A stretch of 64,000 nucleotides of DNA from Cyanidioschyzon merolae (lineage: Eukaryota). This document shows, in pieces, positions 1-64,000 of this stretch. The stretch lies in the NCBI GenBank assembly GCA_000091205.1, contig AP006500.2; one strand, given 5' to 3'. A program made the translations under genes and the position numbers. Positions within the stretch are counted from its first letter, which is position 1, and each line of letters starts with the position of its first letter. The notes below the pieces were generated by a model, which made no database searches, was not told where the DNA came from, and saw only the letters and a program-made list of their open reading frames with translations.

Positions 1-804
1 TGCATCTGCGTACCTCAGGATTCAAAGCAATGTTTTTCTCAGTAAAAAATGCTGGATCCTGTGATCTTCCTGGGCAATAGGCACATCCCGGTTGCCTGCT
101 AAGACGCTAGATACGTCACTGCTGCCACTGCCGCCCAAGAGAGACAGAACAGCTTTCCAGTACCATGACAGGCTTCAGCTCATAGGCGGTGCCGACGTGC
201 CCCGATACCGATGAGCGTTGCCACGAGCGACCGACTCGGCAGCTTGCCGCCGCCCTAGCTCCCAATGTCTCGTTTCCGAGGTACTCTTTGGAACGCTGAC
301 GCGAGCCTACGCTAGCAAGATGCGCACATTTCAGGTCGATCTGGATGGAACCTGGGTTGCCACGCTCGCGCTTCCTCCATCCCGACATTCCCCATGTATC
401 AACAAGACAAAAAAGGTTGCGCTGTACACCGCTCATCGATCATGTACTGGACGCCGTCGAGCTGGTGCGCACCAGACTAGCCATCATACGCACTACACAG
501 AAACGTCATACGCGTGCACAAGCTTTGAGCATGATCTGCTCCGCTGCTGCCGGGACCTGCCCCGGATCCAGCGCTAGTCTAGTAGCAGCTGCATTTGCGC
601 CACGCTGTGTGCCAATGATGTGCTAGGTGCACCGCTCGAGATCACGCAAACACTCTAAAAATGAAGTACAGAGGCCTCCAAGGCTTGTCAGTTGCGCGCC
701 TGGCAACATCCTTGAGGATCCAGTACCAGCGCTGAGATCTGCAGCGAATCTCCCGGCAGCGCGCGGCGTCGAGACAGATTCCTCGTCTGAAGTACGGACT
801 CGCT

Positions 805-1479
805 GTGGGCCTTTCTGAGAATATGTTCGTTTTTGGAGCTTACTGGTTCGACTGTGGTGAAAGAGCGGTCTTACCTGCAAATAGCAGGGGCGCACTGCGC
901 CCACAGTGCACTAGGCTGCGTTTCTGGCGTGGTCGATACTGGCACCGCGGTGCTGTGTCCGCGTTGAGGCGCGTGCGGCCGCTCAGCGCTTCGACACCGT
1001 CGCCGCGGGTGCTCGACGGATCGCAGTCGTTGGCGGGTACCCCCGACGACGTTCAGCAGTTGTTGCAGCACATGAGTCAGGAGCTCGACAGCGTTGTTCA
1101 GAGTATGGTGCATCTCGAGGAGTACGCACTCGAGCAGGTCGAGAAGTTGAAAGGCGCCATGGAAGCGGACCTACGAAAGCTAGCACTTTACGAGGAGGAG
1201 CAGGCCTTTGCACAGAAACTAACTGAGCAGCTCCAGAAAAAGGAAGGTGCTGTTTTTGAGGCGATGCGTCATTTTCTCTTCCATGTCGTGGGCCTGCAGG
1301 AGCAGACGGTAGCGATTACCAATGAGCTGCAGGTGCTGCACGAATTCGTGAGCGAGAATCATGAACGAGTCGAGCTCGTTCTCGAGTCTCTGCGGGAAAG
1401 GGGCCTATTTGGATCGCGCCAGGACGTTTTCGAGGGCGAGGTCAAGAAGAAACTCGACCGATTCGACCCAGAAATATGA
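805..1479 (+). CDS. hypothetical coiled-coil protein. The first ATG in the conserved-looking part is at 1072 (MSQELDSVV...).
   Basis: Continuous 224-codon frame with heptad-like Leu/Glu-rich segments (LEEYALEQVEKLKGAMEADLRKLALYEEEQAFAQKL). No recognisable catalytic motif. Confidence 0.3.
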   Translation: MGLSENMFVFGAYWFDCGERAVLPANSRGALRPQCTRLRFWRGRYWHRGAVSALRRVRPLSASTPSPRVLDGSQSLAGTPDDVQQLLQHMSQELDSVVQSMVHLEEYALEQVEKLKGAMEADLRKLALYEEEQAFAQKLTEQLQKKEGAVFEAMRHFLFHVVGLQEQTVAITNELQVLHEFVSENHERVELVLESLRERGLFGSRQDVFEGEVKKKLDRFDPEI

Positions 1480-2968
1480 CGATCTGGCACTGAACGCCGC
1501 AGTTGCGCTGCGAATCGATGACGCTGCCAGCACCGGTACCGACATCCATCGAGGAGCCGTCCTGGAGCGCACGCTTACGACGGGAATGCACTGATCGCAC
1601 TATTGGATAAGCGCTCGCTTCGAGCATCCGAGAGCATCTAACGGTACGATGTGCGCTGGTGTACTGTGCAGCAAGCCACGCTGGAGCCCAGTAGCGGGCA
1701 CAAGGCAGCCAGCGGCTTGTCCGGACTACAGGGGCAGCGCGAGCGCCTGCGCAAGGCGATTCGTCGCTGTGTGCCGCCGGGCAATGCAGCCTATCGCCTG
1801 TGAAAGCAGCGAGTCGCAGGGCTGCCGCTTGTATGCAATATTTGCGCTGCGTTCGCTTGTAATGACCATGATAGCCTACTGAGGAGTAAGTGTCAGGTGG
1901 ATTACCTGGTAACAGGTGCTGGGATCCATTGGGCGACCATTAGGCTCAAATTTGACGTTTATGTGTCTCCAATGCGAACCTGATTCACAAACAACTGGAA
2001 AAGATGACTGCTCGTAGATATCCTTGCATCAGAGTGCTACTCTTGATTTACAATGTATGTAACATATGGGAAAGATGCTCCGCGGCAATCGTGGCTGCGG
2101 CGATCGATCGTGCAGTACCGCAGGTACGGGCGATACGTTCGCTCCGAGTGGCGGCTGCACAAAACTGCCCGGAGCATGTGCTTGCTCCAGTGCCCAACCT
2201 GGTGCTTTATTTGCGACCCTTTGGGCGCATTTTTAATGTACGCCAGATGCCAGCTACGCAGGATGGACGCGACGCCGTCCATTCTTCGACTTCGGACTCG
2301 TACCAGTGCACGCTCTCTACCATGACGTTTGTGTCGTGGCAACGCTGGATGCGCTGCGCAATCGCCATAGCGAGCTGCTCTTCGGAAGCCGACCAGCGTG
2401 CATCGTCCATGAGCTCGGGTACGGTTTCATCGATCCATTCAGACGTAACCTCTTCGAACACGTAAACGGAACGCATAGGGTATCGTGTGTCGGTTGCACT
2501 GTTCGAGTCCTCCAGGCGAAACGCTGTATACTGCATGATCTCGTGGTGTCTGTAGAGACGCTTCGTGCTGCGAACAACACCAACGCCTTATGGAGTGAGT
2601 CAGTACCCGTTGAGCAGCAACGCAAACCAGTCGAGCGATCATCTCGAAGAAAGCGTCAGTCAAACGTTCTGAACACACACTGACGACTCGTGTCAAAGAC
2701 ACTGCACTTTAGGAATCAGGCACGACCCGCGTGCCCTGTCAATCCAACAGTGCGCCGTTGATTCGGATGACTAGTCCAGCGGGTCAAGGGCGCTGCGATC
2801 GGAATCAACGCTTGACCGACAGTCGCTGCACGATGTAGTGCTTTTGCAGTTTCGCTCTATGAGTGACACAGGTGCGCTATGCAGTCCAGCGTCTTGAGTG
2901 CTTTCTGGAAATAGCGTGATACGGTTCAAGGAGCGAACAGACACGCTTGCGGCTAAGCTTGATCGTTC

Positions 2969-5032
2969 ATGGCGGAAGAGCCGGCGACTCCAGCAGACAC
3001 CGAGCTGCGGGACTCGCAAGGCGCTGACACTAGCCGGGAAGGGTCCTGGAGCCCCCACGAGTACCTCATTGAGCAGCCGCTGCACGTAAAGCAGCACCAA
3101 GGCGACGAGGCATCAGTTGCGGCCGACAGCGCACTGCCAACTGCCGAGACGGCTATGTGCACTGCACCAGCGCTGATGGAATACGAGGGTGATCGTCAGA
3201 GCAAAAGGGCTCGCGCCTCGGAGCTGGACTGGTCACCAGCGCTACCTCAAGGCAAAGATGAAGCATCAGCAACTGCTCACAAGACAAATAGTGAACATCT
3301 CGGGTCAGAGAGCCCCGACGATGTTGAGAAATCGAGTACGCCAGGTCATACGGACACAGAACTGGACAGGAATAGCACGTTAGTGTCGAACGCGGATCAC
3401 GCACGAGAACCCCTGGAGCGACGCCCTGGTGGTGACTATGACGAGCGCGACGCTTGTGCGACTACAGCTATGACAACGGGCGCTGCACCCCAAGACCCCG
3501 GGGACGAATGCAACGGCGACAGCGACGCTGCATCCACTGTCGACACAGAGCTCCTATTCGAGACACCGCTCGCCATCCTGAAAAAGTTCCTGGATGGCCA
3601 CTGGGTAGATGCCGGTCGCGGTCCAGTGCGCATTCTACGCCTACGCAGGTGCAGCGAGTCATCGGGCAACACAGAGACGTTTCTGCGCATGGACAGCGGC
3701 CTGCGCCCAGTGCTTTACCTCAGACTGGAGCACGAAACGGCACGTACTGCGCGATGGGAAAAAGTTCGCGAACGAAGTATCCGGTTTCTGTGTCCAGTCA
3801 GCGGGCAGGGCCCAGTGATGTGTGTGTTGCAGTTGCGCAATGCAGCGACTGCAGACAAGCTGCTGGCCCTGATCGAGCAGGTGGCGTTTGCTGCGGCCAA
3901 CAAGGCGCCAGTGGCATCGTATACTGAGCGTTCAACTGGCGTTCAGTACTCGAGTAGCTTTACTGAGCTGTGGACTAGATTCCAGGCAGACACAGTACCT
4001 GTTTTGGAGCAGCATCGAGAAAAAGCGCTCGACGATGACGAGACGGCTACTGCTCCTCGGGTTGTGCGCTTGGAGCAGCTCATCGATGCCTCACGCAAGA
4101 CGCTCGAGCTGCAGGACGCAGCGCAAGAGCGTCTCCTTCAGCTCCTAGAGGAAGCACGCGAGACTTGCACCCGGACAGAGCGCGAGCTCCAGACTGTGCA
4201 CCAGCGTCTGTGCCGGCGCATCGCAGCCGTGGAGCCGCAGCTCTCCAAGCTGAGGTCTAGTCTGGGACCCGTCGACTCGCCCGCACCGCTGACATCGGAT
4301 CCTGCGAAAGCGCTTTCCAACAATGACCTGATGATCACGTCGGTAGAGAGGCGTGCAGTGGAGGCATCCGCGTATGCAGATCCTGCCGACTTTCTTGGTT
4401 TCTGCGCGCGCTTATGCTCGTTTCGACCAAGCTGCTTCAAGCAGATGCGCTTAGAAGAGAAAGGGGCACAGGGCACGGGATATCCGCTTGTTATTGAGCT
4501 CGCACTTGGCGGATGGACGTATCTCTTGTCTGGGGCGTTGCACTGTGGGCGCTGCGGGGCCACATCAGCTGTCAGTGAACTCGTGAACGAGTCGGAATCC
4601 AGTGCACAGGGATGCAGACACCAGCCTGGGTGTCGCTGGCTCAGCGAGCGCTCTCCGACGACTTTTGCGTCGTTTCGTGCGGACTCGTCCACAAGTCGGA
4701 CGGAAGCATGCTGGGCACTGCACCTCGCTGACGCAGTCCGCTACTTGCGCGACGCACTGGAACGCTCCGCGTCTCCAAATGCCTCTGTTACTGAGCGTGT
4801 TGCATTTCGCAAGCTAGCCAGTCATGGTTGGGTATGCCAAACGCGGCAGGAGCGACTGCTTTTTTCCTGTATGTTCTGCGGGACACCGCGTTTCATGGCT
4901 CAGAGCGAGATCGAGCGTAGCCTCGACTCGACCGCAGCCGCAGGTCACCATCGCAGGTACTGTGCGTTCGCGGATACCACTGTTGCTGTCGATATCGAGC
5001 AGCAGCTACGAAATGGAACATCTGCAGCCTGA
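2969..5032 (+). CDS. hypothetical protein (687 aa): acidic/Ser-rich N-terminus, central coiled coil, C-terminal Cys-pair segment
   Basis: Long uninterrupted ORF in GC-rich coding-like composition. The C-terminal region has paired CxxC motifs (HCGRCG ... SCMFCG) that suggest a zinc-binding module. No confident family assignment. Confidence 0.4.
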   Translation: MAEEPATPADTELRDSQGADTSREGSWSPHEYLIEQPLHVKQHQGDEASVAADSALPTAETAMCTAPALMEYEGDRQSKRARASELDWSPALPQGKDEASATAHKTNSEHLGSESPDDVEKSSTPGHTDTELDRNSTLVSNADHAREPLERRPGGDYDERDACATTAMTTGAAPQDPGDECNGDSDAASTVDTELLFETPLAILKKFLDGHWVDAGRGPVRILRLRRCSESSGNTETFLRMDSGLRPVLYLRLEHETARTARWEKVRERSIRFLCPVSGQGPVMCVLQLRNAATADKLLALIEQVAFAAANKAPVASYTERSTGVQYSSSFTELWTRFQADTVPVLEQHREKALDDDETATAPRVVRLEQLIDASRKTLELQDAAQERLLQLLEEARETCTRTERELQTVHQRLCRRIAAVEPQLSKLRSSLGPVDSPAPLTSDPAKALSNNDLMITSVERRAVEASAYADPADFLGFCARLCSFRPSCFKQMRLEEKGAQGTGYPLVIELALGGWTYLLSGALHCGRCGATSAVSELVNESESSAQGCRHQPGCRWLSERSPTTFASFRADSSTSRTEACWALHLADAVRYLRDALERSASPNASVTERVAFRKLASHGWVCQTRQERLLFSCMFCGTPRFMAQSEIERSLDSTAAAGHHRRYCAFADTTVAVDIEQQLRNGTSAA

Positions 5033-6257
5033 CGCGTATCGTATGGATTGCGTAGAGCTCATTCGAACATGCATGGATACTTCGCAGGCAGTGCTCAGTG
5101 CTCTCTTGGATGGAGAGCAGGTCCCAAACGAGCGCACGTACCTGCCAGCGACGTCTAGACTGGAGCACCCGACAAGCAGCCGCACCAGATCACTTTTTGA
5201 CATCAAGGCAGCTGGCTGCGTACCATTCGCTGGCCTGTAAACAAGCATGGATGTAGCGTTGCAGAAACATCGACGATACGCAGCACCTCTCTGAAGTTTT
5301 ATGGATACCGACGCAAGCTGCTTCCTGGCGATGGCGAATGCAGGTGCCTCATGGACAAGCGTTTGATGCAGCGACAGACGCCACGGCAAGCGCGTCTACG
5401 CGGTATGCTAGGCCTCTGCTTGCATCGTTGAATGCGGGGAATGACGCTGAAACTGCGAGAGACTGGCACTTTCCATGGCCCAGTGTTCGCCTGTCGAGCG
5501 CGTGTCTTACAAGGCCCGGAGCAACCCCAGTTGAATTCGTGAGCAGAGTCAGTGCGGGGCAAGACTAGTAGACTCGATCGAGTGGGTACGTGACGGGAAG
5601 CTGGACGGCATATTGCGCAGGTGCGATAGCGTAGAAGTGGAGTCACACCATGGTGGTGCTCTGATAACCTGGTGTACCAAGATGGACAAGGGCACTGGGT
5701 TTGCGCTCTGGCTGAACAGTTGCACCTGATGTCGACACTGCGTTATGGGTACGCTGCAGTCGACTCTGGATTCAATACGTTATTCACCAAGTTTCGTTAA
5801 CATGTTGACCAGAGGAAGCAACATAGCGTCGCCTATCCGGATCAATCGACGATTGGTACCTCATTGCGCTTCAAGCGGCATACAAGCACGCAGGCGCTTT
5901 CTTAAACGTCGCCGCCGTCACCAGCGCAACCTGTTCCACGTCACGATACTTTGACAGACTCTGAGCACCCTTCCAGTCCAAGCGCTTCCCCGTAGACAGT
6001 GTAGTAGCAGTAGCGGCACTGGTATCGTCGCTGCCTGTCCTAAGCACTGGATACCGCTGCTCCTGCTTCTAGAATACCCAGGCAATGCTGCCTTCGCCGC
6101 TGACAACCCTCACCAATCGATAAGCAACTCGACGCAGCGGGCGCCTTGCAAGCCGTTCTGCGTACGGCTCCCGTCAAGGTTCCGTAGACGTTCGTGATAG
6201 GAGCTACAACGCTGACGTTACTTGTCTGCTGCACCAATGCCTGTCTGACGGTTACCA

Positions 6258-8075
6258 ATGTTCATAACAGCACACTGTTTTCGTCATTGTATACAGGGCG
6301 TCGGCTCAACGAGCTGGCACACCAGGGACTGCCCTCGGGGACGATCGAAAAGGTGCCGCCCGGTGTGCGCTTCCCGAGCACTCCCAGCGCTACGTGCCAC
6401 GCAGGATCGTACAGAGACTGCTGCGAAACTGACAGTGGCGAGTAATGGTGATGCTCCAGTTTACTGCTACATCACCAGCTCACCGTTCAAGAACGATTAC
6501 CTGGAGCGCGTCCTTAACGCCCGCGTTTACGAAGCGGCCGTTGAGACACCGCTTGACAACGCTCCGCTGCTGTCGCGTCGCCTTGGTCGACGAGTCCTGC
6601 TCAAACGCGAGGATCTCCAGCCAGTTTTCAGTTTCAAGATCCGTGGCGCCTACAATATGATCGCACTCACAGACATGAGCCAGTACGAAGGCGGAGTCGT
6701 TGCAGCCTCCGCTGGTAACCACGCGCAGGGCGTTGCACTGAGTGCGCAGCTGCTCGGGTTGCGTGCCACCATCGTGATGCCTTGCACCACACCGTCGATC
6801 AAAGTGAATGCGGTTCATCAACGAGGCGCTGAAGCCGTGCTCCACGGCGACACGTTCGATGACGCACAGGCACATGCACTGGCGCTGGCAGCGGAGCGTG
6901 GGGCGCTTTTCGTGCCCCCGTTCGACCATCCCGATATCATTGCGGGTCAGGGAACGATCGCTCTGGAGATACTTCGCAAGCATCCTGGACCCATTGAGGC
7001 AATTTTTGTGCCAGTTGGTGGGGGCGGTCTCATCGCTGGCATTGCTGTGGTTGTGAAGCGCCTTCGTCCCGAGATACGGATTATCGGTGTCGAGCCGTTC
7101 GATGCCGATGCCATGTACCAGAGCCTGCAGGCTAGTCAACGGGTCCGTTTGGCGCAGGTCGGGGTATTCGCTGATGGGGTTGCAGTGAAAGAGGTCGGCA
7201 CCGAGACGTTTCGCCTGTGTCGAGACCTCGTCGATGAGGTCATCCGCGTCGAGAACGACGAAATCTGCGCAGCCATTAAGGACATGTTCGAGGACACACG
7301 CTCGATCCTGGAGCCGGCTGGGGCACTCGCTATTGCCGGCTTGAAGCGCTACGCGCAGCGGAACATGGACACTAGCACTAGCACTAGTAGTAGCAGTAGC
7401 AGCAATAGCAATAGCAGTAGCAGTGGTACCCTCATTGCCATTGCGAGCGGTGCGAACACCAACTTCGATCGACTTCGACACGTCAGTGAGCGAGCAGAGA
7501 TCGGCGAGCACCGTGAGGCGGTACTAGCGGTTCGTATCCCGGAACGGCCGGGTGCCTTTCGGGCGATGATGAACGCACTCGGGCCGGGTGCCAATATCAC
7601 CGAGTTCAACTACCGCTACGCATCACCGGAAGTTGCGCATGTGTTTGTGGGACTCTCGGTCTCGGATCGACGCGGTGCTGCAGCAGCAATATCAAAGCTT
7701 GCCGCCCAAGGTTTTGCGGCTACAGATCTCACCGACAATGAGATGGCGAAGTTGCACTTGCGCCACTGCGTTGGGGGCATGGGTGGACCACATTTCGCCC
7801 CAGCGCACGAGATTGTCTACCGCTTTGAGTTCCCGGAGCGCCCAGGGGCGCTAGCACGATTCCTGAATGGTCTTCGTGGCTGGAATATTACCCTGTTTCA
7901 TTATCGGAATCACGGTAGCGATGTTGGTCGGGTGCTTGTCGGCTTGCAGGTGCCGCCATTGGAGCGTTCCACCTTCTTAGAGTTTGTGGAGCGCCTTGGC
8001 TACGCGTACGTGGACGAGACCCAGAATATCGCCTACCGGATGTTTCTGCGTCCGTTACCGAAGAACGAATCTTGA
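6258..8075 (+). CDS. ILV1: biosynthetic threonine dehydratase (threonine deaminase), PLP-dependent, with tandem C-terminal ACT-like regulatory domains
   Basis: PLP-lysine motif FSFKIRGAYNMI, the glycine-rich loop VPVGGGGLIAGIA, and two repeated C-terminal regulatory-domain segments (..FRAMMNALG..NITEFNYRY.. and ..LARFLNGL..NITLFHYRNHG..). Ends with TGA at 8073-8075. The N-terminal ~60 aa may be a targeting peptide, or the true start may be downstream. Confidence 0.9.
   Translation: MFITAHCFRHCIQGVGSTSWHTRDCPRGRSKRCRPVCASRALPALRATQDRTETAAKLTVASNGDAPVYCYITSSPFKNDYLERVLNARVYEAAVETPLDNAPLLSRRLGRRVLLKREDLQPVFSFKIRGAYNMIALTDMSQYEGGVVAASAGNHAQGVALSAQLLGLRATIVMPCTTPSIKVNAVHQRGAEAVLHGDTFDDAQAHALALAAERGALFVPPFDHPDIIAGQGTIALEILRKHPGPIEAIFVPVGGGGLIAGIAVVVKRLRPEIRIIGVEPFDADAMYQSLQASQRVRLAQVGVFADGVAVKEVGTETFRLCRDLVDEVIRVENDEICAAIKDMFEDTRSILEPAGALAIAGLKRYAQRNMDTSTSTSSSSSSNSNSSSSGTLIAIASGANTNFDRLRHVSERAEIGEHREAVLAVRIPERPGAFRAMMNALGPGANITEFNYRYASPEVAHVFVGLSVSDRRGAAAAISKLAAQGFAATDLTDNEMAKLHLRHCVGGMGGPHFAPAHEIVYRFEFPERPGALARFLNGLRGWNITLFHYRNHGSDVGRVLVGLQVPPLERSTFLEFVERLGYAYVDETQNIAYRMFLRPLPKNES
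7368..7428. repeat. imperfect (AGY)n trinucleotide microsatellite, in-frame in ILV1, encoding a Ser/Asn/Thr tract
   Basis: Sequence agcactagcactagtagtagcagtagcagcaatagcaatagcagtagcagtggt encodes TSTSTSSSSSSNSNSSSSG, between the catalytic domain and the regulatory domains. Confidence 0.8.
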
Positions 8076-9276
8076 GGAGCACACGAACAATTGTTTGTCC
8101 CGAAGCAGACACATCAGAATCTCTGTTAGTGCACATGTCTCGACACGATGAGAATCCGCCGATACCGTGGAGTCCTCTGATCCGAATATGATGCACGAGA
8201 CGTCGGGCCTTGTTTTCGCACGATCCGATCGAAGAAGGCAGTTGGGCTCCACTGCTTGCGCACCTGGTGCCGGCGACCAGGGAATGAACTTCAGTGCCGC
8301 CCCAGCGACGCTTCTGGGTTCCACGGGATCCAGATGAGGCTCGCTATTCGGCGCAGAGGCCCAATGGAGACCGCAATTCCTTGGGGTAGAGAGCCTCAAG
8401 CCAGCGCTTGCTCCCGCGCCCAAATACGCCGCCATGGTCGCTATCTGGACGCAGCACTGCTTCGCCAGTTTCTCGCTGGCGTTTGCTCTAGGTTCGCTGT
8501 ACTCCTCGCCTGTCATGAGAATGGAAGCGCTTTTTAAACCACTTTTGTGGAAGCATTGCCACTGCAAAAAAGACGCGACTTTGTTCACGTTGGACGACGG
8601 GCAACGCTCCAGAATTTGCCGAAGACGCATCCATATCGTATCGCTGACGCGAGCTAGATCAGCGGATCCACCAGCAAGTCGCTTTTGCGAGAAACGCATC
8701 CACATGACCCAGCTAATGATCCAGATGCAACGCTGTCCCGTGGATGCTCAACATCGCGTTCGTGGTAGACTTTTCCACGCGTGCACGCGAGACGCGAGCG
8801 ATAAAGTACCTCATAGAACCAGAGTCAGGTAAACGCAGTCCACAGTCGGTGACAGAATTCGTATCGTCCCGATTCTTTGTTTTAGAGATTGCTACCATAG
8901 ACCGGAGATGTCTGATTGTGCGCTTGCCATCGGCGATCGGGAAGGCTTCCATCGTTCCAGCCACCTGCTGGCTCCGCTATCCACTATGATCTTCAGAGAG
9001 ACGGATCATTTTCCACGTTCCTTCGCGCGTCGAGTCTCTGAGAAGCGTCCACCATCGTGCCTGTTGCGTCAGTCCGGGATGCAGCACGCATGCAGAGCGG
9101 CCTTGCTATACCACGGAAGCCGTCAGCTCGGAATTCCCGCTGATGTCGATGCATACCATAAACAGACGGAGGATGCGTTGTGCACCTCCAGAAACAGAGG
9201 CAACACGCTTTGCGTCCATACTCGAGTTTACTGCCAAGGTGCGCACTGATTCGCATCCATCCTAGTCTGAAACACT

Positions 9277-10215
9277 CTATCTCGGCCTGAAATCCGCGAT
9301 ACTCTCACAGTAAAAGTCTGGGATGACCTCATCCTGGCTGAAGAGACGTTCCTTCGTGGTGACACCACTCAAACACAGAACTGCTCTGGTACCGTTGCGC
9401 TTCCCGAACAGCACATCCGTATCAAGGCGATCGCCAACAACGCAAATCTCACTTTTTGGAATGTGGAATTTGTTTGCCAGATAGTCAATCATAAGTGGGC
9501 TCGGTTTGCCGACGACGGTCGGCTCCACCTGCGTGCAGCCACGGATAGCGCCAACCATGGTGCCGTTTCCTGCCCACTCCTGTGCATCTGTGAGATGCGT
9601 CACAGCGTCCGTGTTCGTCGCTATAAATTCAGCTTTGAGCTCTCGAATGCATACATTGGCGTACTGCGCTTTGTAATAGTTAAAGTAGCGATCGAACCCG
9701 ACCACGACGGCGCCGACCATGGGGTCAACCTCGAGTTTATCGCCGGGGCCCATACGCGGCTGCTTGTCCTTGTCGGCAGGACCTCCGATATGTGGAATCC
9801 CCAGTAAATCAAGTTCCTCCTCAATCCCGACTTCGCCGATGATATACACCTTCTTGCCGGTGGCCTTGAAGTTTTTCGATTCCAAGTATGCCGCTGCAGC
9901 AAAGGATGACGAGAAAATCTCTTCGGGACTAATTTTAAGCCCCAAGGAGGTAAACTTCTTCACATAGCCTGCCCGGGATTTGGTGGAGTTGTTCGTTACG
10001 AAGAAGCAGCGCTTGCCAATGCTGCGCAAGTAGTCGAGGGTTTCCGGCACTCCTGCGATCAGCTTATCGCCAAGCCAAATAACACCATCACAGTCAAAGA
10101 GAAATACTGAGGTCGAGTTCAGGAGCTCCTGCTCCGGATCCTGGAGCTTTCGAAAAACCGCTGTGCCGTTTTCTGCGACTGTCGTTGGTTGTGCGCTGCC
10201 TGTCGTTGTGCTCAT
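9277..10215 (-). CDS. HAD-superfamily subfamily IIA phosphatase (phosphoglycolate / p-nitrophenyl phosphatase, PGP/PHO13-like)
   Basis: Motif I FLFDCDGVIW (DxDGV), motif II FVTNNSTKS, conserved VVGKPSP and C-terminal GDRLDTDVLFG. ATG at 10213-10215 (MSTTTGSAQ...) chosen over the upstream alternative start at 10560. Confidence 0.85.
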   Translation of the reverse strand: MSTTTGSAQPTTVAENGTAVFRKLQDPEQELLNSTSVFLFDCDGVIWLGDKLIAGVPETLDYLRSIGKRCFFVTNNSTKSRAGYVKKFTSLGLKISPEEIFSSSFAAAAYLESKNFKATGKKVYIIGEVGIEEELDLLGIPHIGGPADKDKQPRMGPGDKLEVDPMVGAVVVGFDRYFNYYKAQYANVCIRELKAEFIATNTDAVTHLTDAQEWAGNGTMVGAIRGCTQVEPTVVGKPSPLMIDYLANKFHIPKSEICVVGDRLDTDVLFGKRNGTRAVLCLSGVTTKERLFSQDEVIPDFYCESIADFRPR

Positions 10216-12278
10216 GGTCAGCTGCGCGTTGACGTACGCGATAGATAGCGGACGGCGCCGCGCTTTCAGGGCAAAAGACTTGTTTTGACTAGTTCGGCAC
10301 GAATTTGCGTCACTGAGGTGCCTAGGATAGGCGCTATGTGTCGCAGAAGTGTGCAACACCGTGAATTTACTGCGGAGTGCGCACTGCACACTCTGGACGA
10401 AAGCGCTTCCTTGTGACATAACAGAACCGTTGAAATGCGAGACAGGCGGCTGAACTGTGCAAGCACGTGGCAGCGACCAAAGTCCTTTCGTATGAGAAGG
10501 CCAATTACTTGCCGCGATGTGGCAGACGACGACCTCAACGACAACGCTCTGGTGCCACAATGACGGAAGAGAAGCGCATCATGCGCATCGAAGGCTGCTC
10601 TGCGGTCTATGCGGCAGCGCTGTTGTGGTCGCCACGCATTCTCGCGCGCTCCGAGACTATGAATCGAACCCGAGTTTCATGGCGGTGCGCAGCTGCAAAC
10701 GTAACCTCTACATACAGGTATTCTCGTGCAGCTGGTCCAAGAGCGGCATATCCAAAAGTAATAGTGGTTAGATGTGGTAGTTTTGGCGGCTGTTGTTGAA
10801 GCATTTCATGAAGAGACGGAAAAAGCGTTCGACGCTTCGCTTCCCGTTTTCATCTGCTTCGTGGACTGCTTCGAGGCGCTCTTGGACGCAGTAACACTAG
10901 TGTTTCTTTGGGTGTTGCCATATGTGCACGTCACATACCTCGCTCGATCATTGTCCTGTGCCGCTTGAACGCTTGATTCACCGCTCGGTAAGGGCACTTG
11001 ACAGGCACAGCGAGCGCTCCTCGATACCGTCCCGCGTTTATGCACACCGGGGCTGTATCGTACGATTACGGGCTTCTTCCGGGAGATCCCGTCGGCAAAC
11101 ACGCTGTCCGCTGCACACAGGAGCGGACGCTCTTCCATTCGATAAAGTACTTGTGTAACATGATGTTGTCCATGATGAAGGAAGCGCGGGAAATAGAACC
11201 ACGCATCAAGAGCAAGTCGAGAAATTTCGATTTTTCTTTCGCTTTCTTCGGGGGAAACGGTGACTCAGTCTGCACTGGGAGCGACTGCTGTGATGACCCA
11301 CAACCGAGCCCAATACACTTTTCTATGCAAACGGAAGAGACAGGAGCACCCAAAGAGCATGACGTGTGAGAGATATGATGCTGCTGTGGAGTACTGTTTC
11401 GTCGACGACCAGACAGATATGTTGCTTTGCCTCTCGGCCTGAATTGTTTTATCGGTGGGAGAAATTCAATGAACTTTAGGAATGAGCTTGTGAGGAAATC
11501 CTTCAAGCACGAGCTCTATTCTTCGTCGTCGTCAGTCCAGCGGAGCGACTTGCTGCACCCCCAACTTGCCCGGTAACCGAAAGAACGAAAACTTGATGAG
11601 TTTGCGTGATTCGAGCAATGCTTCACCTAAGGAAACGAAACGAATGGATGCTTATACCTATGATTTAGATAATGATATCGGTTATTCATAAAACCCTATT
11701 TCGAGTGTATTGCGATTTAGCTTGATTCTAGTTCTGGTATACATGCCAGCGGCAAAGCGCCAAATGAGCCCTTCCAAAAATGCGACGAAACACATCAAAA
11801 TACATATGACTCGGCAATGCCTTATCGCTGCACATGTATTGTCGAGGCTGTCACTGTAAGAGAAAGCCCCTAACAATCGACACACAGGAACAGAGCGACC
11901 AGTTCAGTGTTCCACGGGAACCAGACGCTAGTGTAGCCGCGTGGCCCCTGTTAGCGTCCACGCGCCTGCAGAGCGCCATGCGCGATGCCACGTTCCCAGT
12001 CGGTGCACGATCCAGGACGGCCTCCTGTTTGTCCTGGTATCCTGCGAGACCTTGTAGCAGCTGCAAGGCTGTGCTTTCAGCTCAGGACAAGGCACGTGAG
12101 CTTCGAAATCCCCTTGAGGTGTGTGTGCTGCGTTTACTTGGTGAAGCTTCTGTTTCTCCAGAAGCATATTGAACGGGTAACTGGTGCAAAGCGGCGCCTT
12201 CATCTGAGCTCGCACTGGAGCGCAGGCTTCGACAGTCTTTTCTCGAAGCACCATACACAACTGAAATGCACTGCGCTC

Positions 12279-15047
12279 ATGAAGCCAATAGATGCGCACA
12301 CCAAATCTCCGAGGGCGCTCACAGACGATGCCACCGAAACAGCAGTGTCACAGAGCCTTCAGGCGAAGCGACCAAGAAGCTCTGGGCAAACGCTTGCACT
12401 GCACTGTACCACGCCGCCAGTGTCGAGTGCAAACGCTCTGAGCGGTGCTGACTTTGGCTTCCCATATCCGCAGCCATACGGGACTCAGCTTGAGCTCATG
12501 CGAGCGGTATATGAGACCATCGACCGTGGTGGAATCGGCGTGTTCGAGTCGCCAACAGGCACAGGCAAAACGCTCTCCCTTCTATGTGCAGCGCTTACCT
12601 GGATACGACAAGACAGGCATCGAATGGACCGTACCAACGACGTGCACGAGGAACCTAGTTCCCAAAGTGAACCAGACTGGTTACGGGACTACGAGATCGC
12701 CAGCAGCTCAGGTTCAAACTCGCCGATGAAGTACAATTCTTTCGTGAACAGCGGAACGCGAAGCGAGCCTACGCGCGTGATGCAGTTCAGCATAGGGCGT
12801 TATTCGCAGGGAACGCGAACCGAAGACCCCGTAATTTATTCACCAGTGCACTCACTCGATACGAACACCAGTGGATCGCTAGGACGAGCCAGTGCTGCCT
12901 CGTCTGGTTTGGTGCTTTTCGGAGATGACGACAGTGCGTTTGCCCCCGACATGCCGCGTCAAGGAATGCACCCCGGCCGGATGCCGCCGCCGTACCGTAT
13001 CCTTTACGCTTCACGTACGCACTCGCAACTTTCGCAGTTTATCAGTGAAGTTCGACGGACCGAGTATGCGAAGCAGGATCCGACATTGACGACAACCGTA
13101 CTCGCATCCCGAAAAATGATGTGCATCCATCCGAAGGTGCGGATGCTGCGCTCAGCAGCAGCCGTGAATGAACGCTGTCACGAGCTGAGGAACAACCAAG
13201 TCAAGACGGCAGCCGCTGAGCAGCAATCACAATGCCCGTTTTATCAGAAGGAGCGTATTCGCAATCTCGCGAATGTCATGCACCAGCAGGTTTGCGACCT
13301 CGAAGATCTGCTGGCGCTAGGGCAGCAACACCAGGCATGCCCGTACTATGCAGCACGAGCGTCGCTTGCGTGTGCGGAGCTCATCGTCATGCCGTATCAG
13401 ACGCTGCTGCACGAGACAACGCGCCAGTCGGCGAATGTGCCCGTAGACCAGCGCACGATTGTGATTTTAGATGAGGCGCATAACTTGGTGGATGCACTGA
13501 ATGAAATGCATACAACGAAGCTTTCCATAGCTGAAGTTACCGCAATGGAAGCCACCGTGAGTGAGTTTATCGAAAAGCAGAAGACATGGAAGCCGGACCC
13601 GGATCGGAGTTTCCATCTCGAGCAGCTGCGACGGCTGCTTGCGGCGCTGCGGCAGGGCATGCAGCCGGAGGACCTGTCTCGGAGGCCGTCTGACCCGACG
13701 CGAACGCGCCCACTGGACAAGGCGAGCGACGAGCACTCACCTGTAGTCCGTAGTGAAATACCAGAGCCTGGAAGAGACCTCCAGGATGACGTCATCTTGT
13801 CCGAGTTTTGCCAGACGCCGAGCGATTTTTGCTTTCAAATGAAAATTGAGCAAATGAATTTTTCCCAGTTAATTCGTTATTTATTCAGCACGAAATGCAT
13901 GCATATGTTACAGAGCCTTCACGAGTCGCGGCGGCGAACGGAGCGCTCGATAGAATCGTCCGCGCACTCAGTGCTGAGCGAGGTGGCGTCGGTTCACTCG
14001 AACGAATCTCCGACTTTGTATGGAACGGGCTTTTATGAACTGGCCTCCTTTTTGGCAGCGCTTTGTGAGCCACGCGCTTGTGGCAAGGTCCTAACGGCTC
14101 CGAATCGCCACATACGATACGTTCTGCTGGATCCGATACCCTACTTTTCCCCGATCTATCGCACAGCTCGGGCAACGATTCTCGCTGGTGGCACGCTCGA
14201 GCCACGCGAAGCGCTTTTGCCAAGACTCTTCGACGAGGAAACCTGCAAGCAAGTATACTTTAGCGCGTTTCAGCATGTTGTACCACAGGAGAATGTGCTC
14301 GCCCTGATCCTAGGCAAAGGACCTACCGGACTGCCGCTGGAGTTTTCCTTCTCCCAGCGGCAATGCATGGCGCAGATAGATGAGCTTGGTCATTGTATTG
14401 TGAACCTCTGCGCTCTCGTTCCCAAAGGACTCGTAGTTTTCTTTCCGTCCTATGCTCTGGAGCGTCTGGTATGGACGCGCTTCGCTGAAACGAATATAAG
14501 CGAGCGGATCGCCCGACGCAAGGAGGTCTTCCGCGAACAACGCGGCTGTGACGTGGACAAGCTCTTCAACGACTATCGTAGCGCAGTTACCGCGCTACCC
14601 GCCGCCACTGAGCGAGCGGAACTTGCGTCTCCCCAAGAACGAGACGGCGCCCTGCTCAGTGCAGTCATTGGTGGCAAGTTATCCGAAGGCATCAACTTTG
14701 CCGACGATCTCGGGCGTTGCGTGGTAGTCGTCGGCTTGCCGTTCCCAAACGCACGCCAAACCGAGACGCGCCTCGTCCTGCACTTTCTCCAGGAACGCTA
14801 CCCGAGTTCCGACCTAAGCCGCGAGTACCTCGAAAACGCCTGCATGATCGCCGTCAACCAGTCCGTAGGTCGAGCTATTCGACACGCCCGTGACTATGCT
14901 GCTGTTGTCTTCGTTGACCAGCGGTATGCAGCGCAGGAGCGACTGCGGTTCAAGTTACCGCGTTGGTTGCGCGGTCGCGTTCTCGAGCCGCGAACTTTCG
15001 GCGACGCAATACAGCAGCTGGCGTCGTTCTTCCGCAACAAGTGCTAG
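12279..15047 (+). CDS. CHL1: DDX11/CHL1-family (XPD-like) DEAH-box Fe-S DNA helicase
   Basis: Walker A FESPTGTGKTLSL, DEAH box ILDEAHNLVDAL, four-Cys Fe-S cluster region (C..CHEL...CPFY...CPYY), C-terminal helicase motifs (GKLSEGINF, VVVVGLPFPN, VNQSVGRAIRH). The ORF track frame opens at 11985. ATG at 12279 (MKPIDAH..) is the first ATG shortly before the conserved GADFGFPYPQPY segment. TAG stop at 15045-15047. Confidence 0.85.
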   Translation: MKPIDAHTKSPRALTDDATETAVSQSLQAKRPRSSGQTLALHCTTPPVSSANALSGADFGFPYPQPYGTQLELMRAVYETIDRGGIGVFESPTGTGKTLSLLCAALTWIRQDRHRMDRTNDVHEEPSSQSEPDWLRDYEIASSSGSNSPMKYNSFVNSGTRSEPTRVMQFSIGRYSQGTRTEDPVIYSPVHSLDTNTSGSLGRASAASSGLVLFGDDDSAFAPDMPRQGMHPGRMPPPYRILYASRTHSQLSQFISEVRRTEYAKQDPTLTTTVLASRKMMCIHPKVRMLRSAAAVNERCHELRNNQVKTAAAEQQSQCPFYQKERIRNLANVMHQQVCDLEDLLALGQQHQACPYYAARASLACAELIVMPYQTLLHETTRQSANVPVDQRTIVILDEAHNLVDALNEMHTTKLSIAEVTAMEATVSEFIEKQKTWKPDPDRSFHLEQLRRLLAALRQGMQPEDLSRRPSDPTRTRPLDKASDEHSPVVRSEIPEPGRDLQDDVILSEFCQTPSDFCFQMKIEQMNFSQLIRYLFSTKCMHMLQSLHESRRRTERSIESSAHSVLSEVASVHSNESPTLYGTGFYELASFLAALCEPRACGKVLTAPNRHIRYVLLDPIPYFSPIYRTARATILAGGTLEPREALLPRLFDEETCKQVYFSAFQHVVPQENVLALILGKGPTGLPLEFSFSQRQCMAQIDELGHCIVNLCALVPKGLVVFFPSYALERLVWTRFAETNISERIARRKEVFREQRGCDVDKLFNDYRSAVTALPAATERAELASPQERDGALLSAVIGGKLSEGINFADDLGRCVVVVGLPFPNARQTETRLVLHFLQERYPSSDLSREYLENACMIAVNQSVGRAIRHARDYAAVVFVDQRYAAQERLRFKLPRWLRGRVLEPRTFGDAIQQLASFFRNKC

Positions 15048-15079
15048 TGCGCTGGTTTGCTCGTTCACTCGCTCACCTC

Positions 15080-15712
15080 ATGTCGGTCGGTCGTAAAGTC
15101 TTTCTTTGGTTGAGGAAGTATCTCATGTTCTTTATCGCTGGGTTTGAGGCGGTGAATGTCGCGCTCATGTTGGTAACACCTGCGGGCGGACCAAGTTTTG
15201 CGGCAACTGCGGGCTTGTCCACGCTCCACAACCCGTTTCCGTTTCTGCGGAACCTCGTCGCACCTCTCCCGTACATGCGGAAACACTTTTGGCCTTGCTT
15301 GGTTGCTTCAGCGAAAACGAGGACTTTCTGGTTCTACTATTTAGAGTACGTGGTATTGTTGTTAGCGTTACCGTACTTTGTGGCGTTCATCTTCAACCTG
15401 AATGCACCCGAGTATACCCCGCTCACCGTCTCTCTATCTCGCATTGGGTTGCTTTGGGTATTTGGAGACTTTGACGTTGTAGGGAAGTTTATGACGCACC
15501 TCAGTAGAGATATACTTTACCTGAACAGTGCTGTTGTGGTCGTCGTCGAGGTCCTCTACGTCTTGTTCTTCTGCGAGTCGTGCCACCTGCCGATGGCGCC
15601 CTGTCGAGCGTCTTCCAAGGCGCGTGCAGGGAGCGGCACGGAATCCCCCAGAGAGCCAGAGACATCGAGTGCGAATGTGTCGCTGGCGGCAGGTCATGCC
15701 AAGGCTGCATGA
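15080..15712 (+). CDS. hypothetical multi-pass membrane protein
   Basis: Several hydrophobic helices (MFFIAGFEAVNVALMLVTPAGG, YLEYVVLLLALPYFVAFIF, SAVVVVVEVLYVLFF). No conserved motif. It overlaps the antisense ORF 15501-16136, so it is uncertain. Confidence 0.25.
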   Translation: MSVGRKVFLWLRKYLMFFIAGFEAVNVALMLVTPAGGPSFAATAGLSTLHNPFPFLRNLVAPLPYMRKHFWPCLVASAKTRTFWFYYLEYVVLLLALPYFVAFIFNLNAPEYTPLTVSLSRIGLLWVFGDFDVVGKFMTHLSRDILYLNSAVVVVVEVLYVLFFCESCHLPMAPCRASSKARAGSGTESPREPETSSANVSLAAGHAKAA

Positions 15713-17378
15713 GCAGGCATCTGTGCTCGTGGTGGTACTGCGTACCGCTTGCGTTATGCGAGAAGGAGCGATCAAAACGAACCGCGCGGTGTCGTATCAA
15801 GGACCTACTCGCAAGGGCGGTTGCATTCGGGTCGCTTAGAGTCAATGCATCGGGGAAACTGGGCAAGGGTCCAGGGGCAGGGTGCAATGTACTGCTGCTC
15901 GGTGGAATCGCGCATGCGTAGCCTACTTTAGAGGTAGTAGTAGTAGTAGTAGCAGCAGCCTTGACGAAGCCCCAACTGACGCTCCAGCATGCAGTGACGT
16001 GGATACTGGGCGACGTAACGGAAGGCTTATGCGCATGTGCTGGTGACCGACGAGACGAGGGCAGTCCGGAGGAGTCCAAGGCGTACGCACGCTTACCTGC
16101 AACGTGTAACGCGCACGCTACTCGACAGGGATCCACGTGGTGCCGCGTACGCTACCGGAAGCGTTGCGGTGAACATCGACACACCAGCTATCGATTGAGG
16201 GCATCGGTGTTTCCCGGTCAGGTTCTCGAGGGTATGTGTGTGATCCTCGTATGTCGCCACAAGTTACATGGCATCGTGGTGGCATTGCGGCACACGATGT
16301 CCTTATGCCGTTTGTTTCCTTGCAATGCCATCGTGGAAACACGCATCTTGCTGTGTCTCTGTTCACGACAAGGGAAAGGAGAATAACGCGCATCCTGCAC
16401 GACTGAGCGTGCCTCTGGTAACATCCGATAGTGGCGAAGCAGGTATGACAAGGATTGGAACCTATCTGCAAACCTGCTGGCAAACATAGCGCGTTGTCAG
16501 CCTGGTGTAGCGTCGCTGGTGAAGAGCGTCTGTGCGCTCGCGTCTCGCGATACCGCTGGTACCCGGAATCTGATGGACGTTTCCACATCGACTCTGGACG
16601 TGCGCTCTCCCGGACTTTGAAAGTCGCGTTGTATGTCGTGCATTAGCAAGGCATCGGGGTCGTTTCTTGCGCAACCGGATCCGGTGCACTTGTCTCGGTG
16701 ACAGGCATTTCATGGAGGCTGGCTGAGCACGTCGGAGGCACCACGTCGCTTCCCGCTGAACAAGATTGGTCGGGCGTTTCAGCGTAACTAGGGCGTTTCG
16801 TGTCGGTTCGGTTCGTTGACGTGTAGTGTCTGCTCGATGCGCACGTAGCACAGGAGAGGTATCCGGAAGCTAGATGACGAGTGCCGGCCTTGTCCGTGCA
16901 ACCGGCTGCCGTGCCGGGCCACAGATATTGCACGCCGCACATTTCATGGAATGTATCTTCGATCGTTTGGGTCATGCTGGAAGCGATCACAGATGCAGAT
17001 GAATCAGGTAGCCACGTCGAAGAAATAGCTCTTGAAATGTAAAGGCATTGTCTGGGCAGAAGAGTGCCGAATCACGGAACTAGTGATGCTCTATCGCATC
17101 CGAACAATTCAGTTCATCCACCCTGCTTCCGTTGCTTCGTTCGGCAGCTACGCGGTGCTGATCCTGCTGAACCCGATATCGGAGACGATGCGCTCTAACG
17201 ACCTGCATCGCGGTTACCGGCGAGGTTGCAGTCAAGGGCGTCTTCGTGGCGCATGTGCCGGGCGACATTGTCGTCATGGTCGACGTCGTCCCAAGGTTCA
17301 CGGACGACCAGAGCATCCTCATGGGCTCTACAAAATCCAGCAGGGCTTCGGAAGAAGCTGCTCAGCTCCATGTGCCAT

Positions 17379-18407
17379 TCACTGGGGCCTGACAGTCGCT
17401 CGTGGCGACTCAACAGCGCATCGGTTCACTGTGGCGGGGCCACCGTCGCTTCGCAGCGCGACCTGCACTTGCCGGTAGGCTTCCCAGAGGGCAATGGCGG
17501 CGCTGGTCGATAGATTGTACGATCTGATACCGGCATCACCGGGACACACCATTGGAATCGCAATCGTCCGCTCCCGAGGAATATCCTCGGGCGGAATGCG
17601 TTCGAAACCATCTAGCTCGTTCCCAAATATTAGCGTGATCTTCGTTGCAAGAACCTCACTTCCTTTCTTTGATGAGACAAGGTCCGCGTCCAGCAACGAG
17701 CTCTGTGCGAACTTGGTGAAGTAAAAAACGTTACCCAACTGGGGCAAACCCTCGTCGCGAAAGGCCTGCCAACTCGACCATACACGCAGATCAACGAAAG
17801 GCCAATAGTCAAGGCCAGCCCGTTTCAGGTGGCGATCACTCAGAGAAAAACCCAGCGGTTCAATGATATGAAGCCGTGCTTGAAAACCTACTGTAGTTCT
17901 GGCGGTATTCCCGGTATTCCAGTGAATAGAGGGTGCGTAGAAAACAACGTTCAGTAGGGGCTCGCCTGTGCCCGTGTGACGCAGTGGCGCGCTCACAACG
18001 CCTGGGCCATAGCTCGCGCGTACGCACTTGCTTCTCGAGATGCACTGTCGAGATGCTCTACTGACGCCTGCGAAACAGGGCAGTTCTGGTGACCACTCGG
18101 TAACAAAAACGAACTCGAGTGCGCGCATAAGCGCCTGGCGTCGGTACCAGGTTCCTGTGTCCATACAGAGCGCGCAATATGAGGAATACTGGGGTGTTCG
18201 CCCTGCGGCGAGTGCATTTCTTTGTGGTTCTTTGAGAGCACGTTTCCTCGAACAGGGAATCGTCATCATTGCTGACTTGATACCAGCAATGGGAGAGCGT
18301 GCATGTATCCACGCCTTTCCTCCAACTTCTGAGACCCATATTCCCCGTCGCAGGTAGTGGTCATTTCGTGCGTTCCGCAGTGCGCCGAGTCTGCCATGAG
18401 CGTCCAC
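17379..18407 (-). CDS. SPOUT-class RNA 2'-O-methyltransferase of the bacterial TrmL (YibK) type, with a ~130 aa N-terminal extension
   Basis: TrmL-like block LNVVFYAPSIHWNTGNTARTT...RLHIIEPLGFSLSDRHLKRAGLDYWPFVDLRVW, then the C-terminal SPOUT knot motifs LIFGNELDGF and IAIPMV..IRSYNLSTSAAIALWE. The true start is probably an internal ATG (e.g. MDTGTW.. near 18164). The extension may be an organellar targeting peptide. Confidence 0.8.
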   Translation of the reverse strand: MDAHGRLGALRNARNDHYLRRGIWVSEVGGKAWIHARSPIAGIKSAMMTIPCSRKRALKEPQRNALAAGRTPQYSSYCALCMDTGTWYRRQALMRALEFVFVTEWSPELPCFAGVSRASRQCISRSKCVRASYGPGVVSAPLRHTGTGEPLLNVVFYAPSIHWNTGNTARTTVGFQARLHIIEPLGFSLSDRHLKRAGLDYWPFVDLRVWSSWQAFRDEGLPQLGNVFYFTKFAQSSLLDADLVSSKKGSEVLATKITLIFGNELDGFERIPPEDIPRERTIAIPMVCPGDAGIRSYNLSTSAAIALWEAYRQVQVALRSDGGPATVNRCAVESPRATVRPQ

Positions 18408-20290
18408 AATCGTGCCTATAGCTTCGATACGAGCGCAACAACGAGAAAAAGGCTATTCCCTACCACTGGCGGTGTTTGCGCTGCTGCCCACGCATCGTTT
18501 GCGTGACGGCAACTTACACACTAGCCTTCCGTACCGCCATGCTTGTCTTGTGCATGCGTCCTGCTTGCTCGACTATCGTCCGAGTCTTATATGCGGAAGC
18601 AAAGGCATGCGGTGCTGCGGACATAAGCGATATGGCGCAGTCGAGGTAGCTGAGCGTTGCTCGTCTGCTGGACTGCCTCCAGAGACTTGGACTTATGCCG
18701 CAATCTGGTGTACCTGCAGCTCGTCAACGGCTGCAGCGAAGTTTGCTCGTTTTCGGATCCGAAACGGATCCCATGCTGGTCACGATGCCACCTGAGCACA
18801 CTGCGACGTTCCGGACGCAATGTCTAGAATCCAGCACTCGCTCTGTTGTCGACCGAGACGCCAGGAGCCAAACTCGTGCTAGGGTGAGTCCACACAGGAC
18901 GCCTGTGAGGCCGCTCCACTTGACTCGGCGGTGAGTGTAGAGGTTCGTATGCGGAGCGCATGTCGAGCGCCACTCGGAAGGTTTGCGAAGGTTTGGTTTG
19001 CATTGGTGACCAGCAAAGCCTCTGAAGCCTTTATGGGCGATTGCCTATCGATTCGTTGCCACCGCATTGGGCACCGACGCGCTGGCGAGTGCTCCTCGTC
19101 GACATTGATGCCTGCTGCATGTGCTGCCACCACCCGGGCAGTGCTGGTTGTCGTCGCTGCTTCTTTACCAAGTACAAAATGATCGAGGATTTTATGCAAA
19201 GCTCCGAATACGCTCTGAGAGATGCCGATGTTGATGATCACCGATTTGATTTCCGATTACACCTACGTGAAGGTCAGTGGTGGTCAGCACCCGCGCTGCT
19301 GCCAAGGTGTATTCGGTGCTCGCACACAAGCGCATGCAAGTATCATGCACACCCAGTACCGCCGATACCTGCATGTACCCGCTTCGCGGTTTGTCTTTCG
19401 CCGGAGTCGCTCGTCATGAAACGTGGCTTGTCTCAAGCGTGCGCTTTACAAAACGATGATCCCGAAATCGTTATATCCATATGCTGTGAACCGAAACGAC
19501 CATGGAAACAGCGACGGCTCATCCCGGTCACACCAGCACACTGGGAGACGCTCGACATGCTGAGCACCGCCGGCTGCGATGCCTCTGGAGCGCAACCACC
19601 CGCACGTTCGCCTCATCGCGTTTTTCTGCGCCATATAAAGTCTATGCATTGACCCAGAATTACCCGAGCGCACACCATATCTTTCAGCGGCAAAAGAAGC
19701 GACCACTACTCCTCTTCAATGAATTTTGTTAGCATACGAGCCTCAGGCGATTTTCCTGGTACACAACCCGCTCGCAGGCAACAGAGCGAGCCGTTCTCTA
19801 GTCAAGGACTGGCGGCACGAACATGCCCGCGCTCAAGCAGCCGTCCCCGATGTGCCAGCTGTTCGCGCGAACGTGCGAGCATGCCATGGACAAGGCGGTT
19901 TTTAGCGCTGCCGCTGCCGCTGCTGCTACCGGGGCTGTGCTCTAAGGACAGCTGGTTTCGATAGTCGCCGTGGGAGAGATTCGGTTCACTGGCGCCCTGT
20001 TGCGGGAGCGCGTCTGCACAGTGTTGTTTCGCTGAGCGCCTTGGTGACGAAAAACGCAGGTGTCGCTCACTGGCGTCAACCGGTGCCCGTACTCGCTGTA
20101 GTGCCCCGTGTACCGCCAACGGAGACTTGCTGAGGCCTTTGGGTGAAACCCGTACGTGATCTCGCTTCGATTTACGGTGCAGGTATTCGTTTGTGCAGGA
20201 GGACGGGGAACGCATCGGGATCGAGGAACCTCTTTCTCATTGGACTGCAGCCAAGCAGTCTGGAAGAGGTTCACCTTCTCGTCTTCCCCC

Positions 20291-22792
20291 ATGGCTACGG
20301 AGCAGGATGTTGGTGCTGAATTGCTTGCGTCGTGCAGAGAAAACTGTCGTGCGCTGAAGATTGCTCTTTTACAAACTCTGGCGTCACGAGAGCGCGGAAC
20401 GCATAGCAAGAGTGCTGATCCCAAAACTGAGCTTGTTCAGGAGACGCTACGAAGCATCTTCGATATCTATCGACACAATACCAGTGCCGAAGCATCCTCG
20501 AACAGTACGCGGAATGCATGGGATGCATCTCCTGTTGACGACTCGCTTGTCTGCATCCTGTTCATAGCAGTGGGGCTCCTGGTTCGAACCGAGGGTCTGA
20601 TGCTTGACCAGCCATTCCATGCGATGTTCAGGTCCGTGACGCGAAAGATTCATAGCTTATGGTTTCAGGAGATCGGCAGTGCCGGGGATTCTGGTGTGGA
20701 TATTGAAGCACGAAGTCTTCCCGACACCAGTTGTTTAGTCTACGGCAGTGCACGTGTGGGGAGTCCGGTGTCAAGTAAGCCTTGTGAGGATCATCATGTG
20801 GTCGAGCGTCGCCCCCTTGCGGACAAGCAAACCCGTGCAACGTATGGCCGAGAGACACTGCTGGCAGCGCGCATCAGCAGTCTTGACTCAGCAGATGAGC
20901 CTCAACATGATCCTCGGTTTAGGAGACTGGACCTTGGCACCGCGAGGGATCACGGGGAGTCGAGCTTGCGACGCCGCGGGCGAACTGGAGCGCTGCTCGC
21001 GAGGCTGGGACACCATGGCGAGACGAGTATGCCCCAGTTTCTGACCAGGAAGCTTGTAGCAGATAGAGATGTACTTACCGGCAGCATAGTCGACGCGGAA
21101 CGCGCGGATGCGGCGGTAACTGGAGCACACGCGACATGCACGCCTTTGGAGAAGCGCGTGTCCGAGCCGCATGAACAGGATATACCAGAAGCGCCCGAGT
21201 CCGCAACGCTCCCTCGACAAGCACCAGCCAAACTGGACGGCTTGTTGCAGCCTTGCGATGCGGCATGCGATGAACCGCGCTTCCTGCCAATGAGGAGCAG
21301 CGCTCCACTCGTGGATGCTTGTTCTAATGATGCGTTCAGTTCAGCGCGTCCTCAGCGACTGGCATTCGCTAATCTGTTCCGTGAGGCAGTCGAGCTCCTC
21401 GCTGTCATGTACAAGCAACTCGTGCGCGACATGTATCCGATTTTAGCGACTGCGATGCTCGAGCGCCTGACGCGAAGCCTTCCGTTCGACCACCCCAAGT
21501 GTCGATGCATGCTGCTTCGACTCTTACTCCTGCACGTTGACTTGAATCTCACGGACGACAACCACGACGACAACGGGTTCGCTCTATCCGAGCTCGTCAG
21601 CGGAGCACGCCCATGCCCGCAAGCGAATGCCCGCATCACAGAAGCAGGGGCACCAACGACACCGCCGGGAGCGCAGCTCTTATCTCCGGAGTATGACACA
21701 TGCATCAGCAAACAGATGATGCACCACAGCCACTTCCTGAGCGAGCTGTGGTACTCCTTGGAAAAACATCGCACACGCCTATTGAAAAGCGGTCCACGGA
21801 TCTCCCGGAGCGCCCAGCGAATCGCCGCGAATGCACTCGCCACCCAGTCCGCCGTCTTGTTTGGCGTCGCAATGCCACTCGCACATGCCTATATGCACTG
21901 GCTCGCCAGGTACCTGGACAAGCACCCGTCAGCGGCATTGAGATCTCGTCAGCGATCACGCATCCTGCGTGCGCTGCTGCCTGCATGCATGCAAGTGACA
22001 CGTGTCGCCGTGCACTGCATGACCTCCAGTGCAGCGGCTACACGTGTCACTGCAGTTGGCGGGAGATCGCGAACAGCATCGCCCTCGCCGATCGCCGTGG
22101 ACATGCTTGCGAGCACGCTCCGTATGCTCATCGACTGGAGTCATGCGGAGCCCGGGGCCTCCAGCGATCTGTGTCGCGCTGGCATCTGTGATACGCTGCG
22201 CACGCTCTGGGGCCTCGACCTCTGTTCCATGATCAGTAGGGTCGAATCACCGGCTAGCAGTGTGCAGGCGCTGGGCTTGCCCTATGACTTGCGCATTCTA
22301 TCTCTTGCGCTGTTGGTGAACCTTGTAGAGCAGAGTTCCGAGGCTCGTCATATGCTGTTTGGTCAGTCGCAGTCTAGACCAGGGCTCGAAACGCTCCACG
22401 GGGCTCGAGTACCCGTTCTTACGTATCTGTGGCTGCTGGTGGCTGCATCTGGTACCGGGCTGGAGCACGCCGGCGCACCAGCGGAGGCTTCATTGCCTGA
22501 GGCGGCAACGTTACCTGAAAGCGCGATAACTGCTGCATACAGTGCGCTCGCAGTGGCCTGCGCCGTGGTCCAAGATAGCAACTTGACGGCGTTCGCAAGT
22601 CGTGAGATACCTGAGCTCTCTTTACCTGTTTTGACTAATATTCTGGACAAGTTCGTGCAGCTGATGGAAATAGTGGATGCGGCTGCGGGCTCGTCGACGG
22701 ATCCCGAAGCCGGTCTCCATGAAGCCCTGCTGCGTTTGCTGCAAAGATTGCGTTCGCTGGAGACGAGCGCTACCGACGTGGTGTCACCTTAG
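20291..22792 (+). CDS. hypothetical large protein (~830 aa), low-complexity, Leu-rich helical C-terminal half
   Basis: Continuous frame 20156-22792. The first ATG is at 20291 (MATEQDVGAELL). No recognisable enzymatic motif. Confidence 0.4.
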   Translation: MATEQDVGAELLASCRENCRALKIALLQTLASRERGTHSKSADPKTELVQETLRSIFDIYRHNTSAEASSNSTRNAWDASPVDDSLVCILFIAVGLLVRTEGLMLDQPFHAMFRSVTRKIHSLWFQEIGSAGDSGVDIEARSLPDTSCLVYGSARVGSPVSSKPCEDHHVVERRPLADKQTRATYGRETLLAARISSLDSADEPQHDPRFRRLDLGTARDHGESSLRRRGRTGALLARLGHHGETSMPQFLTRKLVADRDVLTGSIVDAERADAAVTGAHATCTPLEKRVSEPHEQDIPEAPESATLPRQAPAKLDGLLQPCDAACDEPRFLPMRSSAPLVDACSNDAFSSARPQRLAFANLFREAVELLAVMYKQLVRDMYPILATAMLERLTRSLPFDHPKCRCMLLRLLLLHVDLNLTDDNHDDNGFALSELVSGARPCPQANARITEAGAPTTPPGAQLLSPEYDTCISKQMMHHSHFLSELWYSLEKHRTRLLKSGPRISRSAQRIAANALATQSAVLFGVAMPLAHAYMHWLARYLDKHPSAALRSRQRSRILRALLPACMQVTRVAVHCMTSSAAATRVTAVGGRSRTASPSPIAVDMLASTLRMLIDWSHAEPGASSDLCRAGICDTLRTLWGLDLCSMISRVESPASSVQALGLPYDLRILSLALLVNLVEQSSEARHMLFGQSQSRPGLETLHGARVPVLTYLWLLVAASGTGLEHAGAPAEASLPEAATLPESAITAAYSALAVACAVVQDSNLTAFASREIPELSLPVLTNILDKFVQLMEIVDAAAGSSTDPEAGLHEALLRLLQRLRSLETSATDVVSP

Positions 22793-25294
22793 CGAGACCG
22801 GAACGATTGCGTTTGCTCAACACAGACTCGGCATCAGCTCGTTAAAAGTGCGACCATATTCATGTGTGTCACATGTTTCCGAACGACCAGATTTGCGATG
22901 CCTAGTCGCCTGCAGGTGTCCCGATGCCCCCAGTGAACGACACACGACTGATACTGAGGCGACAAGAAGCATGTGTTGCTGCGTCTGACATTCGCGTAGC
23001 GGTGGCTGCGGCTCAAGGCTTGTCCAGAAAGCGCTCGAGCGTCAAAGCGTCTGCAATTTTGGTGCAGGTTGATCGCGTGTAAACTCTGCACAGGCACGGA
23101 GTTGGTCAACGATAACGTGTTTCCGGACACAGTTCTCGGCGCTTTTTCGGTGCACGGTAACGGTGCGTTCTGCTTGTATGCGAGCTGCAACGCCCCGAGA
23201 AGCGTAGGGCGTAGCACTCAGTGTTTCTAGGATTGAAAATGGTACGGTTCTGGAAACACGTTGTACCTGCCGGTGGGCTTGTAAACGGAGTGCGATGGCC
23301 TGATTGGTAGCCCTGCACCAGAGCATACGCTGTGTGTCGGTTGTTGGCACGGGCCGAAGCCGAACCCAGCACCTGCACTTTTATCGTCGTTACCGTCGCT
23401 CATGCATCACTGGAGATCAGATGGCTATGATGCGTGTAAGCACAGCAATGCCGCTTTTCGACAAGTCGTTCTCTGCGCTCACCAGTCCTGGACTGCTGTG
23501 TAGCATCTCTGCTCATACGTAGGCTGGAGCGTAAAATCCGCGCGCTAGTCCATAGGCGTGCTCGTGACGGTAGTAACGAAAATGAACCTATGGCATACCA
23601 GGTACATAGAAAGAAAAGGCGGGTTTCGGTTCCAAAGCCAAGGAGAAGGCGAAGAATCCCGAAGGCGACGATTAGCAGACGGATCTTCTCGAAAAGAAAC
23701 CCCCGAGAGGCATGAAGGAAAAACTGTCGGGGCGGATGGATCAGTCTAAGACCGCTGCCATGGCATTCTTCATGGGAACATATCAAAGGATAGACCCTTT
23801 TAAAAAGTGAGGCACAGGGCGTTATCACGGATCATGTTGCTCCAAATTTGAACGAGACACGTCTGGCTTTTCTCGCCTTGAAGAACCTCGTTAAACAACT
23901 GCCTGTAGGAGTTGCGGACACAGGGTTCCCAGCTGTCGTCATTCATCGGGAAGCCCTGGGTCAAAACTCGATGGGACTAGTGCTTTACAGGACAGGAGCT
24001 GCAACACGGCCTGATCGTGGGTCCCAGGTTTTGCACACACGCTTCGCAGCATACCTCGACGCATCGCTATGCCATATCGGTCATCGGGACACCTAGAGCG
24101 CATGTGCCAAAGGGCATCGACATAAGCTCCCGGAGCGTATGGGTGTCGATGTCCAGCGTCTCATGAAGCGCACCCTGTGGGCGTCGTCGAAGTCTCTCCC
24201 TAATGGACCAGAAAACCGGGACTCAAGGAACCGATTCTACGCTTCGTGGAGTTTACAAGCGTCCAAGTGGCTCATGCGGACGATCTGTGACTAGGCTGCA
24301 TGAGACTGCACTAGGCCCGCGAACGATTTCATTTACACGAAAGCAATGAGCGTGTACACACCGAGCTATTGAATGAGGTGGCAAATGGAATGACCGCCAA
24401 GTCGCCTTATTTTGTGGCCGCCCATCGCGCTCGACGTATGGCAGCGAGCATGGGCTACACGCCCGCTTTTTGGCGATTGCGTACAATGAGTCCAGGAAAC
24501 GATTCTGCGCGATTTCCGAGGACACCTTCAGGACGGCATAGAGGCATCACGAGCACGGGTGCTTGCTGAAACTGCCAACGGAGAAGCGCGTAGAACAGAG
24601 ACGGATGCACGGGATAGTGTGCGGTACGCTGAGCGAATGCCAAATGGCGAGGCAACCGGAGATGAGCGGCGTCGCCTGGGTCGGATTCCACCGGTAACCC
24701 TGCGGGCAGGCAGTCTCTGCATCGAGACTTGAGCGTCACCGTCAACATTCGACAATGTCTCGCGTATCCGGAGCGTCCAGCGGATTTGTGTAGAGCGACC
24801 TTTCAAAGGAGTCGTTTCGTATTCAGCACGGGTATTTCGCTGAACCGCTGAAGACTCTGGATGAAAAAATACATGCAGTCAGGGTAGAACGCGTAGTCCA
24901 TGCTCGACTGGATCAACGCATTGGTATGGTGTGGTTCAGGGATCGGGCAAGGTCGGAACACCAGACGTGCAATCAACGGAAATGCTTTTCCTGTTCATTG
25001 ATAAACGATTTCAATGTTGCATTTTCCGATCATATACCGGACACCTGTCAACCGACACCCAGGCTCTGGGATACAGCGATTTCGCCATCGCGACGGGGAA
25101 GCGTGCTTCGGCTCGCTTCTCAAGCGCCGTACGCTGGACCCAGACTTGGATTCGAGTCTGAGAATCCGTCCCCGAAGTGAACAAGCGCCCTGGTTCCATT
25201 TCAAGCTAGCGTATGGGTAAAAATTCGCGTTTTACATCGATGCGGCCCGTCACACCCATTCACATACGAGTCGGCGTGAACGCGGCGATCCGAG

Positions 25295-27844
25295 TCAAAC
25301 GGATGCTTGGTTATCTGTCTCGTCCCAGAGCGGTACACGCAACACCGGCTCTATCAAAACAACCCAGGGCTGTAGCCCCGACTGCTCTTTGATGATATCG
25401 CTGGCAGGCCGCTCCGCTCGCAGATCATCACCCCAGGATGCAACCAGCAGCACATCGATCCACACAAAAGGCATGGTGAGCACATATCGAAGCGACTGGG
25501 AGAACGCCTCCACTCGCTCTGGTTCAGCCGTTGACCAGCTCATGTTCGTCCCAGTGCAGAGCGTTGTCAGATCCTCGTCAAGTACCCAAGCCGAAATCAC
25601 CGTCGGCGCAGAAGCGATTATTTTCCGATTTTCGAAACGCAGGTCGTCATTTAGAAACGGCTGATTTTCCACCGCTTCTTTCGATCCACTCGGGCACTGG
25701 AATGGCAGATCTGTCAAAAGCAGCTGCAGCATGTGCCGCGAGTCAGCGTCAACGATCCAGTGCACGTCGCAGACGCAGGCGTACACGCGGTAGAGCCGAT
25801 GCATTGGAGTGTCGGCGCGCGCGCACGCATTACCCGCTGCACGCATCGAGCGCAGTGCACGCATGTCATCCAACATATGCGCAAGCGACTGAGGGCGTAG
25901 CGCTTGCCAGGGTATGCTCATCGTTGAACTTGTCTGTAGCAGCGGTGGACCACTACAATGCAGGCAGCTGGGGTGCTGTACAGGACCCCGTTTGACAATT
26001 CCTGTCTCTGCGGACTCGATATTAGTCGTTGTATGGGAGGTGGTGGTGTAGGCAACGCGTTCGCGATTCAGTTCGGTGCACGGGGCGCTGAGTATGGGAT
26101 AGGCAGCAGCGCTCATTTGTTCCGGTGTATTTCGGGTGCCAAGCGCACGCTGGTGAGCAACGGGCGCTGCTTCGTATGCGCTTTGCGAATCGGTCCGACA
26201 CGTGGGATCAGTCAATGCTGCTCCCAAGTGCTGCATGCGACTTTGCACCTCGGGCATCCATTGCGGGAACTTGTAAATCGATGAACCCTCATTCATGGTC
26301 AGGCGCAAAGGCAGACCCGGGCGTCGATCGAGGCGTACATCGCGAAGCCGGAACCAGTTACCGCGAAGGTGCGGCTCCAGTCGATGTGTGAGCCGCGTCC
26401 AGCACTCTGCGGCAATGGAGACCGTCACCAAATCGGAGATGCTTCCGTCGGTGACTTTGAGCAGGAATTCGTACGGGGTTTTCTCCAAGTCCCGAATGAG
26501 CACCACCAGATCGTATCGTAGCCGTTGCATGGCGCTGCCGTTTGCTGAGTCGACCACAAGCGAACTTTGCAGAATGTCTCGCAGGGTGGCGGAGAACGCC
26601 TTCGAGCCGAGAAAGCCGCTTTGCGACAGGAGTGCACGCGCCCAACGTAGCAACTCCATGGCGTAACATTTTTCACTATTGGTGATCACGATCGATTTCG
26701 TGTTTGACGGGTAAGCATATATGAGCGGATCGGGTAAATGATTCATTTCTTCGAGATGAGTGGCGGTCGCGGCTCGCAGACCGGACAAGTCTCCGGAAGC
26801 GGAAGCCGACGAGCGTCCCAAACCAGCTCCCTCATCATGCTGAGCAAGTGCAGGCCAGAGGCACATAGAAGAGAGCGAATTTGTCTTCAGCTCCAACGTC
26901 TCCGTCTTCGAACCACTCGGACTCTGTTGGGGAAACCACCGCAGCTCGGCGCGATGTACCCGGACGACGTCTCCTACCCCGATGTACGGAACGCAATCGC
27001 TAAGACGGCTACTGAACGAGGTAAGCATGAATTGGGGAGGTGCGAAGCTCACCAGCCGCCCATCAGAGTCTGTTACGACGATGCTTGGATCGATGATCTG
27101 CAGCTCAGTGAGCAGTTCTCCGGTACGTACCAGGCGAGGCGCCCGGACGTCGACGATCACCCCGTAAACGTCATACGTGCGACCGGACATCTGGCCGGGG
27201 TGTCGCAACTGCTCAAGCGTTAAGTAGTGATGTTTTGAGTCCAGGGGCACTACAGGCCTCGGAACTGGTTCGCAACTTTCGTGCTGTGCGACGGGGCGTC
27301 CACTGGTGTCCGTCCCTGCACCATGCTCTGTGACGACCAGAGTTTGCCCTATAGACTCCGGAGACAGCTTCATGATACGTGCGTTTGCAAGTTGGGATAG
27401 ATCGTTGCACTTGCCGGCGTCTTTGAATATGGTGAGCGCGGGTTTGCAGGCTGTTGCGTCTGCGGCACCAGCACAGCAGGCCTCTCGCTGGTCAGGACCC
27501 AGTACCACCGCGTACTCGTGTAGTTCCAGACACGAGTCCAACAGTCCATGGTCCCTGGCCTCACAAATGTCGCCCAGCGGTACGACCTGTGCGTTCTGAA
27601 CCTCCACAACGTCCCAGTGTGCTAGGGCGGTGCCCGCGGCCGTCCAGTCGCCGGTGCAAACAAGCACAACCACGGTCTGCTGTGGAGCAGGAACACTCGG
27701 CCAGGGCTCAAGTAAAGCAAGGATCGCTCTACCTGAACGATTTTCAACTAATGTTCGAAGGACTCGCCCTCGTAGACGAAATGGATGCTCAGCGTTGCAG
27801 GTGTAGGGCTTGAGGCTCCGAAACTGCACGAGACGCAGTTCCAT
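25295..27844 (-). CDS. hypothetical protein (~850 aa). Possible OB-fold-like segments; function unknown.
   Basis: Long uninterrupted minus-strand frame 25295-27979. The track start at 27979 overlaps the 3' end of the Fanzor-like frame, so the downstream ATG at ~27844 (MELRLVQF) is preferred. Segments such as TYDVYGVIVDVRAP..TGELLTELQIIDPS resemble ssDNA-binding OB folds, but only weakly. Confidence 0.4.
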   Translation of the reverse strand: MELRLVQFRSLKPYTCNAEHPFRLRGRVLRTLVENRSGRAILALLEPWPSVPAPQQTVVVLVCTGDWTAAGTALAHWDVVEVQNAQVVPLGDICEARDHGLLDSCLELHEYAVVLGPDQREACCAGAADATACKPALTIFKDAGKCNDLSQLANARIMKLSPESIGQTLVVTEHGAGTDTSGRPVAQHESCEPVPRPVVPLDSKHHYLTLEQLRHPGQMSGRTYDVYGVIVDVRAPRLVRTGELLTELQIIDPSIVVTDSDGRLVSFAPPQFMLTSFSSRLSDCVPYIGVGDVVRVHRAELRWFPQQSPSGSKTETLELKTNSLSSMCLWPALAQHDEGAGLGRSSASASGDLSGLRAATATHLEEMNHLPDPLIYAYPSNTKSIVITNSEKCYAMELLRWARALLSQSGFLGSKAFSATLRDILQSSLVVDSANGSAMQRLRYDLVVLIRDLEKTPYEFLLKVTDGSISDLVTVSIAAECWTRLTHRLEPHLRGNWFRLRDVRLDRRPGLPLRLTMNEGSSIYKFPQWMPEVQSRMQHLGAALTDPTCRTDSQSAYEAAPVAHQRALGTRNTPEQMSAAAYPILSAPCTELNRERVAYTTTSHTTTNIESAETGIVKRGPVQHPSCLHCSGPPLLQTSSTMSIPWQALRPQSLAHMLDDMRALRSMRAAGNACARADTPMHRLYRVYACVCDVHWIVDADSRHMLQLLLTDLPFQCPSGSKEAVENQPFLNDDLRFENRKIIASAPTVISAWVLDEDLTTLCTGTNMSWSTAEPERVEAFSQSLRYVLTMPFVWIDVLLVASWGDDLRAERPASDIIKEQSGLQPWVVLIEPVLRVPLWDETDNQASV

Positions 27845-27920
27845 AGATTCCGTCGCACCAACAACGCCGTTCGAAAGTCGAACGACGCCAACGGTGTACA
27901 GTAGTGGCGGGAAAACCGTC

Positions 27921-30423
27921 TTAGAGAAGATGTCTCCAACTGACGTGCAGACACCTCCCCGCCTTTTTGGACCGGCCACCCACTACTGCTTCCAACTTTT
28001 TCTCATCTAGTTCGACTTTGATAGGTTGTCCAATAAAGTTCTCTCTTGTCAGCTCTGGAGGTCTCGTCTCCAGGACCGCACATCTCCGTACATTGATAGC
28101 GGCATTAAAGTCTCGGTTCACAAACTCCATACGTTTCTTCCCGTTGCGAGTTGTACTCACTATTGCGAGTAGCCCTCGAACTTTCGCCCTCCTTTCCATT
28201 TGCTCCTCCGTCAGCGGTCCGTACTTTGCTATTTCCTCAGGGCTCCTCTGGCACTTTTCTATCTCCACGCTCTGAAGTGTACAACCCAGTTCGTGGTATA
28301 TATACGATGTTCGGAACTCATCTACAGGTATCGTAACAAAACGCCTTGCGCACTGTTTGTGCACCCTCGTCGTTGGAGCTGGAGTAGTGCCTTTCTTGGG
28401 CGCCCAGCGCCCTGCCCCATACGCTACTACGAGCCTTTGACTTTCATCCTCCTTCAAGGCGCTCAACTGATTGAAAAAGTTGGCAAACGCCCGCTGCTTC
28501 CCACCGTATAGATTCATTCGCAAACGAGCCCACCGGGGCTTCGTATACTCCTCCCACAGCGCATCCCAATGCGCCATGCGAACTTCCATGAATTTCCGAA
28601 AAGCTTCAAATTTCGCGCTTCGGCTAGTCACCTTGCTCAAAGCTTCCAGGTGATCCTTCATCCCTGAATTCCAAGTCTCGATTTTCTTCCTTGCATTCAT
28701 GATTCCCGATTCTCGATAGTATCTCGCTCTCGAGAACGTCAAGAGACGCATGTCTTTCTGACGTAAGTTGCCGTCAGTACAATCTTCCGCCCGCTTCGGT
28801 GCTGCGATGGTGATGATATTTGAGTTTCCGGTGTCCGCGCCAACGACAAAGTCGTTATCTTGCACTTTCTGCTTCTCAGAACCGGGCTTCTTGTTTTCTT
28901 CATGGTTCGTCGCGTCAACGACAAAGTCGTTATCCTGCACCTCCTGCACCAGAGGATCCGCTTCCTTCCCATCTTCATCCTTCGTCACGTCAACGACAAG
29001 GTCGTTATCCTCCACCTCCTGCATCGCAGGTTCTGCCTCCTTCTCATCTTCATCGTTCGTCACGTCAACGACAAAGTCGTTCTCTTGCACCTCCTGTGTC
29101 GCAGGATCCGCCTCCTTCTCATATTCATCCTTCGCCACGTCAACGACAAACTCGTTATCCTCCACCTCCTGCATCACAGGATCCTCCTCTTTGTTTTCTC
29201 CATCCTTCGCGACGAGCGCAGCCGAGGGCGGAACTGGCCGACCTTCCTTCAACCGCCGATAGTGTACACACAAGGGTACTCCATCGGTTTCGATCAACCC
29301 AGTAAATACCTTTTTTTGCTGACTTTTAGACGTTTGAAATCGAAGATACTCTTCCAGTACGTCTCCCGGTGTTCGCCGGAGAACTCCTCCCTGCTAACAT
29401 CGAACTCCGGACAGATCTCCCTCATGATGCCGTAAAGGACGCCGGAGTCGATAGTTACAAAATGTGACTTGACTTTCCACATTGGAACCACGTTGAAGCG
29501 CTTCCCCATTAGGAAATTCTTCCGTCTCTCCCACTGTTCATTTGTCTCTTCACTCAGCTTCACCTCCGCTTTGCGTGCGAGCTCTCGGTCCAAAAACACG
29601 AAATAGCGCAGGATGAGGCGGTAGTATCTTTCCTTATCTTTTTTCAACGGTGATATCTTGTCTGTTGGATTCACCAACCCAGTGCCGCACGGTGCTCTTG
29701 TATAGCCGCACGGATCACAGAAGCTTCATTCGTGCTCCTGCGTGATGTCTTCATATCGACAAATTCGATCTCATCTTCATACTTTCGATCGTTCGTGATG
29801 CCGTTGATCATCGCCCATATTCCTTTGCGAGAGATGCCCGGGTAGAGTGCAAACACGGCGCGTTTCATGAAACGTTCGAGGTTCTCTGTCAAATGCTTCT
29901 TCAGGTTCGTAATGTACTTCATTACCCCGTATGTGTAAATATTTCCGTCACCCTTGTATCGGGTACGCTCGAAGCGGTATTCGGCGTAGTTTTCGTGGAG
30001 AGCGTGCACTAGCACATTTTCCTTCCGCGCTTCCCCTGTACCAAGCATCAGGTGACGAATAAAGGTCTTGTGGAAAAACTCGTCTGGAATCTCGACCGTT
30101 TCCATGTGCGTCACGTCGCGATACATCTCCCTCGCCAAATGCATCAGCCCTGAAGACGCCTTGACAATACTCTTGGAGTGCGAGTCGACACGTTTTTCGA
30201 TAGCGTCTCGCAACTTTTCCCTGTAGGGATCCTTGATATGTCCAAGAAGGAAGGCTTTCACCACCATCTCGTCGTACAGTCGTCTTTCTTGCCGCCTTCG
30301 ACGTAGGGCGTCCACCTTTCGATTCTCCTTCACTTCCTTTTCTTCTGGACTCGGCACTGTATTTGTTTTTTTTCTGGCAGCCGGCGACACTGGGCCTCCA
30401 GGATCGTGGACTTGCTTTTTCAT
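27921..30423 (-). pseudogene. TnpB/Fanzor-like RNA-guided RuvC endonuclease homolog (OrfB_IS605 family). The frame of about 835 codons is split into three ORF-track segments (30423-29671, 29677-29294, 29297-27921) by two +1 frame changes.
   Basis: Middle segment: RuvC-I-like ..[16 protein letters not shown].. (Asp codon ~29436-29438). 3' segment: TnpB-type ..RRFVTIPVDEFRTSYIYHELGC.. (the 'VDP.YTSQ.C' block) and RuvC-III ..EFVNRDFNAAINVRR.. (Asp codon ~28110-28112). The CxxC zinc ribbon is mostly missing, and the canonical RuvC-II Glu position reads ..RLVVAYGAGRW.. (substituted). The middle and 3' segments begin with TTG in the ORF track, and their frames stay open upstream and overlap. One junction coincides with the A7/T7 run at 29311-29317. 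Confidence 0.7.
28847..29192 (-). repeat. five tandem 75-bp repeats encoding an acidic 25-aa unit (consensus ~QEVxDNDFVVDVTxDEDxKEADPxx) inside the Fanzor-like frame
   Basis: The period is visible directly in the DNA (gtcaacgacaaagtcgttatcctgcacctcctgc... recurring every 75 nt) and in the translation (PVMQEVEDNEFVVDVAKDEYEKEADPATQEVQENDFVVDVTNDEDEKEAEPAMQEVEDNDLVVDVTKDEDGKEADPLVQEVQDNDFVVDATN...). It sits between the RuvC-I and RuvC-II regions. Confidence 0.85.
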
Positions 30424-30780
30424 AGCTTTCCTTTTTTAGTTTTTTTGAGAAAGAACGCTCTTTGAACCCTTCTGTTATATACTGCGAAAAATTAATCGAA
30501 TATTTTTACTTGAGGTTTGAAGCACAATCGAACTGAAAGACTGTACGTTGCTATGACCTGAACGAAAATACAACGTTTACAATAGATCTACATGCTAGAG
30601 ATCAGGATCACGTTCCCCTTCAAAAACGGCATGTGCGTCGTGTCTCATGCCTGCCTGATCTCCGAGGTGCGCTCACTGAGCGCGATGCAAACTAGTCACA
30701 AACTATTTATCAAAGAACAACTATCTTTAAGCCCAACACACCACGCCCGCATAAGAGGTCTAGTTTTTCCGGAGAAGCTC
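30424..30780. promoter_or_regulatory. AT-rich (~35-40% GC) spacer directly upstream of the Fanzor-like frame start; putative promoter or element end
   Basis: Sharp drop in GC (tttttttagtttttttgagaaagaacgc...ttatatactgcgaaaaattaatcgaatatttttacttg) compared with ~60% in the flanks. It lies between divergently oriented mobile-element reading frames. Confidence 0.3.
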
Positions 30781-31289
30781 TGAAAGTGGGCGAACGCGGG
30801 GTGCTTGGGCGACGGCGAAGGAAGCCCACGACAGGGACGTTGACCGCAACGAACAGAGGGGCGCAGACAGTGGCAGCAGAAAATATTGACGAGGGTTCTG
30901 AGCAGTCATCCGCTGCTCTCGAAACAACGCTGCAGGCTCCGGCGCAAATCCTGGATTCATTCTTGAACTCGGGCTCAGGATTACCTCCTACATTGGTTTC
31001 TACCTCAACTCTGGAAACAGTCTCGGCGGATACTTTGGAAGACGGCTGGCAGTATGTTCGCGGTCGAAGCTGGAATAAGCGACTTATCCGCCTATGTGTT
31101 TGGGGAGCGGATACGAAGCCGCTGAAAGGGTAGTTCGTAGAGTATCCGCTGTGGTTGCGGGTAGCTTCACGCGTCCGGCAAGATAAAGGTCGCATTCGAA
31201 TCGACCTTGACTAATGTACTTCTGATTTTACGCTAGCACTGCGGCAAGCACTCAGTGAACGACTGGAATGCAGGAGGCAATGGTGGCGT

Positions 31290-34200
31290 GTGCGTTCTCA
31301 CACCCTGGGGAGGGTGCATCTAAATCGACGACGTATCTCTGGAGTACCGCAGCGTTACTCCTATTCCCTTATGCGCTACGACTCGATAGGTTTCGCATCA
31401 TGGAATATTTGTGGGATAGCCTCGATACTAGACGACGAGATATCGAATTACCAGTACAGTAATGAAGAACTGATACAAGTCGTTGACTGTACAATGGGTA
31501 AAGAGACCCAACCAGATACGGAGAAGGAGACACAGAAACCTCATGATCCACCTAGATGCAAAATATCCAGAGAAAGCAGCTCAGGAAAGAGCCCGAAGAA
31601 GAAGAAGACCAGCAAGAAAAAATAGATGAATAGAAAGAAGAACTCCCAAACGAGCCCATCACAAGTCATCCCCCGAAAGGGCACCCCAGCGGGATCTCAA
31701 GAAAGCTGTCACCAAACCCAGGCACCTGCTCACAGCGCTGAAGATCCGAAAAGCCGTGAATACAAATCTTCAGACCAATTGGCACGCGAGTTTGTAGATG
31801 GGAATCAGAAGATTGCCAGAGAACTGGGACTGCTTGCACCTGAACACAACAGTAGCAAGCCGCAGTACCTCAAACGACGTACCAAAACTCGGATTGATGA
31901 ATGCCACCGACTCCATAAGATCGTCAACCGCACCGCCATACGCGCCAACGCCGGAGACAAGGAAGCGAAAGCAGCGCTACCGGCGCTACAGGCGCAACAT
32001 GAAGAAGCTATCAAAAGAAAGAAGAAACTTTCCAGAGAAGACAAACGAGAGGATCGAAACCGCAAAATGGCCTCCCTGACGGAATTTATGCTCGAGAGCA
32101 CCAACGAAGATGAGACCTAGCGCTCCATTCGATCGAGACTGGACCCACCAAAAAAGTGCTTGGGGCTCACACCAATCGTTTATGAGGAAGCGCTGAGGAC
32201 GGAGCGTGCCTCAGGGAATGAGGCCTGGATAAACCACGGGATAGAGCTGCATGAAGACGCAACTGGGCACTGCCGAAACCGAAACTATTGGCAACAGTAT
32301 GCATCAGAACTACTACGCCTCGACCCGGTACCGGAATGGAACGACCCAATCTTCTGGACTGAATCTGTTCGGACCCTGCTATGCTCAAGCAACCGCAAAA
32401 CACCTGGCTTTAACGGTATCCCTGCGGAGTGGATGAGACTGGCGATTCCAAAAGACGGGACAACAGGGACACCATCGATACCAGATGAACCTGACACAAT
32501 CTTAGGCAAACGCCTTGTGGAGCTCATCCAACGCATGTTCGAAGAGGCGTACATCCCGGATGTATGGAGGACTGCCGAGGTCGTACCGATCCTCAAAAAG
32601 GACTCCCACACAGACATGAACAACTACTGGACTATGCGCCTCATCCCGTCAATCATGAAGCTACTTTGCGCCATCCTCACGAACCGGATCCAGACGCGCT
32701 TCGAGGAGCGCAAGTTCTTCGCCTCAGAACAGGCTGGATTCCGGAGCCGCAAGGAGTGCATGAGCCATGTCCTGACCCTCATTGGAGTGGCGCAACGTCG
32801 CTTCATTAGCGACCAACAACCAACTTACGTATGCTTCGTCGACTTTCAAAAGGCTTGTGACACGTTCCCGCATGAGGCTCCATTTCTGAAGATGGGACGA
32901 TCCGAAGTCTCCGGAAAGTGCTTGGCGTTCTTCCGTGCGCTCTATGCAGACTCATGGATGCGCATCCGACTGGGCGACAGCTCAAGAACCCCTTGTATAC
33001 GAATCCACCGTGGACTGCGACAGGGCGACCGCGCATCCCCGCTCCTTTTCAACATCTTCATCAACGATCTGCTTAACAACTGCAGACAATACGGGCTTGA
33101 GGTGCCGTGGATAGACTGTGGAGATGCCCGATGAGGAGCGCCCATTTGGGAACCGCCTCGCAGGCCGTTTAGTTGCGGACGATGCCGTGCTGTTGGCAAA
33201 CGCCCCGGAAACGCTTGCTGCTAGCATGGAACAAGTCAGCGCCTGGGCCGATCGCTGGGGTATGAGCATAGGAGCATCGAAGTGCGGCGTCATGCTCATC
33301 CATGGAGACTCGCAGAGCATTCGCAATCGCTCGTGGCGGTTGCAGAATCAGGAAATTCCGATCGTGGAAACATATCGCTACCTGGAGGGTCTGTCGCACG
33401 CCGACGCTCGACGAAAAGGCACACGTTAACGAGATGATCGCCAAGATGCATAGACGTACAGCGATCGCACGCCCATTCCCATCCGACCCCTCTATCCGCT
33501 TAGCAATCCGTACGAGGGCACTAAGGATGTGTATCATCCAGCCTGCGACCTGGGGTACTGAATGGTGCGGCATGAAGCACGCAAATGCCTCGCGTCTGCA
33601 GACAGCCGCCAACAGGGCAATGCGACTCGTTGTTGTTGTTGGATGCTCAATGCAGAGCAGAGCAACCAACCCGTTGACACTCGGACTTGAACTCCAAATA
33701 CCCTCGATAGAAGCGATAGCAGCAGGTTGCCGGGTACGTATATGGGCCAAAGGGCCCGCCATGCGCACCTCTTTGAGTCGGAGTTTCATGCAGACCCCAA
33801 CGCACCGCAAGAAAACTTGGATGAAATCGACGCAGATTTGGCAGAAGCGCCTCTTGGGCGAAAACACGCTCCCCAATCGTTCCCCAGAAATATAGAATTC
33901 TCCCGTCGCCTGAAGCGAACGGTCCAAACGCCAATATGGGAAGGTAGACATGGTACCAGTCGCGCTAGTAACGCCGGCTTGACTCTATATCGGAACTACA
34001 ACCTAGCATACACATGCAAGTACTGGTGGGAGGCGCTGGAATTCCCGGGACTTGCTCGCGGTACCCTGTGGCTTGCCAAAATCCGTGTTAGTGGCATCTG
34101 GCTACCAGCACCGGCTCTAAGCCGTACGGGAACACTGGAACCGCACTGGGAGTCACACTGTCCCTGCTATCGAGAAGAGACCCCTCGAGACGCTGACATA

Positions 34201-34900
34201 TTTGGGCTTACAGTGCCCGCGCTCGAAGCAGGAGCGCAGCGAGCTCCTTGGAGGACACCAGCAGCTGGGCATCACCGTGATAGTCGAAGGCCGGACACTC
34301 ACTCTGAGTATAGCACCGGCAACTGATGGTCCGATAACCGAGCCTCAGCGCTCATCAGTGGCGAACAAACTCACATGCTACCTTCTAGGCATGAGGTCCA
34401 GCGTATCGGATGCGCACACGGGTTTAGTGCACTTTCTGCGCCTACCCACTGTGGTGGGTGTCAAGCACAAACCCGCATTGCCAACCTACAACACATTCAA
34501 TGCATGATCACGAAGGAGAGAGGCGGCTCCCAGGATTCAACCTAACAGCCAAGTTTCTACAGCGTGTATTGCGGCGAAGGCAAGCCTGCATTTGCAGACT
34601 ATCCGAGCACAAACTGACGACGAGACCCGATTCTACGTCGGGTGAACCACACCTCGAGCCGACGCCCTTTGTGGTATAGAAAAGCTGTTCTAGCTCTATG
34701 AGCTATCTGCTCCAGCGTTCAAGTGCAAAGGCGAATACGGAACGGCAGGTACTAGGCACACACGATAGGACGTATGAAACGACCAGAATATCCGAGACGA
34801 AGTATAGCTAATGTAACATGGGAGTAGGGGGTTGATGAATACCTCACCTCGCACTGAAAAAACAAACACACAATAAAAGTAGGAAAAGAAGAATGCGCAT
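31290..34900 (+). mobile_element. degenerate non-LTR (LINE-type) retrotransposon copy. One long frame holds a basic N-terminal region and a reverse transcriptase. Two in-frame TAG codons and frameshifts inactivate it. A-rich 3' tail region.
   Basis: Frame 0 is continuous from 31290 to 33134 except for TAG at 31623-31625 and TAG at 32118-32120. The RT motifs are listed under the next feature. Later parts shift to other frames (33118-33429, 33302-33895, 33727-34326). An A-rich stretch ctgaaaaaacaaacacacaataaaagtaggaaaagaag lies near 34850-34900. No APE endonuclease domain was recognised. Confidence 0.75.
32160..33429 (+). pseudogene. LINE reverse-transcriptase domain (frameshifted near 33118-33134)
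   Basis: RT motifs 0-7 are listed below with a VADD variant of YADD. The 32160 start is a TTG artefact of the ORF track. Confidence 0.8.
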
Positions 34901-35357
34901 GATCGGAGAACGCTGGCCTAAGTAAACGTTTTGTCCATGAAAACAATCGTAGCTTCAGCAACGGTGAAACCGGGGCTCGGCGTTCCGCGGGGCATGCTCC
35001 ACTGACTTGTCGAATATGCACGAAAATTGTCGAATTCATTGCTGATGACGCTGCTACTGTGTTGCAGTAGTACGCAGTGGACCTGTCTTCTGCGAGTCTC
35101 GAGAACATTTTGCACTCGAACGGAAACCTGTACGTTCGGACGCTTAGACCATTCGCGTCAGAGGATGCTTTTCAAAATGCATTCTTATCGGGAAAACTCG
35201 AACGTCTCCGCGCAATACCCAGCCATATTACCGGCACTAGCGTGGCCGATTGGCCCCCTTCGACGCCGCTGGCTACAGAGCACTAGTAACCGAGACGCTC
35301 TGGGCATCTCGCAAGCATCGCGTTGCCAATCGCATGGATAAGCTCTGGAATGCCAGC

Positions 35358-35507
35358 GGATACAATCGATCATTCGCTATTTGCTCCGTGTCAACGATGA
35401 GACACACCCAGCAATCGTATGCACCGAGTTTCGGATACAATCGATCATTCGCTATTTGCTCCGTGTCAACGATGAGACACACCCAGCAATCGTATGCACC
35501 GAGGTTC
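35358..35507. repeat. near-perfect tandem duplication, two copies of 75 bp
   Basis: Unit ggatacaatcgatcattcgctatttgctccgtgtcaacgatgagacacacccagcaatcgtatgcaccgag occurs at 35358 and again at 35433 with a single-base difference at the unit end. The small ORFs on both strands that translate as GYNRSFAICSVSTMRHTQQSYAP x2 are probably spurious. Confidence 0.9.
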
Positions 35508-35693
35508 CGGGAGCTTTTATCCAAGGCGAAATGACAAAACGCCCTCATATTGGCATCTTGCGTACCCAGAGCCAGGCCACAAGGAGGCGTCTCTCCTCGG
35601 GGGCGACGATGATGGCCTGCAGGGAGGCGTCGGCTGTACGCCCAGTCGCTTCAACTGCTGTGCTGCTGTTGTGGTCGTTGTGCAGGGCGCCGC

Positions 35694-38600
35694 ATGGGAC
35701 AACACTACTGTGGAGCTTTTCGTCCTCAGTTGTGGATACTTGATGACGACTTGTCTTCGGAGACACGAACATCTGAGAACTTTACCCCCAGCGAGCGAAC
35801 CTATGGCACAGAGCAGAGCACGTGGTCTGTGTCGACTCGAAGCGGTGCGTCTGATGGAACGCAGGCTTCCCCGATGGACACCTCGCAAGCTGCAGCAGAC
35901 GACGATGAGGACGCACTGGAGTTTGAACAACAAAACATAGAAGAGCGACTGGAGGGTTTTGAGGCCTTTGCTGACCAGTACTGGCGGATCGTGGTGTACA
36001 TCCTGCTCAACCTGTTGACGTGCGGTCTTGTCTACGCCGCGTTGCAGAGTTTCCCCAGCACCAAAGTGCGTCTGCTCTACAGACGTGCAACGAATCTGGC
36101 TGAAGCTACTATGTTGCTCGTGACGTTTCGAAGGAAAAGTCGCCAGAATAAGGGCCATTACTTTGTGATCCCGTCCGAGCCGCGTGCTCGTGTGCCGAGC
36201 AGCGTCCTCAGCGCGTACCTGGGTCGACTCTCTACGCGCACGATTTTGGGACAAAGTGCGCGTGGTCGAGAAACGTTGCGGCTTTTGAGCGAACCCGTTG
36301 AAACGGTGCTTGTGATCGAGGCTCGCCAGCGTCGGTATCTCCTCATCCAGTTATCAGGGTGGCGACACGCCGGTCAACGCGGCATGCACCAGCGTTTTAT
36401 CTGCTTGCGCATCCACAGTGCGTTTATTCCGGCATTTGAGGAGTACTATCGATTACCCACAGACGAGAGCTCTTTGATAACACCCAGCATGCATCCTATT
36501 CCTGAGCATGAAGTCGCACTACCGGTTGCCGGCTTCCACGAAGAGGACGAAGCAGCTTGGGATCGACCGAGCGATCCCCGTGGAAACCAAGAGTCTGCCG
36601 TGGCGGACGTCGAGGATCCCGCTGCCCCCGAGGCTGAAGTACAACCGGCGTCGCTGGTGCTTCACCGACCGCTGGGCATCGACCTGCTAGAGGCAGATGT
36701 CATCCGGGCGATCGTAGGCGACAACAGTATCGAGGTAGAGATGGCACCCTTACTCAGGCTGTTCCTGCAGTCTGTCACACATCCATTCTTCCTCTTCCAA
36801 TTCTTTTCGATTGCGTTGTGGATTCTCGAAGCGTACTACTACTATTCAGCGACAATTGCATTCGCCTCGTTTATGAGCGCCCTCCTGGAAGCCATGGAGA
36901 TGCGAAGCAATGCGGAGCGACTTGCTCGTATCGCCGCCAGCGAAGGAGATGTGCTAGTGATCCGTCGGTCGCCTACGAATCGCTCTTGTGACTGTTGCGA
37001 GCGCATTTCTTCCCGGGAGCTTGTTCCAGGAGATGTGATCATCGTCGAGAGTGGCATGGTTATGCCGTGCGATTGTACGCTGCTGCAAGGCTCAGCGGTC
37101 GTCACGGAAGCGAATCTCACGGGCGAAGCGGCGCCGCTTTTCAAGTCCTCCTGGCACAGTGCATACGAGGAGCCCAGCTCCAGGGTACCCCCGCGAATTC
37201 CCATCGAGTCTTACCAGCACAGTTCGGGACTTGCAGCGGTATCCGAGGTGACCACGCAGGAAGCTTCTGCACACCAGGGCGCCGAGTCTTCTGCCCATTT
37301 CATCAACATGGAAGAAAGCGAAGGCAACGAAGAGGATGAACAGTCATCTGGCGAAAGTGAGGGCTATTTTATGGGCGCCTATTCGGCATCGAATGAAGCG
37401 GAGGATCTGCTTCCTACACCGGCATTTCACCACATGTCGGTAGGTGGCCTCAGCGCCTGGCTGCAACCCGCATCGGCCGCAGAAGCGTCCGCCGTCGGGA
37501 GCGCGCTGGACGCTTCCGTGGAACACTCGTACACCACCGCCGCCGCCACCACTGCTGCTGCTACTGCTCCTGCTGCTGCTGGCGCTGATGCAGACGTAAA
37601 TGTGCGGCAGGTATCTCGAGACGGAGAACGCTATAGACGCGAGCGCGGTGCCCGGAGCGTACCAAGGATGATGACTGCAGGGCGCCAGCACCAGGCGCCG
37701 GCTGCGCATCATTTAGCCTGGGATCAGGTCAATCATGTGCTATACGCTGGAACGAGAGTCATCGAGGCTCGTCCCGAACGGAGCGTGCCGAGCACCCAGC
37801 AGAGCACGGCGGCAGCAACGGATGCTGGGTTTTCCTCAGCGGGAACTTGGCAGGGTACTGGGATCACTGGTGCCGACAACGGAGCCTCCGCTACGCCCGC
37901 AACAGATGATCAGATGCAGTCGCTGGACAGCGCCGTCCTTGCACTTGTCATTCGAACGCGACTCGATACCGCCAAGGGGACGCTCCTGCATCAGATTTTG
38001 CTCGCAGATGACCAGACCTCGAGCTACGAACGCGGAAATCCGGGGCCGCGTGACACTCGCGACACCAAACTCTCGGTGTGGGCGGCGCTTTGGAGGCGCT
38101 TGCGCTCCAGGTCACCGCCTGGCGACGCCCACTTGGGCGATGGCGAACTCGATGACCCCGAGAGCAGTGACAAGCGACTCTCGCAAATGTATCTGGACGC
38201 GTACAAGGCCATGGTTGTGCTGCTGTTCGGTGGCGTCCTCGCTACGGTCTATTCTTTCACCCTGTTGCGTCCGCTGCTCTCGTTTCGAGAAGCCCTACTC
38301 AGCGCACTCGATGTGTTGACGATTGTGGTACCACCGGCACTGCCAGCGGCGGTTACCTTTGGGATTGTGTTCGCACTGGAGAGGCTGCTTGCGGCCCAGA
38401 TATACTGCATTCGTCCGCCGGCGGTTCTTATTGCATCTGGGATCGAAGCGCTCTGCTTCGACAAGACGGGAACCTTGACGGACCTGGGCCTGGACATTCA
38501 CGAAATCCTCCCGGTAGCGTCGATGCCGCTCGCACTGGAAACATTGCCCGGGATTCAGGTCTCGAGCGACCCGCCTGGCGGCATAACCACGGCTGCAACA

Positions 38601-41600
38601 GAGGGCACCATTGCCCTCTTCGATACGGAGCACGTCATCCGACGTCACGACTTGACAGAGGAGGGAGCAGCACCGGAGCACCAGCCGGCGCCCAGCGGGT
38701 ATGCAGCGCGGCTACCAGCGGGCCTAGCCCTGGTCATGAGTTGCTGTCATACGCTTACAGTGGTGCACGGCCAGGTGCTGGGCGACGAGGTGGATTCGCG
38801 TCTCTTCGAGCTCACCGGATGTGAACTGAGGCCAACTGCGAGCCCCGCTGATAGCCGTCGTTGGCAGGGCATTCATCCAGCTCAGACACTGTTTTATGTC
38901 GCTGAACGTCACGCGGAGAGCTCTTTTGGGCGAGTCGTGAAGATCTTCGCTTTTAGCAGTGAGTATGCGCGCATGGGTGTCATTGTGCAGCGACTGGTGA
39001 CTCCGGAGAGCGAGCAACCACCGCAGGTGGAGTGGTTATTTTTAGTCAAGGGTGCCCCCGAGGTGGTGGTGAACTTTTGCGATCGACGCTCCGTACCGAG
39101 CGATTTCAGTCACCAGGTGCAGCTGTACACATCACAGGGCCTGCGGGTACTTGCACTTGCCGGGCGACGTCTGCTGACAACGGACGCGCGTGCACGTCGA
39201 GTTCGCCTGGATGCCGCTGCGCAGGCACTCACGAAGCGCAACCGCAGCCTTGGTACACGAGAAGGAGCACCAACAGCACCAGCAGCAGAGCCACCGGGGC
39301 GTGCGCAAACAGCCCGCAATGCCACGCCCCTGACCTGGAGCAGGCAACGCTTAGAGCGCTCACTCACCCTGTACGGATTGGCGGTGCTTGAGAATCGCCT
39401 CAAACCCGATACAGCAGCGGCCTTGCATGAGCTGCGGCATCGCGCCGACCTCCACTGCCTCATGGTGACTGGTGATCATATTCGCACAGCAGTGAGTGTC
39501 GCTCGCCAGTCGGGCATGATGGACCGCGACGCCCGAGTCATTATCGCTGACGAGCTGAACGCTCAGCTCGTTCAGCGGAGGCGTCAATGCACACGCTTGT
39601 CCTCGTTCGCTTCCGCGAATGCACAATCAGCAGTACCGGGAAATGCTGGTGGCGGTAACGTTGTGGTGCCGGTGGACACCACCACGAGTCAGGTAGTCTT
39701 CTCCGACAGCATGCATGTGCAGAAACGCTTCAGCCGGATGGAGGTGTTCAGCTTGTTGGCTGCATCACCCTGCTCTGCGCGTCTGAATCGCCTCCTGAAC
39801 CGGAGTAGTGCACTGGGGGTGCGGATCATGGAGCGTGCTCCGCTCGTTGCCTGGGAAGCAGAACAGCCTGCTGGCTTTCCAGGAGCGGTGCCCGAAGATG
39901 CACCGATGACGAGTTTCCAGGGCACGACGCATTCTACGGAAGCTACCACAGAGGCAGGTGTATTTCGCTCACGCACGCGCTCGTTACGGAGCGAAGCAAT
40001 GCTGCGCGATACCAGAAGCGCTCAACCCGGATACGGACGGCGAACTGCGGGTAGTACAGCGGCAGCCGCTGAGCAGAGCGATGAAGGGCTCGTCGGTGCC
40101 ACGGGTGTCTCTGCGGGAACAAGCGGCGCTGAGGTCACGACCTTGGCGCGTGGTCGCCTTTCAGAAGCGAAGACACATCCAGCGTTGTTGCTCAGAGAGG
40201 CGGAGGCGGCAGAAGCGGCACCTTTGGAACAGCACGCTGCGGTCGCTGATGAAGCCGCTGTGCCGCCACTCCCGAATCGACGTCATTCTCTTTGGACTGG
40301 AGAACGTGCTGGCACCAGCGCTCTATCCTCGGTTGCGACGGCAAGGGTGGCGTTGCCCCAGGATGAGCCCGTTGCCTTGGCGATGACCGGAGCTGCGTTT
40401 CGTCTCCTGCTTCGAGAGTTTCATCGTTTGTCGGGGAGTCTCGCACGCAGTCGCACGCCAGGTGCTAGCAGTGGTGTTGGTGTTGGTGGTGTTGGTGGTA
40501 GTTGTGGTGGATCTCGAACGTCATCACGTCGCTACCATTTCCTACGACAGGTGTTTTTGCGTTGTACAGTGTACGCGCGTATGTCGGCAGCCGACAAAAC
40601 CGCCCTCGTGCATTTGCTACGAAGCCGTTTCGGCCTCTGTGTCGGTATGTGTGGAGACGGTGCGAACGATGCGGGCGCGCTGCGGGAAGCTGACGTTGGT
40701 GTCGGTCTCGTGGAACGACGCGTTTGGAGTACCAGCGAGTCGCAGGCCTCTGGCGAGGCACCCCTAGAGCGCATCCGGATCGAGAAACCTGATGCTCTGG
40801 CGCGGGAGTATGGCGACTCGCGCGCTCCAAAAGCCACCGGTACGAAGCGGGACTTGCTGCTGCTGCAGCGTCTCCGACCAAAGTCCAGCTCTTCGGCGGT
40901 TGCGGGTGACGACGAGGACGCAGTGGCATCGCTTGCAGCGCATTTTACCAGTCAGGTGACGAGTATTCGGGCGGTGGTCAAGGTACTCACCGAAGGCCGC
41001 GGTGCAGCAGCTGCTTCTCTGGCTTGTTTCAAGTACATGGGCATCTACTCGCTAACCCAATCGATCAGCACGCTATTCCTCTATCGCATCGGTACGGTGT
41101 ATTCCGATGGACAGTTTCTTTTCCAGGATCTGGTGCTCATCATGCCGCTGGCGTTGACCATGGGTCGAACCGCCTCCCAGACGCGCCTCAGTCGACATCG
41201 TCCACCGGTGCGACTAGCTAGTGCTCCCGTCTGCTGGTCGATGGTGCTCCAGAGTCTGGTGCAGGCCAGCTTCCAAGCCGCTGCCGTCTATGCGCTGACA
41301 CAAGCGGATACCGTACCTGGAAGCGTCTTCGGGATGACGTGTCGCTGGAATGCGCCCTGTCCGGCTGCCACGGTGCTCTTTCACGTCGTCAACGCGCAGT
41401 ATATCTGGTCAGCGATCGCGTTCAATATGAAGTCTCCGTTTCGACAGTCATGGGAACAGAATCCGTGGTTCCGCACCACCCTGGCCCTGCTCTCGTTGCT
41501 CTGTTTGAGCGTGATCGAGCCTGTCGTTCCGCTCTTGCAACGGATGCTGGCCTTGGCACCGCTCTCCACGAGCATGCGAAGATGGCTATGGGTCCTTATC

Positions 41601-41690
41601 GCTTTGAACGGTCTGGCGACGCTTCTGGTGGAGGCTGTTCTGAATTGGTACGAACACGGACGTGTAAGGGTGTCTGTCGAAGAGTATTAG
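35694..41690 (+). CDS. P5B-type P-type ATPase (ATP13A2/Ypk9-like cation/polyamine pump), 1998 aa, with very large low-complexity insertions
   Basis: Phosphorylation motif CFDKTGTLT, P5 signature VVPPALPAAV (PPALP fits the P5B subtype), hinge motifs MVTGDHIRTA and GDGANDAGALREADVGVGL, N- and C-terminal transmembrane segments. Start is uncertain: the first ATG in frame is near 35872 (MDTSQAAADDDED). Stop at 41688-41690. Confidence 0.9.
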   Translation: MGQHYCGAFRPQLWILDDDLSSETRTSENFTPSERTYGTEQSTWSVSTRSGASDGTQASPMDTSQAAADDDEDALEFEQQNIEERLEGFEAFADQYWRIVVYILLNLLTCGLVYAALQSFPSTKVRLLYRRATNLAEATMLLVTFRRKSRQNKGHYFVIPSEPRARVPSSVLSAYLGRLSTRTILGQSARGRETLRLLSEPVETVLVIEARQRRYLLIQLSGWRHAGQRGMHQRFICLRIHSAFIPAFEEYYRLPTDESSLITPSMHPIPEHEVALPVAGFHEEDEAAWDRPSDPRGNQESAVADVEDPAAPEAEVQPASLVLHRPLGIDLLEADVIRAIVGDNSIEVEMAPLLRLFLQSVTHPFFLFQFFSIALWILEAYYYYSATIAFASFMSALLEAMEMRSNAERLARIAASEGDVLVIRRSPTNRSCDCCERISSRELVPGDVIIVESGMVMPCDCTLLQGSAVVTEANLTGEAAPLFKSSWHSAYEEPSSRVPPRIPIESYQHSSGLAAVSEVTTQEASAHQGAESSAHFINMEESEGNEEDEQSSGESEGYFMGAYSASNEAEDLLPTPAFHHMSVGGLSAWLQPASAAEASAVGSALDASVEHSYTTAAATTAAATAPAAAGADADVNVRQVSRDGERYRRERGARSVPRMMTAGRQHQAPAAHHLAWDQVNHVLYAGTRVIEARPERSVPSTQQSTAAATDAGFSSAGTWQGTGITGADNGASATPATDDQMQSLDSAVLALVIRTRLDTAKGTLLHQILLADDQTSSYERGNPGPRDTRDTKLSVWAALWRRLRSRSPPGDAHLGDGELDDPESSDKRLSQMYLDAYKAMVVLLFGGVLATVYSFTLLRPLLSFREALLSALDVLTIVVPPALPAAVTFGIVFALERLLAAQIYCIRPPAVLIASGIEALCFDKTGTLTDLGLDIHEILPVASMPLALETLPGIQVSSDPPGGITTAATEGTIALFDTEHVIRRHDLTEEGAAPEHQPAPSGYAARLPAGLALVMSCCHTLTVVHGQVLGDEVDSRLFELTGCELRPTASPADSRRWQGIHPAQTLFYVAERHAESSFGRVVKIFAFSSEYARMGVIVQRLVTPESEQPPQVEWLFLVKGAPEVVVNFCDRRSVPSDFSHQVQLYTSQGLRVLALAGRRLLTTDARARRVRLDAAAQALTKRNRSLGTREGAPTAPAAEPPGRAQTARNATPLTWSRQRLERSLTLYGLAVLENRLKPDTAAALHELRHRADLHCLMVTGDHIRTAVSVARQSGMMDRDARVIIADELNAQLVQRRRQCTRLSSFASANAQSAVPGNAGGGNVVVPVDTTTSQVVFSDSMHVQKRFSRMEVFSLLAASPCSARLNRLLNRSSALGVRIMERAPLVAWEAEQPAGFPGAVPEDAPMTSFQGTTHSTEATTEAGVFRSRTRSLRSEAMLRDTRSAQPGYGRRTAGSTAAAAEQSDEGLVGATGVSAGTSGAEVTTLARGRLSEAKTHPALLLREAEAAEAAPLEQHAAVADEAAVPPLPNRRHSLWTGERAGTSALSSVATARVALPQDEPVALAMTGAAFRLLLREFHRLSGSLARSRTPGASSGVGVGGVGGSCGGSRTSSRRYHFLRQVFLRCTVYARMSAADKTALVHLLRSRFGLCVGMCGDGANDAGALREADVGVGLVERRVWSTSESQASGEAPLERIRIEKPDALAREYGDSRAPKATGTKRDLLLLQRLRPKSSSSAVAGDDEDAVASLAAHFTSQVTSIRAVVKVLTEGRGAAAASLACFKYMGIYSLTQSISTLFLYRIGTVYSDGQFLFQDLVLIMPLALTMGRTASQTRLSRHRPPVRLASAPVCWSMVLQSLVQASFQAAAVYALTQADTVPGSVFGMTCRWNAPCPAATVLFHVVNAQYIWSAIAFNMKSPFRQSWEQNPWFRTTLALLSLLCLSVIEPVVPLLQRMLALAPLSTSMRRWLWVLIALNGLATLLVEAVLNWYEHGRVRVSVEEY

Positions 41691-43438
41691 ACAGGTGCCC
41701 TGGAGGCAACGTCGTCGAACGGTTTCGATCACCGCTGCAACAGACAACATTGAATAGGACTCGTTCGTGTCGTGAACGAATGCGTTCCTGGCAATGTTTG
41801 AAATGTACGCGTGCATGCATAAAAGCGCAGCATTGTTGTCTACATGAACAGAGACCTAGCACAAGGATATGCAAGTCGAGGTGACCGAATGCTCGATATT
41901 CGAGATTCCGCATCACAAAGCAGCACATATATCTGGTGGACTTGCAGGTTGCGCTCACAAACGCGGATGCATTCCAACCGGGCAAGGATTGCTCTCGTGG
42001 TGACGCTCGACCTCTAGTTCCGTTGCCAGTTGTCGAAGGATATCGGTGAGCGTACTCAATTCTCGAGTCGGCGCTTTCGAATGTTGTAAACCGATTCCAC
42101 GGTGGCACGGAAGTTGCGGTCAAAGCTTCGCTTGACAATCCTGTCTTGTTTGTTCGCAGTCTCGGGTTGCGCTTGGCAGCAAAGGCGTTCGACTTTTGTC
42201 TGTTGTCGGAGAACGAGAGAGAATCCACAATATCTGCTGCACCGACGATTGCCCTGCGGCGTCAGGAGGTCTGTTTCATCGGGCGACGCTTCCCCATAAC
42301 TAGCAGAGAGAGCGCTTTCTTCGAATGCATACTACGTTTCTGCTCCCGGTGCAATACCCGACGATCACGGGCTGCCTCTGGGCTGTTTCTGCGGCGAGTA
42401 CCCAGAATGCCGCACGTACAAGAGGACGATGTTCTATTCGATCGGCGAGTTATGGAACGATATGTTATCCGCGATGATGCACGAACTGGAACGAAAACCC
42501 AGGTCGGACGTCGGACGTCGAGATACTTGGATCCCTCTATGCAACCTTCGGGTAAAGCGGTAACGTACCCTAGACTAGACGCGATTGCGAGGATGACTGA
42601 AATCCAAAACCCTGTTCCATGGAGCCAGCGGATACGCGAGCTTATGGGCGTTTATGGCGAGAATGCTCATCATGCTGCTATCGAATGCGGTCTCTTCTAC
42701 GCAAACAAAGAGCGGAGTGCTTGTTTGTCGAACGGCATCGATGATGGAACATGGCACGTTCAGTGAACGTTCAGTATGAATTGGTGGTCGAGTCGTCTTC
42801 GGATGACGTCGAGTGTTTCTACGTCAATGTGGCAGCGTGAATAGCTGAATCCTTGTGTCGCCTTGAACCAGTAAAATGGATATCATGAAGAATTTGTGAT
42901 TCGAGTACGCAAGCCGTATGAAAAGGAGAAACCTTGAGGCCACTACGCAGGCAGTGGGCGTTGCTGTCGATGGTAGTACGGAGCAGAATTCGCGTGCCTG
43001 GCAAAGCGTCTTGATACAGGCGACGTTACGAATGCCCAGTGCACAGCTTCGACGCAGTCACTCTGAAAGAAAAACGACCGAGAATCCTGTATCTATTGAT
43101 GAATTCGTAAGCGCTGCTTGCCGCACTTCAGATGTCGAGGCAGTACATGTGACGAAATTTCAAGAAAAAAAAACATCATCAATTCAGGAACAGATCGCGT
43201 AGGTCCATGTCCCATTTTAAGCTGTCGTCGGGTATATCGACAAGTCAGCGTTTCTGAAACGTTGTTTTTCGCGCCAGACTGCAACAGAAAGGCAAGCATC
43301 CAACAGTTGCTTCAGAACAAGTTCAGCGGGCATGGATCCCCATCCCCCCTGGAGAGGTTCATAAAGCGATTCCACGAAATTCCAACCGAAATCAACGCAG
43401 CGTTGACCATTGCACACGCTACTCCACGAGTTGAAGGC

Positions 43439-46400
43439 CTAGAACATCGTCTCTTCGATCGATTTATCCGAGGCGAGCTCATGCTGCGCGTGTTGCAGTG
43501 CACCCTGCAACGCAGCTGTTGTCGGTGCCTCAAACCACAGGTACAAAGGCCTTTGGATCTCGGGCATCGCGTGAAACGTTGCTCGAGAGCGTCGCTCTGG
43601 CAGGTTGCGCTGATACGCACCCTTGACCAACACCCGACAACCGTGTTTCTCGAAAATATGTCGCAGAAACGCTGAGCTGGTCACGCGTTGGCGAACTGTT
43701 CCTGGATAACCATTGATCACAAGGATAGCGGTACATTCGTCCGCCCATAATACCGCGTCTTTGGCGCTGCACGCGTCGAGCTGGTGCTGCTCCACCAGAG
43801 ATGAATCCGCCCCAGCACCGAGTAGAATGCTATCCGTAGTCGCTGCCGGCACGAGACGACGCCGAAGGCGCTCCAGATCACGCGTGTCGAAAGTGAAGCC
43901 GCGGCCTCGGTACTCTGGTGGACGCCACTCCACCCGTCGACAGCGATGCCCCGAGGCACTCGGAATCGACTGTTGTTGTTGTTGTTGTTGCTGTTGCTGA
44001 GGTGCCGCTGAAGCTAGTCCCGTCGAATAACCACAACCGTGCATGCTGCTCGAGGCATGCGAAACCGTCCGGGCACCGTCACCGTCGAATGATGCAGCTG
44101 GTGGGTCATCGGTCTTCGGGGATCGCCCCACATGCCGCGTTGCAGGGCGACTCGCTTCAACTGGCGACATTGGCGGATAACTTGCCACGTCTCCAGAGAC
44201 GCTCCTGGTTTCCCTCGATTTCTCGATCGTTCTTCGGGTTGCAGCCGGCGCAGCGACATGTGAACGAGTCGCGCCGCATTCGATCATAGGCATCTGTGCT
44301 CCTTGCCGGGCGAAGCGGGGCCGCTTGGTACCCATCCAACGTTCCCGGGCCGTCGCCAACGCAGACGGCACCTCTTGACCCGCTGCTTCCAGACACTGGA
44401 CCAGGAACGGCGCCGCAAAATCATCCTGATGCGGCACGAAAAGCGTATACGCTACCCCGAGACGATTTGCTCGACCTGTCCGTCCAACACGATGCACGTA
44501 GTCCTCGAGTGATCGAGGAGCGTGGAAATTGACGACCACATCCAGGTCTGGAACGTCGAGGCCACGGGCAGCCAACGATGTCGCCAGGAGCAAACGACAA
44601 CTTGCGTGTGAGCCTGCGTCCGCCGATCGTTTCAGTGGATGTCGAAAGAGATCCCAGGTGTCGTCGCGATCGCCTTGATCAATACCACCATGGAGCGCCA
44701 ACATGTGCTCTATTGCCTCGTTTGCGGCGCGTCGCAACGCCGGAGCACGCTTCGACGCCTGCTGCTTCTCCTGTCGATGCCATTCTACGAGTCGTTGAAA
44801 GAGCAGGTCCACCTGTTCTTGACGGGAAACGAACACCAGCATTCGAGCTGTTGTATGCCTGTCCAGAAGATCCAATAGCGCCGCAAACCGAGCCGCTTCA
44901 CCCTGCTCCACCGCTTGCGGTGGGTCCGTTTCCGGTAACACGTGTACACGTTGTTGAATGGTTAACGGAATGCCCGGTTCATACGCTGATCCTGGCGACT
45001 GCGGCATGGTTAACGGCCGTGTCGTACACCGGATAAGCACCAGTCGACGACGTGCCCGATAGCGCTGATGATGCGATCCATCACTGGCGATCGCTGCCTG
45101 TCTCTGCTGCGATATGAGTTTGCGAATGAGCTTTTCCATAATTGGCGGCAATGTTGCCGAGAAGAACGCCATTTGGACCTGCGTTGAAGTCGCAGCGAGA
45201 ATGCGTTGGATCTGTGGCGCGAATCCCAGATCCAGAAGCCTGTCGACCTCATCCAAAACCAGAAGCGCCGTACCACGTAGATGCAGGAATCTCCCTCGGT
45301 TCAACTGGAGAAGGGATATCAAGCGCCCGGGTGTTCCGATGAGGACCCGAACGCCGCGGCAGAGCGTCGCCACATTGGCCGCCAAGTCTGCACCGCCGTA
45401 GGCACATAAACACCAAGACTCGGGCATCGCAGGCACCGCGATATCAGGGTCAGCAACGCTAGCACGAAAACTAGCATCAGCAGCGTATCGCTCGGGTTCC
45501 AGCGCACTGCACGATGGCCAACTGAGGTGCTGCAGCAGCGTCACCAGCAACTTGTGTACCTGCATGGCTAGTTCACGGGTTGGTGTGATGACGACCGCAA
45601 CCGGACACGTTCGTCGGCGTCCTCTATCACGCCATGAGCGAATGAGGTACCGCACAAGCGGCACCAGGTACGCCAGCGTCTTACCGGAGCCGGTTTCGGC
45701 GACGCCCACACAATGGTGACCACGCACCAGCACCGGAATGCAAGCACGTTGCACCAGCGTGGGGTGCCCCATGCCCAGACCGTCTTTCAACCAGTCAAGG
45801 ATCGTGGTAGGGAGTCCGGTCTGTTCCCAGTTGTGCAATAGCGATACGCCGAGCAGACGATGCGGCTGTTCGAGGTCGCGAACGAGAACACCCGGCGCTT
45901 CGGATACCGTTCGATGACGACGATCTGCGGTAACGCCCTCGACCTGCATACTGCCAGAAGCGGCATCGTTATCTTCGGTATCCGAGGACGCTGGTACGGA
46001 AACGGTATCGGCGTTGTCTGGACGACTGCTAGCCGGCAGTGAGCTCAAGCACGGTTCCGAGCGAGGCTGGAGTGCTTGCACTTGTCGAGTGCGATCGGCA
46101 AGGTGTGCGGTTCGGGAAGCAGCGCCCCAATGGCGTTGTCGTTTGGCGGGCTCGTGTCGAGGCGAGGTCCCCGGTGTGCCGTTCCCCGTTCCAGAGAATG
46201 ACGGCTCAGCGGCCGAGGGCCAGCTTCCAGCACTCCGGTGAAGCCCGTTCTTCTCTGAAGCGCACAGGTGCTCGATTTCATGCCCGTCGGAGACCAAACC
46301 GGTTTTCGTTGGGGATCCTGGCTCCGCCTTTGGACACGGAGAACGACGTGGTTGTTGCTGGATGTCGTGGCTTTGGGCAACAGGGTCCAGTTCGCAAGCG

Positions 46401-46522
46401 CTACCGTTTCGCGAATACGGGACAGAAAAACTCAAACACTCGTGCCTGTTCCCAGCAACTGGTCCACTGAGCGTGGCCATGAACGCGTCCAGTGAGTCCG
46501 TAGCAGTTCCCAGTTGCTCCAT
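43439..46522 (-). CDS. DEAD-box-family ATP-dependent RNA helicase (motif II is DEVD), 1027 aa, with polyGln tract and C-terminal extension
   Basis: Q-motif region, motif I AETGSGKTLAY, Ia PTRELAMQ, II LVLDEVDRL, III FFSATLP, V ARGLDVPDLDVVVNF, VI HRVGRTGRAN. A Q10 tract lies near codons for ..APQQQQQQQQQQSIPS... Confidence 0.9.
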   Translation of the reverse strand: MEQLGTATDSLDAFMATLSGPVAGNRHECLSFSVPYSRNGSACELDPVAQSHDIQQQPRRSPCPKAEPGSPTKTGLVSDGHEIEHLCASEKNGLHRSAGSWPSAAEPSFSGTGNGTPGTSPRHEPAKRQRHWGAASRTAHLADRTRQVQALQPRSEPCLSSLPASSRPDNADTVSVPASSDTEDNDAASGSMQVEGVTADRRHRTVSEAPGVLVRDLEQPHRLLGVSLLHNWEQTGLPTTILDWLKDGLGMGHPTLVQRACIPVLVRGHHCVGVAETGSGKTLAYLVPLVRYLIRSWRDRGRRRTCPVAVVITPTRELAMQVHKLLVTLLQHLSWPSCSALEPERYAADASFRASVADPDIAVPAMPESWCLCAYGGADLAANVATLCRGVRVLIGTPGRLISLLQLNRGRFLHLRGTALLVLDEVDRLLDLGFAPQIQRILAATSTQVQMAFFSATLPPIMEKLIRKLISQQRQAAIASDGSHHQRYRARRRLVLIRCTTRPLTMPQSPGSAYEPGIPLTIQQRVHVLPETDPPQAVEQGEAARFAALLDLLDRHTTARMLVFVSRQEQVDLLFQRLVEWHRQEKQQASKRAPALRRAANEAIEHMLALHGGIDQGDRDDTWDLFRHPLKRSADAGSHASCRLLLATSLAARGLDVPDLDVVVNFHAPRSLEDYVHRVGRTGRANRLGVAYTLFVPHQDDFAAPFLVQCLEAAGQEVPSALATARERWMGTKRPRFARQGAQMPMIECGATRSHVAAPAATRRTIEKSRETRSVSGDVASYPPMSPVEASRPATRHVGRSPKTDDPPAASFDGDGARTVSHASSSMHGCGYSTGLASAAPQQQQQQQQQQSIPSASGHRCRRVEWRPPEYRGRGFTFDTRDLERLRRRLVPAATTDSILLGAGADSSLVEQHQLDACSAKDAVLWADECTAILVINGYPGTVRQRVTSSAFLRHIFEKHGCRVLVKGAYQRNLPERRSRATFHAMPEIQRPLYLWFEAPTTAALQGALQHAQHELASDKSIEETMF
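43971..43998. repeat. (TGT/TGC)n microsatellite. It is the plus-strand view of the (CAA/CAG)n that encodes the polyGln tract of the helicase.
   Basis: tgttgttgttgttgttgttgctgttgctg. Confidence 0.85.
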
Positions 46523-47580
46523 TCCGTCCTGGGCTTGTTCCTAAACGTACAGCAGCTCACGTCTGTATCCAACGCTGGAGATGCCAATGGTCATTGTTGA
46601 GGGTGCTTGAGTGCGCGAGCAGTCGCGTCGTTCACGTGCGTTGCTCGACAGTCGATGAACTTCATGGTGTCTTCTGAGAAGGGATCCGGGATACTTCGAT
46701 AGATGTCGAACGCTTTTCGATCGACGGAATGTCTGCAATGATCAGGGGTGGTCTTTTTGTATATGGGACACGTGAGCCTGATCGCTCGTGGTCCACCGAA
46801 CGTGCGATCGTTGTAGACAGCCAAGGAAAGCGACCAGGGCTTGGCTCTCGAGACGCCAAGTTCCGAAAATCACCAATCAGACTTGTCTGCGAGGGTCACG
46901 AAGCTTTATACGATGCCCTGTCTGCAGATATTATCGACGGTATGTGCTACAGTGGCTCGAGGCTGGTGCATGCTCGTACGGGGTCCAGCGTCTTCGCAAT
47001 GAGCGATCTGTGAACGCCATCACGACAGAGAACTTGTCGTGGGTGACTGGGGAGCAGACCCCAGACAACCAGAGTACCTGGTATGGAATGAATCGTGACG
47101 CGTTTCCCGACTGGACCGAACGTTTGGTAGTAAGCTGGATCCCGGCTGGTCGCGGCAACTCGCCTGCCGTAGACGGGTGTCTAGCGCTCTGAACCCAGCG
47201 AACTTGCTCGTTGCGTACCACTGGGATCCCGGGGGGAGAGAGCGCGCGCGCGGGCACGCGGTCGATCCTTTGTCTCTCTGCAACCCGACGAGAGCAGCTT
47301 ATCCTAGAGTGGCTATGAGCGTTTCGTAGCTGCCGTGGTTTCCAGCATTCGAGTTGTGCGGCAAAGAACCCTAGTGGATACGCGTTTCGAAGCGTCCTCA
47401 GCGGCTGCATCTTCGCATCTTTCGTGTTCCGTTCAGCGTCTGGATACGTGCTGAAGCGGTTCGAGGACGCACGAACTCGCCTCCGTTCCTAGACGATGCG
47501 ATATTGGACACAATTGCCGCTGAACCGCAGCCTGGACCACGGGTGTGCGAAGATCATCAGCAACTGCTACAGAAGACTGG

Positions 47581-47606
47581 GCAGCAGCAGCAGCAGCAGC
47601 AGCAGG
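47581..47606. repeat. (GCA)n microsatellite, intergenic
   Basis: gcagcagcagcagcagcagcagcagg. Confidence 0.85.
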
Positions 47607-47940
47607 ACACATACCATCAAAAAACCGATCCCCAGTTCCAGAATCAGCAGACCAGAACGTGAATGCGTACTTTACGGGCCTCGTGCTCGTGGTTCATGGG
47701 TGAACGCGTGGTGCACCATGCTCCTGGCGATCCACAGCTGCACCAAGCGCCACATGGTAGCTCGTATCGCTGCTTGATGGGATGCTTTCGACAAGATGCT
47801 GCCTCTGCTGAAAGGCATGCGCAAACGCCCATGAACCAACTCCCGCTTTCCATTCCATTCATGCACGACACAAAGGCGCGTGCTCAACTCTACAATGCGG
47901 ACAGAGCGCGGTGCACTTTCCACGGCAACTAGCAGTAACC

Positions 47941-47968
47941 CGTCGTCGTCGTCGTCGTCGTCGTCGTC
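47941..47968. repeat. (CGT)9 microsatellite, intergenic
   Basis: cgtcgtcgtcgtcgtcgtcgtcgtcgtc. Confidence 0.85.
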
Positions 47969-48083
47969 CACGTCACCGTCATTCGCCATCTTTCACAAGC
48001 TCGATAACATCCCTGCAAAAACTCGTCTATCCGAGCGCCTCGCGCTGCACGCAACCGGCAAGACGGTAACCATGTATCCACAT

Positions 48084-48099
48084 ACACACACACACACAC
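48084..48099. repeat. (CA)n dinucleotide microsatellite just downstream of the LRR gene
   Basis: acacacacacacacac followed by gtacacacgtaca. Confidence 0.8.
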
Positions 48100-48113
48100 G
48101 TACACACGTACAG

Positions 48114-51100
48114 CTAGCTTCCCGGTTGGTCCGTTTCCGCTCCGAGAATCACCAGACCCGGCCGCATCCGTTCCAACGATTGTACCGATACCGCCGAAAA
48201 CGAGTCCTTATTGCAGCCGCGCACACACAGCAACCGTAAATACGGCAACGTCGGCAACAATACCGCGAGCCCGCGCCACGTCACCGCTGTGAACGCCAAG
48301 TTCAACGTTTCCAACAAATGCGGCTGCCCGAGATCCTGTTGTACCTGCGCAAGCCGTGCATATTCCCGTAGACCAGCATCAGAAATACGCATATTCTGGC
48401 TGATATTCAGCGCTCGCAGATACGGCAAGTGTTGCGCGATCAGGCGCAGCGCGGCATCGGTGAGCGCACCGCTGCAAACTTCCAAGCTTTCCACATATGG
48501 ACACGCTTGTACAAGATAGGACATTCCGCGATCCGTAATGTGCGCACCGAACAGGTCCAGGTGCCGCAGGTGCCGCGGTAACCCGATGCGTCGATGCAGG
48601 TGCACTGCTACCGTCGCTGAGGACAGCGCTGGAGCCGCCACATCCCTACTGCTGACAGGCTCTGGACTGGCTTCGTTCTCTTCTACCTGGAGCGCATCAT
48701 CGCTGATGAGTCGAGCGTCCAGTCCCAGCCATTCTAACTGCTCCAGCGTGGATAAACTCTTTGTGATGTTGCTCTGAACGGCTGTGTATGAGAGATCAAG
48801 CCGCCGTAACTGACGTAAACGCGCGAGCAGACTGGCTCCGACGGCACTCGTGACGTTGGTATCCGCCAGGTCTAGTTCACGTAATGACTTGAGCGACTGC
48901 AGATGCTCCAGACCAGCATCCGTGATCAACCGGCACTGCGATAGATCGAGTCGCTCCAGGCCCTGAAACAAGCGTACGTAATGACTGAGCGAGCGATCCG
49001 TGAGACGGCAGCCATGCACACTCAGTGAGCGCAGCGTGTCGCGGCTCGAATAGACGCCGTGTGTCGCGTGCACGAGGCGCTCGACGGCAGCAGGGTTCTG
49101 CTGGTACTGCTGGCGGTTGTATTGGTGGTGCGTGCGGCGTCCGCTCGCTAGCCCTGCCAGAGCTGCCAGAAAGCCGTCCGTTACCAGTTGAGCACACTTG
49201 CCCAGGTCCAGGTGCACGAGTTGCTTACCAGGGAGCGCGAGCTCTTCTCCGAATCGCGTCGCTGCATCGGACTCAACGGACAGCGTTTCTCCGCATCCGC
49301 ACAACGACAGTGACTGCAACTGTGGCAGAGCGCCCAGTTCCTGCAGCACTGCCCCGGTGATCCGCGTATACGAGAGGTCGACAACGCGCAGGCTCTGTCG
49401 ATGCTGACGAAGCAGCGGCCTCAACGAACGATCACCGAGACGGAAACAATGCGCCACCGAGAGTGTCTCCAGGGTACCGCTGCTGCTGCTGTTGCTGCTG
49501 CTGCTGTACAGTAGCGCTTCAGTCGTCAGCGGTGCAACGAGGCCCGCAGATGCTTCGGTGGTGGCAACGGATTCAATTGCGGTGTCTTCCGAGTCGCCAG
49601 CCTTTGCCTCTGGTGTCGACAGTGCAGCGACCAGCGCACCCAGGCCTTCATCCGTCAGATGGATGCACGAGCTCAGATCCAAGTGTTTCAGCGCGAAGCG
49701 TCCAGCAGACGTTCTCTGGCACGGTCCACGAGCGACTCCCGACGCCAGCCCCTGAAATGCCTCGTCGGTGAGCGAGCGGCATCCCGCTAGACTCAAGCGC
49801 TCCAGTTTCGAGCACAATCGAAGCAGAGCGCGCACTCCCGGACCCCAGATGCCAAGACAGCCATCCAGAATGCACTCCTTGAGTTGCCTCAGATGGGGTG
49901 CCAGGCCTATCAGACCGCGATCCGTGATATGACTGCAGCCACTGAGGTCGAGCGTTTCCAACGTTGCGGCTCCTGCTGCTGCTGGGGCGAGTGCCAACAA
50001 CCACGTATCCCGTATGCGAGTCCGGTACGGTGCCGCTACTCGAAAGCGATGCCCCAGCGACACAGGGGCAGGTCGAATCTGCAGTCCCGGTCCGATGTTG
50101 GGCCAGAGGCCGGAGTCCGCTGCTGTCAGGGTCACCTGCGGCGCCACCCGCTGGGCATAGAATCGCAGCAGAGCGGGTGTTGCAATGCCGCTGGCGACAG
50201 CTGCCTCCCAACACAGTGCGAGCAGCGGTTCAGGTAAGGAATCCCAGGCGGCAGCGGCAGCAGGTGCTGCAGCAGCCCGCTGGACACCGTCCAGCAGCGA
50301 AGCAGACATACCAGAGGCGTCGACGCCGAGCCGCACAAGAGCCCGAGCCTGTTGCCGCAGGTGTGCTTCCGCTGTCCACGACGATGCCATGAACGTGTTC
50401 ACTGCGTCGGCGGCATCCATCGACTGGCATTGTGGATACCTGTCCAGGTGCGAATCCGCATGCTGGCCATCAACGGTGTACTGGACGAAGCACTGGGCGC
50501 AGAGCGTCTGCAACGACGCAGGCACTGCACCGAAACCGAGGATCGTGACGCTATCACCAATGTCCGGTGGCAACGTCCGTCGAACGAGTTCACGGACTCG
50601 TGGATGACTCGATGCGTTCACAGCGAGCAGCGCTTCACAAAATGCCTCGCTCCCGCTGTCAGCAGCACCAGACGCTGGACTCGATACGAGCCGCTGGACG
50701 CGCACCCAGGTGCTGTTGCGAGGCAGCGGATCCTGCCAGATACCTGCCTTGGGGCCGTCGTTCGGAGACGCGCTGTTGTCGAGACGCAGCAGAGCGCACT
50801 GCGCCTGCTGTTGTCCCGCACGGGCAACGCCGGCGTCCTCACCAGACCCAGTACGCATGGAACGCGGACCGCTCATACACTGGCGCCCTCGACAGCTGTT
50901 TCCAGCAACCGCATCCTGCTCTGCGTCGTTTCTCGCGCGCTCTGATAGCGGACTTGCGGCTCCGAGCAGCTGATGCAGCGCTGAGGTCGCTGCATGGAGT
51001 GTCCGTTTGGCGAAACCAGAGTTGTGTGCATCCGGCTGGTGCGTCGCTGTGGACAGCAGCGCGTCCATCGCATGACGTCTTGGAAACGCCTCAGAGGCAA

Positions 51101-54100
51101 GCTCTGCTGGCGGTGAGTTTGCATCGCTGCAGCGCTCAATGGAGGCAGCAGCGTCCACCGAAAGACGGACTGATGCGGAATCCGCTGCGATAAACGCTGC
51201 ATGATCGATCCTTCCTCGATAGGTGTGAACGTCCACAGCGGGCGTCACTGGTGATGAGAAACCCGCTGACGACGGCGAGCTCGTGCGACGCGGTGTTTCG
51301 AATCGCTCATCAGTCGCTTCTGTGCTGCTTGGTCTGCGTTCGGGCACGTGACCAGCGGGAAGCGCGCAGACACTTGACGCTGAGGCACCAACGACGTCGC
51401 CATAGCGCTGCAGCAATGGTGATGCCTCCAGCATCCCAGCTGGTACAGACTGTAGCTGGCGCTCATCGGAAGCAGTACACGGGCTGTATGTGGCAAACCT
51501 TTCCCCCAGTGAGGTCGGCGACATTCCGGGCTCGCGCTCCAGGGACGACACCAGCGGTACTGCTGCTGCTGGCATGGGGCGCTCACCGTCCCTGCTCAGC
51601 GAGGCACTGGGATGCAGGTCCGCGTCGGCAGCAAACATACAAGGCAGCGGGTCTGTTCCGCGCCAGCGATACAGCAGGGTATAGCCGCGACACGCTACCG
51701 GAGAGCGCGTCGTTTGCCCAGGTACACAGCGATACGCATGGGCGTTCACCAGAACGATTTCAGGAGAACCAGCAGCACACACCGACTGGATGCGATGACT
51801 CGGGTAACGCTCGGGGATGACACCCGAGCGCCGAGTCCAAAAGCCGCCCTCGGAGACGCTGCTCTGCGTTGCTGCATCCGGGCGTGAATGACGCGACCTC
51901 GACCCGTCGTTTTGATGGAAGCGTTCGGCATCCATTCCAGCTGAGCTCGCTAGCGACATCCAATATGAGTGCAGGGCCGTCGTAGCGGAACTCGCCAGCC
52001 ACAGCGACGCTCGAAGCGATGCACGTCGCTGGGGCCTCGAAACACTGCGCTCTGGTGACGCAGCGTCAAGAACGCGTGCACCAGTGGGTGACGCAGTAGT
52101 AGCAGCAGCACCAGCAGCAGCAGATGCCTCTCTTTGGAGCAAGTTCCCGTCCTTGGGGCTAGCGCAGATTCCTTGGTTGCCCGTGGAACTGCCACTGAGT
52201 ACCTGCAGGAGTTCGCTTAACAACGGATGCCGCGCCCCCGCTCGACTGAGCGCCTGCTGGCGTTGGTGCAGAAGCGTGAAGCGTCGCCCAGGTTGCGGCT
52301 TGGAAGGCATCTGCATGGCATGGAGAGCCCAGCATTGCAGCTGCTCGTTGCCGTCGTATTCATCATAGCCACGGTCATGATGATGATGATGATGATGATC
52401 GTGGTGCTGATGATAGTGGGCACGTGGATTTTGGCCAAAGCTCGGGTACGACGCACAGCGTGGATAGCGAACGGATCGCCTATACGGCAATACACTCGTG
52501 CTGGCTGCACGTCCAGTGGCAGAAACACTACTTGCGCTAGCCTCAAGCGATTCGAGGACCTCCTCCAGCGCTTCCACATACCGTTCCATGAGATCGAGGT
52601 CGGTGGTAAGCGGGTCCTCGCCCTCATCTGGATACCTGGCAAGCGGTGCTACTCCAGTGGAGCCATCGCATAACGTTCGGGCGCTCTCGCCTGCCTCGAT
52701 TCCAGTCGAAGGCGACGAACGGTCACCTCGTGGGGATTGTTGACGCCGGACTGTGCCGCCGAGTGACGCTGAGCCAGCGTCTTGACGATACCGTTTGTGA
52801 TCAGTGAACGAGCTCGCCCGCAAGCGGCACCTGCGTTCGTTATTGATGAAATCCTGGAGCGACAGTGCACTTTCCCGAGCCAAAGTCGATCGATTTGTCC
52901 TTTCAGAGCCGCTGGCTGTGAACGATGCGTTTGGCGACTGCAACGAGCCCGACGAGGAGCACGAGGAAAACGCACCAGCCCCAGTTGCATGACGAAAGCC
53001 GCCGTTGATAAACAGTCGCCGTCCGTCCAGAGAGGTATCGGTCTGGAGGCTGGACCTTGACCGCTGCATATCTTCATCGCGAGGTGGTAATGGTGGTGGT
53101 GGTGGTGGTGGTGACCGCGCCTCCAGGCATGTCGTTCGGCTCGAGCTGCACCCGTGTATGCAGGATATGCTGCGACTGAATTTGTTGGGCACTGCAGCAG
53201 CGTTCGTCGGACACTCCTGCAGTGAGCCTTGAATGTTTGTTTTCCGTTCGAGTGCCTGGGTATCGAGTTGCTGGGTTTCCTGGGTCTGTCGCTGGCGGGC
53301 AGTATGTGTGCGCAAACTACAACCGCCAGACGCATTGAGGTCTCCGCTTACCAGGTCCGTCGGCAGCGCGGGGCCCGTATGTCGAGCAACGAGCGCTGCC
53401 AGCGACTCCAGCAATGCATCAATATCAAAGAGCGTCTCGAAAGGCACCGAGATCGACCCGTCAGCGAACAGATCGTGCTGGAAAGGATCATAGGACAGGC
53501 CTTCGAGGCATCCGGTGCGACGCTGTTGCCAACGATGCCAGAGCGCTTCGTCGCTGCTCTGGGATCGCTGTTCAGGAAGGGGCAGCTCATTCGCGACAGG
53601 CGCTGCCATGGAGGCCGCAGCACTGGCATCTACGCAAGCTGGTAGCTCAGGAGCATCAGCTGCTGCCACCAAAGGCTGTTTTGGGGTGCTGTCGAGTGCT
53701 CTGCAGGGTTTCGGTGCTGGAAGCGTCGACAGCGTCGTCGCGTTTGGTGCATGCTGGCGACCGCCGCGTTTCAGCTCGTGCAGCGAAGCGCCATGCTGTC
53801 GTTCGCCAACCAGTACAGGGAACGGTTTGTCGCTGGAATTCGGAATCAGAGAACGAAGGATGTCGTCAACGAGTCGCAGCGAGTCCCTGCCAATATGTAG
53901 CGGCAAACTCGCCGACCAAACTGACATGCGCTGCGGCATCTGTTGATCCTTATCCTGGTACTCAGCGCACAAACTCCACAGACACAACCGAATTAACGCC
54001 ATATCGCGTCGCATACGCAGAATGAATCGCTTCTGCAACCATGAACATAGTGCGCAACAACGATTCGACAGATACTCCGCGTCCTCTGGCTCAGGTCTGG

Positions 54101-55133
54101 GCGCGCTTGCGCAATGACGCTGGATGCGCGGTGGGCCTTCTGTTGCTGTTGTTGTTGTTGTTGTTGCTGCTGCTGCTGCTGCTGACGCGCGAGTCACGGT
54201 GTCCATGACGCTTGCGCCCAGCCGACGGGACGCATACCCGCGTGTCGACGATGTCGTTGACGAGGCGGGCGGTTGTACGCCAACCTCGCACGGCGATGAG
54301 GCATCAGCATCCCCGCAAGCCATGTGGATGCAGGGCGCGTACGCTGATGCGCACAAAACGGCTAAGCAGAGCTGCCACACCTCTCGACGCGTCAGCGCTG
54401 AGACTCCTGTCGTTGACCACCGCGCATCTAGAGCGGACCAAACGGCCTCGTTCGCCAGAGGATCATGATTCGCATTTGTATCCGAGGGTGTCCAGATCAA
54501 GTGTAACAAGAAGGACAAGAGTGCCTCTTCGTGTGTGATGCAGGTATCAAGCGGGTGTAGTTCACAGGAGCGCTTATTCGCAGCGGAGGCGGCTGTGGTA
54601 GGCGTCTGCTCCGAGACCGAATAGGACGCCTCCAGTAAGTCCAAAAACTGTACCTGTTTGAAGCCATCATTCAGTTTTCCGCAAGGTGTGTTCGATATTG
54701 TCGTCAGTTCCGGCACAACGACGGCGCTCGTACGCTGACGCGCAGCATCGCCGCGCTGGCCCAGCCAGCTGGTGCGTCGCGAGGTGTCGGCACCCTCGGG
54801 AAGCTCCCCGGAGACCGTAAAACGCGTCCCTGGTTCCAATACGGCACTCCACGGACCGGACAACGACAACGATGGAGATTCTTCGTAGCTGTCCAGCATT
54901 GGACCCTGTAGGTCTATGTGCGGCGCCTGTACATGCACACTTGCCTGCCGCGCAACAGTCGGGTGGTACTCGGCCCAGGAGCGCAGCGAACGCTCTGCGT
55001 CAGTGCGCGCCGAGGCATTCCCACGTTCCACAGGAGAAGCGACGTTGTCGGTCCGATCATCCGGACGAAAAATGCTGACTGTGATGCCCATGACACAATG
55101 CACCACAACGCTCTCTACGAAGAGCCAAAACAA
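48114..55133 (-). CDS. giant (2339 aa) leucine-rich-repeat protein. C-terminal array of cysteine-containing LRRs (FBXL/AMN1-like); N-terminal two thirds low-complexity (polyPro, polyHis, Ser/Ala-rich).
   Basis: Repeated units of the form LxxLDLSxCxxITDxGLxxL (e.g. LETLDLSGCSHITDRGLIGLAPHLRQLKECILDGCLGI, LERLDLSQCRLITDAGLEHLQSLKSLRELDLADTNVT, LRALNISQNMRISDAGLREYA) across the last ~650 aa. PPPPPPPLPP and HHQHHDHHHHHHHD tracts upstream. No stop in 7 kb. Confidence 0.8.
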   Translation of the reverse strand: MFWLFVESVVVHCVMGITVSIFRPDDRTDNVASPVERGNASARTDAERSLRSWAEYHPTVARQASVHVQAPHIDLQGPMLDSYEESPSLSLSGPWSAVLEPGTRFTVSGELPEGADTSRRTSWLGQRGDAARQRTSAVVVPELTTISNTPCGKLNDGFKQVQFLDLLEASYSVSEQTPTTAASAANKRSCELHPLDTCITHEEALLSFLLHLIWTPSDTNANHDPLANEAVWSALDARWSTTGVSALTRREVWQLCLAVLCASAYAPCIHMACGDADASSPCEVGVQPPASSTTSSTRGYASRRLGASVMDTVTRASAAAAAATTTTTTATEGPPRIQRHCASAPRPEPEDAEYLSNRCCALCSWLQKRFILRMRRDMALIRLCLWSLCAEYQDKDQQMPQRMSVWSASLPLHIGRDSLRLVDDILRSLIPNSSDKPFPVLVGERQHGASLHELKRGGRQHAPNATTLSTLPAPKPCRALDSTPKQPLVAAADAPELPACVDASAAASMAAPVANELPLPEQRSQSSDEALWHRWQQRRTGCLEGLSYDPFQHDLFADGSISVPFETLFDIDALLESLAALVARHTGPALPTDLVSGDLNASGGCSLRTHTARQRQTQETQQLDTQALERKTNIQGSLQECPTNAAAVPNKFSRSISCIHGCSSSRTTCLEARSPPPPPPPLPPRDEDMQRSRSSLQTDTSLDGRRLFINGGFRHATGAGAFSSCSSSGSLQSPNASFTASGSERTNRSTLARESALSLQDFINNERRCRLRASSFTDHKRYRQDAGSASLGGTVRRQQSPRGDRSSPSTGIEAGESARTLCDGSTGVAPLARYPDEGEDPLTTDLDLMERYVEALEEVLESLEASASSVSATGRAASTSVLPYRRSVRYPRCASYPSFGQNPRAHYHQHHDHHHHHHHDRGYDEYDGNEQLQCWALHAMQMPSKPQPGRRFTLLHQRQQALSRAGARHPLLSELLQVLSGSSTGNQGICASPKDGNLLQREASAAAGAAATTASPTGARVLDAASPERSVSRPQRRASLRASLWLASSATTALHSYWMSLASSAGMDAERFHQNDGSRSRHSRPDAATQSSVSEGGFWTRRSGVIPERYPSHRIQSVCAAGSPEIVLVNAHAYRCVPGQTTRSPVACRGYTLLYRWRGTDPLPCMFAADADLHPSASLSRDGERPMPAAAVPLVSSLEREPGMSPTSLGERFATYSPCTASDERQLQSVPAGMLEASPLLQRYGDVVGASASSVCALPAGHVPERRPSSTEATDERFETPRRTSSPSSAGFSSPVTPAVDVHTYRGRIDHAAFIAADSASVRLSVDAAASIERCSDANSPPAELASEAFPRRHAMDALLSTATHQPDAHNSGFAKRTLHAATSALHQLLGAASPLSERARNDAEQDAVAGNSCRGRQCMSGPRSMRTGSGEDAGVARAGQQQAQCALLRLDNSASPNDGPKAGIWQDPLPRNSTWVRVQRLVSSPASGAADSGSEAFCEALLAVNASSHPRVRELVRRTLPPDIGDSVTILGFGAVPASLQTLCAQCFVQYTVDGQHADSHLDRYPQCQSMDAADAVNTFMASSWTAEAHLRQQARALVRLGVDASGMSASLLDGVQRAAAAPAAAAAWDSLPEPLLALCWEAAVASGIATPALLRFYAQRVAPQVTLTAADSGLWPNIGPGLQIRPAPVSLGHRFRVAAPYRTRIRDTWLLALAPAAAGAATLETLDLSGCSHITDRGLIGLAPHLRQLKECILDGCLGIWGPGVRALLRLCSKLERLSLAGCRSLTDEAFQGLASGVARGPCQRTSAGRFALKHLDLSSCIHLTDEGLGALVAALSTPEAKAGDSEDTAIESVATTEASAGLVAPLTTEALLYSSSSNSSSSGTLETLSVAHCFRLGDRSLRPLLRQHRQSLRVVDLSYTRITGAVLQELGALPQLQSLSLCGCGETLSVESDAATRFGEELALPGKQLVHLDLGKCAQLVTDGFLAALAGLASGRRTHHQYNRQQYQQNPAAVERLVHATHGVYSSRDTLRSLSVHGCRLTDRSLSHYVRLFQGLERLDLSQCRLITDAGLEHLQSLKSLRELDLADTNVTSAVGASLLARLRQLRRLDLSYTAVQSNITKSLSTLEQLEWLGLDARLISDDALQVEENEASPEPVSSRDVAAPALSSATVAVHLHRRIGLPRHLRHLDLFGAHITDRGMSYLVQACPYVESLEVCSGALTDAALRLIAQHLPYLRALNISQNMRISDAGLREYARLAQVQQDLGQPHLLETLNLAFTAVTWRGLAVLLPTLPYLRLLCVRGCNKDSFSAVSVQSLERMRPGLVILGAETDQPGS
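52378..52399. repeat. (TGA/ATG)n microsatellite, the plus-strand view of the (CAT)n encoding the polyHis tract in the LRR protein
   Basis: atgatgatgatgatgatgatgatc. Confidence 0.85.
54140..54184. repeat. (TGY)n microsatellite inside the LRR-protein coding region
   Basis: ctgttgctgttgttgttgttgttgttgctgctgctgctgctgctg. Confidence 0.8.
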
Positions 55134-58100
55134 CGTGTTCCAGAGGTACTCGTCTCGCCGCGGAGCTGTTTGTCACGGCATCCAGTAGTAGAGCTGCTGC
55201 TGCTGGTGCTGGTGCTGGTGCTGGTGGTGCTGCGAGATTGCCGGCCTCGGAGCTGTGGGCGGAGCGCGCGCGCGCCCCCCCCGGAAGTCCGTTGGCGACG
55301 GCGGCGGCTTTGGCTTTGGCTTCGACGCCATGCGGGCGATGCGCAAGCCATGACCGTTTTGTACGCAATTGTCGTGACTAGATATTTTTGTTCTTCGAGG
55401 CTGAGCGGCCGCATGAATCGCCTGTCGATTCGTTGCGTGACGCCCGTACGCAGTCATCACGAATCATGGAACATTTTATGGGTCTGCGGTGACGCCCGGA
55501 GACCGTTCGCTGTATATCCATACAGCGAGCTGGTCTTCCTGGATTATTGATCGTACCATATGAATGTCTCGCACAAGGTGGCGATGCATCTCGCGGAGCC
55601 ACGGATTTATTTTTCATGGAAAGTATCCTGCATTTCAGCAACATATCAGCACGACGTACGCAACGATTCCTTCGAGCGTGCGTTCGATACAGAACCAGTA
55701 GACGCTTTGGAAACAGACGATATTTCCGAAGGTTGATTGAGGCGTTCAGATCTCGGTAAGGAAAGTGCTTGTGCGCTCGGTTGCTGCTGGTGGCAGCAGA
55801 CGCTAGCGAGCCGCTCACTTTCGATTTTTCGCGCCATTCGACTTTCGGTTAACGGTTCGTGCACCAATCTCGGACATCTGTCTCTGTTTCACGCACTGCT
55901 TACCGAGTTGTTTCAAGGTGCAAACCTGCCCATGATTCGTGGACGGCACCCTCAACGCATCGACGGGAATCGTGTAAAATCGATGACTGCACTTGTTGGA
56001 TACGCGCTTATCATAGAATCAGGAGTGCTGGCTCTGCGCGCTCCAGCATGTCCAGCGCCATCAGCTACGATGGGAGAACGCGAGTTATCAGCGATCTCCG
56101 TTTCCAACTCGAAGAATCATTTCGTGAGCACGCGCTCCTTGACGCGATGCTACCGAAAATCGTCGACGACCGCAGCGCGGTCTCATGGACGCACCCTGAA
56201 TACAGCGCAGAAAGACTCGCTTCTCTTAGATACTGTGCTGAGAGCGTCGATATGGATGCGGAAGTCGGTATTCCATTCACTGGCATGCCGCCGGACGCCC
56301 GAAGATAACGAGCCCCGGAAGAATTGAGCAGATCCGATTACTCTCCATCCAGGCGTTGGATCTCTCCTCCGGATGAAGAGGTACAGCGTTGGCCACGGGG
56401 AACCGGCCGTACCTGGAATCGACGATCACCACTGGTCGAAGCACGATTTGCGGAAGACCGGTGTTCGGGATGCGAAGTGCTCGTGCATTGATCCGTGAAC
56501 GCAAACATGACATTTGATCACCACGAAGACGCCTCTGACTTGACCGACGCAGGGAGCATAGGCAGGCACGAGGAGCGGCTCAACGCCAGTCTCAGCTGCG
56601 TAGTTCGTGACCGCTTTTGAATGAGAGAAGCCGACGTTGTCAAAGAGCACGGCTGACGAATGCGTTGCGGAGAAGCCGCAAACGTGCCTCGACCAAGGAT
56701 GTCGTATCGAATGATCCTGTTCGTTTTTTTTCGGATTCGTCAGCGAGCACACCACTGACCCACTGATTCCGGCTCGAGTCGTCGTCACGCGTTCTTGTCT
56801 CCTGTTTACCGACAGAACGCGGGCTTCTCTTTGTGTGCCCCCGTATAACGCTACCGCTTCTCTCTCGAGTCAGACGACTACCCGTGGATCCTGTACCAAC
56901 TGCTCGCATTCCAGGTCGACCCCGATCGCGTACTGATCAACGCGAGACGGTCTCCCGTGGACGCATGCGTTTCACTTCTTCCGGCCGAGTCTCTGCTTTA
57001 ACGCTCGCATCAACGGTACGGAAACTTTACATTCTGTGGCGTTTTCGTGGTGACCTGCCTTTGGAATCGTATAAAGTTGAATCGATTGACGACGAGATCT
57101 TCATGTAGATGGAGCTGGATATGTTCTCTTTCGGGTGCATGACGTCCAGGATACGGACGACGAGATGGACCATTCGTGTGCCTGCTGACGGTAATCCATC
57201 TGACTTGCATCAATAATTCCGTACAGCCTCAGATATTCCAGAATCCACTGCACTGGGCGGAACCTGAATCCCCTTGGGATGCTTTTCGTGCTACCGCTGG
57301 CACCCGGAGAACTGCCAACAGCGCCTTCGTAGATACCTCTTTCTTCGACTGACTCCCTACCCGTTTTCTTCCGTCTCGAATAGATCCTGCGACGTGATAA
57401 GTGTGTCGTCGGCAATGATGCAACTGTACTTGACGATGCTGGATGTGCTGATACCGTCGTCTGTGCGGGGCAACGCCTCCGACCTTACCGTGCATGCGGA
57501 GACGACTGCCCAAGGTAGCGGCGTCTGAATGTGCGCTCCGGGTAGCGAGCGCCGGTGCCTCCGCTCTACGGGAGACACACGGTAGCAGTCGGGTGCTGTC
57601 CGTAGCGGTTAAGGGAACTTGCCATGCTGTCGTTTCAGCCAGTGCTGGCTCGTACCTTTACTGCTGCCAACTGGCAGCGCTCTAGTCTCAACTCAGGAGC
57701 TGACGCGCACGCGAGGACGTTCCTGAAGAGAAGCACGTACCCAGCGACTGCTTCGTGTACACGCCGAGCACAACCGAGCCCCACGAGCACCGTCCAGTTC
57801 CTGATGTGTAAGGGTGATGAAAAGCCAGCGTACTTGCGGTTCCCGATACCCGCGTATGGTTATCTCGGCATTTCGAGCGTACTGGCGATTGCGGCAATAG
57901 GTTCTGTGTTCGAGCTCAGCTCCGGGAAGCCGCAGTACGGGGTCGTGTTCACCGCGAGCGTGTTGGCTCTGAGCCTGCCCGGGTTTCTGGCCACCTTCTG
58001 GCTCGCTTTGGAAAAGGGACGAGACGAGTCTGACCAATAGCTTTCAAGGGTTTGGGAGTAGGAGGAGCCCCGCCCTGGCATCGCTTGCAGGCTGGAGAGA

Positions 58101-59074
58101 GAGGCGAGCGCTTCACCAGCACGATCGCGTTCGCGACCGAGCTCGCCTCGCGTCTCTTGGCAACGGTTGCGCTACTTTGGCCTGTTGCCGGCAGCAAACA
58201 TGTACCCGTGGGAGTTCTGGTGCCAAATGTCGATCGTATACCATGAACAAATGCGTACGTCGACTTGAATAAGAACGGACTCTGGCTTCTGAGTGGAGTG
58301 GTTTTCGCCTCATCGGAGGCGAGCTGCACAAGCCTGTCGGAAAGGGAGCGGGAATGCCGAGTTTCGTGCCGCCAGCGCAAGTGCACCGTGCGACACGTCA
58401 TTAGATGCAGCCATCAGGGCCTTGACTGAAGACCATGGGTCGAAATACCATGATCACATTCGGGATACAAGGGCTCTACCTGAGTCGCTCGGGTGCACGC
58501 AACGCGCTTGGCGACGACGACGACACCAGCGCACAAGGCGCGACGTCCTGCCACCAAAGGATCGATACGCAGCGCCGCCTTACAGACGTGCATATCTGAG
58601 GAAATACCGCCAATACGAGGGGTCTCTTTACCGAAGATGCATGTCCTGCAGCATGCCTGCACAGGCTGCATTCGTGAAAGGCATGCAGAAAATAGGTTAA
58701 CGGCCGTCAATAGTATGATTGGAAAGGAAGCGAGTTCGCTGAGCATCCCAGCACGAGATCAATGGGTGCGTAGCAGCGGCCTGCATGAACGCTGTACTGT
58801 GCGACAAGCGACGCGATTTGCAGCATCCCAGGTTATCGCTGAGGCCAGTGCCTGGGGTATATGATTCTAGATGCTTTCATCGCGTGGTCTTGTACCATCG
58901 GCGTACTCAGGTGATATGGGTGTTTTCCGGGTGTTCAGTGCCGGAGCGCTCCGTGGCTTATCGGCTGAGCGCCCAGCCAGCCGAATTTGGCGACCTACGC
59001 GATGGCGCCTGTGCGTATGCCCCGAAAGCTTCGCGTACGGAATTCATTGTCTATGTATGTGTTTGTGCTCGTAC

Positions 59075-59095
59075 GTGTGTGTGTGTGTGTGTGTG
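59075..59095. repeat. (TG)10 dinucleotide microsatellite
   Basis: gtgtgtgtgtgtgtgtgtgtg. Confidence 0.85.
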
Positions 59096-59170
59096 CCCCA
59101 ATGGTGATGTGTGCATTGCGCGAGCGACGAATGACGCCATATCCCGGGGCTTGATCGTCGACCAGCGGAC

Positions 59171-60088
59171 TCAAATAAGATTACGATGCGTTTGTTGGGT
59201 CTGGTTGCAAGTCAGCTTAGCGTGCGTTTGCTGGAGCGCATTGTCAAGAACACGAAGCTCATCGATCCACTCCAACCAGCCGATGTTGTTCCAGTAGCGA
59301 TACTGGAGGCGCCAGCCTCTCCGAACGCCGTCACTGACACTGGCATCCGGATACGCCCAGGCTTGTAGAACCTGTTGTGGGCTCAGCGGCATCGTACGCC
59401 AATGGGCGCTAGCTAGTCCTTCAGCTGTTGGTGCTGGTTCTGCGTTCTTTGACGCGTCTTGCGGAGGTTGCACGCCCATTGCCTGCACCCATTCGAGTGG
59501 CACGCGATAGCCGTAGCAGGCTCGGCAGAGGCCTTCCCCGAGGTATCGCCTTCGAGTCACTTCCATGGCCAGCTGGCGAACGAATTTCTCTAAAGAGCCC
59601 ACACAATCCCAAAAGACATGCTCGCTCCAGTGCATCTCGTGAAGAAGCGTTGTCAGGTTCGACCGCACCGGTCCGTCGAAGGACGTCACAAGCTGCTCAT
59701 TGAGTTCGAGCACGAGACGATCGCCCTCGTGGACTGCCTCCTGCATCCGAGTCAGATTTTCAGCGATACCTTGTAGTGCCTCCTCTATACGCGACGTTTC
59801 CCTTTCTTGCACTTTGTCGAAGGCCGTCCCAGACTGACCCGAGACCGTCACAGGAGAAGCTGTGCCCGGGACGTCGAGGACTTCAAAAACCCAGTGGTGC
59901 TTGCCCAGGACACGAACGGCCTCGATGCACTGGCAAGCCTCTGCTGCGGTTGCAGCGTGCTCGAGTGCCGCGAGATCAGCCTCATGAAATCGTTGACCGA
60001 GAGGCGCAGCAGCTAAAAGAACTCTAACGAGACGGAGCGCCAGACGCAGGGCACGTTTACGCTCAGATCGTTCCCGAGGAGGTCGCAT
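59171..60088 (-). CDS. hypothetical protein (305 aa)
   Basis: Uninterrupted frame with coding-like composition, starting with ATG (MRPPRERSERKRALRLALRLV...). No family recognised. Confidence 0.35.
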   Translation of the reverse strand: MRPPRERSERKRALRLALRLVRVLLAAAPLGQRFHEADLAALEHAATAAEACQCIEAVRVLGKHHWVFEVLDVPGTASPVTVSGQSGTAFDKVQERETSRIEEALQGIAENLTRMQEAVHEGDRLVLELNEQLVTSFDGPVRSNLTTLLHEMHWSEHVFWDCVGSLEKFVRQLAMEVTRRRYLGEGLCRACYGYRVPLEWVQAMGVQPPQDASKNAEPAPTAEGLASAHWRTMPLSPQQVLQAWAYPDASVSDGVRRGWRLQYRYWNNIGWLEWIDELRVLDNALQQTHAKLTCNQTQQTHRNLI

Positions 60089-61589
60089 GAAGCCGCGAGC
60101 TTTTCAACGGTCGATAACAGCTAGGGTTATGGAACGTCGTGCGTCACGCACGCATCGCCTATTCGTTTCGTTGTAATTTCATTGGTAGCTTCAGGTCGAC
60201 GACGCTGAAACGCAACCGGGGCACAAGCAGGAAAACGCCGAGCGCCTGTACGAGCAGTTCGAACACCTCGACTGCGCAGTGGAGACGCGTTGCGGTTTCG
60301 GGACGCGGTTATGGTGTTGGTGCAGGGACCACTACAGTCGCAGAATCGTTGTTTTGGGGAAACGAGAATTGAGGCTCTGCAAAAGCAGTTTGTATTTTCT
60401 ATACGTGTCCAAATGAAACATGAAAGATCTGTTTGAGAAAGAGCGTCACTCATGAGAACAGCGAATCGCGCAACCGCTTACAAACGTTCATCGAGCCAAA
60501 CCCGACCAGCGCAGGAGACGTCTTGCCGAAGCACGGAAGAGGGCGCACGCGATTAGCACGAGTCATTCTCTCTCTGGGAGATGCTGCTGGTGCCAAACCT
60601 GAGAACTTTTTTCGAACGACGAAGGGAAACGAAGTGGATTGGAACTTTTTGAAAGAGAGCGTGAGCGAACGCGGATATTCTCGCTGTGAAAGCTCTATAG
60701 GATCTTCCGAGGAACTAGAGGGTGATCCAGGTCCGAGGCACGGATGTCCAACGTACTGATCCTGAATCAGGCAAAGATGACGATGCTGAAGTCGCCACTT
60801 AGGCAACAGGTACGGTACTGGATCGGCTGCGATGCCCTGGACGTTTCTGCAAACATACCGTTGGCGCGTCTGCTCGTTGCGAAATCGGTATATGAAGTTG
60901 CGAGATGTTTGCATTGCGAAGATGTGCAAACCACCCTCTGAATGAGTTTACAACGCACCAAGTAACTTCAGGCAGGCAGGCAGGCAGGCGTTGGAAATAT
61001 CTGCGCCTGGCGTCACGCGTGCGAAAAGAACACTGCTCCATGGCGCGCTCGATAAACATGGAAGCGGAGCAGCGTATGCCAGGCTGGGATTCGTCGAGCC
61101 ATATTGCCCCGTCAGAGGAGCTGAGATCGATTCCACCGTTGCCAACAGCATCCGGTTCATCTAGGGCAGGATACTTGTATGCAACGCTGCTGCAGCGAAA
61201 GAGGGCGAGATCCTCTCACCTGCATGCGATGCCTCACCTCCGTGCGAGTGCTGTCTTCGCTTGCCGACAAGAGTCACAACTCCGTTGTTTCGCCTGCACA
61301 CAATGCGGATCACCCAGTGACAAGTTGCGCATGTTTGCAAGTACGTGTCAGGGCAGCGGCGTGCTTCTCTGAAACCTGGTGCACCAACGCTCGCTGCGGT
61401 ATTCGCGAGCAGCAACCTGCACTAGCGTTCGCTACTCCTTTCCGTTTCTTCCGCGAATCACAGAGCATTGCAGCATTATTCGGTGAGAATCTATTCTTTG
61501 TACATAAAACGGGCGCCAACAAACCTTCCCAGCGGTCACATATCGATCTGTTGTCCATGGATCAATGACACTCATGCCCTGTAACGTTA

Positions 61590-61740
61590 CGTCTTGCCTC
61601 TAGTGCACCGCCTGCCCACCTAGTTACCTCGCTACCTACGTTCTTACCTACATATTTACTTACCAACATACCTATTTACCTACTTACCTACCTTCTTACG
61701 TATCTACTCACCTATCTACTTCCGTTTGTACCTGCCGATC
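61590..61740. repeat. pyrimidine-rich degenerate short-period repeat (TACCTAC / TTACCTA-like units), ~150 bp
   Basis: ctagttacctcgctacctacgttcttacctacatatttacttaccaacatacctatttacctacttacctaccttcttacgtatctactcacctatctacttcc, lying 180-330 bp upstream of the CysJ-like gene start. Confidence 0.6.
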
Positions 61741-61920
61741 TAGCTGCCAGGCCGCCACGTGGATACGTTGTCCAATGGCGGCAGCGATCGACGGCCGATC
61801 GTCCACAAATCGACGGTGGCATTCGTCTGGGGCGCGCGGCCTCACAGCGCGGCGCCTACTGCCTCGTCAACGGCGTTACATTTCTAACGGTTTACGCTCA
61901 CGCTACCAGAGCCACGGATA

Positions 61921-63891
61921 ATGCTAGGTGCAATTCTTCTAATTGCGGCTTTTTGGGTGTTGCTGCGTTCGCTGCGCTCTGTGTGGACAGGTTTCTCAGG
62001 TTCGAGTGCAGCGACAAAGAAGAAACTAAAAGCCGCGAAGAGGAATCGCTTTGAGGACTTTCTCCTCGACGATAAGGTGCGTGCTGGATCGAGTGGCTTA
62101 TCGAATGGCGTTTCCGCTGCCCCAGTTACCGCATCCGACGCTGCAGCTAGCATTATTCAAGAGGCGTTTGAGAACGCTACCACAGGCGGCTTACCTGTGC
62201 TTGTTCTCTACGGAACGGAATACGGCTTTTCCCGTCAGGTGGCGAAGCACGTGGCAACCGAGCTATCGCAACGTCTCCAGGGTCGCGTCTCGCCGCGAGT
62301 GCTAAACATGCTCCACCACGATGTGGTTGATTTTCGGCGTGAACCGATACTGTTGGTGGTCTGCTCCACCACCGGTGACGGGGTCGTTCCGAGTGACGCT
62401 CGTGCGTTCGCAGACCGCCTGGAAGCACGCTCGCTCCCGGTGTCAGCGGATACGCGCTATGGTGTGCTTGCTTTAGGCGACCGCGCCTATCCTCACTTTT
62501 GCCGCGCCGGAAAGCTCCTCTCCGAGTGGTTCCAAACGCTGTGTCCGGGACCAGGTGCAGCGCTCGCCGAAAGGATGGATGTGGATCAGGAAGACTGGAC
62601 AGCCATCAATGCGTGGATTCACGCAGTGGTTTCGGCACTGGAGAAGGAACTGTCGAAGCGCTCCCTGCCTGTCCCGGAATCCGACTATCTTCGAGCCAGT
62701 ATTATGCAAGGAGGAGCCCTGCTTGCCGAATTAGCAAACGATATGAGTCGGCGATATTCGAAAGAGGCACCGTTTCTCGCCCGGATGGTGGTGAAACGCC
62801 TGCTCACGCGCCTGGTGGAGCCCGGTGACAAAGAAACCTATCACATTGAACTAGACATTACTGGGTCAGATCTGAACTATCTTCCAGGGGATGCGCTCGG
62901 TGTGATTCCACGGAACGCTCCCGATATCGTTCGAGAGACGCTGGCGGCGTTGCGTATGCAGGGCTCCGAGCCCCTGGACGACCAAACTTCGGTGCGTCAG
63001 TGGCTCGAGGAGCGCGCTGATCTCAAACATGTACGCGGTTCAGCGCTGATTGCTCTGCTTCGGAAATCTCTCGACAAGAGTACCGCTGCGGACGAGTGCG
63101 AGCTTGCGGATACGCTCCTTCACGACGACCAAACGATGCAAGCGTTTCTCTACGGACGCGAGCTCGCAGATGTGTTGCTTGCGTTCCCATCGGCGCGTTT
63201 GGCGCCGTGTGAACTCACCCAAGTCGTCCGCTCGCTGCAACCTCGCTTCTATTCCATTGCGTCCTCCCCGACAGCACACGATCCGCAGAAAATCGCGCTC
63301 ACTGTGGCCGTCGTACGGTATGCATGTCATGGGCGCAACCACAAAGGAGTCGCAACGTGCTACCTCGCAGATCAGGTCCAGCCCGGAGATCTAGTGCCTG
63401 TGTTCCTTTCGCGCAACCCGAACTTCCGCCTGGTCTCTGATCCCCAGCGCCCCGTCGTGATGATCGGACCTGGTACCGGTGTGGCGCCTTTCCGCGCATT
63501 CACTGCCGAACGCAGAGGTTGCACGGGGCGAACGCTGTTGTTCTTCGGCAGTCGCCATCGTGATCGCGATTTCCTCTACGGAGACGAGTTCGAAGCGTTG
63601 GCTCAGACCGGTCAAATCGAGCTGTACACCGCGTTTTCGCGAGACCAGTCCGAAAAAATATACGTACAACACCGCTTGGTGGAACGGGCTCGTGATCTGT
63701 TCGACTTGATTTGGCGGCACGGCGCCTATATTTATGTGTGTGGAGATGCCGCACAGATGGCGCGTGATGTCGACCACGCCATACGTAAGATATTGGCCAC
63801 CGAAGGATCACTCAGCACTGATCAGGTCGACGCATTCATGCAAAAACTGGAACGCGAGCAACGCTACCAGCGGGACGTCTGGGTGGAGTAA
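61921..63891 (+). CDS. NADPH-dependent diflavin reductase of the sulfite-reductase flavoprotein (CysJ/Met10) type, with an N-terminal hydrophobic anchor
   Basis: N-terminal TM helix MLGAILLIAAFWVLL. Flavodoxin-like FMN domain (VLVLYGTEYGFSRQVAKHV, VVCSTTGDGVVPSDARAF). FAD motif RFYSIASSP. NADPH motif MIGPGTGVAPFRAF. CysJ-like C-terminus LYTAFSRDQSEKIYVQHRL...YVCGDAAQMARDV...EREQRYQRDVWVE*. Confidence 0.85.
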   Translation: MLGAILLIAAFWVLLRSLRSVWTGFSGSSAATKKKLKAAKRNRFEDFLLDDKVRAGSSGLSNGVSAAPVTASDAAASIIQEAFENATTGGLPVLVLYGTEYGFSRQVAKHVATELSQRLQGRVSPRVLNMLHHDVVDFRREPILLVVCSTTGDGVVPSDARAFADRLEARSLPVSADTRYGVLALGDRAYPHFCRAGKLLSEWFQTLCPGPGAALAERMDVDQEDWTAINAWIHAVVSALEKELSKRSLPVPESDYLRASIMQGGALLAELANDMSRRYSKEAPFLARMVVKRLLTRLVEPGDKETYHIELDITGSDLNYLPGDALGVIPRNAPDIVRETLAALRMQGSEPLDDQTSVRQWLEERADLKHVRGSALIALLRKSLDKSTAADECELADTLLHDDQTMQAFLYGRELADVLLAFPSARLAPCELTQVVRSLQPRFYSIASSPTAHDPQKIALTVAVVRYACHGRNHKGVATCYLADQVQPGDLVPVFLSRNPNFRLVSDPQRPVVMIGPGTGVAPFRAFTAERRGCTGRTLLFFGSRHRDRDFLYGDEFEALAQTGQIELYTAFSRDQSEKIYVQHRLVERARDLFDLIWRHGAYIYVCGDAAQMARDVDHAIRKILATEGSLSTDQVDAFMQKLEREQRYQRDVWVE

Positions 63892-64000
63892 GCCAAGAAA
63901 CCGTGGTGAAGGCAAAGCGCGTCCGAGTCGGACCGGCGTCTCGACGCCAGTGCGTTCCCGGAAGGAGTTCGCTGCACGGTGTTGGATTCCAATTCCCAGG

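Follow-up and report, generated by a model that had tools for sequence, protein, structure and literature searches.

Positions 17379..18128 on the minus strand of a 64,000-nucleotide stretch of Cyanidioschyzon merolae DNA (hereafter the window) contain a nuclear gene for a 249-residue TrmL-type precursor, which in the best explanation we can give, and one we regard as probable, is imported into the plastid and 2'-O-methylates C/U34 of plastid tRNA-Leu. The proposed coding sequence for this SPOUT methyltransferase precursor comprises 249 codons and a TGA stop (17379-17381), and lies within an unbroken 342-codon open-reading frame which, called mechanically, begins at a GTG and fills 17379..18407 of the same strand. 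The window derives from the nuclear genome of C. merolae 10D: the 296-residue ATG-initiated frame at this locus is identical to XP_005538642.1 of that strain (RefSeq product name "probable rRNA methyltransferase"), the neighbouring genes encode a 1020-residue DEAD_2 helicase, a 1998-residue P-type ATPase and a 2339-residue LRR protein, the gene has the same GC content as these eukaryote-type flanking genes, and the gene order is common to nuclear contigs of Cyanidiococcus and a third Cyanidiales species. The eukaryotic context proposed in a preliminary description of this DNA is borne out by that identity, the neighbours and the Cyanidiales gene order. A trypanosomatid source, which ORF density and GC content might suggest, is rejected on the red-algal homologues and the exact match to C. 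merolae 10D. The 750-bp coding sequence exhibits 0-1 substitutions among four close strains, whereas its flanking sequence has 4-29 per kb, and between Cyanidiales species the core has a dN of 0.18-0.19 (only dN is given, as dS is saturated and dN/dS is not computable). Identity to XP_005538642.1, synteny in three Cyanidiales, 0-1 substitution per 750 bp and a core dN of 0.18 together establish a real, functional gene under purifying selection. A tRNA scan and an Rfam scan of the window found nothing. The locus is an ordinary nuclear gene, annotated before, and is less surprising than the preliminary description implied, since the gene already carries an annotation, its red-algal orthologues are named TrmL-like in databases and a plastid enzyme has been hypothesised in Chlamydomonas (PMC8877259).

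The C-terminal ~190 residues are clearly a TrmL-type SPOUT methyltransferase, and the catalytic core (17445..17954, minus strand; aa 59-228) is delimited by Pfam, NCBIfam, PDB and Foldseek matches. TIGR00185 (TrmL) was the best NCBIfam model (8.8e-33, 113.4 bits) and Pfam SpoU_methylase PF00588 matched aa 152-308 of the mechanical frame (1.8e-16, 61 bits vs. a cutoff of 29.7), whilst RlmB and TrmH models reached only E~0.02 (RlmB: E 0.016, 14.7 bits; TrmH: E ~0.03-0.08, at most 15 bits). All 17 matches in a sequence search of the PDB were TrmL, as were the structures at Foldseek ranks 1-36 (TrmL/YibK/CspR; best 5co4_A, TM 0.89, rmsd 2.1 Å over 165 columns), with TrmJ, TrmH and RlmB structures from rank 37 on (E~1e-8 vs. 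1e-16). The TrmL-type core given in the preliminary description thus stands; a best match to TRM3/MRM1-type SpoU enzymes, which it had named as the contrary outcome, was looked for, and TrmL came first by both sequence and fold. The protein is not of the TRM3/MRM1/RlmB type. An AF2 model (pTM 0.78, core pLDDT >90) predicts an alpha/beta fold, presumably trefoil-knotted, that is superposable on solved TrmL. Pfam finds the SPOUT domain alone, with no other domain and no RlmB-type N-terminal RNA-binding domain, so the architecture is minimalist, though a conserved 19-residue segment is modelled as packing on the core. This pre-core segment (YGPGVVSAPLRHTGTGEPL; 17955..18011, minus strand; aa 40-58; pLDDT ~85-97) has a pattern, [YF]-G-x-G ... 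G-E-P-L-L, that is kept across red algae and Prasinoderma. The segment is confined to the eukaryotic clade, and the mature protein probably begins with it. The C-terminal tail (17382..17444, minus strand; aa 229-249; pLDDT 56-62) is non-conserved, with 14-22% identity to orthologues and a dN of 0.9-2.0. Both curated equivalog cutoffs were missed (TIGR00185 113.4 vs. 190.6 bits; NF007683 79.1 vs. 282 bits), and functional equivalence to TrmL is therefore not certified by a curated model; algal orthologues score 115-123 bits against TIGR00185, HW-type bacteria (see below) 137-143 and a partial Acaryochloris segment 182.

Residues were mapped onto E. coli TrmL, whose sequence was checked as identical to 4kdz_A, and tRNA-contact residues were taken from the E. 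coli mutagenesis study alone (PMC3763551); for the CspR-tRNA-Leu complex (PDB 9j5p) our literature search found no describing paper, PMC12360207 covering free tRNA only. The motifs LHIIEPLGF, KRAGLDYW and IPM...RSYNLSTSAAIALWE are all present as previously described, but the "PNTGN" given alongside them is actually I-H-W-N-T-G-N, a subfamily signature. This motif 1 (17907..17927, minus strand; aa 68-74) has H-W where E. coli and cyanobacteria have P-P, a pair it has in common with Gemmatimonadota, Acidobacteriota, Myxococcota and Desulfobacterota, and its Asn corresponds to Asn14 of E. coli TrmL, which binds SAH (PMC3763551). K-R-A-G-L-D-Y-W (17802..17825, minus strand; aa 102-109) corresponds to the basic tRNA-binding patch R45/R46, where mutants of the E. 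coli enzyme lose tRNA binding (PMC3763551); R46 is invariant, with Lys standing in for R45. The putative SAM-binding loop I-F-G-N-E-L-D-G (17607..17630, minus strand; aa 167-174) matches E. coli 99-106, part of the SAH pocket (PMC3763551), with G100, E102 and G105 invariant and R104 changed to Asp in most of the algal clade. The C-terminal knot region (IAIPMVCPGDAGIRSYNLSTSAAIALWE; 17481..17564, minus strand; aa 189-216) contains the I-P-M loop, R-S-Y-N-L-S (E. coli R129-S134) and Trp215 at the Tyr142 position; P123, R129, S130, N132 and L133 are kept, M131 is a Tyr, and in E. coli the SAH pocket and active site are built from loops 120-124 and 130-133 (PMC3763551). Over the E. coli SAM-binding and active-site positions compared (N14, loops 78-80, 99-106 and 120-124, R129-L133), the key residues are therefore retained (N14, G100, E102, G105, P123, R129, S130, N132, L133), and K81 of E. 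coli TrmL is the Lys of F-T-K. Tyr142, described as strictly conserved at the dimer interface and giving an inactive monomer as Y142A in E. coli (PMC3763551), is Trp215 here and W/F in the algal clade; the sampled cyanobacteria have Phe, so what is kept there is an aromatic residue and not Tyr as such. On the basic surface R20, R46 and R129 are kept, K42 and R45 are exchanged for Arg and Lys, and R43, R59 and R104 have become His, Val and Asp. Some of these tRNA-binding positions vary in bacterial TrmLs too: at R43, for example, Thermus has Lys and Bacillus Met.

The ~130-residue non-conserved extension attributed to the protein earlier is an artefact of the mechanical GTG, as only 58 residues precede the core and 19 of these are conserved. 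Conservation places the start at the ATG 18128-18126 (M94 of the mechanical frame): in Cyanidiococcus (L005) and the third Cyanidiales species (L086) the sole in-frame ATG lies 44 residues before Y-G-x-G-V, as it does here, and Phe8 and Cys35 are kept in all three, an agreement which argues for M94. The upstream part of the mechanical frame (18129..18407, minus strand) is probably 5' UTR or intergenic and not coding. The orthologues have nothing that corresponds to it and lack any in-frame upstream ATG. It exhibits 7-29 substitutions per kb and a 153-155-bp indel/duplication at ~18290-18309 among related strains, and includes both a non-synonymous R>H change at 18241 and the annotated RefSeq start of XP_005538642.1, the ATG at 18269. 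The comparison makes it probable that XP_005538642.1 truly starts 47 codons downstream of where it is annotated. A longer product, begun at 18269 (296 residues) or 18164 (261 residues) and bearing a ~105- or ~70-residue N-terminal extension with other targeting properties, is an unlikely competitor: both ATGs are in frame with no stop between, on a transcript that begins upstream a scanning ribosome would start at the first AUG it meets, the leader from M47 is highly basic (net charge +9), and public collections contain gene models with these starts. The M94 equivalent, however, lacks an upstream in-frame ATG in both other Cyanidiales and the 44-residue spacing is common to all three, non-synonymous polymorphism falls within 18129-18269 as against 0-1 substitutions in the 750-bp coding sequence, and structural polymorphism lies just upstream. 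The Phe motif discussed next is N-terminal only with M94; a start at 18269 would lose it, the first Phe then being residue 53.

With the M94 start, the leader (MRALEFVFVTEWSPELPCFAGVSRASRQCISRSKCVRAS; 18012..18128, minus strand; aa 1-39) is a putative plastid transit peptide with Phe6 and Phe8. It is absent from bacterial homologues, is modelled by AF2 with a pLDDT of 50-57 and no secondary structure, and shares 18-21% identity with Cyanidiales orthologues at a dN of ~1.0. Of 18 homologous leaders of red-algal or glaucophyte-like type, 15 have a Phe within positions 2-10 (37% expected, P=8e-5), and in rhodophytes and glaucophytes a Phe-based motif separates plastid from mitochondrial precursors, dual targeting being predicted as restricted to the green lineage (PMC7038456). 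Its net charge is +3 and its S+T content 17%, and three acidic residues within the first 15 (E5, E11, E15) are atypical for transit peptides; in Cyanidiococcus and L086 the leader is closer to type, with 2-3% acidic residues. The eukaryotic clade includes red algae, Prasinoderma, an entry with a Cyanophora-style identifier and a brown alga, together with short-leader members in the non-photosynthetic amoebozoan Planoprotostelium and two EukProt entries, so the clade is not strictly plastid-linked. We take At5g26880 to be a plant TrmL-like gene, partly on its label "TrmH group 2". The tomato stromal proteome includes its orthologue Solyc01g086900 (PMC10493611), whilst a coconut survey predicts the TrmL homologue COCNU_01G011970 to be mitochondrial (PMC10298058). 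On the N-terminal Phe motif, the disordered and fast-evolving leader, the distribution of the clade and the tomato stromal orthologue, import into the plastid appears the most likely fate of the C. merolae protein, and the organelle targeting suggested earlier is supported as a prediction of localisation, judged by motif, composition, disorder and rate of evolution.

Import into the mitochondrion, or into both organelles, with wobble 34 of mitochondrial tRNA-Leu as the target, seems to us distinctly improbable. It would suit the leader charge of +3, the coconut prediction and the clade members in an amoebozoan without photosynthesis, and the non-cyanobacterial phylogeny described below takes away the simplest plastid argument. 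Against it, the leader has no predicted amphipathic helix, the leaders of red-algal and glaucophyte-like type carry the N-terminal Phe motif, a plastid-versus-mitochondrial marker in these algae, more often than expected, and dual targeting is predicted for the green lineage only (PMC7038456). The modification tables of PMC8877259 give taurine-type modifications for mitochondria, and the tomato At5g26880 orthologue was found in the chloroplast stroma (PMC10493611). To our knowledge there is also no mitochondrial TrmL and no mitochondrial Cm34/Um34 on tRNA-Leu, which further counts against a mitochondrial role.

Bacterial TrmL produces Cm34/(cmnm5)Um34 on tRNA-Leu(CAA/UAA), dependent on (ms2)i6A37; Benitez-Paez 2010 reportedly named the enzyme and included a phylogenetic survey. 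For the C. merolae protein we infer dimerisation, plastid import and a tRNA-Leu wobble substrate, in the following scheme: translation would begin at ATG 18128, the 39-residue leader with its near-N-terminal Phe would direct plastid import and then be removed, and the mature protein of ~210 residues would form a knotted SPOUT homodimer, which would bind S-adenosylmethionine in the knot loops and methylate the 2'-OH of wobble C/U34 in plastid-encoded tRNA-Leu(CAA/UAA), as bacterial TrmL does. Plastid tRNA-Leu wobble C/U34 2'-O-methylation is the likely role since plastid tRNA-Leu(UAA) of soybean and bean reportedly carries Um34 (PMC8877259); a chloroplast-imported Cm34/Um34 enzyme, Cre10.g417650, has been postulated in Chlamydomonas (PMC8877259), and Arabidopsis chloroplast tRNA-Leu(UAA) has been found to carry a U34 modification. 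A role as an organellar rRNA 2'-O-methyltransferase, or as a SpoU enzyme acting on some other RNA, is in our judgement very unlikely: the annotation "probable rRNA methyltransferase", the missed TrmL equivalog cutoff, and the substitution of several E. coli tRNA-contact residues together with the clade's own pre-core segment, which could reflect a changed substrate, are set against rRNA-type SpoU models scoring ~100 bits lower (RlmB 14.7 vs. TrmL 113), the lack of an RlmB-type N-terminal RNA-binding domain, the appearance of TrmJ/TrmH/RlmB folds only from rank 37 (E~1e-8 vs. 1e-16), and variation at the substituted positions in genuine bacterial TrmLs also. The product of XP_005538642.1 is far more likely to be a tRNA (C/U34) 2'-O-methyltransferase than an rRNA methyltransferase.

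The protein's closest relatives among bacteria (42-48% identity) belong to a TrmL-like subfamily with the HWNTGN signature found in Gemmatimonadota, Acidobacteriota (Thermoanaerobaculia, Vicinamibacteria), Myxococcota, Desulfobacterota and Elusimicrobia (examples P0165 from Longimicrobiales, P0171 from Thermoanaerobaculia and loci L006-L014). A neighbour-joining tree (NJ only, 155 columns, 6 cyanobacterial-type sequences, alphaproteobacteria left out) recovered, in 259 of 300 bootstraps (86%), a clade of the eukaryotes and most HW-type bacteria that contained none of the sampled cyanobacteria, with the eukaryotic clade monophyletic in 76%. Cyanobacteria by themselves came out as the closest bacterial neighbours in 4 of the 300 replicates, and in 5 others they shared that place with HW-type bacteria (~1-3%). 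Group HMMs likewise score HW-type 32-38 bits above cyanobacterial, and signature columns split 9 to 1. This grouping with HWNTGN bacteria rather than with cyanobacteria favours a gene lineage that is bacterial but not cyanobacterial, and a horizontal over an endosymbiont origin; of the two origins offered in the preliminary description, the horizontal one gains from the tree (259/300) and the endosymbiotic one loses (cyanobacteria nearest in ~1-3%). The acquisition probably preceded the split of the red, green and glaucophyte lineages. We more tentatively suggest, as a possibility rather than an expectation, a single ancient transfer of an HWNTGN TrmL from a Gemmatimonadota/Acidobacteriota/Myxococcota-like donor and not from the cyanobacterial endosymbiont, before the diversification of Archaeplastida. 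The eukaryotic recipients in such a transfer would be the red algae, the Cyanophora-style entry and the early-branching green alga Prasinoderma, and the pre-core segment, the Trp at the dimer-interface Tyr and the Asp at R104 would be later clade-specific gains, which may reflect an altered oligomer interface or tRNA specificity. Bacterial contamination or a recent bacterial insertion has practically no chance of being correct: although every homologue found outside the eukaryotic algal clade is bacterial, this reading is refuted by the synteny and clade data, as the identical RefSeq protein of C. merolae 10D is encoded on a 1.25-Mb contig, its flanking genes are eukaryote-type with the same GC content, its syntenic position is kept in Cyanidiococcus and the third Cyanidiales species, and it belongs to the eukaryote-specific clade recovered above.

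A routine finding in a known family, the gene is of modest overall importance. It nonetheless probably calls for two corrections to XP_005538642.1, in product name and start codon, of which the start shift would change the predicted targeting signal. It also provides a concrete candidate for the Um34/Cm34 enzyme of plastid tRNA-Leu, an activity reported in plastids and never tied to a characterised eukaryotic protein, and C. merolae is genetically tractable, which makes the enzyme assignment testable. Recruitment of plastid proteins from non-cyanobacterial bacteria is a known pattern, of which the non-cyanobacterial affinity of this protein would be one more instance.

Comparison with known systems places the C. 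merolae protein closest to bacterial TrmL and its HWNTGN relatives. With Trm3/TARBP1 (tRNA Gm18) and Mrm1/MRM1 (mitochondrial rRNA Gm) it has the SPOUT class IV fold and 2'-O-ribose methylation chemistry in common, but these are TrmH/RlmB-type enzymes with additional domains, whereas the C. merolae protein has no accessory domain and meets the TARBP1 methyltransferase domain only at fold rank 43. Bacterial TrmL (YibK/CspR; E. coli 4jak/4kdz, Thermus thermophilus 5co4) is 35-41% identical over the whole core and shares the single-domain "minimalist" SPOUT layout and motifs 1-3 (NTGN, FG-x-E-x-x-G, IPM...RS-x-NLS). Unlike it, the C. merolae protein is nuclear-encoded, with a 39-residue leader, the 19-residue pre-core segment, a 21-residue tail and small insertions at aa ~145-160 and 194-200, and has Trp at Tyr142, Asp at R104, His at R43 and Val at R59. 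The HWNTGN bacterial proteins, among which we found no biochemically characterised member, share I-H-W-N-T-G-N and eight further signature columns and likewise fall below the TIGR00185 equivalog cutoff, but are ~155-200 residues long, without leader or pre-core motif, and have Tyr at 142, R-S-L-N-L and F-S-T-K where the eukaryotic clade has R-S-[YF]-N-L and F-T-K-[FY]. The Viridiplantae homologues, which we compared by description only and none of which is biochemically characterised as far as the searched literature shows, may represent a different TrmL lineage from the red-algal/Prasinoderma/glaucophyte-like clade, since no named core-Viridiplantae protein was among the best 120 profile matches; core Viridiplantae might thus use a lineage of their own. 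Cre10.g417650, At5g26880, Solyc01g086900 and COCNU_01G011970 have the same proposed role as the C. merolae protein, that of a nuclear-encoded, bacterial-type wobble 2'-O-methyltransferase for organellar tRNA-Leu.

The 342-codon ORF on the minus strand, read mechanically from 18407 (GTG) to 17379 (TGA), carries the TrmL-type core that the preliminary description had recognised from its motifs. TIGR00185 TrmL is the top match among NCBI curated families (8.8e-33, 113 bits), far ahead of RlmB and TrmH, the next best, which reach only E~0.02-0.03, whilst the Pfam SpoU_methylase family matches the C-terminal half (1.8e-16), and a sequence search of solved structures returned TrmL/YibK in 17/17 matches, led by Thermus thermophilus 5co4 (2.8e-26). 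With an AlphaFold model of the 249-aa product defined below (pLDDT 84.8, pTM 0.78), Foldseek ranks 1-36 were TrmL/YibK/CspR structures (top 5co4_A, TM 0.89, rmsd 2.1 Å), and structures of TrmJ, TrmH, TARBP1 and RlmB came after these, only at E~1e-8. The motifs LHIIEPLGF, KRAGLDYW and IPM...RSYNLSTSAAIALWE are present as described, but the supposed PNTGN is absent and I-H-W-N-T-G-N stands in its place. By sequence and predicted fold the protein is a member of the TrmL family, with functional equivalence not certified by the curated model: its 113 bits fall short of the TIGR00185 equivalog cutoff of 190.6 bits, as do the 115-123 bits of algal orthologues and the 137-143 bits of the nearest bacterial relatives. 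It departs from a narrowly defined TrmL in two respects, this cutoff and the ‘strictly conserved’ Tyr142, and we file it as a TrmL-like enzyme that is eukaryotic, divergent and probably targeted to the plastid, not as a certified TrmL equivalog. The earlier overall reading of the gene was essentially right, though not surprising, as the gene is already annotated (XP_005538642.1) and its Porphyridium orthologue is already named TrmL-like.

The longest ATG-initiated product of the ORF (296 aa) matches BAM82606.1/XP_005538642.1 exactly; that entry, ‘probable rRNA methyltransferase’ of C. merolae strain 10D, comes from a 1.25-Mb contig. The closest homologues are red-algal. GC content across the window is uniform (~56%) and the window holds long, intron-free ORFs of eukaryotic type, including a neighbouring DEAD_2 helicase (1020 aa), a threonine dehydratase, a P-type ATPase (1998 aa, 35694..41690), a DEAD-box helicase and an LRR protein (2339 aa). 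The gene order of ~850-aa protein, TrmL-like gene and DEAD_2 helicase is repeated in environmental strains (99% identical), in the nuclear assembly of Cyanidiococcus yangmingshanensis and in a third Cyanidiales contig. Because this order recurs across the Cyanidiales, the nuclear eukaryotic context is confirmed and bacterial contamination is excluded, as also by the eukaryote-type neighbours and the exact match to C. merolae 10D. Scans of window positions 1-64000 with ARAGORN and Rfam found neither tRNA genes nor any Rfam family above the gathering threshold. Elsewhere in the window, a 75-bp tandem repeat at 28841-29209 (4.9 copies, 81% matches, unit a multiple of 3) lies within a long minus-strand ORF (27921..29297), coincides with a local GC dip to 0.50 and strong negative GC and AT skew (28001-30000), and probably encodes a repetitive protein segment; a near-perfect 75-bp direct duplication (35357-35507, two copies, 98% identical) sits ~190 bp upstream of the P-type ATPase ORF.

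The ~130-aa extension previously ascribed to the protein turned out to be mostly not protein. The annotated methionine of Cyanidiococcus aligns without gaps with Met94 of the mechanical ORF (ATG 18128-18126), a search for an in-frame ATG further upstream in Cyanidiococcus found none, and the locus of a third Cyanidiales species (L086) has a single in-frame ATG, giving the product MVRTTLGFLSG...SRCVVATYGLGV. Y-G-x-G-V follows this methionine at a distance of exactly 44 residues in 3/3 Cyanidiales species, all of which share Phe8 and Cys35. A comparison of four close strains finds 0-1 substitutions in the 750 bp running from 18128 to the stop codon; 18129-18269 shows 7 per kb (one of them non-synonymous, R>H), and 18270-18407 shows 15-29 per kb together with a 153-155-bp indel, against 4-19 per kb in flanking DNA. 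From the orthologue methionine positions and this substitution pattern between strains we take the CDS as 17379..18128 on the minus strand, encoding 249 aa, so the RefSeq model (296 aa, start 18269) probably has 47 codons too many at the 5' end; a longer isoform initiated upstream of 18128 seems unlikely. The indel (window ~18290-18309; cf. L001:5788-6095 and L002-L004, the homologous loci) is a ~154-bp tandem duplication, immediately 5' of the gene, in the wild (environmental) strains, its copies 73% identical; strain 10D has a single copy. This unit contains the ATGATG that RefSeq uses as start codon, and in environmental strains its upstream copy opens a short ORF only.

The 249-aa product comprises a leader (aa 1-39; 18-21% identity between Cyanidiales, dN ~1.0, pLDDT 50-57, without secondary structure), a confidently modelled pre-core segment YGPGVVSAPLRHTGTGEPL (aa 40-58) in which [YF]-G-x-G...G-E-P-L-L is kept across the eukaryotic clade, the SPOUT core (aa 59-228; dN 0.18-0.19, dS saturated, pLDDT mostly >90) and a variable, disordered tail (aa 229-249). 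Rhodophyte and glaucophyte plastid precursors carry Phe, occasionally another bulky aromatic, at the very N-terminus, which sets them apart from mitochondrial precursors (Knopp et al. 2020, PMC7038456). From Met94 the leader reads MRALEFVFV..., whilst the annotated start, Met47 of the mechanical ORF, would put the first Phe at residue 53. Homologue N-termini include MAFVS, MDAFV, MSAFV, MMSVAF, MYYSQAAFV, MVALGFV and MIGFAQP, and Phe falls within positions 2-10 in 15 of 18 leaders from red-algal or glaucophyte-like homologues, against 37% expected (binomial P=8e-5, a generous value as the sequences are related, although their leaders cannot otherwise be aligned). Three Glu within the first 15 positions of the C. 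merolae leader are atypical for a transit peptide. The clade's membership, with many red algae, Prasinoderma, an entry with a Cyanophora-style identifier and a brown alga, also counts towards a plastid role. Going by its label, At5g26880 is probably the plant TrmL-like gene. Its tomato orthologue was found in the chloroplast stroma (PMC10493611), which counts the same way. Counting against it, the TrmL homologue in a survey of coconut was predicted to be mitochondrial (PMC10298058). On its leader, the C. merolae protein is probably plastid-targeted. Three clade members, from the non-photosynthetic amoebozoan Planoprotostelium fungivorum (P0088) and EukProt (P0012, P0178), have leaders of 8-16 residues without the Phe motif and do not fit a strictly plastid-linked distribution; they may result from secondary transfer or contamination, or point to a role in the cytosol or mitochondrion.

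Ancestry had been left as endosymbiotic or horizontal, and phylogeny favours the latter, pointing to HW-type bacteria. In a prokaryote scan with one genome per species, top identities in the best 80 of at least 600 matches belong to Myxococcales and Gemmatimonadaceae MAGs (45-46%) and Thermoanaerobaculia (42-43%), with Acaryochloris and Spirulina at 41-42%. Gemmatimonadota, Acidobacteriota, Myxococcota, some Desulfobacterota and Elusimicrobia carry the I-H-W-N-T-G-N signature, whose cyanobacterial counterpart is P-P-N-T-G-N; these HWNTGN proteins (loci L006-L014, L021, L033, L037, L042, L047, L057, L064, L080; proteins P0165, P0171) are a distinct subfamily, at 137-143 bits against TIGR00185 and so under its cutoff. 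Neighbour-joining on 98 sequences (155 columns, Kimura distances, 300 bootstraps) recovered the 17 eukaryotic sequences as monophyletic in 76% of bootstraps and grouped them with most HW-type bacteria, all cyanobacteria outside, in 86%, whilst cyanobacteria were their nearest neighbours in only ~1-3%. Eukaryotic cores match size-matched HW-type HMMs better than a cyanobacterial HMM by 32-38 bits, and eukaryotes have nine signature columns in common with the HW type versus one with cyanobacteria. With a eukaryotic-clade profile, eukaryotes came out at 211-322 bits and Longimicrobiales and Thermoanaerobaculia proteins next, at ~195 bits. Within the sampling limits of a distance method on a short alignment, seeded by motifs, with few cyanobacteria and alphaproteobacteria absent, the gene appears to have been acquired horizontally long ago, and not by endosymbiotic transfer from the plastid ancestor. 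Recruitment of plastid proteins by horizontal transfer is a well-documented pattern. Two TrmL-like genes may be present in Galdieria-like algae (P0154 of Galdieria phlegrea, 300 aa, vs. P0009 at locus L087, GC 44%), one a typical red-algal clade member with HWNTGN, the other further diverged, with the motif I-P-G-N-T-G-N and a leader of ~100 aa that starts with Trp8, not Phe.

Bacterial TrmL forms Cm34 and cmnm5Um34 on tRNA-Leu(CAA/UAA), for which the E. coli enzyme needs ms2i6A37 (PMC4033218; PMC3763551). Um34 on plastid tRNA-Leu(UAA) is reported in a review of chloroplast tRNA modification, where nuclear Cre10.g417650 is hypothesised as the source of the Chlamydomonas chloroplast Cm34/Um34 enzyme (PMC8877259), so an imported plastid enzyme of this kind has been proposed before, and a U34 modification has been detected on Arabidopsis chloroplast tRNA-Leu(UAA) (preprint). 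Most economically, the C. merolae gene would be the plastid counterpart of such an imported enzyme. Our literature search found no biochemical data on any eukaryotic TrmL-like member. The product name tRNA (C/U34) 2'-O-methyltransferase is better supported than ‘probable rRNA methyltransferase’; this name, the corrected start codon and the non-cyanobacterial affinity are the useful outputs here.

Aligned with E. coli TrmL (identical to PDB 4kdz_A, whose numbering and residue roles we follow; Liu et al. 2013, PMC3763551), the C. merolae protein keeps the SAH-pocket and active-site residues N14, G100, E102, G105, P123, R129, S130, N132 and L133 and the tRNA-binding R20 and R46, with K42 replaced by R and R45 by K. 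The protein also has H for R43, V for R59, D for R104, Y for M131 and Trp215 in place of Tyr142, and most of these changes are common to the whole algal clade. Tyr142 has been called strictly conserved and essential for the dimer (PMC3763551), but since the sampled cyanobacteria carry Phe there, the position is aromatic, not invariant. Compared with bacterial TrmL, the C. merolae protein appears, from alignment and model, to share the fold, cofactor pocket and architecture, yet differs in clade-specific substitutions on the tRNA-binding surface.

Follow-up and report, generated by a model that had tools for sequence, protein, structure and literature searches.

Whether the 3′ end of a transposon-borne nuclease gene also encodes the guide RNA that the nuclease uses, and where the transposon ends, is raised by a locus in a 64-kb stretch of Cyanidioschyzon merolae 10D chromosomal DNA (referred to herein as the window), in which a Fanzor-like frame on the minus strand runs into the 5′ region of the next minus-strand gene. 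An earlier note on this DNA had placed the guide RNA scaffold (omegaRNA), the right end of the element and the target-adjacent motif (TAM) within 27650-27960. Only one third of this interval is covered by the right-end (RE) module described here, which belongs to a degenerate copy of the CMe-1A element and whose role in the family is probably that of encoding an omegaRNA scaffold. A right-end module is expected for the Fanzor family.

The 458-aa ORF of the frame contains the RuvC motifs GADTG, DEFRTS, and NRDFNAA, and the D, E, and RD catalytic columns are invariant or nearly so in an alignment of 86 sequences. Searches with this ORF against Pfam and, by phmmer, against the PDB, with the single sequence and with a shallow profile, gave zero matches; a deeper profile was therefore built from 86 relatives, and it matched the solved structures of PpFz1 (9cf0, E = 8e-24), SpuFz1 (8gkh, 2e-17), and GtFz1 (9cer, 1e-11). 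Judged from the motifs and the profile matches, the window protein is a genuine Fanzor1 relative, and CMe has been classed as Fanzor1 (PMC3627910). The frame described in the earlier note is thus right in kind but is not one ORF, being broken into three pieces (tblastn frames -2, -1, and -3) by two frameshifts near 29680 and near 29300; P0003, an intact relative, reads through all three pieces. The Fanzor1 gene of the window copy is a pseudogene, and the element copy is degenerate. The stop of the frame, correctly placed at 27921, is a TAA at 27923-27921 (-).

CMe-1A has been described as a family of ~150 copies of ~3 kb, ~80% identical, without terminal inverted repeats (TIRs) (Bao and Jurka, 2013, Mob DNA 4:12; PMC3627910). 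Matched to this description, the window element is one copy of the known CMe-1A Fanzor1 element: the organism is the same, the size is ~2.8-3 kb, the copies are ~75-85% identical, TIRs are absent, no target site duplication (TSD) is defined, the Fanzor1 ORF is the sole gene, and the 5′ parts vary or have a composite make-up. By contrast, the right-end RNA module, the hairpins, and the end motif do not appear in the published description, which is earlier than the discovery of omegaRNA.

The right end is sharply defined. Homology among ~70 copies stops at 27863-27854 (-), 65-67 nt beyond the stop codon, and a sharp end common to so many copies at different insertion places marks a mobile-element terminus. 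The ends of the BLAST matches gather at 27863 and 27856, entropy rises from 1.17 to 1.78 bits across the boundary, and GGTG is found in 24 of 49 distinct flanks, its distance varying and the sequence beyond it being unrelated. The most probable end of the element is directly after GGTG at 27856, with 27863 and 27854 as alternatives; the GGTG end lies 11 nt ahead of the host ATG. The paralogue alignment proposed in the earlier note as a check accordingly runs ~65 nt past the stop codon of the Fanzor frame rather than ending upstream of it. On the left side, homology with 35-45 copies begins at 30686-30689, and at least three different repeats abut this same boundary. Owing to these adjoining repeats, the search at the left end yielded neither a TAM nor a TSD. 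In TnpB and Fanzor systems the TAM flanks the left end, and its earlier assignment to 27650-27960 was misplaced. No TIR was found between the two ends, in agreement with the earlier inspection by eye. Across the copies, the 3′ end is constant and the 5′ parts vary.

Beyond the right end lies a host gene, BAM82608.1 (849 aa), annotated as "similar to telomere-binding protein alpha subunit" with its ATG at 27844 and carrying a weak Pfam match (PF02765) to a POT1 domain. The minus-strand ORF is open from a GTG at 27979, and the annotated start coincides with the first ATG in it, both positions agreeing with the earlier note; the opening at 27979, taken earlier as a track start, is only an open frame that crosses the transposon end. 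No paralogous homology was found at 27000-27850, in the region of the host gene, and a search for an empty site through a metagenomic allele of this gene (L090) found the insertion present there too. Two side observations concern this DNA: a stable local stem was predicted in a single-sequence fold of the 27650-27855 region, and a consensus scan found a terminator-like hairpin at 27741-27723, the count of terminator-like hairpins being within chance. The coordinates of all features are collected in Table 1.

Table 1. Features of the CMe-1A copy and of its host neighbour in the window.
Feature	Position	Strand	Details	Basis
Left edge of the Fanzor part common to the copies	30666..30688	-	ATCG, hairpin CGCTC-AGT-GAGCG (30682-30670), CACC	
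Fanzor1 coding region	27921..30423	-	three frames: 30423-29671, 29677-29294, 29297-27921	ORF list
RE module, candidate omegaRNA scaffold	27856..27957	-	~100 nt	covariance model and fold
5′ hairpin S1 (predicted)	27927..27957	-	in the last ORF codons; arms 27957-27946 and 27938-27927	single-sequence folds
Hairpin S2 (SL1-like)	27902..27923	-	stop codon in 5′ arm	invariant core
Conserved single-stranded linker	27890..27908	-	ACUACUGUACAC: GCCACTACTGTACAC at 27908-27894, then CGTT	entropy
Terminal hairpin S3 (SL2-like)	27863..27889	-	GGCGUCGUUCGA-CUU-UCGAACGGCGUU	covariation
Terminal spacer and end motif	27854..27862	-	GTTGGTG(CG)	BLAST ends, entropy, flank comparison
Putative guide segment	27840..27855	-	CGACGGAAUCUAUGGA; flank directly 3′ of RE, spanning the host ATG 27844	inferred from SpuFz1
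Host gene BAM82608.1	25295..27844	-	outside the element	exact protein look-up

The RE module is a property of the family. Covariance model R1 matches the window at 27852-27957 with 104 bits and 85 other places in related loci, and every copy has the module at its 3′ end. Three of the matches lack a Fanzor coding sequence (L074:1451-1549, L037:924-1015, and L040:1043-1131); all three sit in one shared 5′ module and therefore probably have a single origin. These gene-less modules resemble the "ghost" omegaRNA loci of Spizellomyces punctatus and the additional fRNA copies of Chlamydomonas. For the window RNA (27839-27960) the fold has z = -4.0, none of 200 shuffles being as good, and the z-scores of other copies range from -3.3 to -5.4. 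Rfam 15 returned nothing at gathering score across the whole window, and between 27700 and 28400 it gave only chance-level matches at E up to 10.

Support differs among the three hairpins. When 68 copies were aligned with plain MAFFT, RNAalifold yielded 3 base pairs only; the hairpin subfamilies are out of register in that alignment, and a covariance-model alignment was adopted for this reason. In alignment A4, which was fitted to the model so that its pair counts are biased towards the model's structure, S3 has 88.1% paired cells where shuffles have 81.1% (none of 2000 as good) and double, compensatory changes at all seven inner pairs, with a covariation score of 0.134 compared with 0.093 in shuffles and at most 0.084 in slid controls. 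Quite different S3 hairpin sequences occupy the same place in different subfamilies, and the sequence variation of the hairpin is near the neutral level. Furthermore, G.U cells far exceed A.C cells in S3 (142 vs 13), indicating that pairing occurs on the sense strand. S1 is predicted in most single-sequence folds and shows no covariation (75.6% paired, 75.2% in shuffles); an alternative pairing to it (CAGU/ACUG with AGAC/GUCU) fits equally well and is likewise without covariation. The GGCG/CGCC core of S2 is invariant in ~65 of 69 distinct copies, around a variable loop, and this invariance provides covariation evidence neither way; the stop codon in its arm is TAG in most copies and TAA in the window copy, in which the stem is weakened by a G-to-A change. 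By these alignments, S3 is the only helix among S1, S2, and S3 with evolutionary support.

Among non-coding stretches, the linker between S2 and S3 is the one most strongly conserved (entropy 0.47-0.57 bits, compared with 0.5-0.8 at third codon positions), and its 15-mer matches exactly in 36 loci. Most other tail positions are about as variable as third codon positions. Suppressed synonymous variation was not seen at the 3′ end of the ORF, in which codon periodicity fades over the last ~30 codons. Two long-range partners of the linker were considered and rejected: a helix between CAGUAGU in the coding sequence and ACUACUG in the linker is broken by many single changes (alignment A2, by eye), and a pairing with 29253-29269 involves a motif whose count is at chance level and shows no covariation across copies. 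Taken against the interval flagged earlier, a candidate guide RNA region at the 3′ end of the frame is partly supported, by ~100 nt of conserved sequence within the element, by the covariation of S3, and by a layout like that of SpuFz1; the remaining two thirds belong to the host gene, 27650-27855 being unique host leader and coding sequence that folds like its shuffles, and within the module conserved structure is upheld for one hairpin of three.

The architecture of Fz1 omegaRNAs has been described (PMC11423790), and the closest parallel is that of SpuFz1 from S. punctatus (Saito et al., 2023; PDB 8GKH), which the CMe-1A tail resembles in position and size (~70-75 nt), in the presence of gene-less "ghost" copies, and in a protein related at the profile level. 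The validated 75-nt SpuFz1 scaffold folds from tail through SL1, linker, and SL2 to the guide, and in predicted folds the 64-68-nt CMe-1A tail follows the same order. Differences are nevertheless evident: the element that carries SpuFz1 is Tc1/mariner-like, with 33-bp TIRs, a TA TSD, and the TIR within the scaffold, whereas CMe-1A has no TIR; the scaffold sequences have no detectable similarity; the stop codon falls within the first CMe-1A stem, and the coding sequence may contain one more hairpin; and the SpuFz1 omegaRNA is experimentally proven, whereas the CMe-1A scaffold is a candidate. Mariner-type metagenomic Fanzor1 relatives (P0111, P0103, and P0119; ~48% identical) belong to the same protein clade and have in their 3′ tails a hairpin and, after it, ACUG(U/G)A and GGCGUCG-like motifs. 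Unlike CMe-1A, in which neither a TIR nor a DDE gene was found, they have a DDE_3 transposase gene upstream and TIRs of 28-30 bp that end in TATA; their tail, to which model R1 gave no match, is ~183 nt long. The right end of IS200/IS605 elements (ISDra2, IS608) and the TnpB omegaRNA are comparable in that the scaffold shares its sequence with the 3′ end of the nuclease gene and with the right end, with subterminal hairpins, no TIRs, a putative guide from the flank, and possibly one DNA serving as both transposase signal and RNA template; CMe-1A differs in being eukaryotic, in lacking a TnpA gene and a defined target/TAM tetranucleotide, and in encoding Fanzor1 rather than TnpB.

This last comparison introduces the strongest competing explanation, in which S3 and the end motif are only DNA cis signals, read on single-stranded DNA by an HUH-type enzyme acting in trans (IS200/IS605 TnpA-like or Helitron2 RepHel-like), with no guide RNA. 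S3 could itself serve as a transposition signal at the DNA level, and such a signal would resemble a hairpin kept at the transposon end; we consider the likelihood of this explanation low but appreciable. It accommodates hairpins near both boundaries together with the absence of TIRs, an RE hairpin that keeps its structure while its sequence changes, and variable 5′ parts joined to a constant 3′ end, and the short GGTG motif, at its variable distance, is able to base-pair with a CACC that immediately precedes the hairpin. Such pairing resembles the guide and cleavage-site geometry of IS608. Moreover, Fanzor1 genes of Chlamydomonas are carried by Helitron2 elements with hairpins at both ends (PMC3627910). 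However, the Fanzor ORF stands alone between the boundaries, with no HUH or other transposase gene in the ORF list or by Pfam; the Helitron 5′-TC and 3′-CTRR were not found; CACC and GGTG do not covary, GGTG being present in only about half of the copies; and the strongly conserved linker and the stop-codon-spanning S2 are left unexplained. The right end of IS200/IS605 elements is both a DNA signal and an omegaRNA template, and since it does both jobs, a DNA-level signal does not exclude the omegaRNA scaffold. In a combined form, CMe-1A would be a eukaryotic Fanzor1 element keeping the ancestral IS200/IS605-style coupling, its right end read once as single-stranded DNA by an HUH-type transposase (the 5′ CACC pairing with GGTG as the terminal cleavage site) and a second time as omegaRNA scaffold, and its constant 3′ end and swapped 5′ modules would result from one-ended or rolling-circle-like mobilisation; this fuller proposal is speculative, and we think it improbable.

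Equally doubtful is a reading in which the tail has no function in guiding or transposition and is either a plain 3′ UTR of the Fanzor mRNA, acting in stability, termination, or polyadenylation, or a relic in slow decay. The tail does directly follow the stop codon, its variation at most positions is like that of third codon positions, and S1 and S2 lack covariation; a UTR or relic would nevertheless fit poorly with one sharp homology end in ~70 copies at different insertion places, with the maintenance of S3 by compensatory changes, with the persistence of the module without an upstream ORF, and with a linker more conserved than synonymous sites. The placement of scaffold RNA, element end, or TAM within 27650-27855 is hardly credible, as no support for it was found, paralogous homology is absent below 27852, the annotated BAM82608.1 coding sequence begins at 27844, and the fold (z = -1.3) is equalled by 22 of 200 shuffles.

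For the omegaRNA scaffold, which we consider the best account of the module in the family, we infer transcription, processing, protein binding, and guide use. At its 3′ end the Fanzor transcript would fold into the stop-codon stem-loop S2, the single-stranded linker, and the long S3, whose base lies at the transposon terminus. SpuFz1 transcripts reach 14-15 nt beyond the conserved scaffold (PMC10432273); the CMe-1A RNA would likewise run ~15-20 nt into the flank (27855 to ~27840 in the window copy), the start of the putative guide being uncertain because the right end may lie at 27863 or at 27856/27854. The flank-derived guide would then steer the Fanzor1 nuclease to a matching empty site. Because the local nuclease gene contains two frameshifts, RNA from the window copy would be usable only by protein from intact paralogues.

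Little follows in practice for the window locus itself, where the copy is a pseudogene and its right end has become the 5′ flank of the telomere-binding-protein-like gene. For the family the implications are broader. Compact eukaryotic genome editors are under development from Fanzor1 nucleases, each of which requires its cognate omegaRNA scaffold, and what is new here is a defined candidate scaffold of ~70-100 nt and a right end for the CMe-1A family, which belongs to a thermo-acidophilic red alga and comprises ~150 genomic copies and hundreds more in hot-spring metagenomes. The precise ends and end structures provide a first step to finding the mover of a TIR-less Fanzor1 element, and the candidate scaffold makes the CMe-1A family open to direct test.

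The TnpB-like coding region consists of three ORF pieces, which tblastn placed in frames -2, -1, and -3, whereas a single frame of the 752-aa metagenomic relative P0003 spans the equivalents of all three; the window copy therefore carries two frameshifts. The RuvC motifs GADTG, DEFRTS, and NRDFNAA are located in the C-terminal piece. Single-sequence searches of Pfam and PDB with the Fanzor ORF yielded no match. An exhaustive HMMER search retrieved 2,384 cluster representatives, and a profile made from 86 of these matched the solved Fanzor1 structures PpFz1 (E = 8e-24), SpuFz1 from Spizellomyces punctatus (2e-17), and GtFz1 (1e-11). The element is a dead copy of the CMe-1A-type Fanzor1 family already known from C. 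merolae, where ~150 copies of ~3 kb, ~80% identical to the consensus, were reported with no TIRs, an undetermined TSD, and a 5′ part common to another repeat (Bao and Jurka, 2013; PMC3627910). Just ahead of RuvC motif I, approximately five tandem 75-nt coding repeats (28838-29212, minus strand) encode K-E-A-D-P-A-x-Q-E-V-x-D-N-D-F-V-V-D...; their number varies between Fanzor copies, and they are absent from some relatives.

A pattern scan of metagenome contigs identified 376 relatives, and 80 loci were fetched for BLAST against the window. The repeated unit extends on the minus strand from ~30688 to 27863-27854, homology to these loci being absent from 27000-27850. Homology end points cluster at 27863 and 27856, with column entropy increasing at ~27860 from 1.17 bits to 1.78-1.93 bits. 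In 24 of the 49 distinct insertions, the last hairpin is followed by a short variable spacer, GGTG, and then unrelated sequence; the window reads ...GCGTT-GTTGGTG adjoining CGACGGAATCTATGG, with GGTG at 27859-27856. The homology ends, the entropy rise, and the GGTG end together place the predicted element end 65-67 nt past the TAA of the Fanzor frame (27923-27921) and 11 nt before the host ATG, and not upstream of the ORF stop, an outcome of paralogue alignment that the earlier note had envisaged. No TIR was found between the element ends. A different repeat (30689 to at least 32048, minus strand) directly adjoins the left boundary; it shares 87-89% identity with stretches of the metagenomic loci L047, L075, L064, L078, and L010, is inverted in L014, and is replaced at the same boundary of other copies by at least two other repeat classes.

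Annotation places the start of BAM82608.1 (“similar to telomere-binding protein alpha subunit”) at the ATG at 27844, and in the region 27844-27979 (minus strand) the Fanzor right end is now the 5′ flank of this gene. The open frame beginning at GTG 27979, previously regarded as the track start of the next gene, is an artefact of read-through across the transposon end; metagenome gene callers likewise continue the frame across it and so predict a host protein of 894 aa. Approximately one third of the interval initially proposed for guide RNA and element end (27650-27960) is element; the remainder, 27650-27855, consists of host leader and CDS, whose predicted fold is no more stable than those of shuffled sequences (z = -1.3). 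The idea of a guide scaffold in this interval is thus partly right, with its coordinates and some details in need of correction.

Features of the Fanzor1 coding region and right-end module; pairing values are from an alignment fitted to the covariance model
Feature	Position	Strand	Basis and remarks	Cells paired	Shuffled	Shuffles as high
TnpB-like coding region	30423-27921	-	ORF list; three ORFs, three frames			
Fanzor1 ORF pieces	30423-29671, 29677-29294, 29297-27921	-	ORF list			
S1 hairpin	arms 27957-27946 and 27938-27927	-	single-sequence folds; within last codons	75.6%	75.2%	346/2000
S2 hairpin, UAG-GGCGGG...CUCGCC-A-CUA	27923-27902	-	single-sequence folds; stop codon in 5′ arm	79.7%	78.1%	12/2000
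Linker, single-stranded CUGUACACCGUU	between S2 and S3	-	single-sequence folds			
S3 long terminal hairpin, GGCGUCGUUCGA-CUU-UCGAACGGCGUU	27889-27863	-	single-sequence folds	88.1%	81.1%	0/2000

The four recurring features of the module (Table) emerged from single-sequence folds of 68 copies, with z = -4.0 for the window segment 27839-27960 and -3.3 to -5.4 for other copies. RNAalifold recovered almost no structure from a MAFFT alignment because the differing terminal hairpins of subfamilies (e.g., AACGUUUUUC-UUUU-GAAAGACGUU and GGCGAGCACGCGC-UCGU-GCGCGUGCUCGCC) are out of register; therefore, a covariance model (R1) was built from 28 seeds, and this gave a match of 104 bits at 27852-27957 in the window and matches at 85 other places. 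In the alignment fitted to this model, 81.5% of cells were paired over the whole structure, and the covariation score was 0.134 vs. 0.093 for shuffled (0/500 as high) and ≤0.084 for slid controls, with double changes at all seven inner pairs of S3. The S2 core is invariant, and S1 is matched in fit by an alternative 5′ fold in which CAGU/ACUG encloses AGAC/GUCU and S2. The rate of variation in S3 is close to neutral, but its pairing is retained. S3 cells contain 142 G.U vs. 13 A.C; therefore, the sense strand is the one on which this hairpin forms, as RNA or top-strand DNA. The linker with the S2 3′ arm (GCCACTACTGTACAC, 27908-27894) is the most conserved non-coding stretch (0.47-0.57 bits, compared with 0.5-0.8 bits at third codon positions). 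A 17-nt CDS segment (29253-29269) is 82% complementary to the linker region 27894-27910, with a motif count at chance level and no covariation across copies.

Gene-less copies of the module, with no accompanying Fanzor CDS, are present at L074:1451-1549, L037:924-1015, and L040:1043-1131, probably of single origin because all three lie within one shared 5′ module. The S1 loop (CGUCAGU...) is where each of them begins, and the left boundary of a full Fanzor copy follows ~700 nt downstream; they may be related to TE-N2_CMe, an element that Bao and Jurka mention. “Ghost” SpuFz1 omegaRNA copies without the gene are known in S. punctatus (PMC10432273); in Chlamydomonas and mimivirus, conservation extends into the CDS and additional gene-less copies occur. 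In Fz1 omegaRNAs, a common first stem-loop is followed, ahead of the guide, by a second one that varies (PMC11423790). When folded, the published SpuFz1 scaffold (supplement 4) comprises a 5′ tail, SL1, a 6-nt linker, and SL2 ending at the guide junction, and CMe-1A tails comprise an SL1-like S2, a 7-nt linker, and an SL2-like S3 closed by pairs that extend to the element end.

Distant relatives (~48% identity; precomputed Pfam label PF26935, DUF8286) reside in Tc1/mariner-like elements that have TIRs and carry a DDE_3 gene, and their ~183-nt tails have “hairpin + ACUG(U/G)A” and GGCGUCG-like motifs in common with CMe-1A. At the loci of one relative, P0111 (L082-L087), and at L089, the DDE_3 gene lies upstream and the TIRs are 28-30 bp (TATACTCTGT...). 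A second, far more degraded Fanzor1 relic in the window (23779-24848, plus strand, tail to ~25036) shows 29-41% identity to P0111, spread over several frames. The 3′ tail of this relic is alignable with those of mariner-type relatives, and its TIR-like end (...CATTTTCCGATCATATA) lies a short distance past the 3′ end of the telomere-binding-like gene. A weak tblastn match to P0111 residues 450-571 (56021-56347, minus strand; 28% identity, E = 3e-6) may represent a third Fanzor-like fragment. Elsewhere, a perfect-looking 2 × 75-nt tandem duplication (35357-35506, plus strand; 99% identical) is found a short distance before the start (35694) of a 1998-aa cation-ATPase ORF.

We consider it fairly probable that the right-end module is an omegaRNA scaffold, because its position, size, architecture, supported terminal hairpin, and strand specificity fit, as do the gene-less copies. 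In the main rival reading, S3 and the GGTG end would serve an HUH-type transposase as DNA signals, as suggested by hairpins at both boundaries of an element without TIRs, a 3′ end held constant while 5′ modules are swapped, and the Helitron2 precedent among Fanzor1 carriers (PMC3627910). However, the element contains neither an HUH-type transposase gene nor Helitron termini, and the CACC/GGTG pairing lacks covariation. In IS200/IS605, DNA-signal and guide-RNA roles coexist; therefore, the two readings are not exclusive. A guide-scaffold-like right-end module of this kind is expected for a Fanzor1 family that is already known, and the window copy that carries it is dead. If an omegaRNA were made at the window copy, its guide would run from 27855 to ~27840 (CGACGGAAUCUAUGGA), across the host start codon, and its nuclease would need to come from an intact paralogue.

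Follow-up and report, generated by a model that had tools for sequence, protein, structure and literature searches.

Fanzor1 proteins, whose enzymology and structures date from 2023–2024, bind an omega-RNA, for which the 3′ end of their own gene and the right end of the transposon serve as template, and the 3′ guide of this RNA directs the protein to cut matching DNA beside a short motif. Their RuvC site consists of an Asp (RuvC-I), a relocated Glu and an Asp (RuvC-III). Bacterial TnpB proteins occur in a prokaryotic insertion sequence context together with TnpA (a Y1 HUH or serine recombinase), are about 400 aa in length and have the canonical RuvC-II Glu. For Fanzor proteins, it has been described as the norm that Gly or Pro occupies the canonical place of the RuvC-II Glu and that an alternative Glu is found further downstream (PMC10530073), and a C4 zinc ribbon between [TS][TS] and RD was part of the Fanzor motif definition of 2013. 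The element CMe-1A is known with ~150 copies at ~80% to the consensus, which is 3169 bp in length, codes for a protein of 734 aa and lacks terminal inverted repeats (TIRs) (Bao and Jurka 2013, Mobile DNA 4:12; PMC3627910). The same founding paper lists the protein by name as Fanzor1 CMe-1 (PMC3627910).

The window, i.e. the whole analysed stretch of 64,000 nt of Cyanidioschyzon merolae contig AP006500.2, contains a locus that is very probably one inactivated copy of CMe-1A, a multi-copy, Fanzor1-only transposable element of this alga (Table 1). Outside a 100-aa repeat insert, the repaired protein is identical to the published CMe-1 consensus in 505 of 630 positions (80%), which equals the copy-to-consensus divergence of ~80% given for CMe-1A. 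Both stem from the same host genome, both proteins start with M.K.V.DPGGPVSPAA and share VVAYGAG, VDEFRTSY.HHELGC and EKCQ, and in both elements Fanzor is the sole ORF and TIRs are absent. As to the host, three proteins encoded in the window match the C. merolae 10D entries BAM82604, BAM82610 and BAM82611 exactly. The window copy differs from the consensus in protein length (834 vs 734 aa), in its two frameshifts and in a retroelement abutting its 5′ end. The consensus features a 5′ module of 635 bp, TE-N2_CMe, and the core in the window starts where this module ends; a unit of ~3.17 kb with TE-N2_CMe as its 5′ 635 bp was not found here, the copy beginning at the junction at 30688. Since the core starts at this position, next to the retroelement instead of TE-N2_CMe, the copy is a core-only variant of the CMe-1A family. 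The original prediction regarded the locus as not tied to a known element, which does not hold: element family, host, copy number and Fanzor1 assignment were already published in 2013.

Table 1 Features of the CMe-1A copy and its surroundings (positions within the window)
Feature	Position	Strand	Remarks
Core Fanzor1 module of CMe-1A	27856-30688	-	~265-nt 5′ leader, broken ORF, ~65-nt 3′ tail
Sub-terminal palindrome GCGCTCAGTGAGCGC	30683-30669	-	5 nt inside 5′ boundary
ORF 1, Fanzor1 pseudogene segment 1	30423-29671	-	250 aa; N-terminal, REC-like helical region
ORF 2, Fanzor1 pseudogene segment 2	29677-29294	-	127 aa; carries HFVTIDSGV
ORF 3, Fanzor1 pseudogene segment 3	29297-27921	-	458 aa; acidic repeats, RuvC-I/II/III, cysteine-poor TNB region
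Frameshift 1	29676-29677	-	1-bp deletion, TTT to TT in GGGTT(T)GG
Frameshift 2	29311-29317	-	A8 to A7
75-bp tandem repeat inside ORF	28841-29209	-	4.9 copies, 81% matches
RuvC-I motif DFVVGADTGNSNII (FVVGADTGNSN)	28853-28812	-	Asp codon 28835-28833; aligns with iDPnk of SpuFz1 and DPGr of PpFz1
Canonical RuvC-II position, VVAYGAG	28430-28410	-	Gly codon 28418-28416 replaces Glu
VDEFRTS, alternative catalytic Glu	28325-28305	-	Glu codon 28319-28317; aligns with DEYkTS of SpuFz1
TNB region	28304-28119	-	without C4 zinc ligands; 2 Cys, no CxxC
RuvC-III motif NRDFNAAINV	28118-28089	-	Asp codon 28112-28110; aligns with NRD of SpuFz1
Conserved non-coding 3′ tail	27920-27856	-	box CGCCACTACTGTACAC 27909-27894; terminal hairpin 27889-27863
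RT-bearing retroelement fragment, separate	30689-33674	+	head-to-head with Fanzor module; RVT_1 match in 32160-33134
~1.27-kb repeat 'X'	33675-34946		elsewhere found, in both orientations, directly at 5′ end of Fanzor core

The minus-strand frame of ~835 codons recognised beforehand is real. After repair of two 1-bp homopolymer deletions, three contiguous minus-strand ORFs form a single frame of 834 aa, and the ATG of segment 1 coincides with the start of the published CMe-1 consensus. Repair was performed by inserting one T at 29676-29677 (GGGTTGG to GGGTTTGG) and one A into the A7 run at 29311-29317. Both insertions are backed by intact paralogs, e.g. P0003, against which the postulated split by two single-base shifts was confirmed. 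The second is also backed by the orthologous environmental locus L004, in which the run is A8 and the frame is intact at this site. Frameshift 1 is common to the window copy and L004, whereas frameshift 2 is missing from L004 and found in the same A7 state in another environmental ortholog, L001. With its ORF in three pieces, this copy cannot give rise to a full-length protein by ordinary translation. The tandem repeat encodes acidic units of 25 aa, duplicates of the stretch leading into the RuvC-I strand (..QDNDFVV..). Five such units are present here (four of them extra), compared to one in the published CMe-1 consensus, and the P0003 model shows disorder over the corresponding region. As a small refinement, the copy number of this in-frame repeat upstream of RuvC-I is variable.

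It is very unlikely that the gene is intact and functional, with the breaks either being homopolymer sequencing errors or being overcome at the A-run, through slippage during transcription or through ribosomal frameshifting. Both breaks do fall in homopolymers (T2/T3, A7/A8), none of the three aligned catalytic residues has been lost and one ortholog has A8. However, the same TT site is found in the independently assembled ortholog L004, A7 recurs in L001 and GGGTTGG does not form a slippery site. Programmed frameshifting at the A-run also came into consideration and was judged unlikely. The C. merolae 10D genome is a finished assembly, which counts against sequencing errors. L004 and the window copy are 99.0% identical over an aligned 2.8 kb. 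Between them, the Fanzor ORF shows 22 substitutions and one indel in ~2.15 kb, with a neutral-looking ratio of 6 synonymous to 16 non-synonymous changes, and the adjacent POT1-like ORF shows 14 differing sites in ~2.55 kb (9 to 5); counts are small in both cases. The divergence of the Fanzor ORF is about twice that of the neighbouring gene, and most related copies are visibly broken too. Comparison of the paralogs with the longest ORFs yielded dN/dS values of 0.29–0.46, indicating that the protein was under selection while the family spread. The window copy itself is a dead pseudogene, which seems to have drifted neutrally since its breakage. It had been described as possibly decayed or still programmable; decay is supported, and programmability is not, given the two frameshifts and the neutral-looking substitutions.

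The protein is a Fanzor1, a eukaryotic TnpB homolog. HMM searches and structure prediction had been proposed as checks of this assignment. The former gave a divided result: no Pfam model matched the three window ORFs, even at E ≤ 1, or six close full-length homologs, while a profile built from 63 relatives matched the Fanzor1 chains PpFz1 (E = 1.1e-23), SpuFz1 (4e-17) and GtFz1 (7e-12) among the PDB sequences, and no other. The profile was needed for these matches because a single-sequence phmmer search against the PDB only yielded SRP at E = 0.36, which was rejected as spurious. A precomputed label, PF26935 (DUF8286), is uninformative. Structure prediction was carried out for paralog P0003, which is 79% identical to the window protein, and resulted in an AF2 model with a pLDDT of 83 and a pTM of 0.80. 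During a Foldseek comparison of this model with the PDB, the top seven matches were all Fanzor1 (E = 6.7e-17 to 1.2e-13, target TM 0.50–0.72), and Fanzor1 structures were the only fold matches at E ≤ 0.001; Cas12, TnpB and Fanzor2 came next, at E ≥ 6e-3. There are 167 close homologs of the window protein and 2770 clusters at E ≤ 0.001, which places the frame far beyond chance. There is next to no probability that a protein of another RNase H-fold family resembles TnpB in its motifs by chance. The absence of Pfam matches for the window ORFs and of a significant single-sequence PDB match would be in line with such a resemblance, but profile-to-PDB matches (E 1e-23 to 7e-12) and paralog fold matches (E ≤ 1e-13) are exclusively Fanzor1, PF07282 is matched by 21 of the 63 relatives and the protein is named Fanzor1 CMe-1 in the founding paper (PMC3627910). 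The Fanzor call of the original prediction is therefore borne out, and more specifically as Fanzor1.

VDEFRTS, NRDFNAAINV, VVAYGAG, HELGC and EKC, all highlighted beforehand, were found in the window. FVTIDSGV is present as well (29461-29438), but had been mistaken for RuvC-I: the RuvC-I motifs of SpuFz1 and PpFz1 align with DFVVGADTGNSNII, located 205 residues further downstream, of which the D and G are invariant in the alignments of 63/64 sequences. The Asp of FVTIDSGV is also invariant in the family, and its order ahead of the beta-strands preceding RuvC-I suggests that the motif belongs to the WED domain. In the family alignments, the Gly of VVAYGAG is invariant, as is the Glu of VDEFRTS 33 residues downstream. 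This arrangement, previously judged to be atypical, corresponds to the described Fanzor norm (PMC10530073). The R, D, N and N of the RuvC-III motif are invariant across the family alignments. By our own count, the Asp of NRD in SpuFz1 is chain residue 1000, which would be D606 given an offset of 394 residues for MBP plus linker. The D, E and D codons listed in Table 1 are all encoded and align with SpuFz1 and PpFz1 motifs; judged by this alignment, the window copy still appears to encode three residues corresponding to the RuvC catalytic triad.

The zinc ribbon had been called degenerate, and HELGC and EKC indeed provide its only cysteines. No match to PF07282 (OrfB_Zn_ribbon) was obtained for the window ORF. 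In a cysteine census, CxxC pairs are missing from most of the sampled clade members in which the motif could be located, and the zinc-ribbon stretch compared from the published CMe-1 consensus has the same two Cys. A C4 zinc ribbon is thus not universal and no bar to Fanzor1 membership, since a named founding member, in the stretch compared, has the same two Cys and most sampled clade members are without CxxC. The degeneracy is hence not a sign of decay of this particular copy, the consensus stretch and most sampled relatives being alike, and the loss of zinc ligands seems to be widespread in the clade rather than peculiar to the window copy.

The 5′ limit of the core was deduced from blastn end points in 80 related loci, 27 of which end at 30670-30689 and 19 of these at 30680-30689. 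At the other side, 53 loci end at 27850-27869, and the 3′ limit can be placed no more sharply than between 27864 and 27852. At least four different sequences were found as 5′ neighbours of the Fanzor core, with the junction falling on the same nucleotide each time. The core has its own sharp, hairpin-bearing ends and is separable from TE-N2_CMe, which is a small refinement of the published description. By inspection, the left-end sequence bears no relation to the right end read in reverse complement, i.e. no TIRs were found, and a separate sub-terminal palindrome lies at either end. Inverted repeats of ~600 bp around Fanzor in loci L064 and L041 were considered as long TIRs and rejected, since they enclose ORFs read as host ATP synthase beta subunit and Nop10. 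The mobile unit is probably a core of 2.5–2.8 kb bounded by sub-terminal hairpins and without TIRs. The sequences flanking unique insertions showed no consensus target-site duplication or TAM, and no transposase for the CMe-1A element was detected.

On its 5′ side, the junction between retroelement and Fanzor is common to locus L021, and a near-junction is present in L065. The distal 300 bp of repeat 'X' resemble TE-N2_CMe. A low-GC island had been noted, and GC values of 0.49–0.51 over 28–32 kb and 0.53–0.56 up to ~35 kb, compared to ~0.55–0.60 in most flanking windows, agree with it; much of the island is accounted for by the retroelement fragment. A search of the window for tRNA genes found none. 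The start codon of the POT1-like host ORF lies 12–20 bp past the 3′ end of the Fanzor core. This position directly upstream of a host ORF, conserved in two environmental relatives, could be taken for a single-copy host gene derived from Fanzor and domesticated for a cellular function. We consider such a domestication, as opposed to a transposon copy, scarcely credible: metagenomes contain more than 350 confirmed related stretches, 80 loci of these share sharp boundaries in different flanks, ~150 genome copies are known from the literature (PMC3627910), and the frameshifted ORF evolves neutrally. What the locus holds is a multi-copy Fanzor1 of a eukaryotic host, carried by a transposable element.

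The 3′ tail is a candidate for the 3′ part of an omega-RNA scaffold and/or a right-end recognition site of the transposon. Its terminal hairpin is kept in ~35 of 46 copies despite differing sequences. A 3′ structure built by hand combined the terminal hairpin with another hairpin spanning the stop codon and with a long-range helix (94-99/189-194, 107-111/184-188). Its covariation was weak, with 21 cells changed on both sides compared to 13 ± 2.9 in shuffles. RNAalifold, applied to 46 non-redundant copies over their 3′-terminal 230 nt, returned only a single invariant stem of 4 bp, and no Rfam match was obtained for the candidate 3′ RNA. Along the element, conservation stays level at 0.83–0.93, without a non-coding peak.

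The CMe-1A element would encode a Fanzor1 of ~730 aa, a eukaryotic TnpB homolog. We tentatively propose, as a possibility short of an expectation, that the CMe-1 lineage is part of a large Fanzor1 clade (~2770 clusters at 50% identity), most sampled members of which lack the TNB zinc cysteines, the protein having nevertheless been under purifying selection (dN/dS 0.3–0.46) during the spread of the family. Its TIR-less, hairpin-ended mobile unit of 2.5–2.8 kb might then fit ssDNA (HUH-like) transposition, one-ended transposition or RNA-guided homing, and not capture by a cut-and-paste transposon. C. merolae is a thermoacidophile; if the proposal is true, the intact paralogs that it carries could be RNA-guided nucleases that tolerate heat and do not depend on zinc. 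As a discovery the locus carries little weight, being part of an ordinary, already described element family. It demonstrates that a Fanzor can be recognised from raw sequence, although RuvC-I was mislabelled and features normal for the family were taken for anomalies. The window copy is now documented as a pseudogene, and minor new details are the exact core boundaries, the hairpins at both ends, the four extra 75-bp repeats and the retroelement at the 5′ end. Core ends, zinc-ligand loss and 75-bp repeat variation could guide tests of an intact CMe-1 paralog as a nuclease.

Compared to the solved Fanzor1 structures of SpuFz1 (8GKH, 9CEU-9CEZ), PpFz1 (9CF0-9CF3) and GtFz1 (9CER-9CET), the model of P0003 features the same bilobed fold, while the identity is a mere 12–14%. 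The alignable D, alternative E and D residues are common to both sides, as are Gly at the canonical RuvC-II position and the DE[FY]xTS and NRD motifs. In contrast to SpuFz1 and PpFz1, the window protein lacks the C4 zinc ligands (CxxC...C..C), and the window element is without the TIR context of a cut-and-paste transposon. Bacterial TnpB of IS200/IS605 and IS607 (e.g. ISDra2, 8H1J) has the RuvC core and the TS-x-x and RD-x-NAA-x-NI signatures in common with the window protein, but matches the P0003 model only weakly in structure (E = 0.09, ~274 aligned columns). The window protein is about twice the size of TnpB, has a relocated Glu, is not accompanied by TnpA and resides in a eukaryotic nuclear host. 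An IS200/IS605 or IS607 TnpB was ruled out on the basis of the eukaryotic chromosome, the 834-aa Fanzor as the only core ORF, the Gly at the canonical RuvC-II position and this E value. The ends of the window element nevertheless resemble those of IS200/IS605, which are TIR-less with sub-terminal hairpins, and just as the reRNA of TnpB is encoded at the right end, the window element has a conserved 3′ tail running to its right end.

The minus strand carries three abutting open reading frames that join into one once repaired against an intact relative, protein P0003, confirming the original prediction of a real frame with two single-base shifts. Both breaks are 1-base deletions, located because P0003 reads through the junctions without interruption (...HRAGLGLVNPTDK... 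and ...RLKVSKKKVFIGLIETDG...). Repair yields a protein of 834 aa with no internal stops. The proposed low-GC island was also recovered, with a GC content of 0.49–0.51 over 28–32 kb compared to approximately 0.55–0.60 in most flanking windows. Most features of the Fanzor1 frame had been described correctly.

Positions of the Fanzor1 reading frame, its lesions and the adjoining repeats
Feature	Position	Strand	Remarks
Fanzor1 ORF segment 1	30423-29671	-	250 aa
Fanzor1 ORF segment 2	29677-29294	-	127 aa; abuts segments 1 and 3
Fanzor1 ORF segment 3	29297-27921	-	458 aa
Frameshift 1	29676-29677	-	1-base deletion, TTT to TT
Frameshift 2	29311-29317	-	1-base deletion, A8 to A7
True RuvC-I, DFVVGADTGNSNII	28853-28812		
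75-bp tandem repeat	28841-29209		4.9 copies; equals the 100-aa insertion
Retroelement fragment	30689-33674	+	~3 kb; ORFs 31290-32120, then RVT_1 reverse-transcriptase ORF 32160-33134
Repeat X	33675-34946		1.27 kb; retroelement stands between it and the Fanzor core

Neither the window ORFs nor their close homologs matched Pfam, and a PDB search with the single sequence gave no match establishing the family. The family is of very large size, with 167 close matches and 2770 clusters at 50% identity (E ≤ 0.001). A profile of 63 full-length members matched three PDB sequences only, all Fanzor1: PpFz1 of Parasitella (1.1e-23), SpuFz1 of Spizellomyces (4e-17) and GtFz1 of Guillardia (7e-12). PF07282 (Cas12f1-like TNB, formerly OrfB_Zn_ribbon) was matched by 21 of these members. 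The AlphaFold2 model of P0003, a paralog with 79% identity (pLDDT 83, pTM 0.80), matches the SpuFz, PpFz and GtFz structures with E values of 6.7e-17 to 1.2e-13, while Cas12, TnpB and Fanzor2 follow later, only at E ≥ 6e-3. The Fanzor assignment stands, because these profile and fold matches defeat both objections formulated beforehand, namely the lack of a significant RuvC profile match and a triad that cannot be aligned.

The copy had been regarded as not tied to a known element. It is instead a decayed member of CMe-1A, the one Fanzor1 family listed for C. merolae by Bao & Jurka (2013, PMC3627910). CMe-1A is described with ~150 copies, each ~80% identical to a 3169-bp consensus encoding a 734-aa protein in a single exon; some copies remain intact, TIRs are absent, the TSD is given as undetermined, and the 5′ 635 bp share 95% identity with TE-N2_CMe, a distinct element (PMC3627910). 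Over the 630 consensus residues compared, the repaired protein is identical at 505 (80%), and the single large difference from this part of the consensus is a 100-aa insertion in the window copy. There, the 75-bp repeat multiplies an acidic 25-aa unit whose last residues lead up to the RuvC-I strand. Its copy number differs between paralogs, and the P0003 model is disordered over the corresponding region.

L001 and L004 are orthologous environmental loci with the same insertion beside the same POT1-like ORF. L004 (99.0% identical) has frameshift 1 in common with the window and keeps A8 at site 2, which identifies frameshift 1 as the older; L001 (99.6% identical) has A7 at site 2 and stops short of site 1. 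These shared states indicate that neither break is a window-specific assembly artefact. Compared to L004, the Fanzor ORF (~2.15 kb) shows 22 substitutions (6 synonymous, 16 non-synonymous) and one indel, whereas the POT1-like ORF (~2.55 kb) shows 14 differing sites (9 synonymous, 5 non-synonymous). The Fanzor ORF substitutions form a neutral pattern, with small counts. Most of the paralogs are broken too; dN/dS among those with the longest ORFs is 0.29–0.46, in agreement with the statement of 2013 that the family had preserved its coding capacity (PMC3627910).

Element boundaries were drawn from 80 related loci in environmental metagenomes with Cyanidioschyzon-like genomes. The 5′ limit of homology is sharp (27 loci start within 30670-30689, and 19 of these within 30680-30689), and the 3′ limit lies at 27850-27869 in 53 of the 80. 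The core starts with CATCGCGCTCAGTGAGCGCACC..., including a palindrome (30683-30669), and ends with ...CGCCACTACTGTACACCGTTGGCGTCGTTCGACTTTCGAACGGCGT(TGNTGGTG). Its last ~27 nt form a terminal hairpin (27889-27863), kept in ~35 of 46 non-redundant copies, several quite different in sequence (e.g. L056, L077, L041 type). Formal covariation support for the 3′ structure is weak, and Rfam gave no match. The 5′ boundary of the core falls where TE-N2_CMe and Fanzor sequence meet in the published consensus. At least four distinct upstream neighbours attach to the core at one and the same nucleotide: a TE-N2_CMe-like sequence, a second extension (~550 bp), repeat X (found in both orientations) and a retroelement. 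We infer that the 2.5–2.8 kb core itself is the mobile unit. No transposase was found, and neither TSD nor TAM was readable from the flanks.

Copies of ~1.15 kb (L044, L048, L055, L060, L061, L062, L071, L072, L077) share a start at element coordinate 1457 (window 29232), slightly 5′ of the acidic tandem repeat, and extend as far as the usual 3′ end. These copies may constitute a 5′-deleted non-autonomous subfamily that has kept its RuvC half together with the 3′ tail. In L064 (5935-7725, 8103-8411; 2441-3061, 8597-9094), two inverted copies of a TE-N2_CMe-like repeat (~600 bp) surround a Fanzor copy and ORFs, as in a composite transposon; the enclosed ORFs are taken for host genes (F1-ATPase beta subunit, Nop10), which suggests two independent repeat insertions.

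Three long window ORFs match BAM82604, BAM82610 and BAM82611 of Cyanidioschyzon merolae 10D exactly, and the neighbours are ordinary eukaryotic ORFs (POT1-like, WAPL-like, P5-type ATPase, CHL1/XPD-type and DEAD-box helicases). Within 27842-27864, the right end of the Fanzor element is followed after only 12–20 bp by the earliest in-frame ATG (27844-27842) of the POT1-like ORF (25295-27979). The element occupies the immediate 5′ region of this gene, a position kept in L001 and L004. The retroelement meets the core 5′ end with its own 5′ end, exactly at the core boundary; the junction is the same in the paralogous locus L021 and near-identical in L065, suggesting a duplicated composite or site-specific insertion. 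Repeat X is 86–88% identical to sequence directly upstream of the core in L002/L011 and, in opposite orientation, L054; L014 has a shorter stretch (80% match). Its distal ~300 bp resemble a TE-N2_CMe-type repeat found in ~20 loci. The low-GC island of 28–35 kb as a whole consists of three nested repeats. Another Fanzor1 relic, of much greater age, lies at ~55800-56600 (minus strand). It is spread across three frames (..RARYLRASGGMP.., ..RFYTIPVDALRVPS.., ..HFPYRDLNASINLRKYRLFPKR..; 28–41% identity to the repaired protein) and seems closer to the subfamily of relative P0103 than to CMe-1A.

Fanzor1 endonucleases are guided by an omega-RNA and cut dsDNA in a TAM-dependent manner; this RNA overlaps the 3′ end of the ORF as well as the right end of the transposon (PMC10432273, PMC11423790). 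Intact CMe-1 copies are predicted to work likewise. The window copy belongs to Fanzor1, retains the residues aligned with the triad and has a conserved 3′ tail with a hairpin at its end; it is unable to make Fanzor1 protein. At most, it might be transcribed into RNA usable in trans by intact paralogs. If the 3′ flank of this copy supplied a guide, that guide would match the 5′ end of the POT1-like gene.

The traits first listed as atypical are normal for the family, and one motif had been given the wrong assignment. Invariance across the 64-sequence alignment is limited to 14 columns, including D531 and G533 (GADTG), G670 (AYGAG), E703 (VDEFRT) and R771, D772, N774 and N778 (NRDFNAAIN). In HMM alignments, invariant columns pair with iDPnk, DEYkTS and NRD of SpuFz1 and the equivalent PpFz1 motifs. 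By our count, the Asp of the NRD in SpuFz1 sits at chain position 1000; if MBP tag and linker comprise 394 residues, it would correspond to D606, which Xu et al. discuss as the third residue of the triad. FVTIDSGV (29461-29438), initially taken for RuvC-I, precedes the true motif by 205 residues and comes before the β-strands leading up to it; its Asp (D326) is invariant in the family, and the stretch probably forms part of the WED domain. The seemingly missing RuvC-II Glu is no anomaly: Fanzors have Gly or Pro at the canonical site and an alternative conserved Glu ~45 residues downstream (Jiang et al. 2023), located 33 residues downstream in the window copy.

The cysteine-poor TNB is not decay of this copy either, as the part of the published consensus compared has the same HELGC...EKC. 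Only 6 of 42 relatives with a locatable motif retain any CxxC pair, most having 0–3 Cys. Relatives P0103–P0266 were aligned as a sample of the wider clade (~2770 clusters); between DEFRTS and NRD, most have 0–3 Cys, lack CxxC and conserve the VRGLLWC.ST hairpin, and a C4-like pattern is kept only by a few distant members (P0239, P0255, P0263, P0266). This picture departs from the ‘strictly conserved C4 zinc finger’ of the 2013 motif definition.

Follow-up and report, generated by a model that had tools for sequence, protein, structure and literature searches.

The closest described relative of the locus considered here is CMe-1A, an element of Cyanidioschyzon merolae that was published as being about 3 kb long and present in about 150 copies, whose identity to their consensus is about 80%, with no terminal inverted repeats (TIRs), a single Fanzor1 open reading frame (ORF) and no transposase (Bao & Jurka 2013, Mob DNA 4:12, PMC3627910). 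The text of that paper (PMC3627910) does not mention a repeat array within the ORF, and a literature search on Fanzor and tandem repeats found none reported. The next closest systems are the Fanzor1 nucleases with solved structures, SpuFz1, PpFz1 and GtFz1 (8gkh, 9ceu-9cf3; Saito 2023, Xu 2024), in which the N-terminal part of the loop between WED and RuvC contacts DNA at the unwinding point (PMC11423790). That loop varies in length, and no tandem-repeat insertion has been reported in it, unlike in the copy described below. PpFz1 does carry an insertion of roughly 100 aa, termed FRI, which differs from a repeat array in being a folded, non-repeat domain inside RuvC at another site.

In this analysis, we have tried to focus on one issue: what is a highly regular 75-bp tandem array doing inside the gene of an RNA-guided nuclease? 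The window, by which we mean the whole stretch of 64,000 nt analysed (C. merolae 10D, contig AP006500.2), contains this gene on its minus strand, broken into three frames, and the features on which its identity and state depend are these:

27921..30423, minus strand: Fanzor1 (CMe-1A) pseudogene, in frames 30423..29671, 29677..29294 and 29297..27921
29678..29681, minus strand: frameshift 1, a G run shortened by a 1-nt deletion (GGG, against GGGG in paralogues)
29311..29317, minus strand: frameshift 2, a 1-nt deletion leaving an A7 run (AGCAAGAAGAAGG in an intact paralogue, AGCAAAAAAAGG here)
28319..28317, minus strand: codon of the RuvC-II Glu, E702
28112..28110, minus strand: codon of the RuvC-III Asp, D771

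By sequence and by predicted fold, the host gene is a copy of the known CMe-1A Fanzor1, so that the initial annotation was right to call it a TnpB-family nuclease. The reconstructed protein can be aligned over its whole length to the published consensus of 734 aa, with 81% identity (593 of 733 aligned residues), and the sole large gap is one of 100 aa, that is, of four repeat units. A Fanzor1 is recognised by a D-E-D triad in the motifs GxDPG, DEFRTS and RDxNAAxNI; the window copy, like the solved proteins, has this triad, as D530 (GADTG), E702 (VDEFRTS) and D771 (NRDFNAAINV), all three near-invariant in a 110-sequence family alignment. Although the protein is only about 13-14% identical to the solved Fanzor1 structures, a family profile (A3) matched the PDB sequences of PpFz1 (9cf0, E=5.7e-17) and SpuFz1 (8gkh, E=1.6e-10) across WED, RuvC-I, RuvC-II and RuvC-III. 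The profile was the only sequence route to Fanzor1, a phmmer search of PDB sequences with the 458-aa ORF alone having given no match. The AF2 model (pTM 0.78) has the bilobed arrangement of WED/REC plus RuvC/TNB, and its top seven Foldseek matches in the PDB are all Fanzor1 (E about 1e-15, ranging from 2e-15 to 5e-13), with a target-normalised TM of 0.68 to SpuFz1; the match ranked after these structures is Cas12o, at E 6.6e-3.

Domain libraries contributed less. Pfam, in a set without PF26935, assigned no family to the separate ORFs or to the reconstructed protein, and homologues are tagged DUF8286 (PF26935); the N-terminal ORF of 250 aa, looked up by exact sequence, gave no record. PF07282, the TNB zinc ribbon, did not match the reconstructed protein either; it is carried by a few distant relatives only, and its best match was to a paralogue (P0001; E=0.23, 12 bits, cut-off 26.3). 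The TNB region of the window protein reads HELGCTLQSVEIEKCQRS... and is devoid of the four-Cys pattern CxxC...CxxC. Compared with the solved proteins, the CMe-1 family for the most part lacks these cysteines in its sequence, and the TNB fold may be present there without zinc.

The window copy is dead, with two 1-nt deletions and a rearranged 5' region. Introns do not account for the three frames, for intact paralogues have one continuous frame here, from which the window departs by deletions of single bases; nor is the A7 run a sequencing error, since the second deletion recurs in an independent assembly (L001). A full-length protein from this copy would need two frame corrections, and RNA-guided cleavage is a predicted trait of its family.

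The gene lies within a mobile element, of which it is the sole gene, and the element and its surroundings are as follows:

27856..30688, minus strand: mobile-element segment, common to 71-82 of 82 related loci
27856..27990, minus strand: 3' terminal region, candidate omega-RNA scaffold or transposon end, conserved across 28 loci
27888..27864, minus strand: terminal hairpin with a CGTTCGA-CTT-TCGAACG core, then GCGTT and a variable tail
30689..34946, plus strand: 5'-abutting sequence, with an RT-coding retroelement fragment and a CMe-1A 5' piece
32160..33134 and 33118..33429, plus strand: ORFs of the RT-coding retroelement fragment
34828..34626, minus strand: 203-bp piece of the published CMe-1A 5' region

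Homology breaks sharply at both ends of the segment, and these ends have no inverted repeats. No transposase was found in the element, and the ORFs upstream of it either belong to the RT fragment or have no Pfam match. At least 350 related stretches were recovered from related metagenomes, and the median pairwise identity of the core is 84%; the family thus agrees with the published description in host, in size, in copy number (>100), in the identity of its copies, in the absence of TIRs and of a transposase and in its single Fanzor1 ORF. As to the host, seven ORFs of the window are identical to C. merolae 10D proteins. Many copies have about 200 bp of additional conserved 5' sequence, and others have 630 bp resembling the published TE-N2_CMe. 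The window copy departs from the published consensus in being frameshifted twice and in having its 5' region rearranged near RT-bearing sequence; the RT fragment and the 203-bp piece indicate that this mosaic region was rearranged or interrupted. At the other end, where a Fanzor1 element would encode its omega-RNA, followed by a guide derived from the flank, conservation is strong over the 3' 135 nt, which end in the hairpin, with variable sequence after it and a fold z-score of -2.9; RNAalifold found one covarying pair among 14, a weak signal, and we therefore speak of the omega-RNA as a candidate only.

The array itself is unmistakable. TRF reports a single array at 28841..29209 on the minus strand (period 75, 4.9 copies, 81% matches, 0% indels, score 451), and self-identity over 28809..29209 is 0.776 at lag-75 and 0.741 at lag-150, against a mean of 0.272 at other lags; no 325-nt stretch in the rest of the window exceeds 0.351, the background being 0.263 +/- 0.026. 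The units are encoded on the minus strand, in the frame of the ORF 29297..27921, as follows:

29209..29184, minus strand: partial unit tail, AKDGENKEE, ahead of unit 1
29183-29109, minus strand: unit 1, DPVMQEVEDNEFVVDVAKDEYEKEA
29108-29034, minus strand: unit 2, DPATQEVQENDFVVDVTNDEDEKEA
29033-28959, minus strand: unit 3, EPAMQEVEDNDLVVDVTKDEDGKEA
28958-28884, minus strand: unit 4, DPLVQEVQDNDFVVDATNHEENKKP
28883-28809, minus strand: unit 5, the native terminal unit, GSEKQKVQDNDFVVGADTGNSNIIT

TRF, the lag identities and the unit register all agree, then, with the periodic, in-frame array of acidic 25-aa units that had been noticed from the letters, although the span given for it (28847..29192) fell slightly short at both ends. 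The count of five also stands, but the make-up is different: there are four extra units (29183..28884, residues 414-513 of the reconstructed protein), which are missing from the published CMe-1 consensus with its one unit and account for the additional 100 aa, and a native segment (28883..28809) that bears RuvC-I. This last unit itself supplies RuvC beta-strand 1 (E524-530 in the AF2 model) and the catalytic Asp, D530 (codon 28835..28833). One edge of the repeat unit is a beta-strand of the catalytic core, so that every extra unit includes a DNDFVV copy that is non-functional.

The annotation had placed the array in the helical insertion between RuvC-I and RuvC-II, which proved to be wrong. 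Its actual place is the WED-to-RuvC loop, N-terminal to RuvC-I; in the reconstructed protein this loop extends from the TDG of the last WED strand (residues 379-381) to D530. Across the diverse family, the linker from TDG to Asp is 30-54 aa long; in the subfamily of the window it measures 48, 73, 98, 123, 148 or 173 aa, each value being 25 aa above the one before. The extra units are predicted to be disordered, with residues 408-515 of the AF2 model having pLDDT <50 (about 28) and no secondary structure, so that the suggestion of a flexible linker held up as a prediction. Across loci, E makes up 17.5% of their residues and D 13.9%, and the mean net charge is about -5.25 per unit; four of them would add roughly -21, and such a charge, inserted in a loop that touches DNA, may not be innocuous.

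Comparing paralogues for copy number, as had been proposed, was productive. The 82 loci, which correspond to about 50 distinct loci, hold from 1 to 7 units; 47 of the 50 have multi-unit arrays, and most sampled copies have 3-5 units. Units have been gained or lost between alleles: L020 and L021, whose flanks match at 99.1-99.2% identity for about 7 kb in either direction, have 7 and 3 units, and L037 and L046 (99.1-99.5% identical) have 5 and 3. The 7-unit allele L020 has an in-frame TAG copied into three of its units, and near-identical adjacent units occur in L044, L052, L077 and L080. At the locus of the window itself, as represented by L001 and L014 (99.4% identity), the array differs by 1-2 substitutions. 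The closest paralogue, L003, is 92% identical in the core and also has five units, but comparing it with the window unit by unit gives a fuzzy diagonal only.

Substitutions within the extra units are apparently neutral. Their pN/pS is 1.10 (CI 1.00-1.20), against 0.54 in the native linker and 0.29 (CI 0.27-0.30) in the RuvC core, and inside the window's own array it is 1.14-1.16; the proposed codon-position test hence gave no sign of selection. In-frame stops occur in 18 of 197 units. A ratio near 1 may also be compatible with selection on charge or length, or with a mixture of purifying and diversifying selection. As to ancestry, 127 of 146 extra units, including all four in the window, are closer to a unit at another locus than to any in their own array. 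The four window units have their closest relatives elsewhere at 96%, 91%, 93% and 89% identity, and share only 80-89% identity among themselves. Orthology is blurred here by the turnover of units and possibly by ectopic conversion, and when we call units inherited, the word refers to these nearest-neighbour statistics and not to a clean tree.

We consider the array quite likely to be a coding minisatellite (VNTR) within the WED-to-RuvC loop of a dead CMe-1A Fanzor1, tolerated there and mostly inherited. Coding minisatellites of disordered protein regions in general likewise have units that are joined head to tail and divisible by 3 in length, with low-complexity, charged composition, allelic copy-number variation and a neutral substitution pattern; the difference is that this one is inside a transposon-encoded RNA-guided nuclease. 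Slippage or unequal exchange as the mechanism, and the lack of function, are what we infer from these patterns. The ancestor would have had one acidic 25-aa segment ending in the RuvC-I strand (...EADPATQEVQENDFVVGADPG...), and a 75-bp piece of it would have been duplicated head to tail through replication slippage or unequal exchange, the frame being kept at each gain or loss, as 75 is divisible by 3. The extra units, which are predicted to be disordered, could have been tolerated in a loop that already varied in length, the last unit alone providing the real RuvC strand. Multi-unit arrays would have arisen in source elements whose core was under purifying selection and then spread by transposition, with units also gained and lost after insertion, dead copies included. 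The five-unit array of the window would be mostly inherited and stable at its own locus.

The rival that survives best, though we think it improbable, is that the acidic repeats form a tunable disordered module, which by mimicking or repelling DNA auto-inhibits or gates the nuclease, more or less strongly according to copy number. Its setting would be apt: the repeats adjoin the loop that initiates the R-loop and stacks against the end of the TAM duplex. Acidic tails of a DNA-mimic or auto-inhibitory kind are familiar from the HMGB1 acidic tail and from DNA-mimic anti-restriction and anti-CRISPR proteins, and the array shares with them a strong net negative charge beside a nucleic-acid-binding surface; it differs in being free of sequence constraint and in being predicted to be disordered rather than a rigid array of charges. 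Why might such a module be kept? Less damage to the host could have favoured it in source elements, and multiple units are indeed the majority state, carried by elements whose RuvC core is constrained. Copies nearer the family consensus also tend to have more units (rho=-0.32, p=0.026), and this trend and the multi-unit majority could mean that it was no accident that the successful source elements had long arrays. By a crude test, none of the sampled loci has a fully intact ORF, which makes any activity of multi-unit proteins hypothetical.

Against such a module, the protein sequence of the units is unconstrained while the native linker just upstream is not, copies that are already dead expand their arrays and copy stop codons along with them, the acidity of the loop is not conserved (many relatives in the wider family have basic linkers of 30-54 aa), and the segment is not docked on the protein in the AF2 model. 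Sequences and model offer no support for a DNA-mimic or regulatory role. A more specific version, to which we give slightly less credence still, is that in the CMe-1 Fanzor1 lineage the array is a length-tunable, acidic, disordered “brake” beside the point at which target DNA is unwound, and that source elements with longer arrays spread; the number of units would then set nuclease activity or R-loop initiation. The minimum consequence of this version would be a naturally validated site in Fanzor1 for insertions of 25-150 residues.

A coding minisatellite, mostly inherited, also has to be weighed against the proposal in the initial annotation of a recent expansion in a decaying copy. The decay is real, with two 1-nt deletions and three frames, and arrays do grow in place in dead copies elsewhere (L020 and L037, and the loci with near-identical adjacent units, L044, L052, L077 and L080). 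That the five units of the window arose after its own inactivation is nevertheless very unlikely, given that they have diverged from one another and have closer relatives at other loci, that L001 and L014 share the five-unit array at the same locus, and that the closest paralogue has five units as well. Mis-joined or mis-counted units, for all that mis-assembly is common in tandem repeats and the family exceeds 100 copies, can be set aside almost completely, since the five units recur in the same order in the 10D reference window and the independent metagenome assemblies L001 and L014, with collinear, gap-free flanks, and their divergence of 11-20% from one another permits unambiguous assembly.

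What does a tolerated minisatellite of this kind mean? Both the host element and its nuclease were already known in 2013, which makes our main result one of correction and clean-up, and the array is a modest curiosity and not a new system. The published single-unit consensus does under-represent a family in which most copies have 3-5 units, and lineages with an RuvC core under purifying selection bore 50-150 extra residues in the WED-RuvC loop. The C-terminal part of that loop is thus, on sequence grounds, a probable insertion-tolerant site, which, if true, is of possible interest for the engineering of Fanzor editors. For strain typing in Cyanidioschyzon populations, the array additionally offers a ready-made length marker.

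The 75-bp repeat in the nuclease gene is as regular, in-frame and acidic as the initial annotation had it. Tandem Repeats Finder returns a single array at 28841..29209 (period 75, 4.9 copies, 81% matches, no indels, score 451), self-identity at lag 75 is 0.776 over 28809..29209 (window-wide background 0.263 ± 0.026; best elsewhere 0.351), and the minus-strand reading is in frame with the ORF 29297..27921. Asp and Glu make up 31% of the units, whose mean net charge is about -5.25 each.

Units of the array (all in codon register)
29183-29109, minus strand, unit 1: DPVMQEVEDNEFVVDVAKDEYEKEA
29108-29034, minus strand, unit 2: DPATQEVQENDFVVDVTNDEDEKEA
29033-28959, minus strand, unit 3: EPAMQEVEDNDLVVDVTKDEDGKEA
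28958-28884, minus strand, unit 4: DPLVQEVQDNDFVVDATNHEENKKP
28883-28809, minus strand, unit 5: GSEKQKVQDNDFVVGADTGNSNIIT

The host is Cyanidioschyzon merolae strain 10D: seven long window ORFs match its proteins exactly (locus tags CYME_CMR418C to CMR439C), encoded on a chromosome of 1.25 Mb. Two single-base deletions have split the nuclease gene into three neighboring minus-strand ORFs: 30423..29671, 29677..29294 and 29297..27921, of which the last holds the array.

Deletions in the nuclease gene
about 29681/29680, minus strand, GGGG to GGG; paralogues read through
run 29311..29317, minus strand, AGCAAGAAGAAGG to AGCAAAAAAAGG; paralogues read through, and the deletion is shared with L001, the same locus in another assembly

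Two frame corrections gave an 833-aa reconstructed protein, used for alignment, and the "CMe-1" Fanzor1 consensus matches it from end to end (593/733 aligned residues identical; Bao & Jurka 2013 supplement, PMC3627910), the sole large difference being a 100-residue gap of exactly four units. D530 (GxDPG), E702 (DEFRTS) and D771 (RDxNAAxNI) are nearly invariant in a 110-sequence family alignment, the family profile matches the solved Fanzor1 sequences PpFz1 (5.7e-17) and SpuFz1 (1.6e-10), and the seven best PDB matches of the AlphaFold model (pTM 0.78; pLDDT ≥90 at 490/833 residues) are Fanzor1 structures, with E about 1e-15. One defining feature of Fanzor1 that we looked for, the TNB zinc-ribbon cysteine pattern with a PF07282 match, is absent. 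The TNB region (28150..28330, minus strand, residues ~700-760; HELGCTLQSVEIEKCQRS...RGLLAIVSTT) lacks the usual four cysteines, and most relatives likewise have no PF07282 match; this family may have a variant TNB without zinc. Homologues P0041-P0159 belong to a large and diverse group of Fanzor1-like proteins (270 matches, 600-700 aa, Pfam DUF8286/PF26935), found across many assemblies from ENA, Logan and JGI; one member carries the wrong source name "ribosomal protein L35AE/L33A."

What, then, is the array? We think it probable that it is a minisatellite, tolerated, selectively neutral in its sequence and inherited with its element, that is still gaining and losing units. Slippage or unequal exchange would have duplicated an acidic stretch that ends with RuvC strand 1. 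Tolerance would come from the setting of the extra copies, a disordered loop that varies in length, the last copy alone serving as the real strand.

Position is the first part of the argument. The array had been placed between RuvC-I and RuvC-II, which is wrong: the RuvC-I catalytic D530 (codon 28835..28833) is inside the last unit and RuvC-II (28319..28317) and RuvC-III (28112..28110) are downstream, so in the protein the four extra units (residues 414-513) come before RuvC-I. They occupy the loop from the last WED strand (TDG 379-381) to RuvC strand 1 (524-530 in the model), which is 30-54 aa long across the diverse family and 48, 73, 98, 123, 148 (the window) or 173 aa in the window's subfamily, in exact 25-aa steps. 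Residues 408-515 are modeled with pLDDT about 28 and no secondary structure, and both flanks exceed 90. In solved Fanzor1 the N-terminal part of this loop touches DNA (Xu et al., PMC11423790); going by our alignment, we infer that the stacking residue would fall some 20 residues N-terminal to the array.

Selection is the second part. Between loci, pN/pS is 0.29 in the RuvC core (450 nt; bootstrap CI 0.27-0.30), 0.54 (0.47-0.61) in the 20 native linker codons directly upstream of the array and 1.10 (1.00-1.20) in the extra units; within the window's own array it is 1.14-1.16, and 18/197 units contain stops. We conclude that, during diversification, purifying selection acted on the nuclease but not on the amino acid sequence of the extra units; the codon-substitution check proposed in the initial annotation thus gives no sign of selection on the repeats.

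One might still imagine that the array acts, next to the site of DNA unwinding, as a DNA mimic or as an acidic brake that can be tuned. Position and charge make this plausible, and multi-unit arrays were the successful state, but neither sequence constraint nor predicted structure supports it, and we regard it as unlikely. Acidity of the loop is not a conserved trait across the wider family.

Copy number across paralogues, the comparison earlier proposed, bears on the history of the minisatellite. All 82 related loci carry the array in a 75-nt register, with 1 to 7 units under our unit model; a few of the units are 72, 74 or 78 nt long. With repeated samplings merged, about 50 distinct loci remain, three with one unit and 47 with two or more (mode 3-4), so that multi-unit is the majority state. 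Copies with one unit rank among the most divergent, and a relative at 35% identity has no repeat; one unit is therefore ancestral. Two allele pairs, L020/L021 (99.1-99.2% identical over about 7 kb each side; 7 versus 3 units) and L037/L046 (99.1-99.5%; 5 versus 3 units), each clearly represent a single locus sampled from different populations. Three units of L020 share a copied in-frame TAG, so the copy was already dead when this expansion happened. Both independent expansions (L020 and L037) include a 72-nt unit variant without one AAG.

For most extra units (127/146) the nearest relative belongs to a different locus and not to the same array (mean identity 0.92 versus 0.84), and therefore multi-unit arrays existed in source elements and spread by transposition. 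The four extra window units find best matches of 0.96, 0.91, 0.93 and 0.89 elsewhere and 0.89, 0.85, 0.89 and 0.80 within the array. The suggestion of a recent expansion in a decaying copy thus holds for the decay, which the two deletions attest; that the five units arose recently in this dead copy is contradicted by their divergences and nearest relatives, and we consider it very improbable. Copy number is negatively correlated with divergence from the family consensus (L001-L082; Spearman rho -0.32, p=0.026), and longer arrays tend to occur in younger copies. An assembly artefact is hardly conceivable, because two independent metagenome assemblies (L001, 99.4% identical to the window, and L014) have these same five units at the same locus, with flanks collinear with the window.

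The CMe-1A element and its Fanzor1 nuclease are already known. CMe-1A comprises about 150 copies that share about 80% identity with a ~3 kb consensus, lacks terminal inverted repeats and encodes Fanzor1 alone (Bao & Jurka 2013, PMC3627910), and the window element agrees with this. The published consensus has a single unit (PMC3627910 supplement), and neither the text and supplement of that description nor our literature searches mention the array or its variability. It is a real, well-behaved feature, useful for correcting the family consensus and as a strain marker, and it hints at the insertion tolerance of its site.

Related metagenomes contain at least 350 stretches homologous to the element. 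Its homology to related loci ends abruptly at about 27856 and about 30688; no transposase was found for the element.

Mobile-element sequence around the nuclease gene
30689..34946, plus strand, RT-coding retroelement-like sequence (ORFs 32160..33134 and 33118..33429; Pfam RVT_1 E=1.8e-13)
34626..34828, minus strand, CMe-1A fragment from the first 630 bp of the published consensus (TE-N2_CMe part), 77% identity
18319..18401, plus strand, CMe-1A fragment from the same 630 bp (TE-N2_CMe part), 74% identity
~24480..24810, plus strand, heavily decayed Fanzor-like relic, RuvC-II to RuvC-III region (tblastn)
~56340..55860, minus strand, heavily decayed Fanzor-like relic, RuvC-II to RuvC-III region (tblastn)

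The two relics are 30-47% identical to CMe-1 or P0041-branch relatives by tblastn. The RT-coding sequence adjoins the 5' end of the nuclease part, and the identical junction (...TAGTTTGTGACTAGTTT|GCATCGCG) recurs in the L017 group and in L049, which are separate loci, so the two parts seem to have been copied together; at this junction L002 has just the 33675..34946 part. In many other loci the 630-bp TE-N2_CMe part is directly upstream of the nuclease part, and L053/L055 have it inverted.

The element's 3' end (27856) stops just 11 nt short of the likely ATG (27844) of the neighboring POT1-like gene (ORF 25295..27979; weak PF02765 match); if a guide is transcribed from the flank, it would match the start region of this gene. 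A second period-75 tandem repeat, at 35357..35507 (2.0 copies, 98% identical), is intergenic, between the retroelement block and a P-type ATPase gene; it has no evident similarity to the nuclease array and is unrelated. At 2969..8075, a 687-aa hypothetical protein (CMR418C) and the adjoining threonine dehydratase each cluster at 90% identity with a gene from a different chromosome (CMH270C and its neighboring threonine dehydratase), which points to segmental duplication between two chromosomes of C. merolae.

Follow-up and report, generated by a model that had tools for sequence, protein, structure and literature searches.

The minus strand of the 64,000-nucleotide stretch of DNA analyzed here (hereafter, the window) carries a nuclease reading frame that is interrupted twice between positions 29290 and 29700. 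The question is whether this locus is a gene whose parts are rejoined during expression, an intact gene that was misread, or a gene that has been lost. An earlier note on this DNA had named three alternatives, homopolymer sequencing error, genuine pseudogenisation, and a short intron, without preference among them. We conclude that the locus is very probably a pseudogene of the Fanzor1 element CMe-1A, with no intron, recoding signal, or assembly error, and that both breaks are real single-nucleotide deletions in homopolymers.

Two single-base frame breaks in one coding sequence

All three minus-strand frames of 27900-30500 were translated. Three overlapping frames (30423-29671, 29725-29294, and 29393-27921) give a protein of 834 residues when two single nucleotides are added, one to the run of three G (G3, 29678-29680) and the other to the run of seven A (A7, 29311-29317).

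29671-30423, minus strand: frame segment A; ATG at 30423 and TGA at 29673-29671; N-terminal 250 residues with a basic N-terminus.
29294-29725, minus strand: frame segment B (middle); open from 29725, with the stop at 29296-29294; 29294-29677 according to the ORF finder.
27921-29393, minus strand: frame segment C (C-terminal, containing the RuvC nuclease domain); open from 29393, with the stop at 27923-27921; 27921-29297 according to the ORF finder.
29678-29680, minus strand: frame break 1; G3 (CCC on the plus strand) versus four bases in the family, mostly as CTGGGG; a 1-nt deletion.
29311-29317, minus strand: frame break 2; A7 (T7 on the plus strand), one base too few.

In the minus-strand translation, segments A and B overlap by 55 nt, and segments B and C by 100 nt. 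The TTG starts at 29677 (segment B) and 29297 (segment C) are artifacts of the ORF finder, as the earlier note had held, since both frames remain open upstream and overlap the preceding segment. Each deletion shifts the frame by one base, and this is why the ORF finder shows three overlapping pieces.

The start of segment A agrees with the N-terminus MEKEVEDPGGPVSPAAGKKRK of the published CMe-1 protein. The addition of one G at the G3 run gives EHRAALGLVNPTDK, which agrees with EHRAVLGLANPAEK in the same protein. With one more A in GCAAAAAAAGG (29311-29317; the plus strand has T7), the frame yields exactly the 19-residue stretch that had been proposed to join the middle and 3′ segments, and this stretch matches the relatives, in which KRLKVSK[K/Q]KVFTGLIETDG is read without interruption. 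The published CMe-1 protein reads AAIQEHRAVLGLANPAEK and FKRLKASKQKVFTGMIETDG across the break sites. Both the three-frame translation and the alignment to the CMe-1A consensus therefore bear out the proposal that two single-base changes split the nuclease frame, and the A7/T7 run named as one of the sites is indeed one base short relative to the relatives. At the other junction (~29671-29700), the overlapping frames that had been described are present (55 nt), but the remark that no homopolymer is evident there does not stand, because a G3 run stands where most paralogues and the published consensus carry G4 (CTGGGG).

Compared with the 3169-bp consensus, the only frame-breaking indels (other than multiples of 3 nt) within the coding sequence are the two 1-nt deletions, located at consensus positions 1644 and 2014. 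Being the sole coding indels of this kind against the published consensus, the two breaks are features not attributable to chance. The other coding indels, one of 75 nt and one of 225 nt, are in-frame insertions that together add four 25-residue repeat units.

The frame lies in a copy of CMe-1A

CMe-1A was described as a Fanzor1 element of C. merolae by Bao and Jurka in 2013 (Mobile DNA 4:12, PMC3627910). The element has approximately 150 copies, each ~80% identical to the 3169-bp consensus, and no terminal inverted repeats; its target-site duplication was not determined by its describers (PMC3627910). The CMe-1 protein consists of 734 residues encoded by a single exon, and some CMe-1A copies are still intact (PMC3627910). 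The consensus was taken from the supplement of that paper and aligned to the window.

27865-30688, minus strand: CMe-1A Fanzor1 element copy; 86.8% identity over 2560 nt to consensus ~640 (589)-3169.
30424-30688, minus strand: conserved untranslated leader 5′ of the ATG; 75-90% column identity among copies; aligns to the consensus.
28838-29212, minus strand: in-frame tandem repeat with a 75-nt unit (25 residues, acidic; QEV[EQ]DNDFVVDVTKDEDEKEADPA) and 75-nt spacing.

Consensus positions 589/640-3169 align to window positions 30728/30688-27865, and the span conserved among 47-56 copies runs from ~30688 to ~27860. The identity of the window copy to the consensus (86.8%) lies within the range of ~80-87% for CMe-1A copies. 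Five host proteins encoded in the window are identical to C. merolae 10D proteins (BAM82602, BAM82604, BAM82610, BAM82611, and BAM82615) encoded on the chromosome of 1,253,087 bp, and the host is thus Cyanidioschyzon merolae, as for CMe-1A. The species and the protein are the same as those of CMe-1A and CMe-1, and the published 734-residue protein is continuous over both junctions.

The window copy differs from the consensus in three respects. Besides the two inactivating 1-nt deletions, it has five units of the tandem repeat, versus one in the consensus, the copy number also differing among relatives. About 600 bp at the 5′ end of the consensus are also missing from it, with no match to consensus positions 1 to ~590; these belong to the 5′ 635 bp that CMe-1A shares with TE-N2_CMe. 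All copies share the boundary at window position 30688, and at least three different sequences are found upstream of the boundary. The window copy is therefore either a 5′-truncated or a variant-5′ member of CMe-1A. No inverted repeats of ≥40 nt were found anywhere in the window, and the element ends are not mutually complementary in the alignments. Look-ups for identical proteins returned none on record for segment A, for the portion of segment C that begins with ATG, or for the POT1-like ORF beside the element, and cluster look-ups gave no NCBI-annotated CMe-1A protein.

A neighboring reverse-transcriptase element on the plus strand (~31290-34326) is likewise split into several frames.

The protein belongs to the Fanzor1 nucleases

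Fanzor1 is a eukaryotic TnpB-like RNA-guided RuvC DNA endonuclease (PMC11423790). The earlier reading of the gene as a nuclease was correct; by both profile and fold matches, it encodes a RuvC nuclease of the Fanzor1/TnpB type. The following motifs are found in segment C.

28824-28841, minus strand: RuvC-I motif GADTGN with the catalytic Asp; the Asp is invariant in the 80-sequence alignment and aligns to DPGR of PpFz1 and SpuFz1.
28305-28325, minus strand: RuvC-II motif VDEFRTS with the catalytic Glu; the Glu is invariant in the alignment and aligns to DEFRTS of PpFz1.
28098-28118, minus strand: RuvC-III motif NRDFNAA with the catalytic Asp; nearly invariant in 80 relatives and aligned to the catalytic motif of PpFz1 and SpuFz1.

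A protein search gave 18 relatives with 48-77% identity, all of which are metagenome gene calls, and several of them span both junctions in one frame. When 1.8 billion representative proteins were searched with a profile, 1428 relatives were obtained. In the 80-sequence alignment of these, the Asp of GxDPG and the Glu of VDEFRTS are invariant, and the Asp of NRDxNAAxNI is nearly so. When the profile built from these 80 sequences was searched with hmmsearch against solved structures, PpFz1 (9cf0, E=1.3e-20), SpuFz1 (8gkh, 1.3e-12), and GtFz1 (9cer, 4.9e-7) were matched, and the D/E/D motifs align in all three. These matches appeared only once distant relatives from the search of representative proteins had been included in the profile. 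A profile of 19 close relatives gave no PDB match, single-sequence searches with the three segments and the sequence P0001 against Pfam, NCBIfam, and PDB sequences gave nothing meaningful, and none of the Pfam or NCBIfam TnpB models was significant.

The AlphaFold model of the last 322 residues of the window protein has a pLDDT of 86 and a pTM of 0.81, whereas that of full-length P0001, made from a shallow alignment, has a pLDDT of 33 and is unusable. In a Foldseek search with the 322-residue model, SpuFz1, PpFz1, and GtFz1 are the best matches (E=1e-10 to 3e-7). The top seven are all Fanzor1, followed by Cas12o, TnpB, and Fanzor2.

A zinc ribbon is usual between RuvC-II and RuvC-III of Fanzor1-type nucleases. 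The corresponding region of the window contains two Cys only (HELGC...EKC), as does that of the published CMe-1 protein in the part of its sequence available. It thus departs from the C4 zinc ribbon (OrfB_Zn_ribbon) that lies between RuvC-II and RuvC-III as part of the motif of Bao and Jurka (PMC3627910). The Pfam model Cas12f1-like_TNB was matched by single relatives only (E=0.23 and 0.0023). Based on homology, the protein is filed as a member of the Fanzor1 clade with a degenerate zinc ribbon, and the describers of the element also place CMe-1 in Fanzor1.

Compared with the solved Fanzor1 nucleases SpuFz1 (8GKH), PpFz1 (9CF0), and GtFz1 (9CER), the similarity is clear in profile (E=1e-20 to 5e-7) and fold (TM-score ~0.5-0.6 on the query), while the sequence identity is 11-20% and the CxxC...CxxC zinc ribbon is reduced to two Cys. 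The solved enzymes are omega-RNA-guided DNA endonucleases, whereas the window copy cannot be translated as a single protein. The RuvC fold is also shared with bacterial TnpB of IS200/IS605 (ISDra2 TnpB, 8H1J; Foldseek E=8e-5), and the window element, as in TnpB elements, has no terminal inverted repeats and has palindromic stems at its 3′ end. In contrast to TnpB of IS200/IS605, the protein has a much larger, unrelated N-terminal half, the element contains no TnpA partner, and the host is eukaryotic.

The break sites in paralogues and in other alleles of the locus

Metagenome contigs were scanned; the scan found 357 related stretches, of which 80 loci were returned. Paralogous loci spanning both sites are in frame at both without exception (76 of 76), and neither deletion is found among them. 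The stretch at junction 1 is 24 nt long (CTGGGG-type) in all 76, and 23 nt long only in the window and in two contigs, L013 and L023. At junction 2, the paralogues read AGCAA[A/G]CAAAAGG, in a stretch of 27 nt. L013 and L023 represent the orthologous locus. They are two independent metagenome contigs, 99.2% and 98.8% identical to the window, respectively, over ~5.2-5.6 kb, and the alignment takes in the POT1-like flank. The G3 deletion occurs in each of them. At the A run, L023 has A7 as in the window, while L013 has A8 (27 nt, in frame at junction 2). Each also carries private lesions, one stop in L013, and two more frameshifts and one stop in L023. Since neither lesion occurs in any of the 76 paralogous loci, both arose at the window locus after insertion.

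The best of the rival explanations, though itself very unlikely, is that the reference is wrong at one or both breaks, through an error of sequencing or assembly, and that the gene is truly intact. Homopolymers are classic sites of such errors, and the A8 of L013 against the A7 of the window is in line with this explanation. However, both independent assemblies of the locus show the G3 deletion, and one of them also shows A7. The intact host ORFs of the window serve as a control; over 30.2 kb and 210 homopolymers of ≥4 nt, no frame break occurs. The genome of C. merolae 10D is, moreover, finished and gap-free (PMC1955436). Because the host ORFs are unbroken and the reference genome is finished, an assembly error is unlikely. 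A8 would not rescue the gene, as the G-run break would persist, and further lesions are present in both other alleles. Of the alternatives raised earlier, homopolymer error is accordingly improbable but keeps a partial hold on the A run through the A8 of one orthologous contig, this run being either a length-polymorphic homopolymer or miscalled in one of the assemblies. Genuine pseudogenisation is the alternative upheld, judging from the G-run deletion in two independent assemblies, A7 in one, and the absence of the lesions from the paralogues.

A still less probable explanation is programmed recoding of the kind seen in transposase genes of the IS1/IS3 type, either by -1 ribosomal frameshifting or, at the A run, by transcriptional slippage. 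The -1 direction is needed at both junctions, and one of them lies on an A7 run followed by AGG, so that the arrangement is like the programmed -1 sites of IS1/IS3 (A6G/A7 motifs), where overlapping frames of a mobile element are joined at an A run. The resemblance is superficial. The shift is conserved in no relative, all 76 paralogues and the consensus being in frame at both sites, and the orthologous A8 allele would be out of frame for a programmed shift. The register is also not slippery, as the zero frame at junction 2 is AGC AAA AAA AGG, with no X XXY YYZ heptamer, and the second break lies elsewhere, at junction 1, where the zero frame CTG GGT TGG TGA has no slippery motif.

The least tenable explanation, with almost no probability left to it, is that the frame changes are short spliceosomal introns removed from the mRNA; the host is eukaryotic and the neighboring frames overlap by 55 and 100 nt, but the DNA aligns collinearly to the in-frame paralogues and the single-exon consensus with a gap of one base per site and conserved flanking codons, no extra sequence is present relative to the intron-less relatives, in the overlaps between frames the GT..AG stretches of length 3n+2 measure only 17 nt (junction 1) and 5, 14, 38, and 62 nt (junction 2) and carry poor donors (GTGCGG, GTTCTC, GTACTG, and GTCAGC), their excision would lose conserved residues, and introns are found in only 0.5% of C. 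merolae genes (PMC1955436). The persistence of the frame at both sites in the 76 paralogous loci thus effectively rules out introns, including the short intron that had been suggested, as well as programmed frameshifting.

With pseudogenisation as the favored reading, the appropriate annotation for the three ORF fragments is one CMe-1A Fanzor1 pseudogene; they should not be entered as genes, as a gene with an intron, or as a recoding site. The locus is a case of ordinary decay in a known family, CMe-1A being already published, and has little importance beyond its correct annotation.

Decay of the window copy

All 80 related loci returned (from the 357 stretches) have at least one frameshift or stop, and each has its own set. 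The indels among these loci recur at a few positions, one of which is the A-rich sequence surrounding the A8 run (30366-30373). The window copy has dN/dS ratios versus its paralogues of 0.35-0.54 over the whole sequence and of 0.21-0.30 for the RuvC half. These values (0.21-0.54) indicate that the lineage was constrained at the protein level before individual copies died, and they accord with the remark of Bao and Jurka on long-lasting coding capacity (PMC3627910).

In the repaired ORF, ~4.4% of the possible substitutions would create a stop, and none of the 834 codons is an in-frame stop, which implies a neutral divergence of less than ~3% since the constraint was lost. The window copy therefore died relatively recently, and it is among the least damaged full-length copies seen. 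Its damage amounts to two lesions and no in-frame stop; one base per site restores the Fanzor1 sequence to full length, with its three catalytic residues all present, and the restored sequence is testable.

The following course of events would explain these observations. A copy of CMe-1A, an old transposable element present in many copies, would have been inserted beside the POT1-like gene, escaped selection, and begun to decay. The first lesion would be the loss of one G from the G4 run; the order of events is judged from the alleles, the G-run loss being the oldest lesion because it is common to all sampled alleles of the locus. At the second site, the most economical course is that a C-to-A substitution (Gln to Lys) first converted the ancestral AAACAAAAG to A8, the state observed in L013, and that this run then contracted to A7, with replication slippage as the likely mutational mechanism. 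In the flank, nine differences from the window are common to L013 and L023, so that recurrent slippage or recombination is needed to account for the distribution of A7 and A8 over the three alleles. Between strains, A7 versus A8 is a simple marker for recent slippage in a homopolymer that itself arose by substitution. Presumably, no protein is made from the window copy.

Stem structures at the 3′ end

Folds of individual copies place three palindromic stems within the last 90 nt of the element.

27863-27955, minus strand: 3′ end region with the three palindromic stems.
27929-27955, minus strand: stem in the last codons.
27906-27920, minus strand: stem just 3′ of the stop.
27863-27889, minus strand: 11-bp terminal hairpin.

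In a hand-drawn structure of the 3′ end in 34 copies, 83% of the cells are paired, compared with 36-58% when the partners are slid. The covariation score of this structure does not exceed that of shuffled alignments, while the count of pairs with double changes is reached by only 4 of 500 shuffles. RNAalifold gave no useful consensus structure for the 3′ ends, and an Rfam search of the 3′ end gave no match. The terminal hairpin raised the possibility of a Helitron2-like or IS200/IS605-like end structure for CMe-1A, which was set aside; the 5′ end is heterogeneous and the target sites are undefinable.

By analogy with TnpB and Fanzor, the stems are plausible candidates for an omega-RNA scaffold or a transposon-end structure. 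The 3′ end with its conserved stems is as well preserved in the window copy as in the other copies. The locus could then be dead as a protein gene and possibly alive as an RNA gene, producing a hypothetical omega-RNA-like guide that is used in trans by Fanzor1 from the few intact CMe-1A copies; we regard this as improbable. If it were true, the guide would be the flanking sequence, which leads into the beginning of the neighboring POT1-like gene (ATG ~20 nt past the end of the element).

Upstream boundary and composite contexts

All copies have in common a sharp 5' boundary, located at window 30688 (about position 640 in the published CMe-1A consensus). Beyond this boundary, at least three different upstream sequences are found when the window from 30688 to about 32509 is compared with six related loci from metagenome contigs (L042, L044, L016, L035, L007, and L075), and each sequence recurs in its own set of copies. 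One type is the 5' portion of the published consensus, which resembles TE-N2_CMe, and another is a segment of approximately 250 nt with the palindrome GGACACGTGTCC. The type in the window extends over at least 2 kb and is 82–92% identical to several other loci. The common boundary together with the differing upstream sequences suggests that the mobile Fanzor unit begins at about consensus position 640 and is found in several composite contexts.

The following element neighbors the Fanzor copy.

about 31290–34326, plus strand, decayed reverse-transcriptase element of non-LTR type (Pfam RVT_1 over 32160–33134, E = 1.8e-13)

Its coding region is broken across several frames, and it lies head-to-head with the Fanzor copy, which is on the minus strand. 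Pieces of this element also adjoin other CMe-1A copies, in either orientation.

3' end and the POT1-like gene

Two features are located around the 3' end of the Fanzor element.

27863–27955, minus strand, three predicted palindromic stems at the 3' end of the element
25295–27844, minus strand (as the Fanzor copy), long POT1-like ORF with its ATG at 27844 (Pfam POT1 match at E = 1.3e-5, short of the gathering score)

Members of the AACGTTTTT...GAAAGACGTT subfamily retain the terminal hairpin in a shifted register. The element ends at 27865 according to the consensus alignment, or at about 27858 according to conservation. This end is only about 15–20 nt upstream of the POT1-like ATG (window 27824–27865), so that the Fanzor element must occupy the promoter or 5' UTR of that gene. 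An exact-protein look-up for the ORF starting from this ATG gave no annotated protein on record.

Length variation in the coding region

Two parts of the Fanzor ORF vary in length among copies.

28838–29212, minus strand, in-frame tandem repeat of an acidic 25-aa (75-nt) unit
30366–30373, second A run, within the N-terminal part of the ORF (minus-strand A8, read as T8 on the plus strand)

The acidic repeat forms a linker immediately upstream of the RuvC-I motif and consists of five units in the window copy, whereas the published consensus has one. The number of units also varies between paralogues, indicating that the linker before RuvC-I grows and shrinks freely. A separate 75-nt direct repeat, present as two tandem copies (99% identical) and unrelated in sequence to the one in the ORF, is found at 35357–35506, immediately upstream of the P5-type ATPase gene (35694–41690).

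The run at 30366–30373 is A9 in L023, a contig carrying the orthologous locus, in contrast to A8 in the window. Many paralogues have indels of 1 or 2 nt in the surrounding A-rich stretch (CDS nt 48–60), and this recurrence marks the stretch as a slippage hot spot for the CMe-1A family. The terminal part of L023 (positions 1–565 at the contig end, corresponding to window 29929–30493) diverges from the window by 6.4%, while the divergence outside this part is only 0.6%. This difference suggests that either a paralogue donated the sequence by gene conversion or the metagenome assembly is chimeric at that end of the contig.

CMe-1-like Fanzor1 clade

No Pfam model reached its gathering score in the members of the CMe-1-like Fanzor1 clade scanned, and the clade consensus is without the canonical CxxC...CxxC zinc ribbon. 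The clade is large in public data, with 1428 representative proteins at E ≤ 0.001 in the representative search, many of which are 580–700 aa long.
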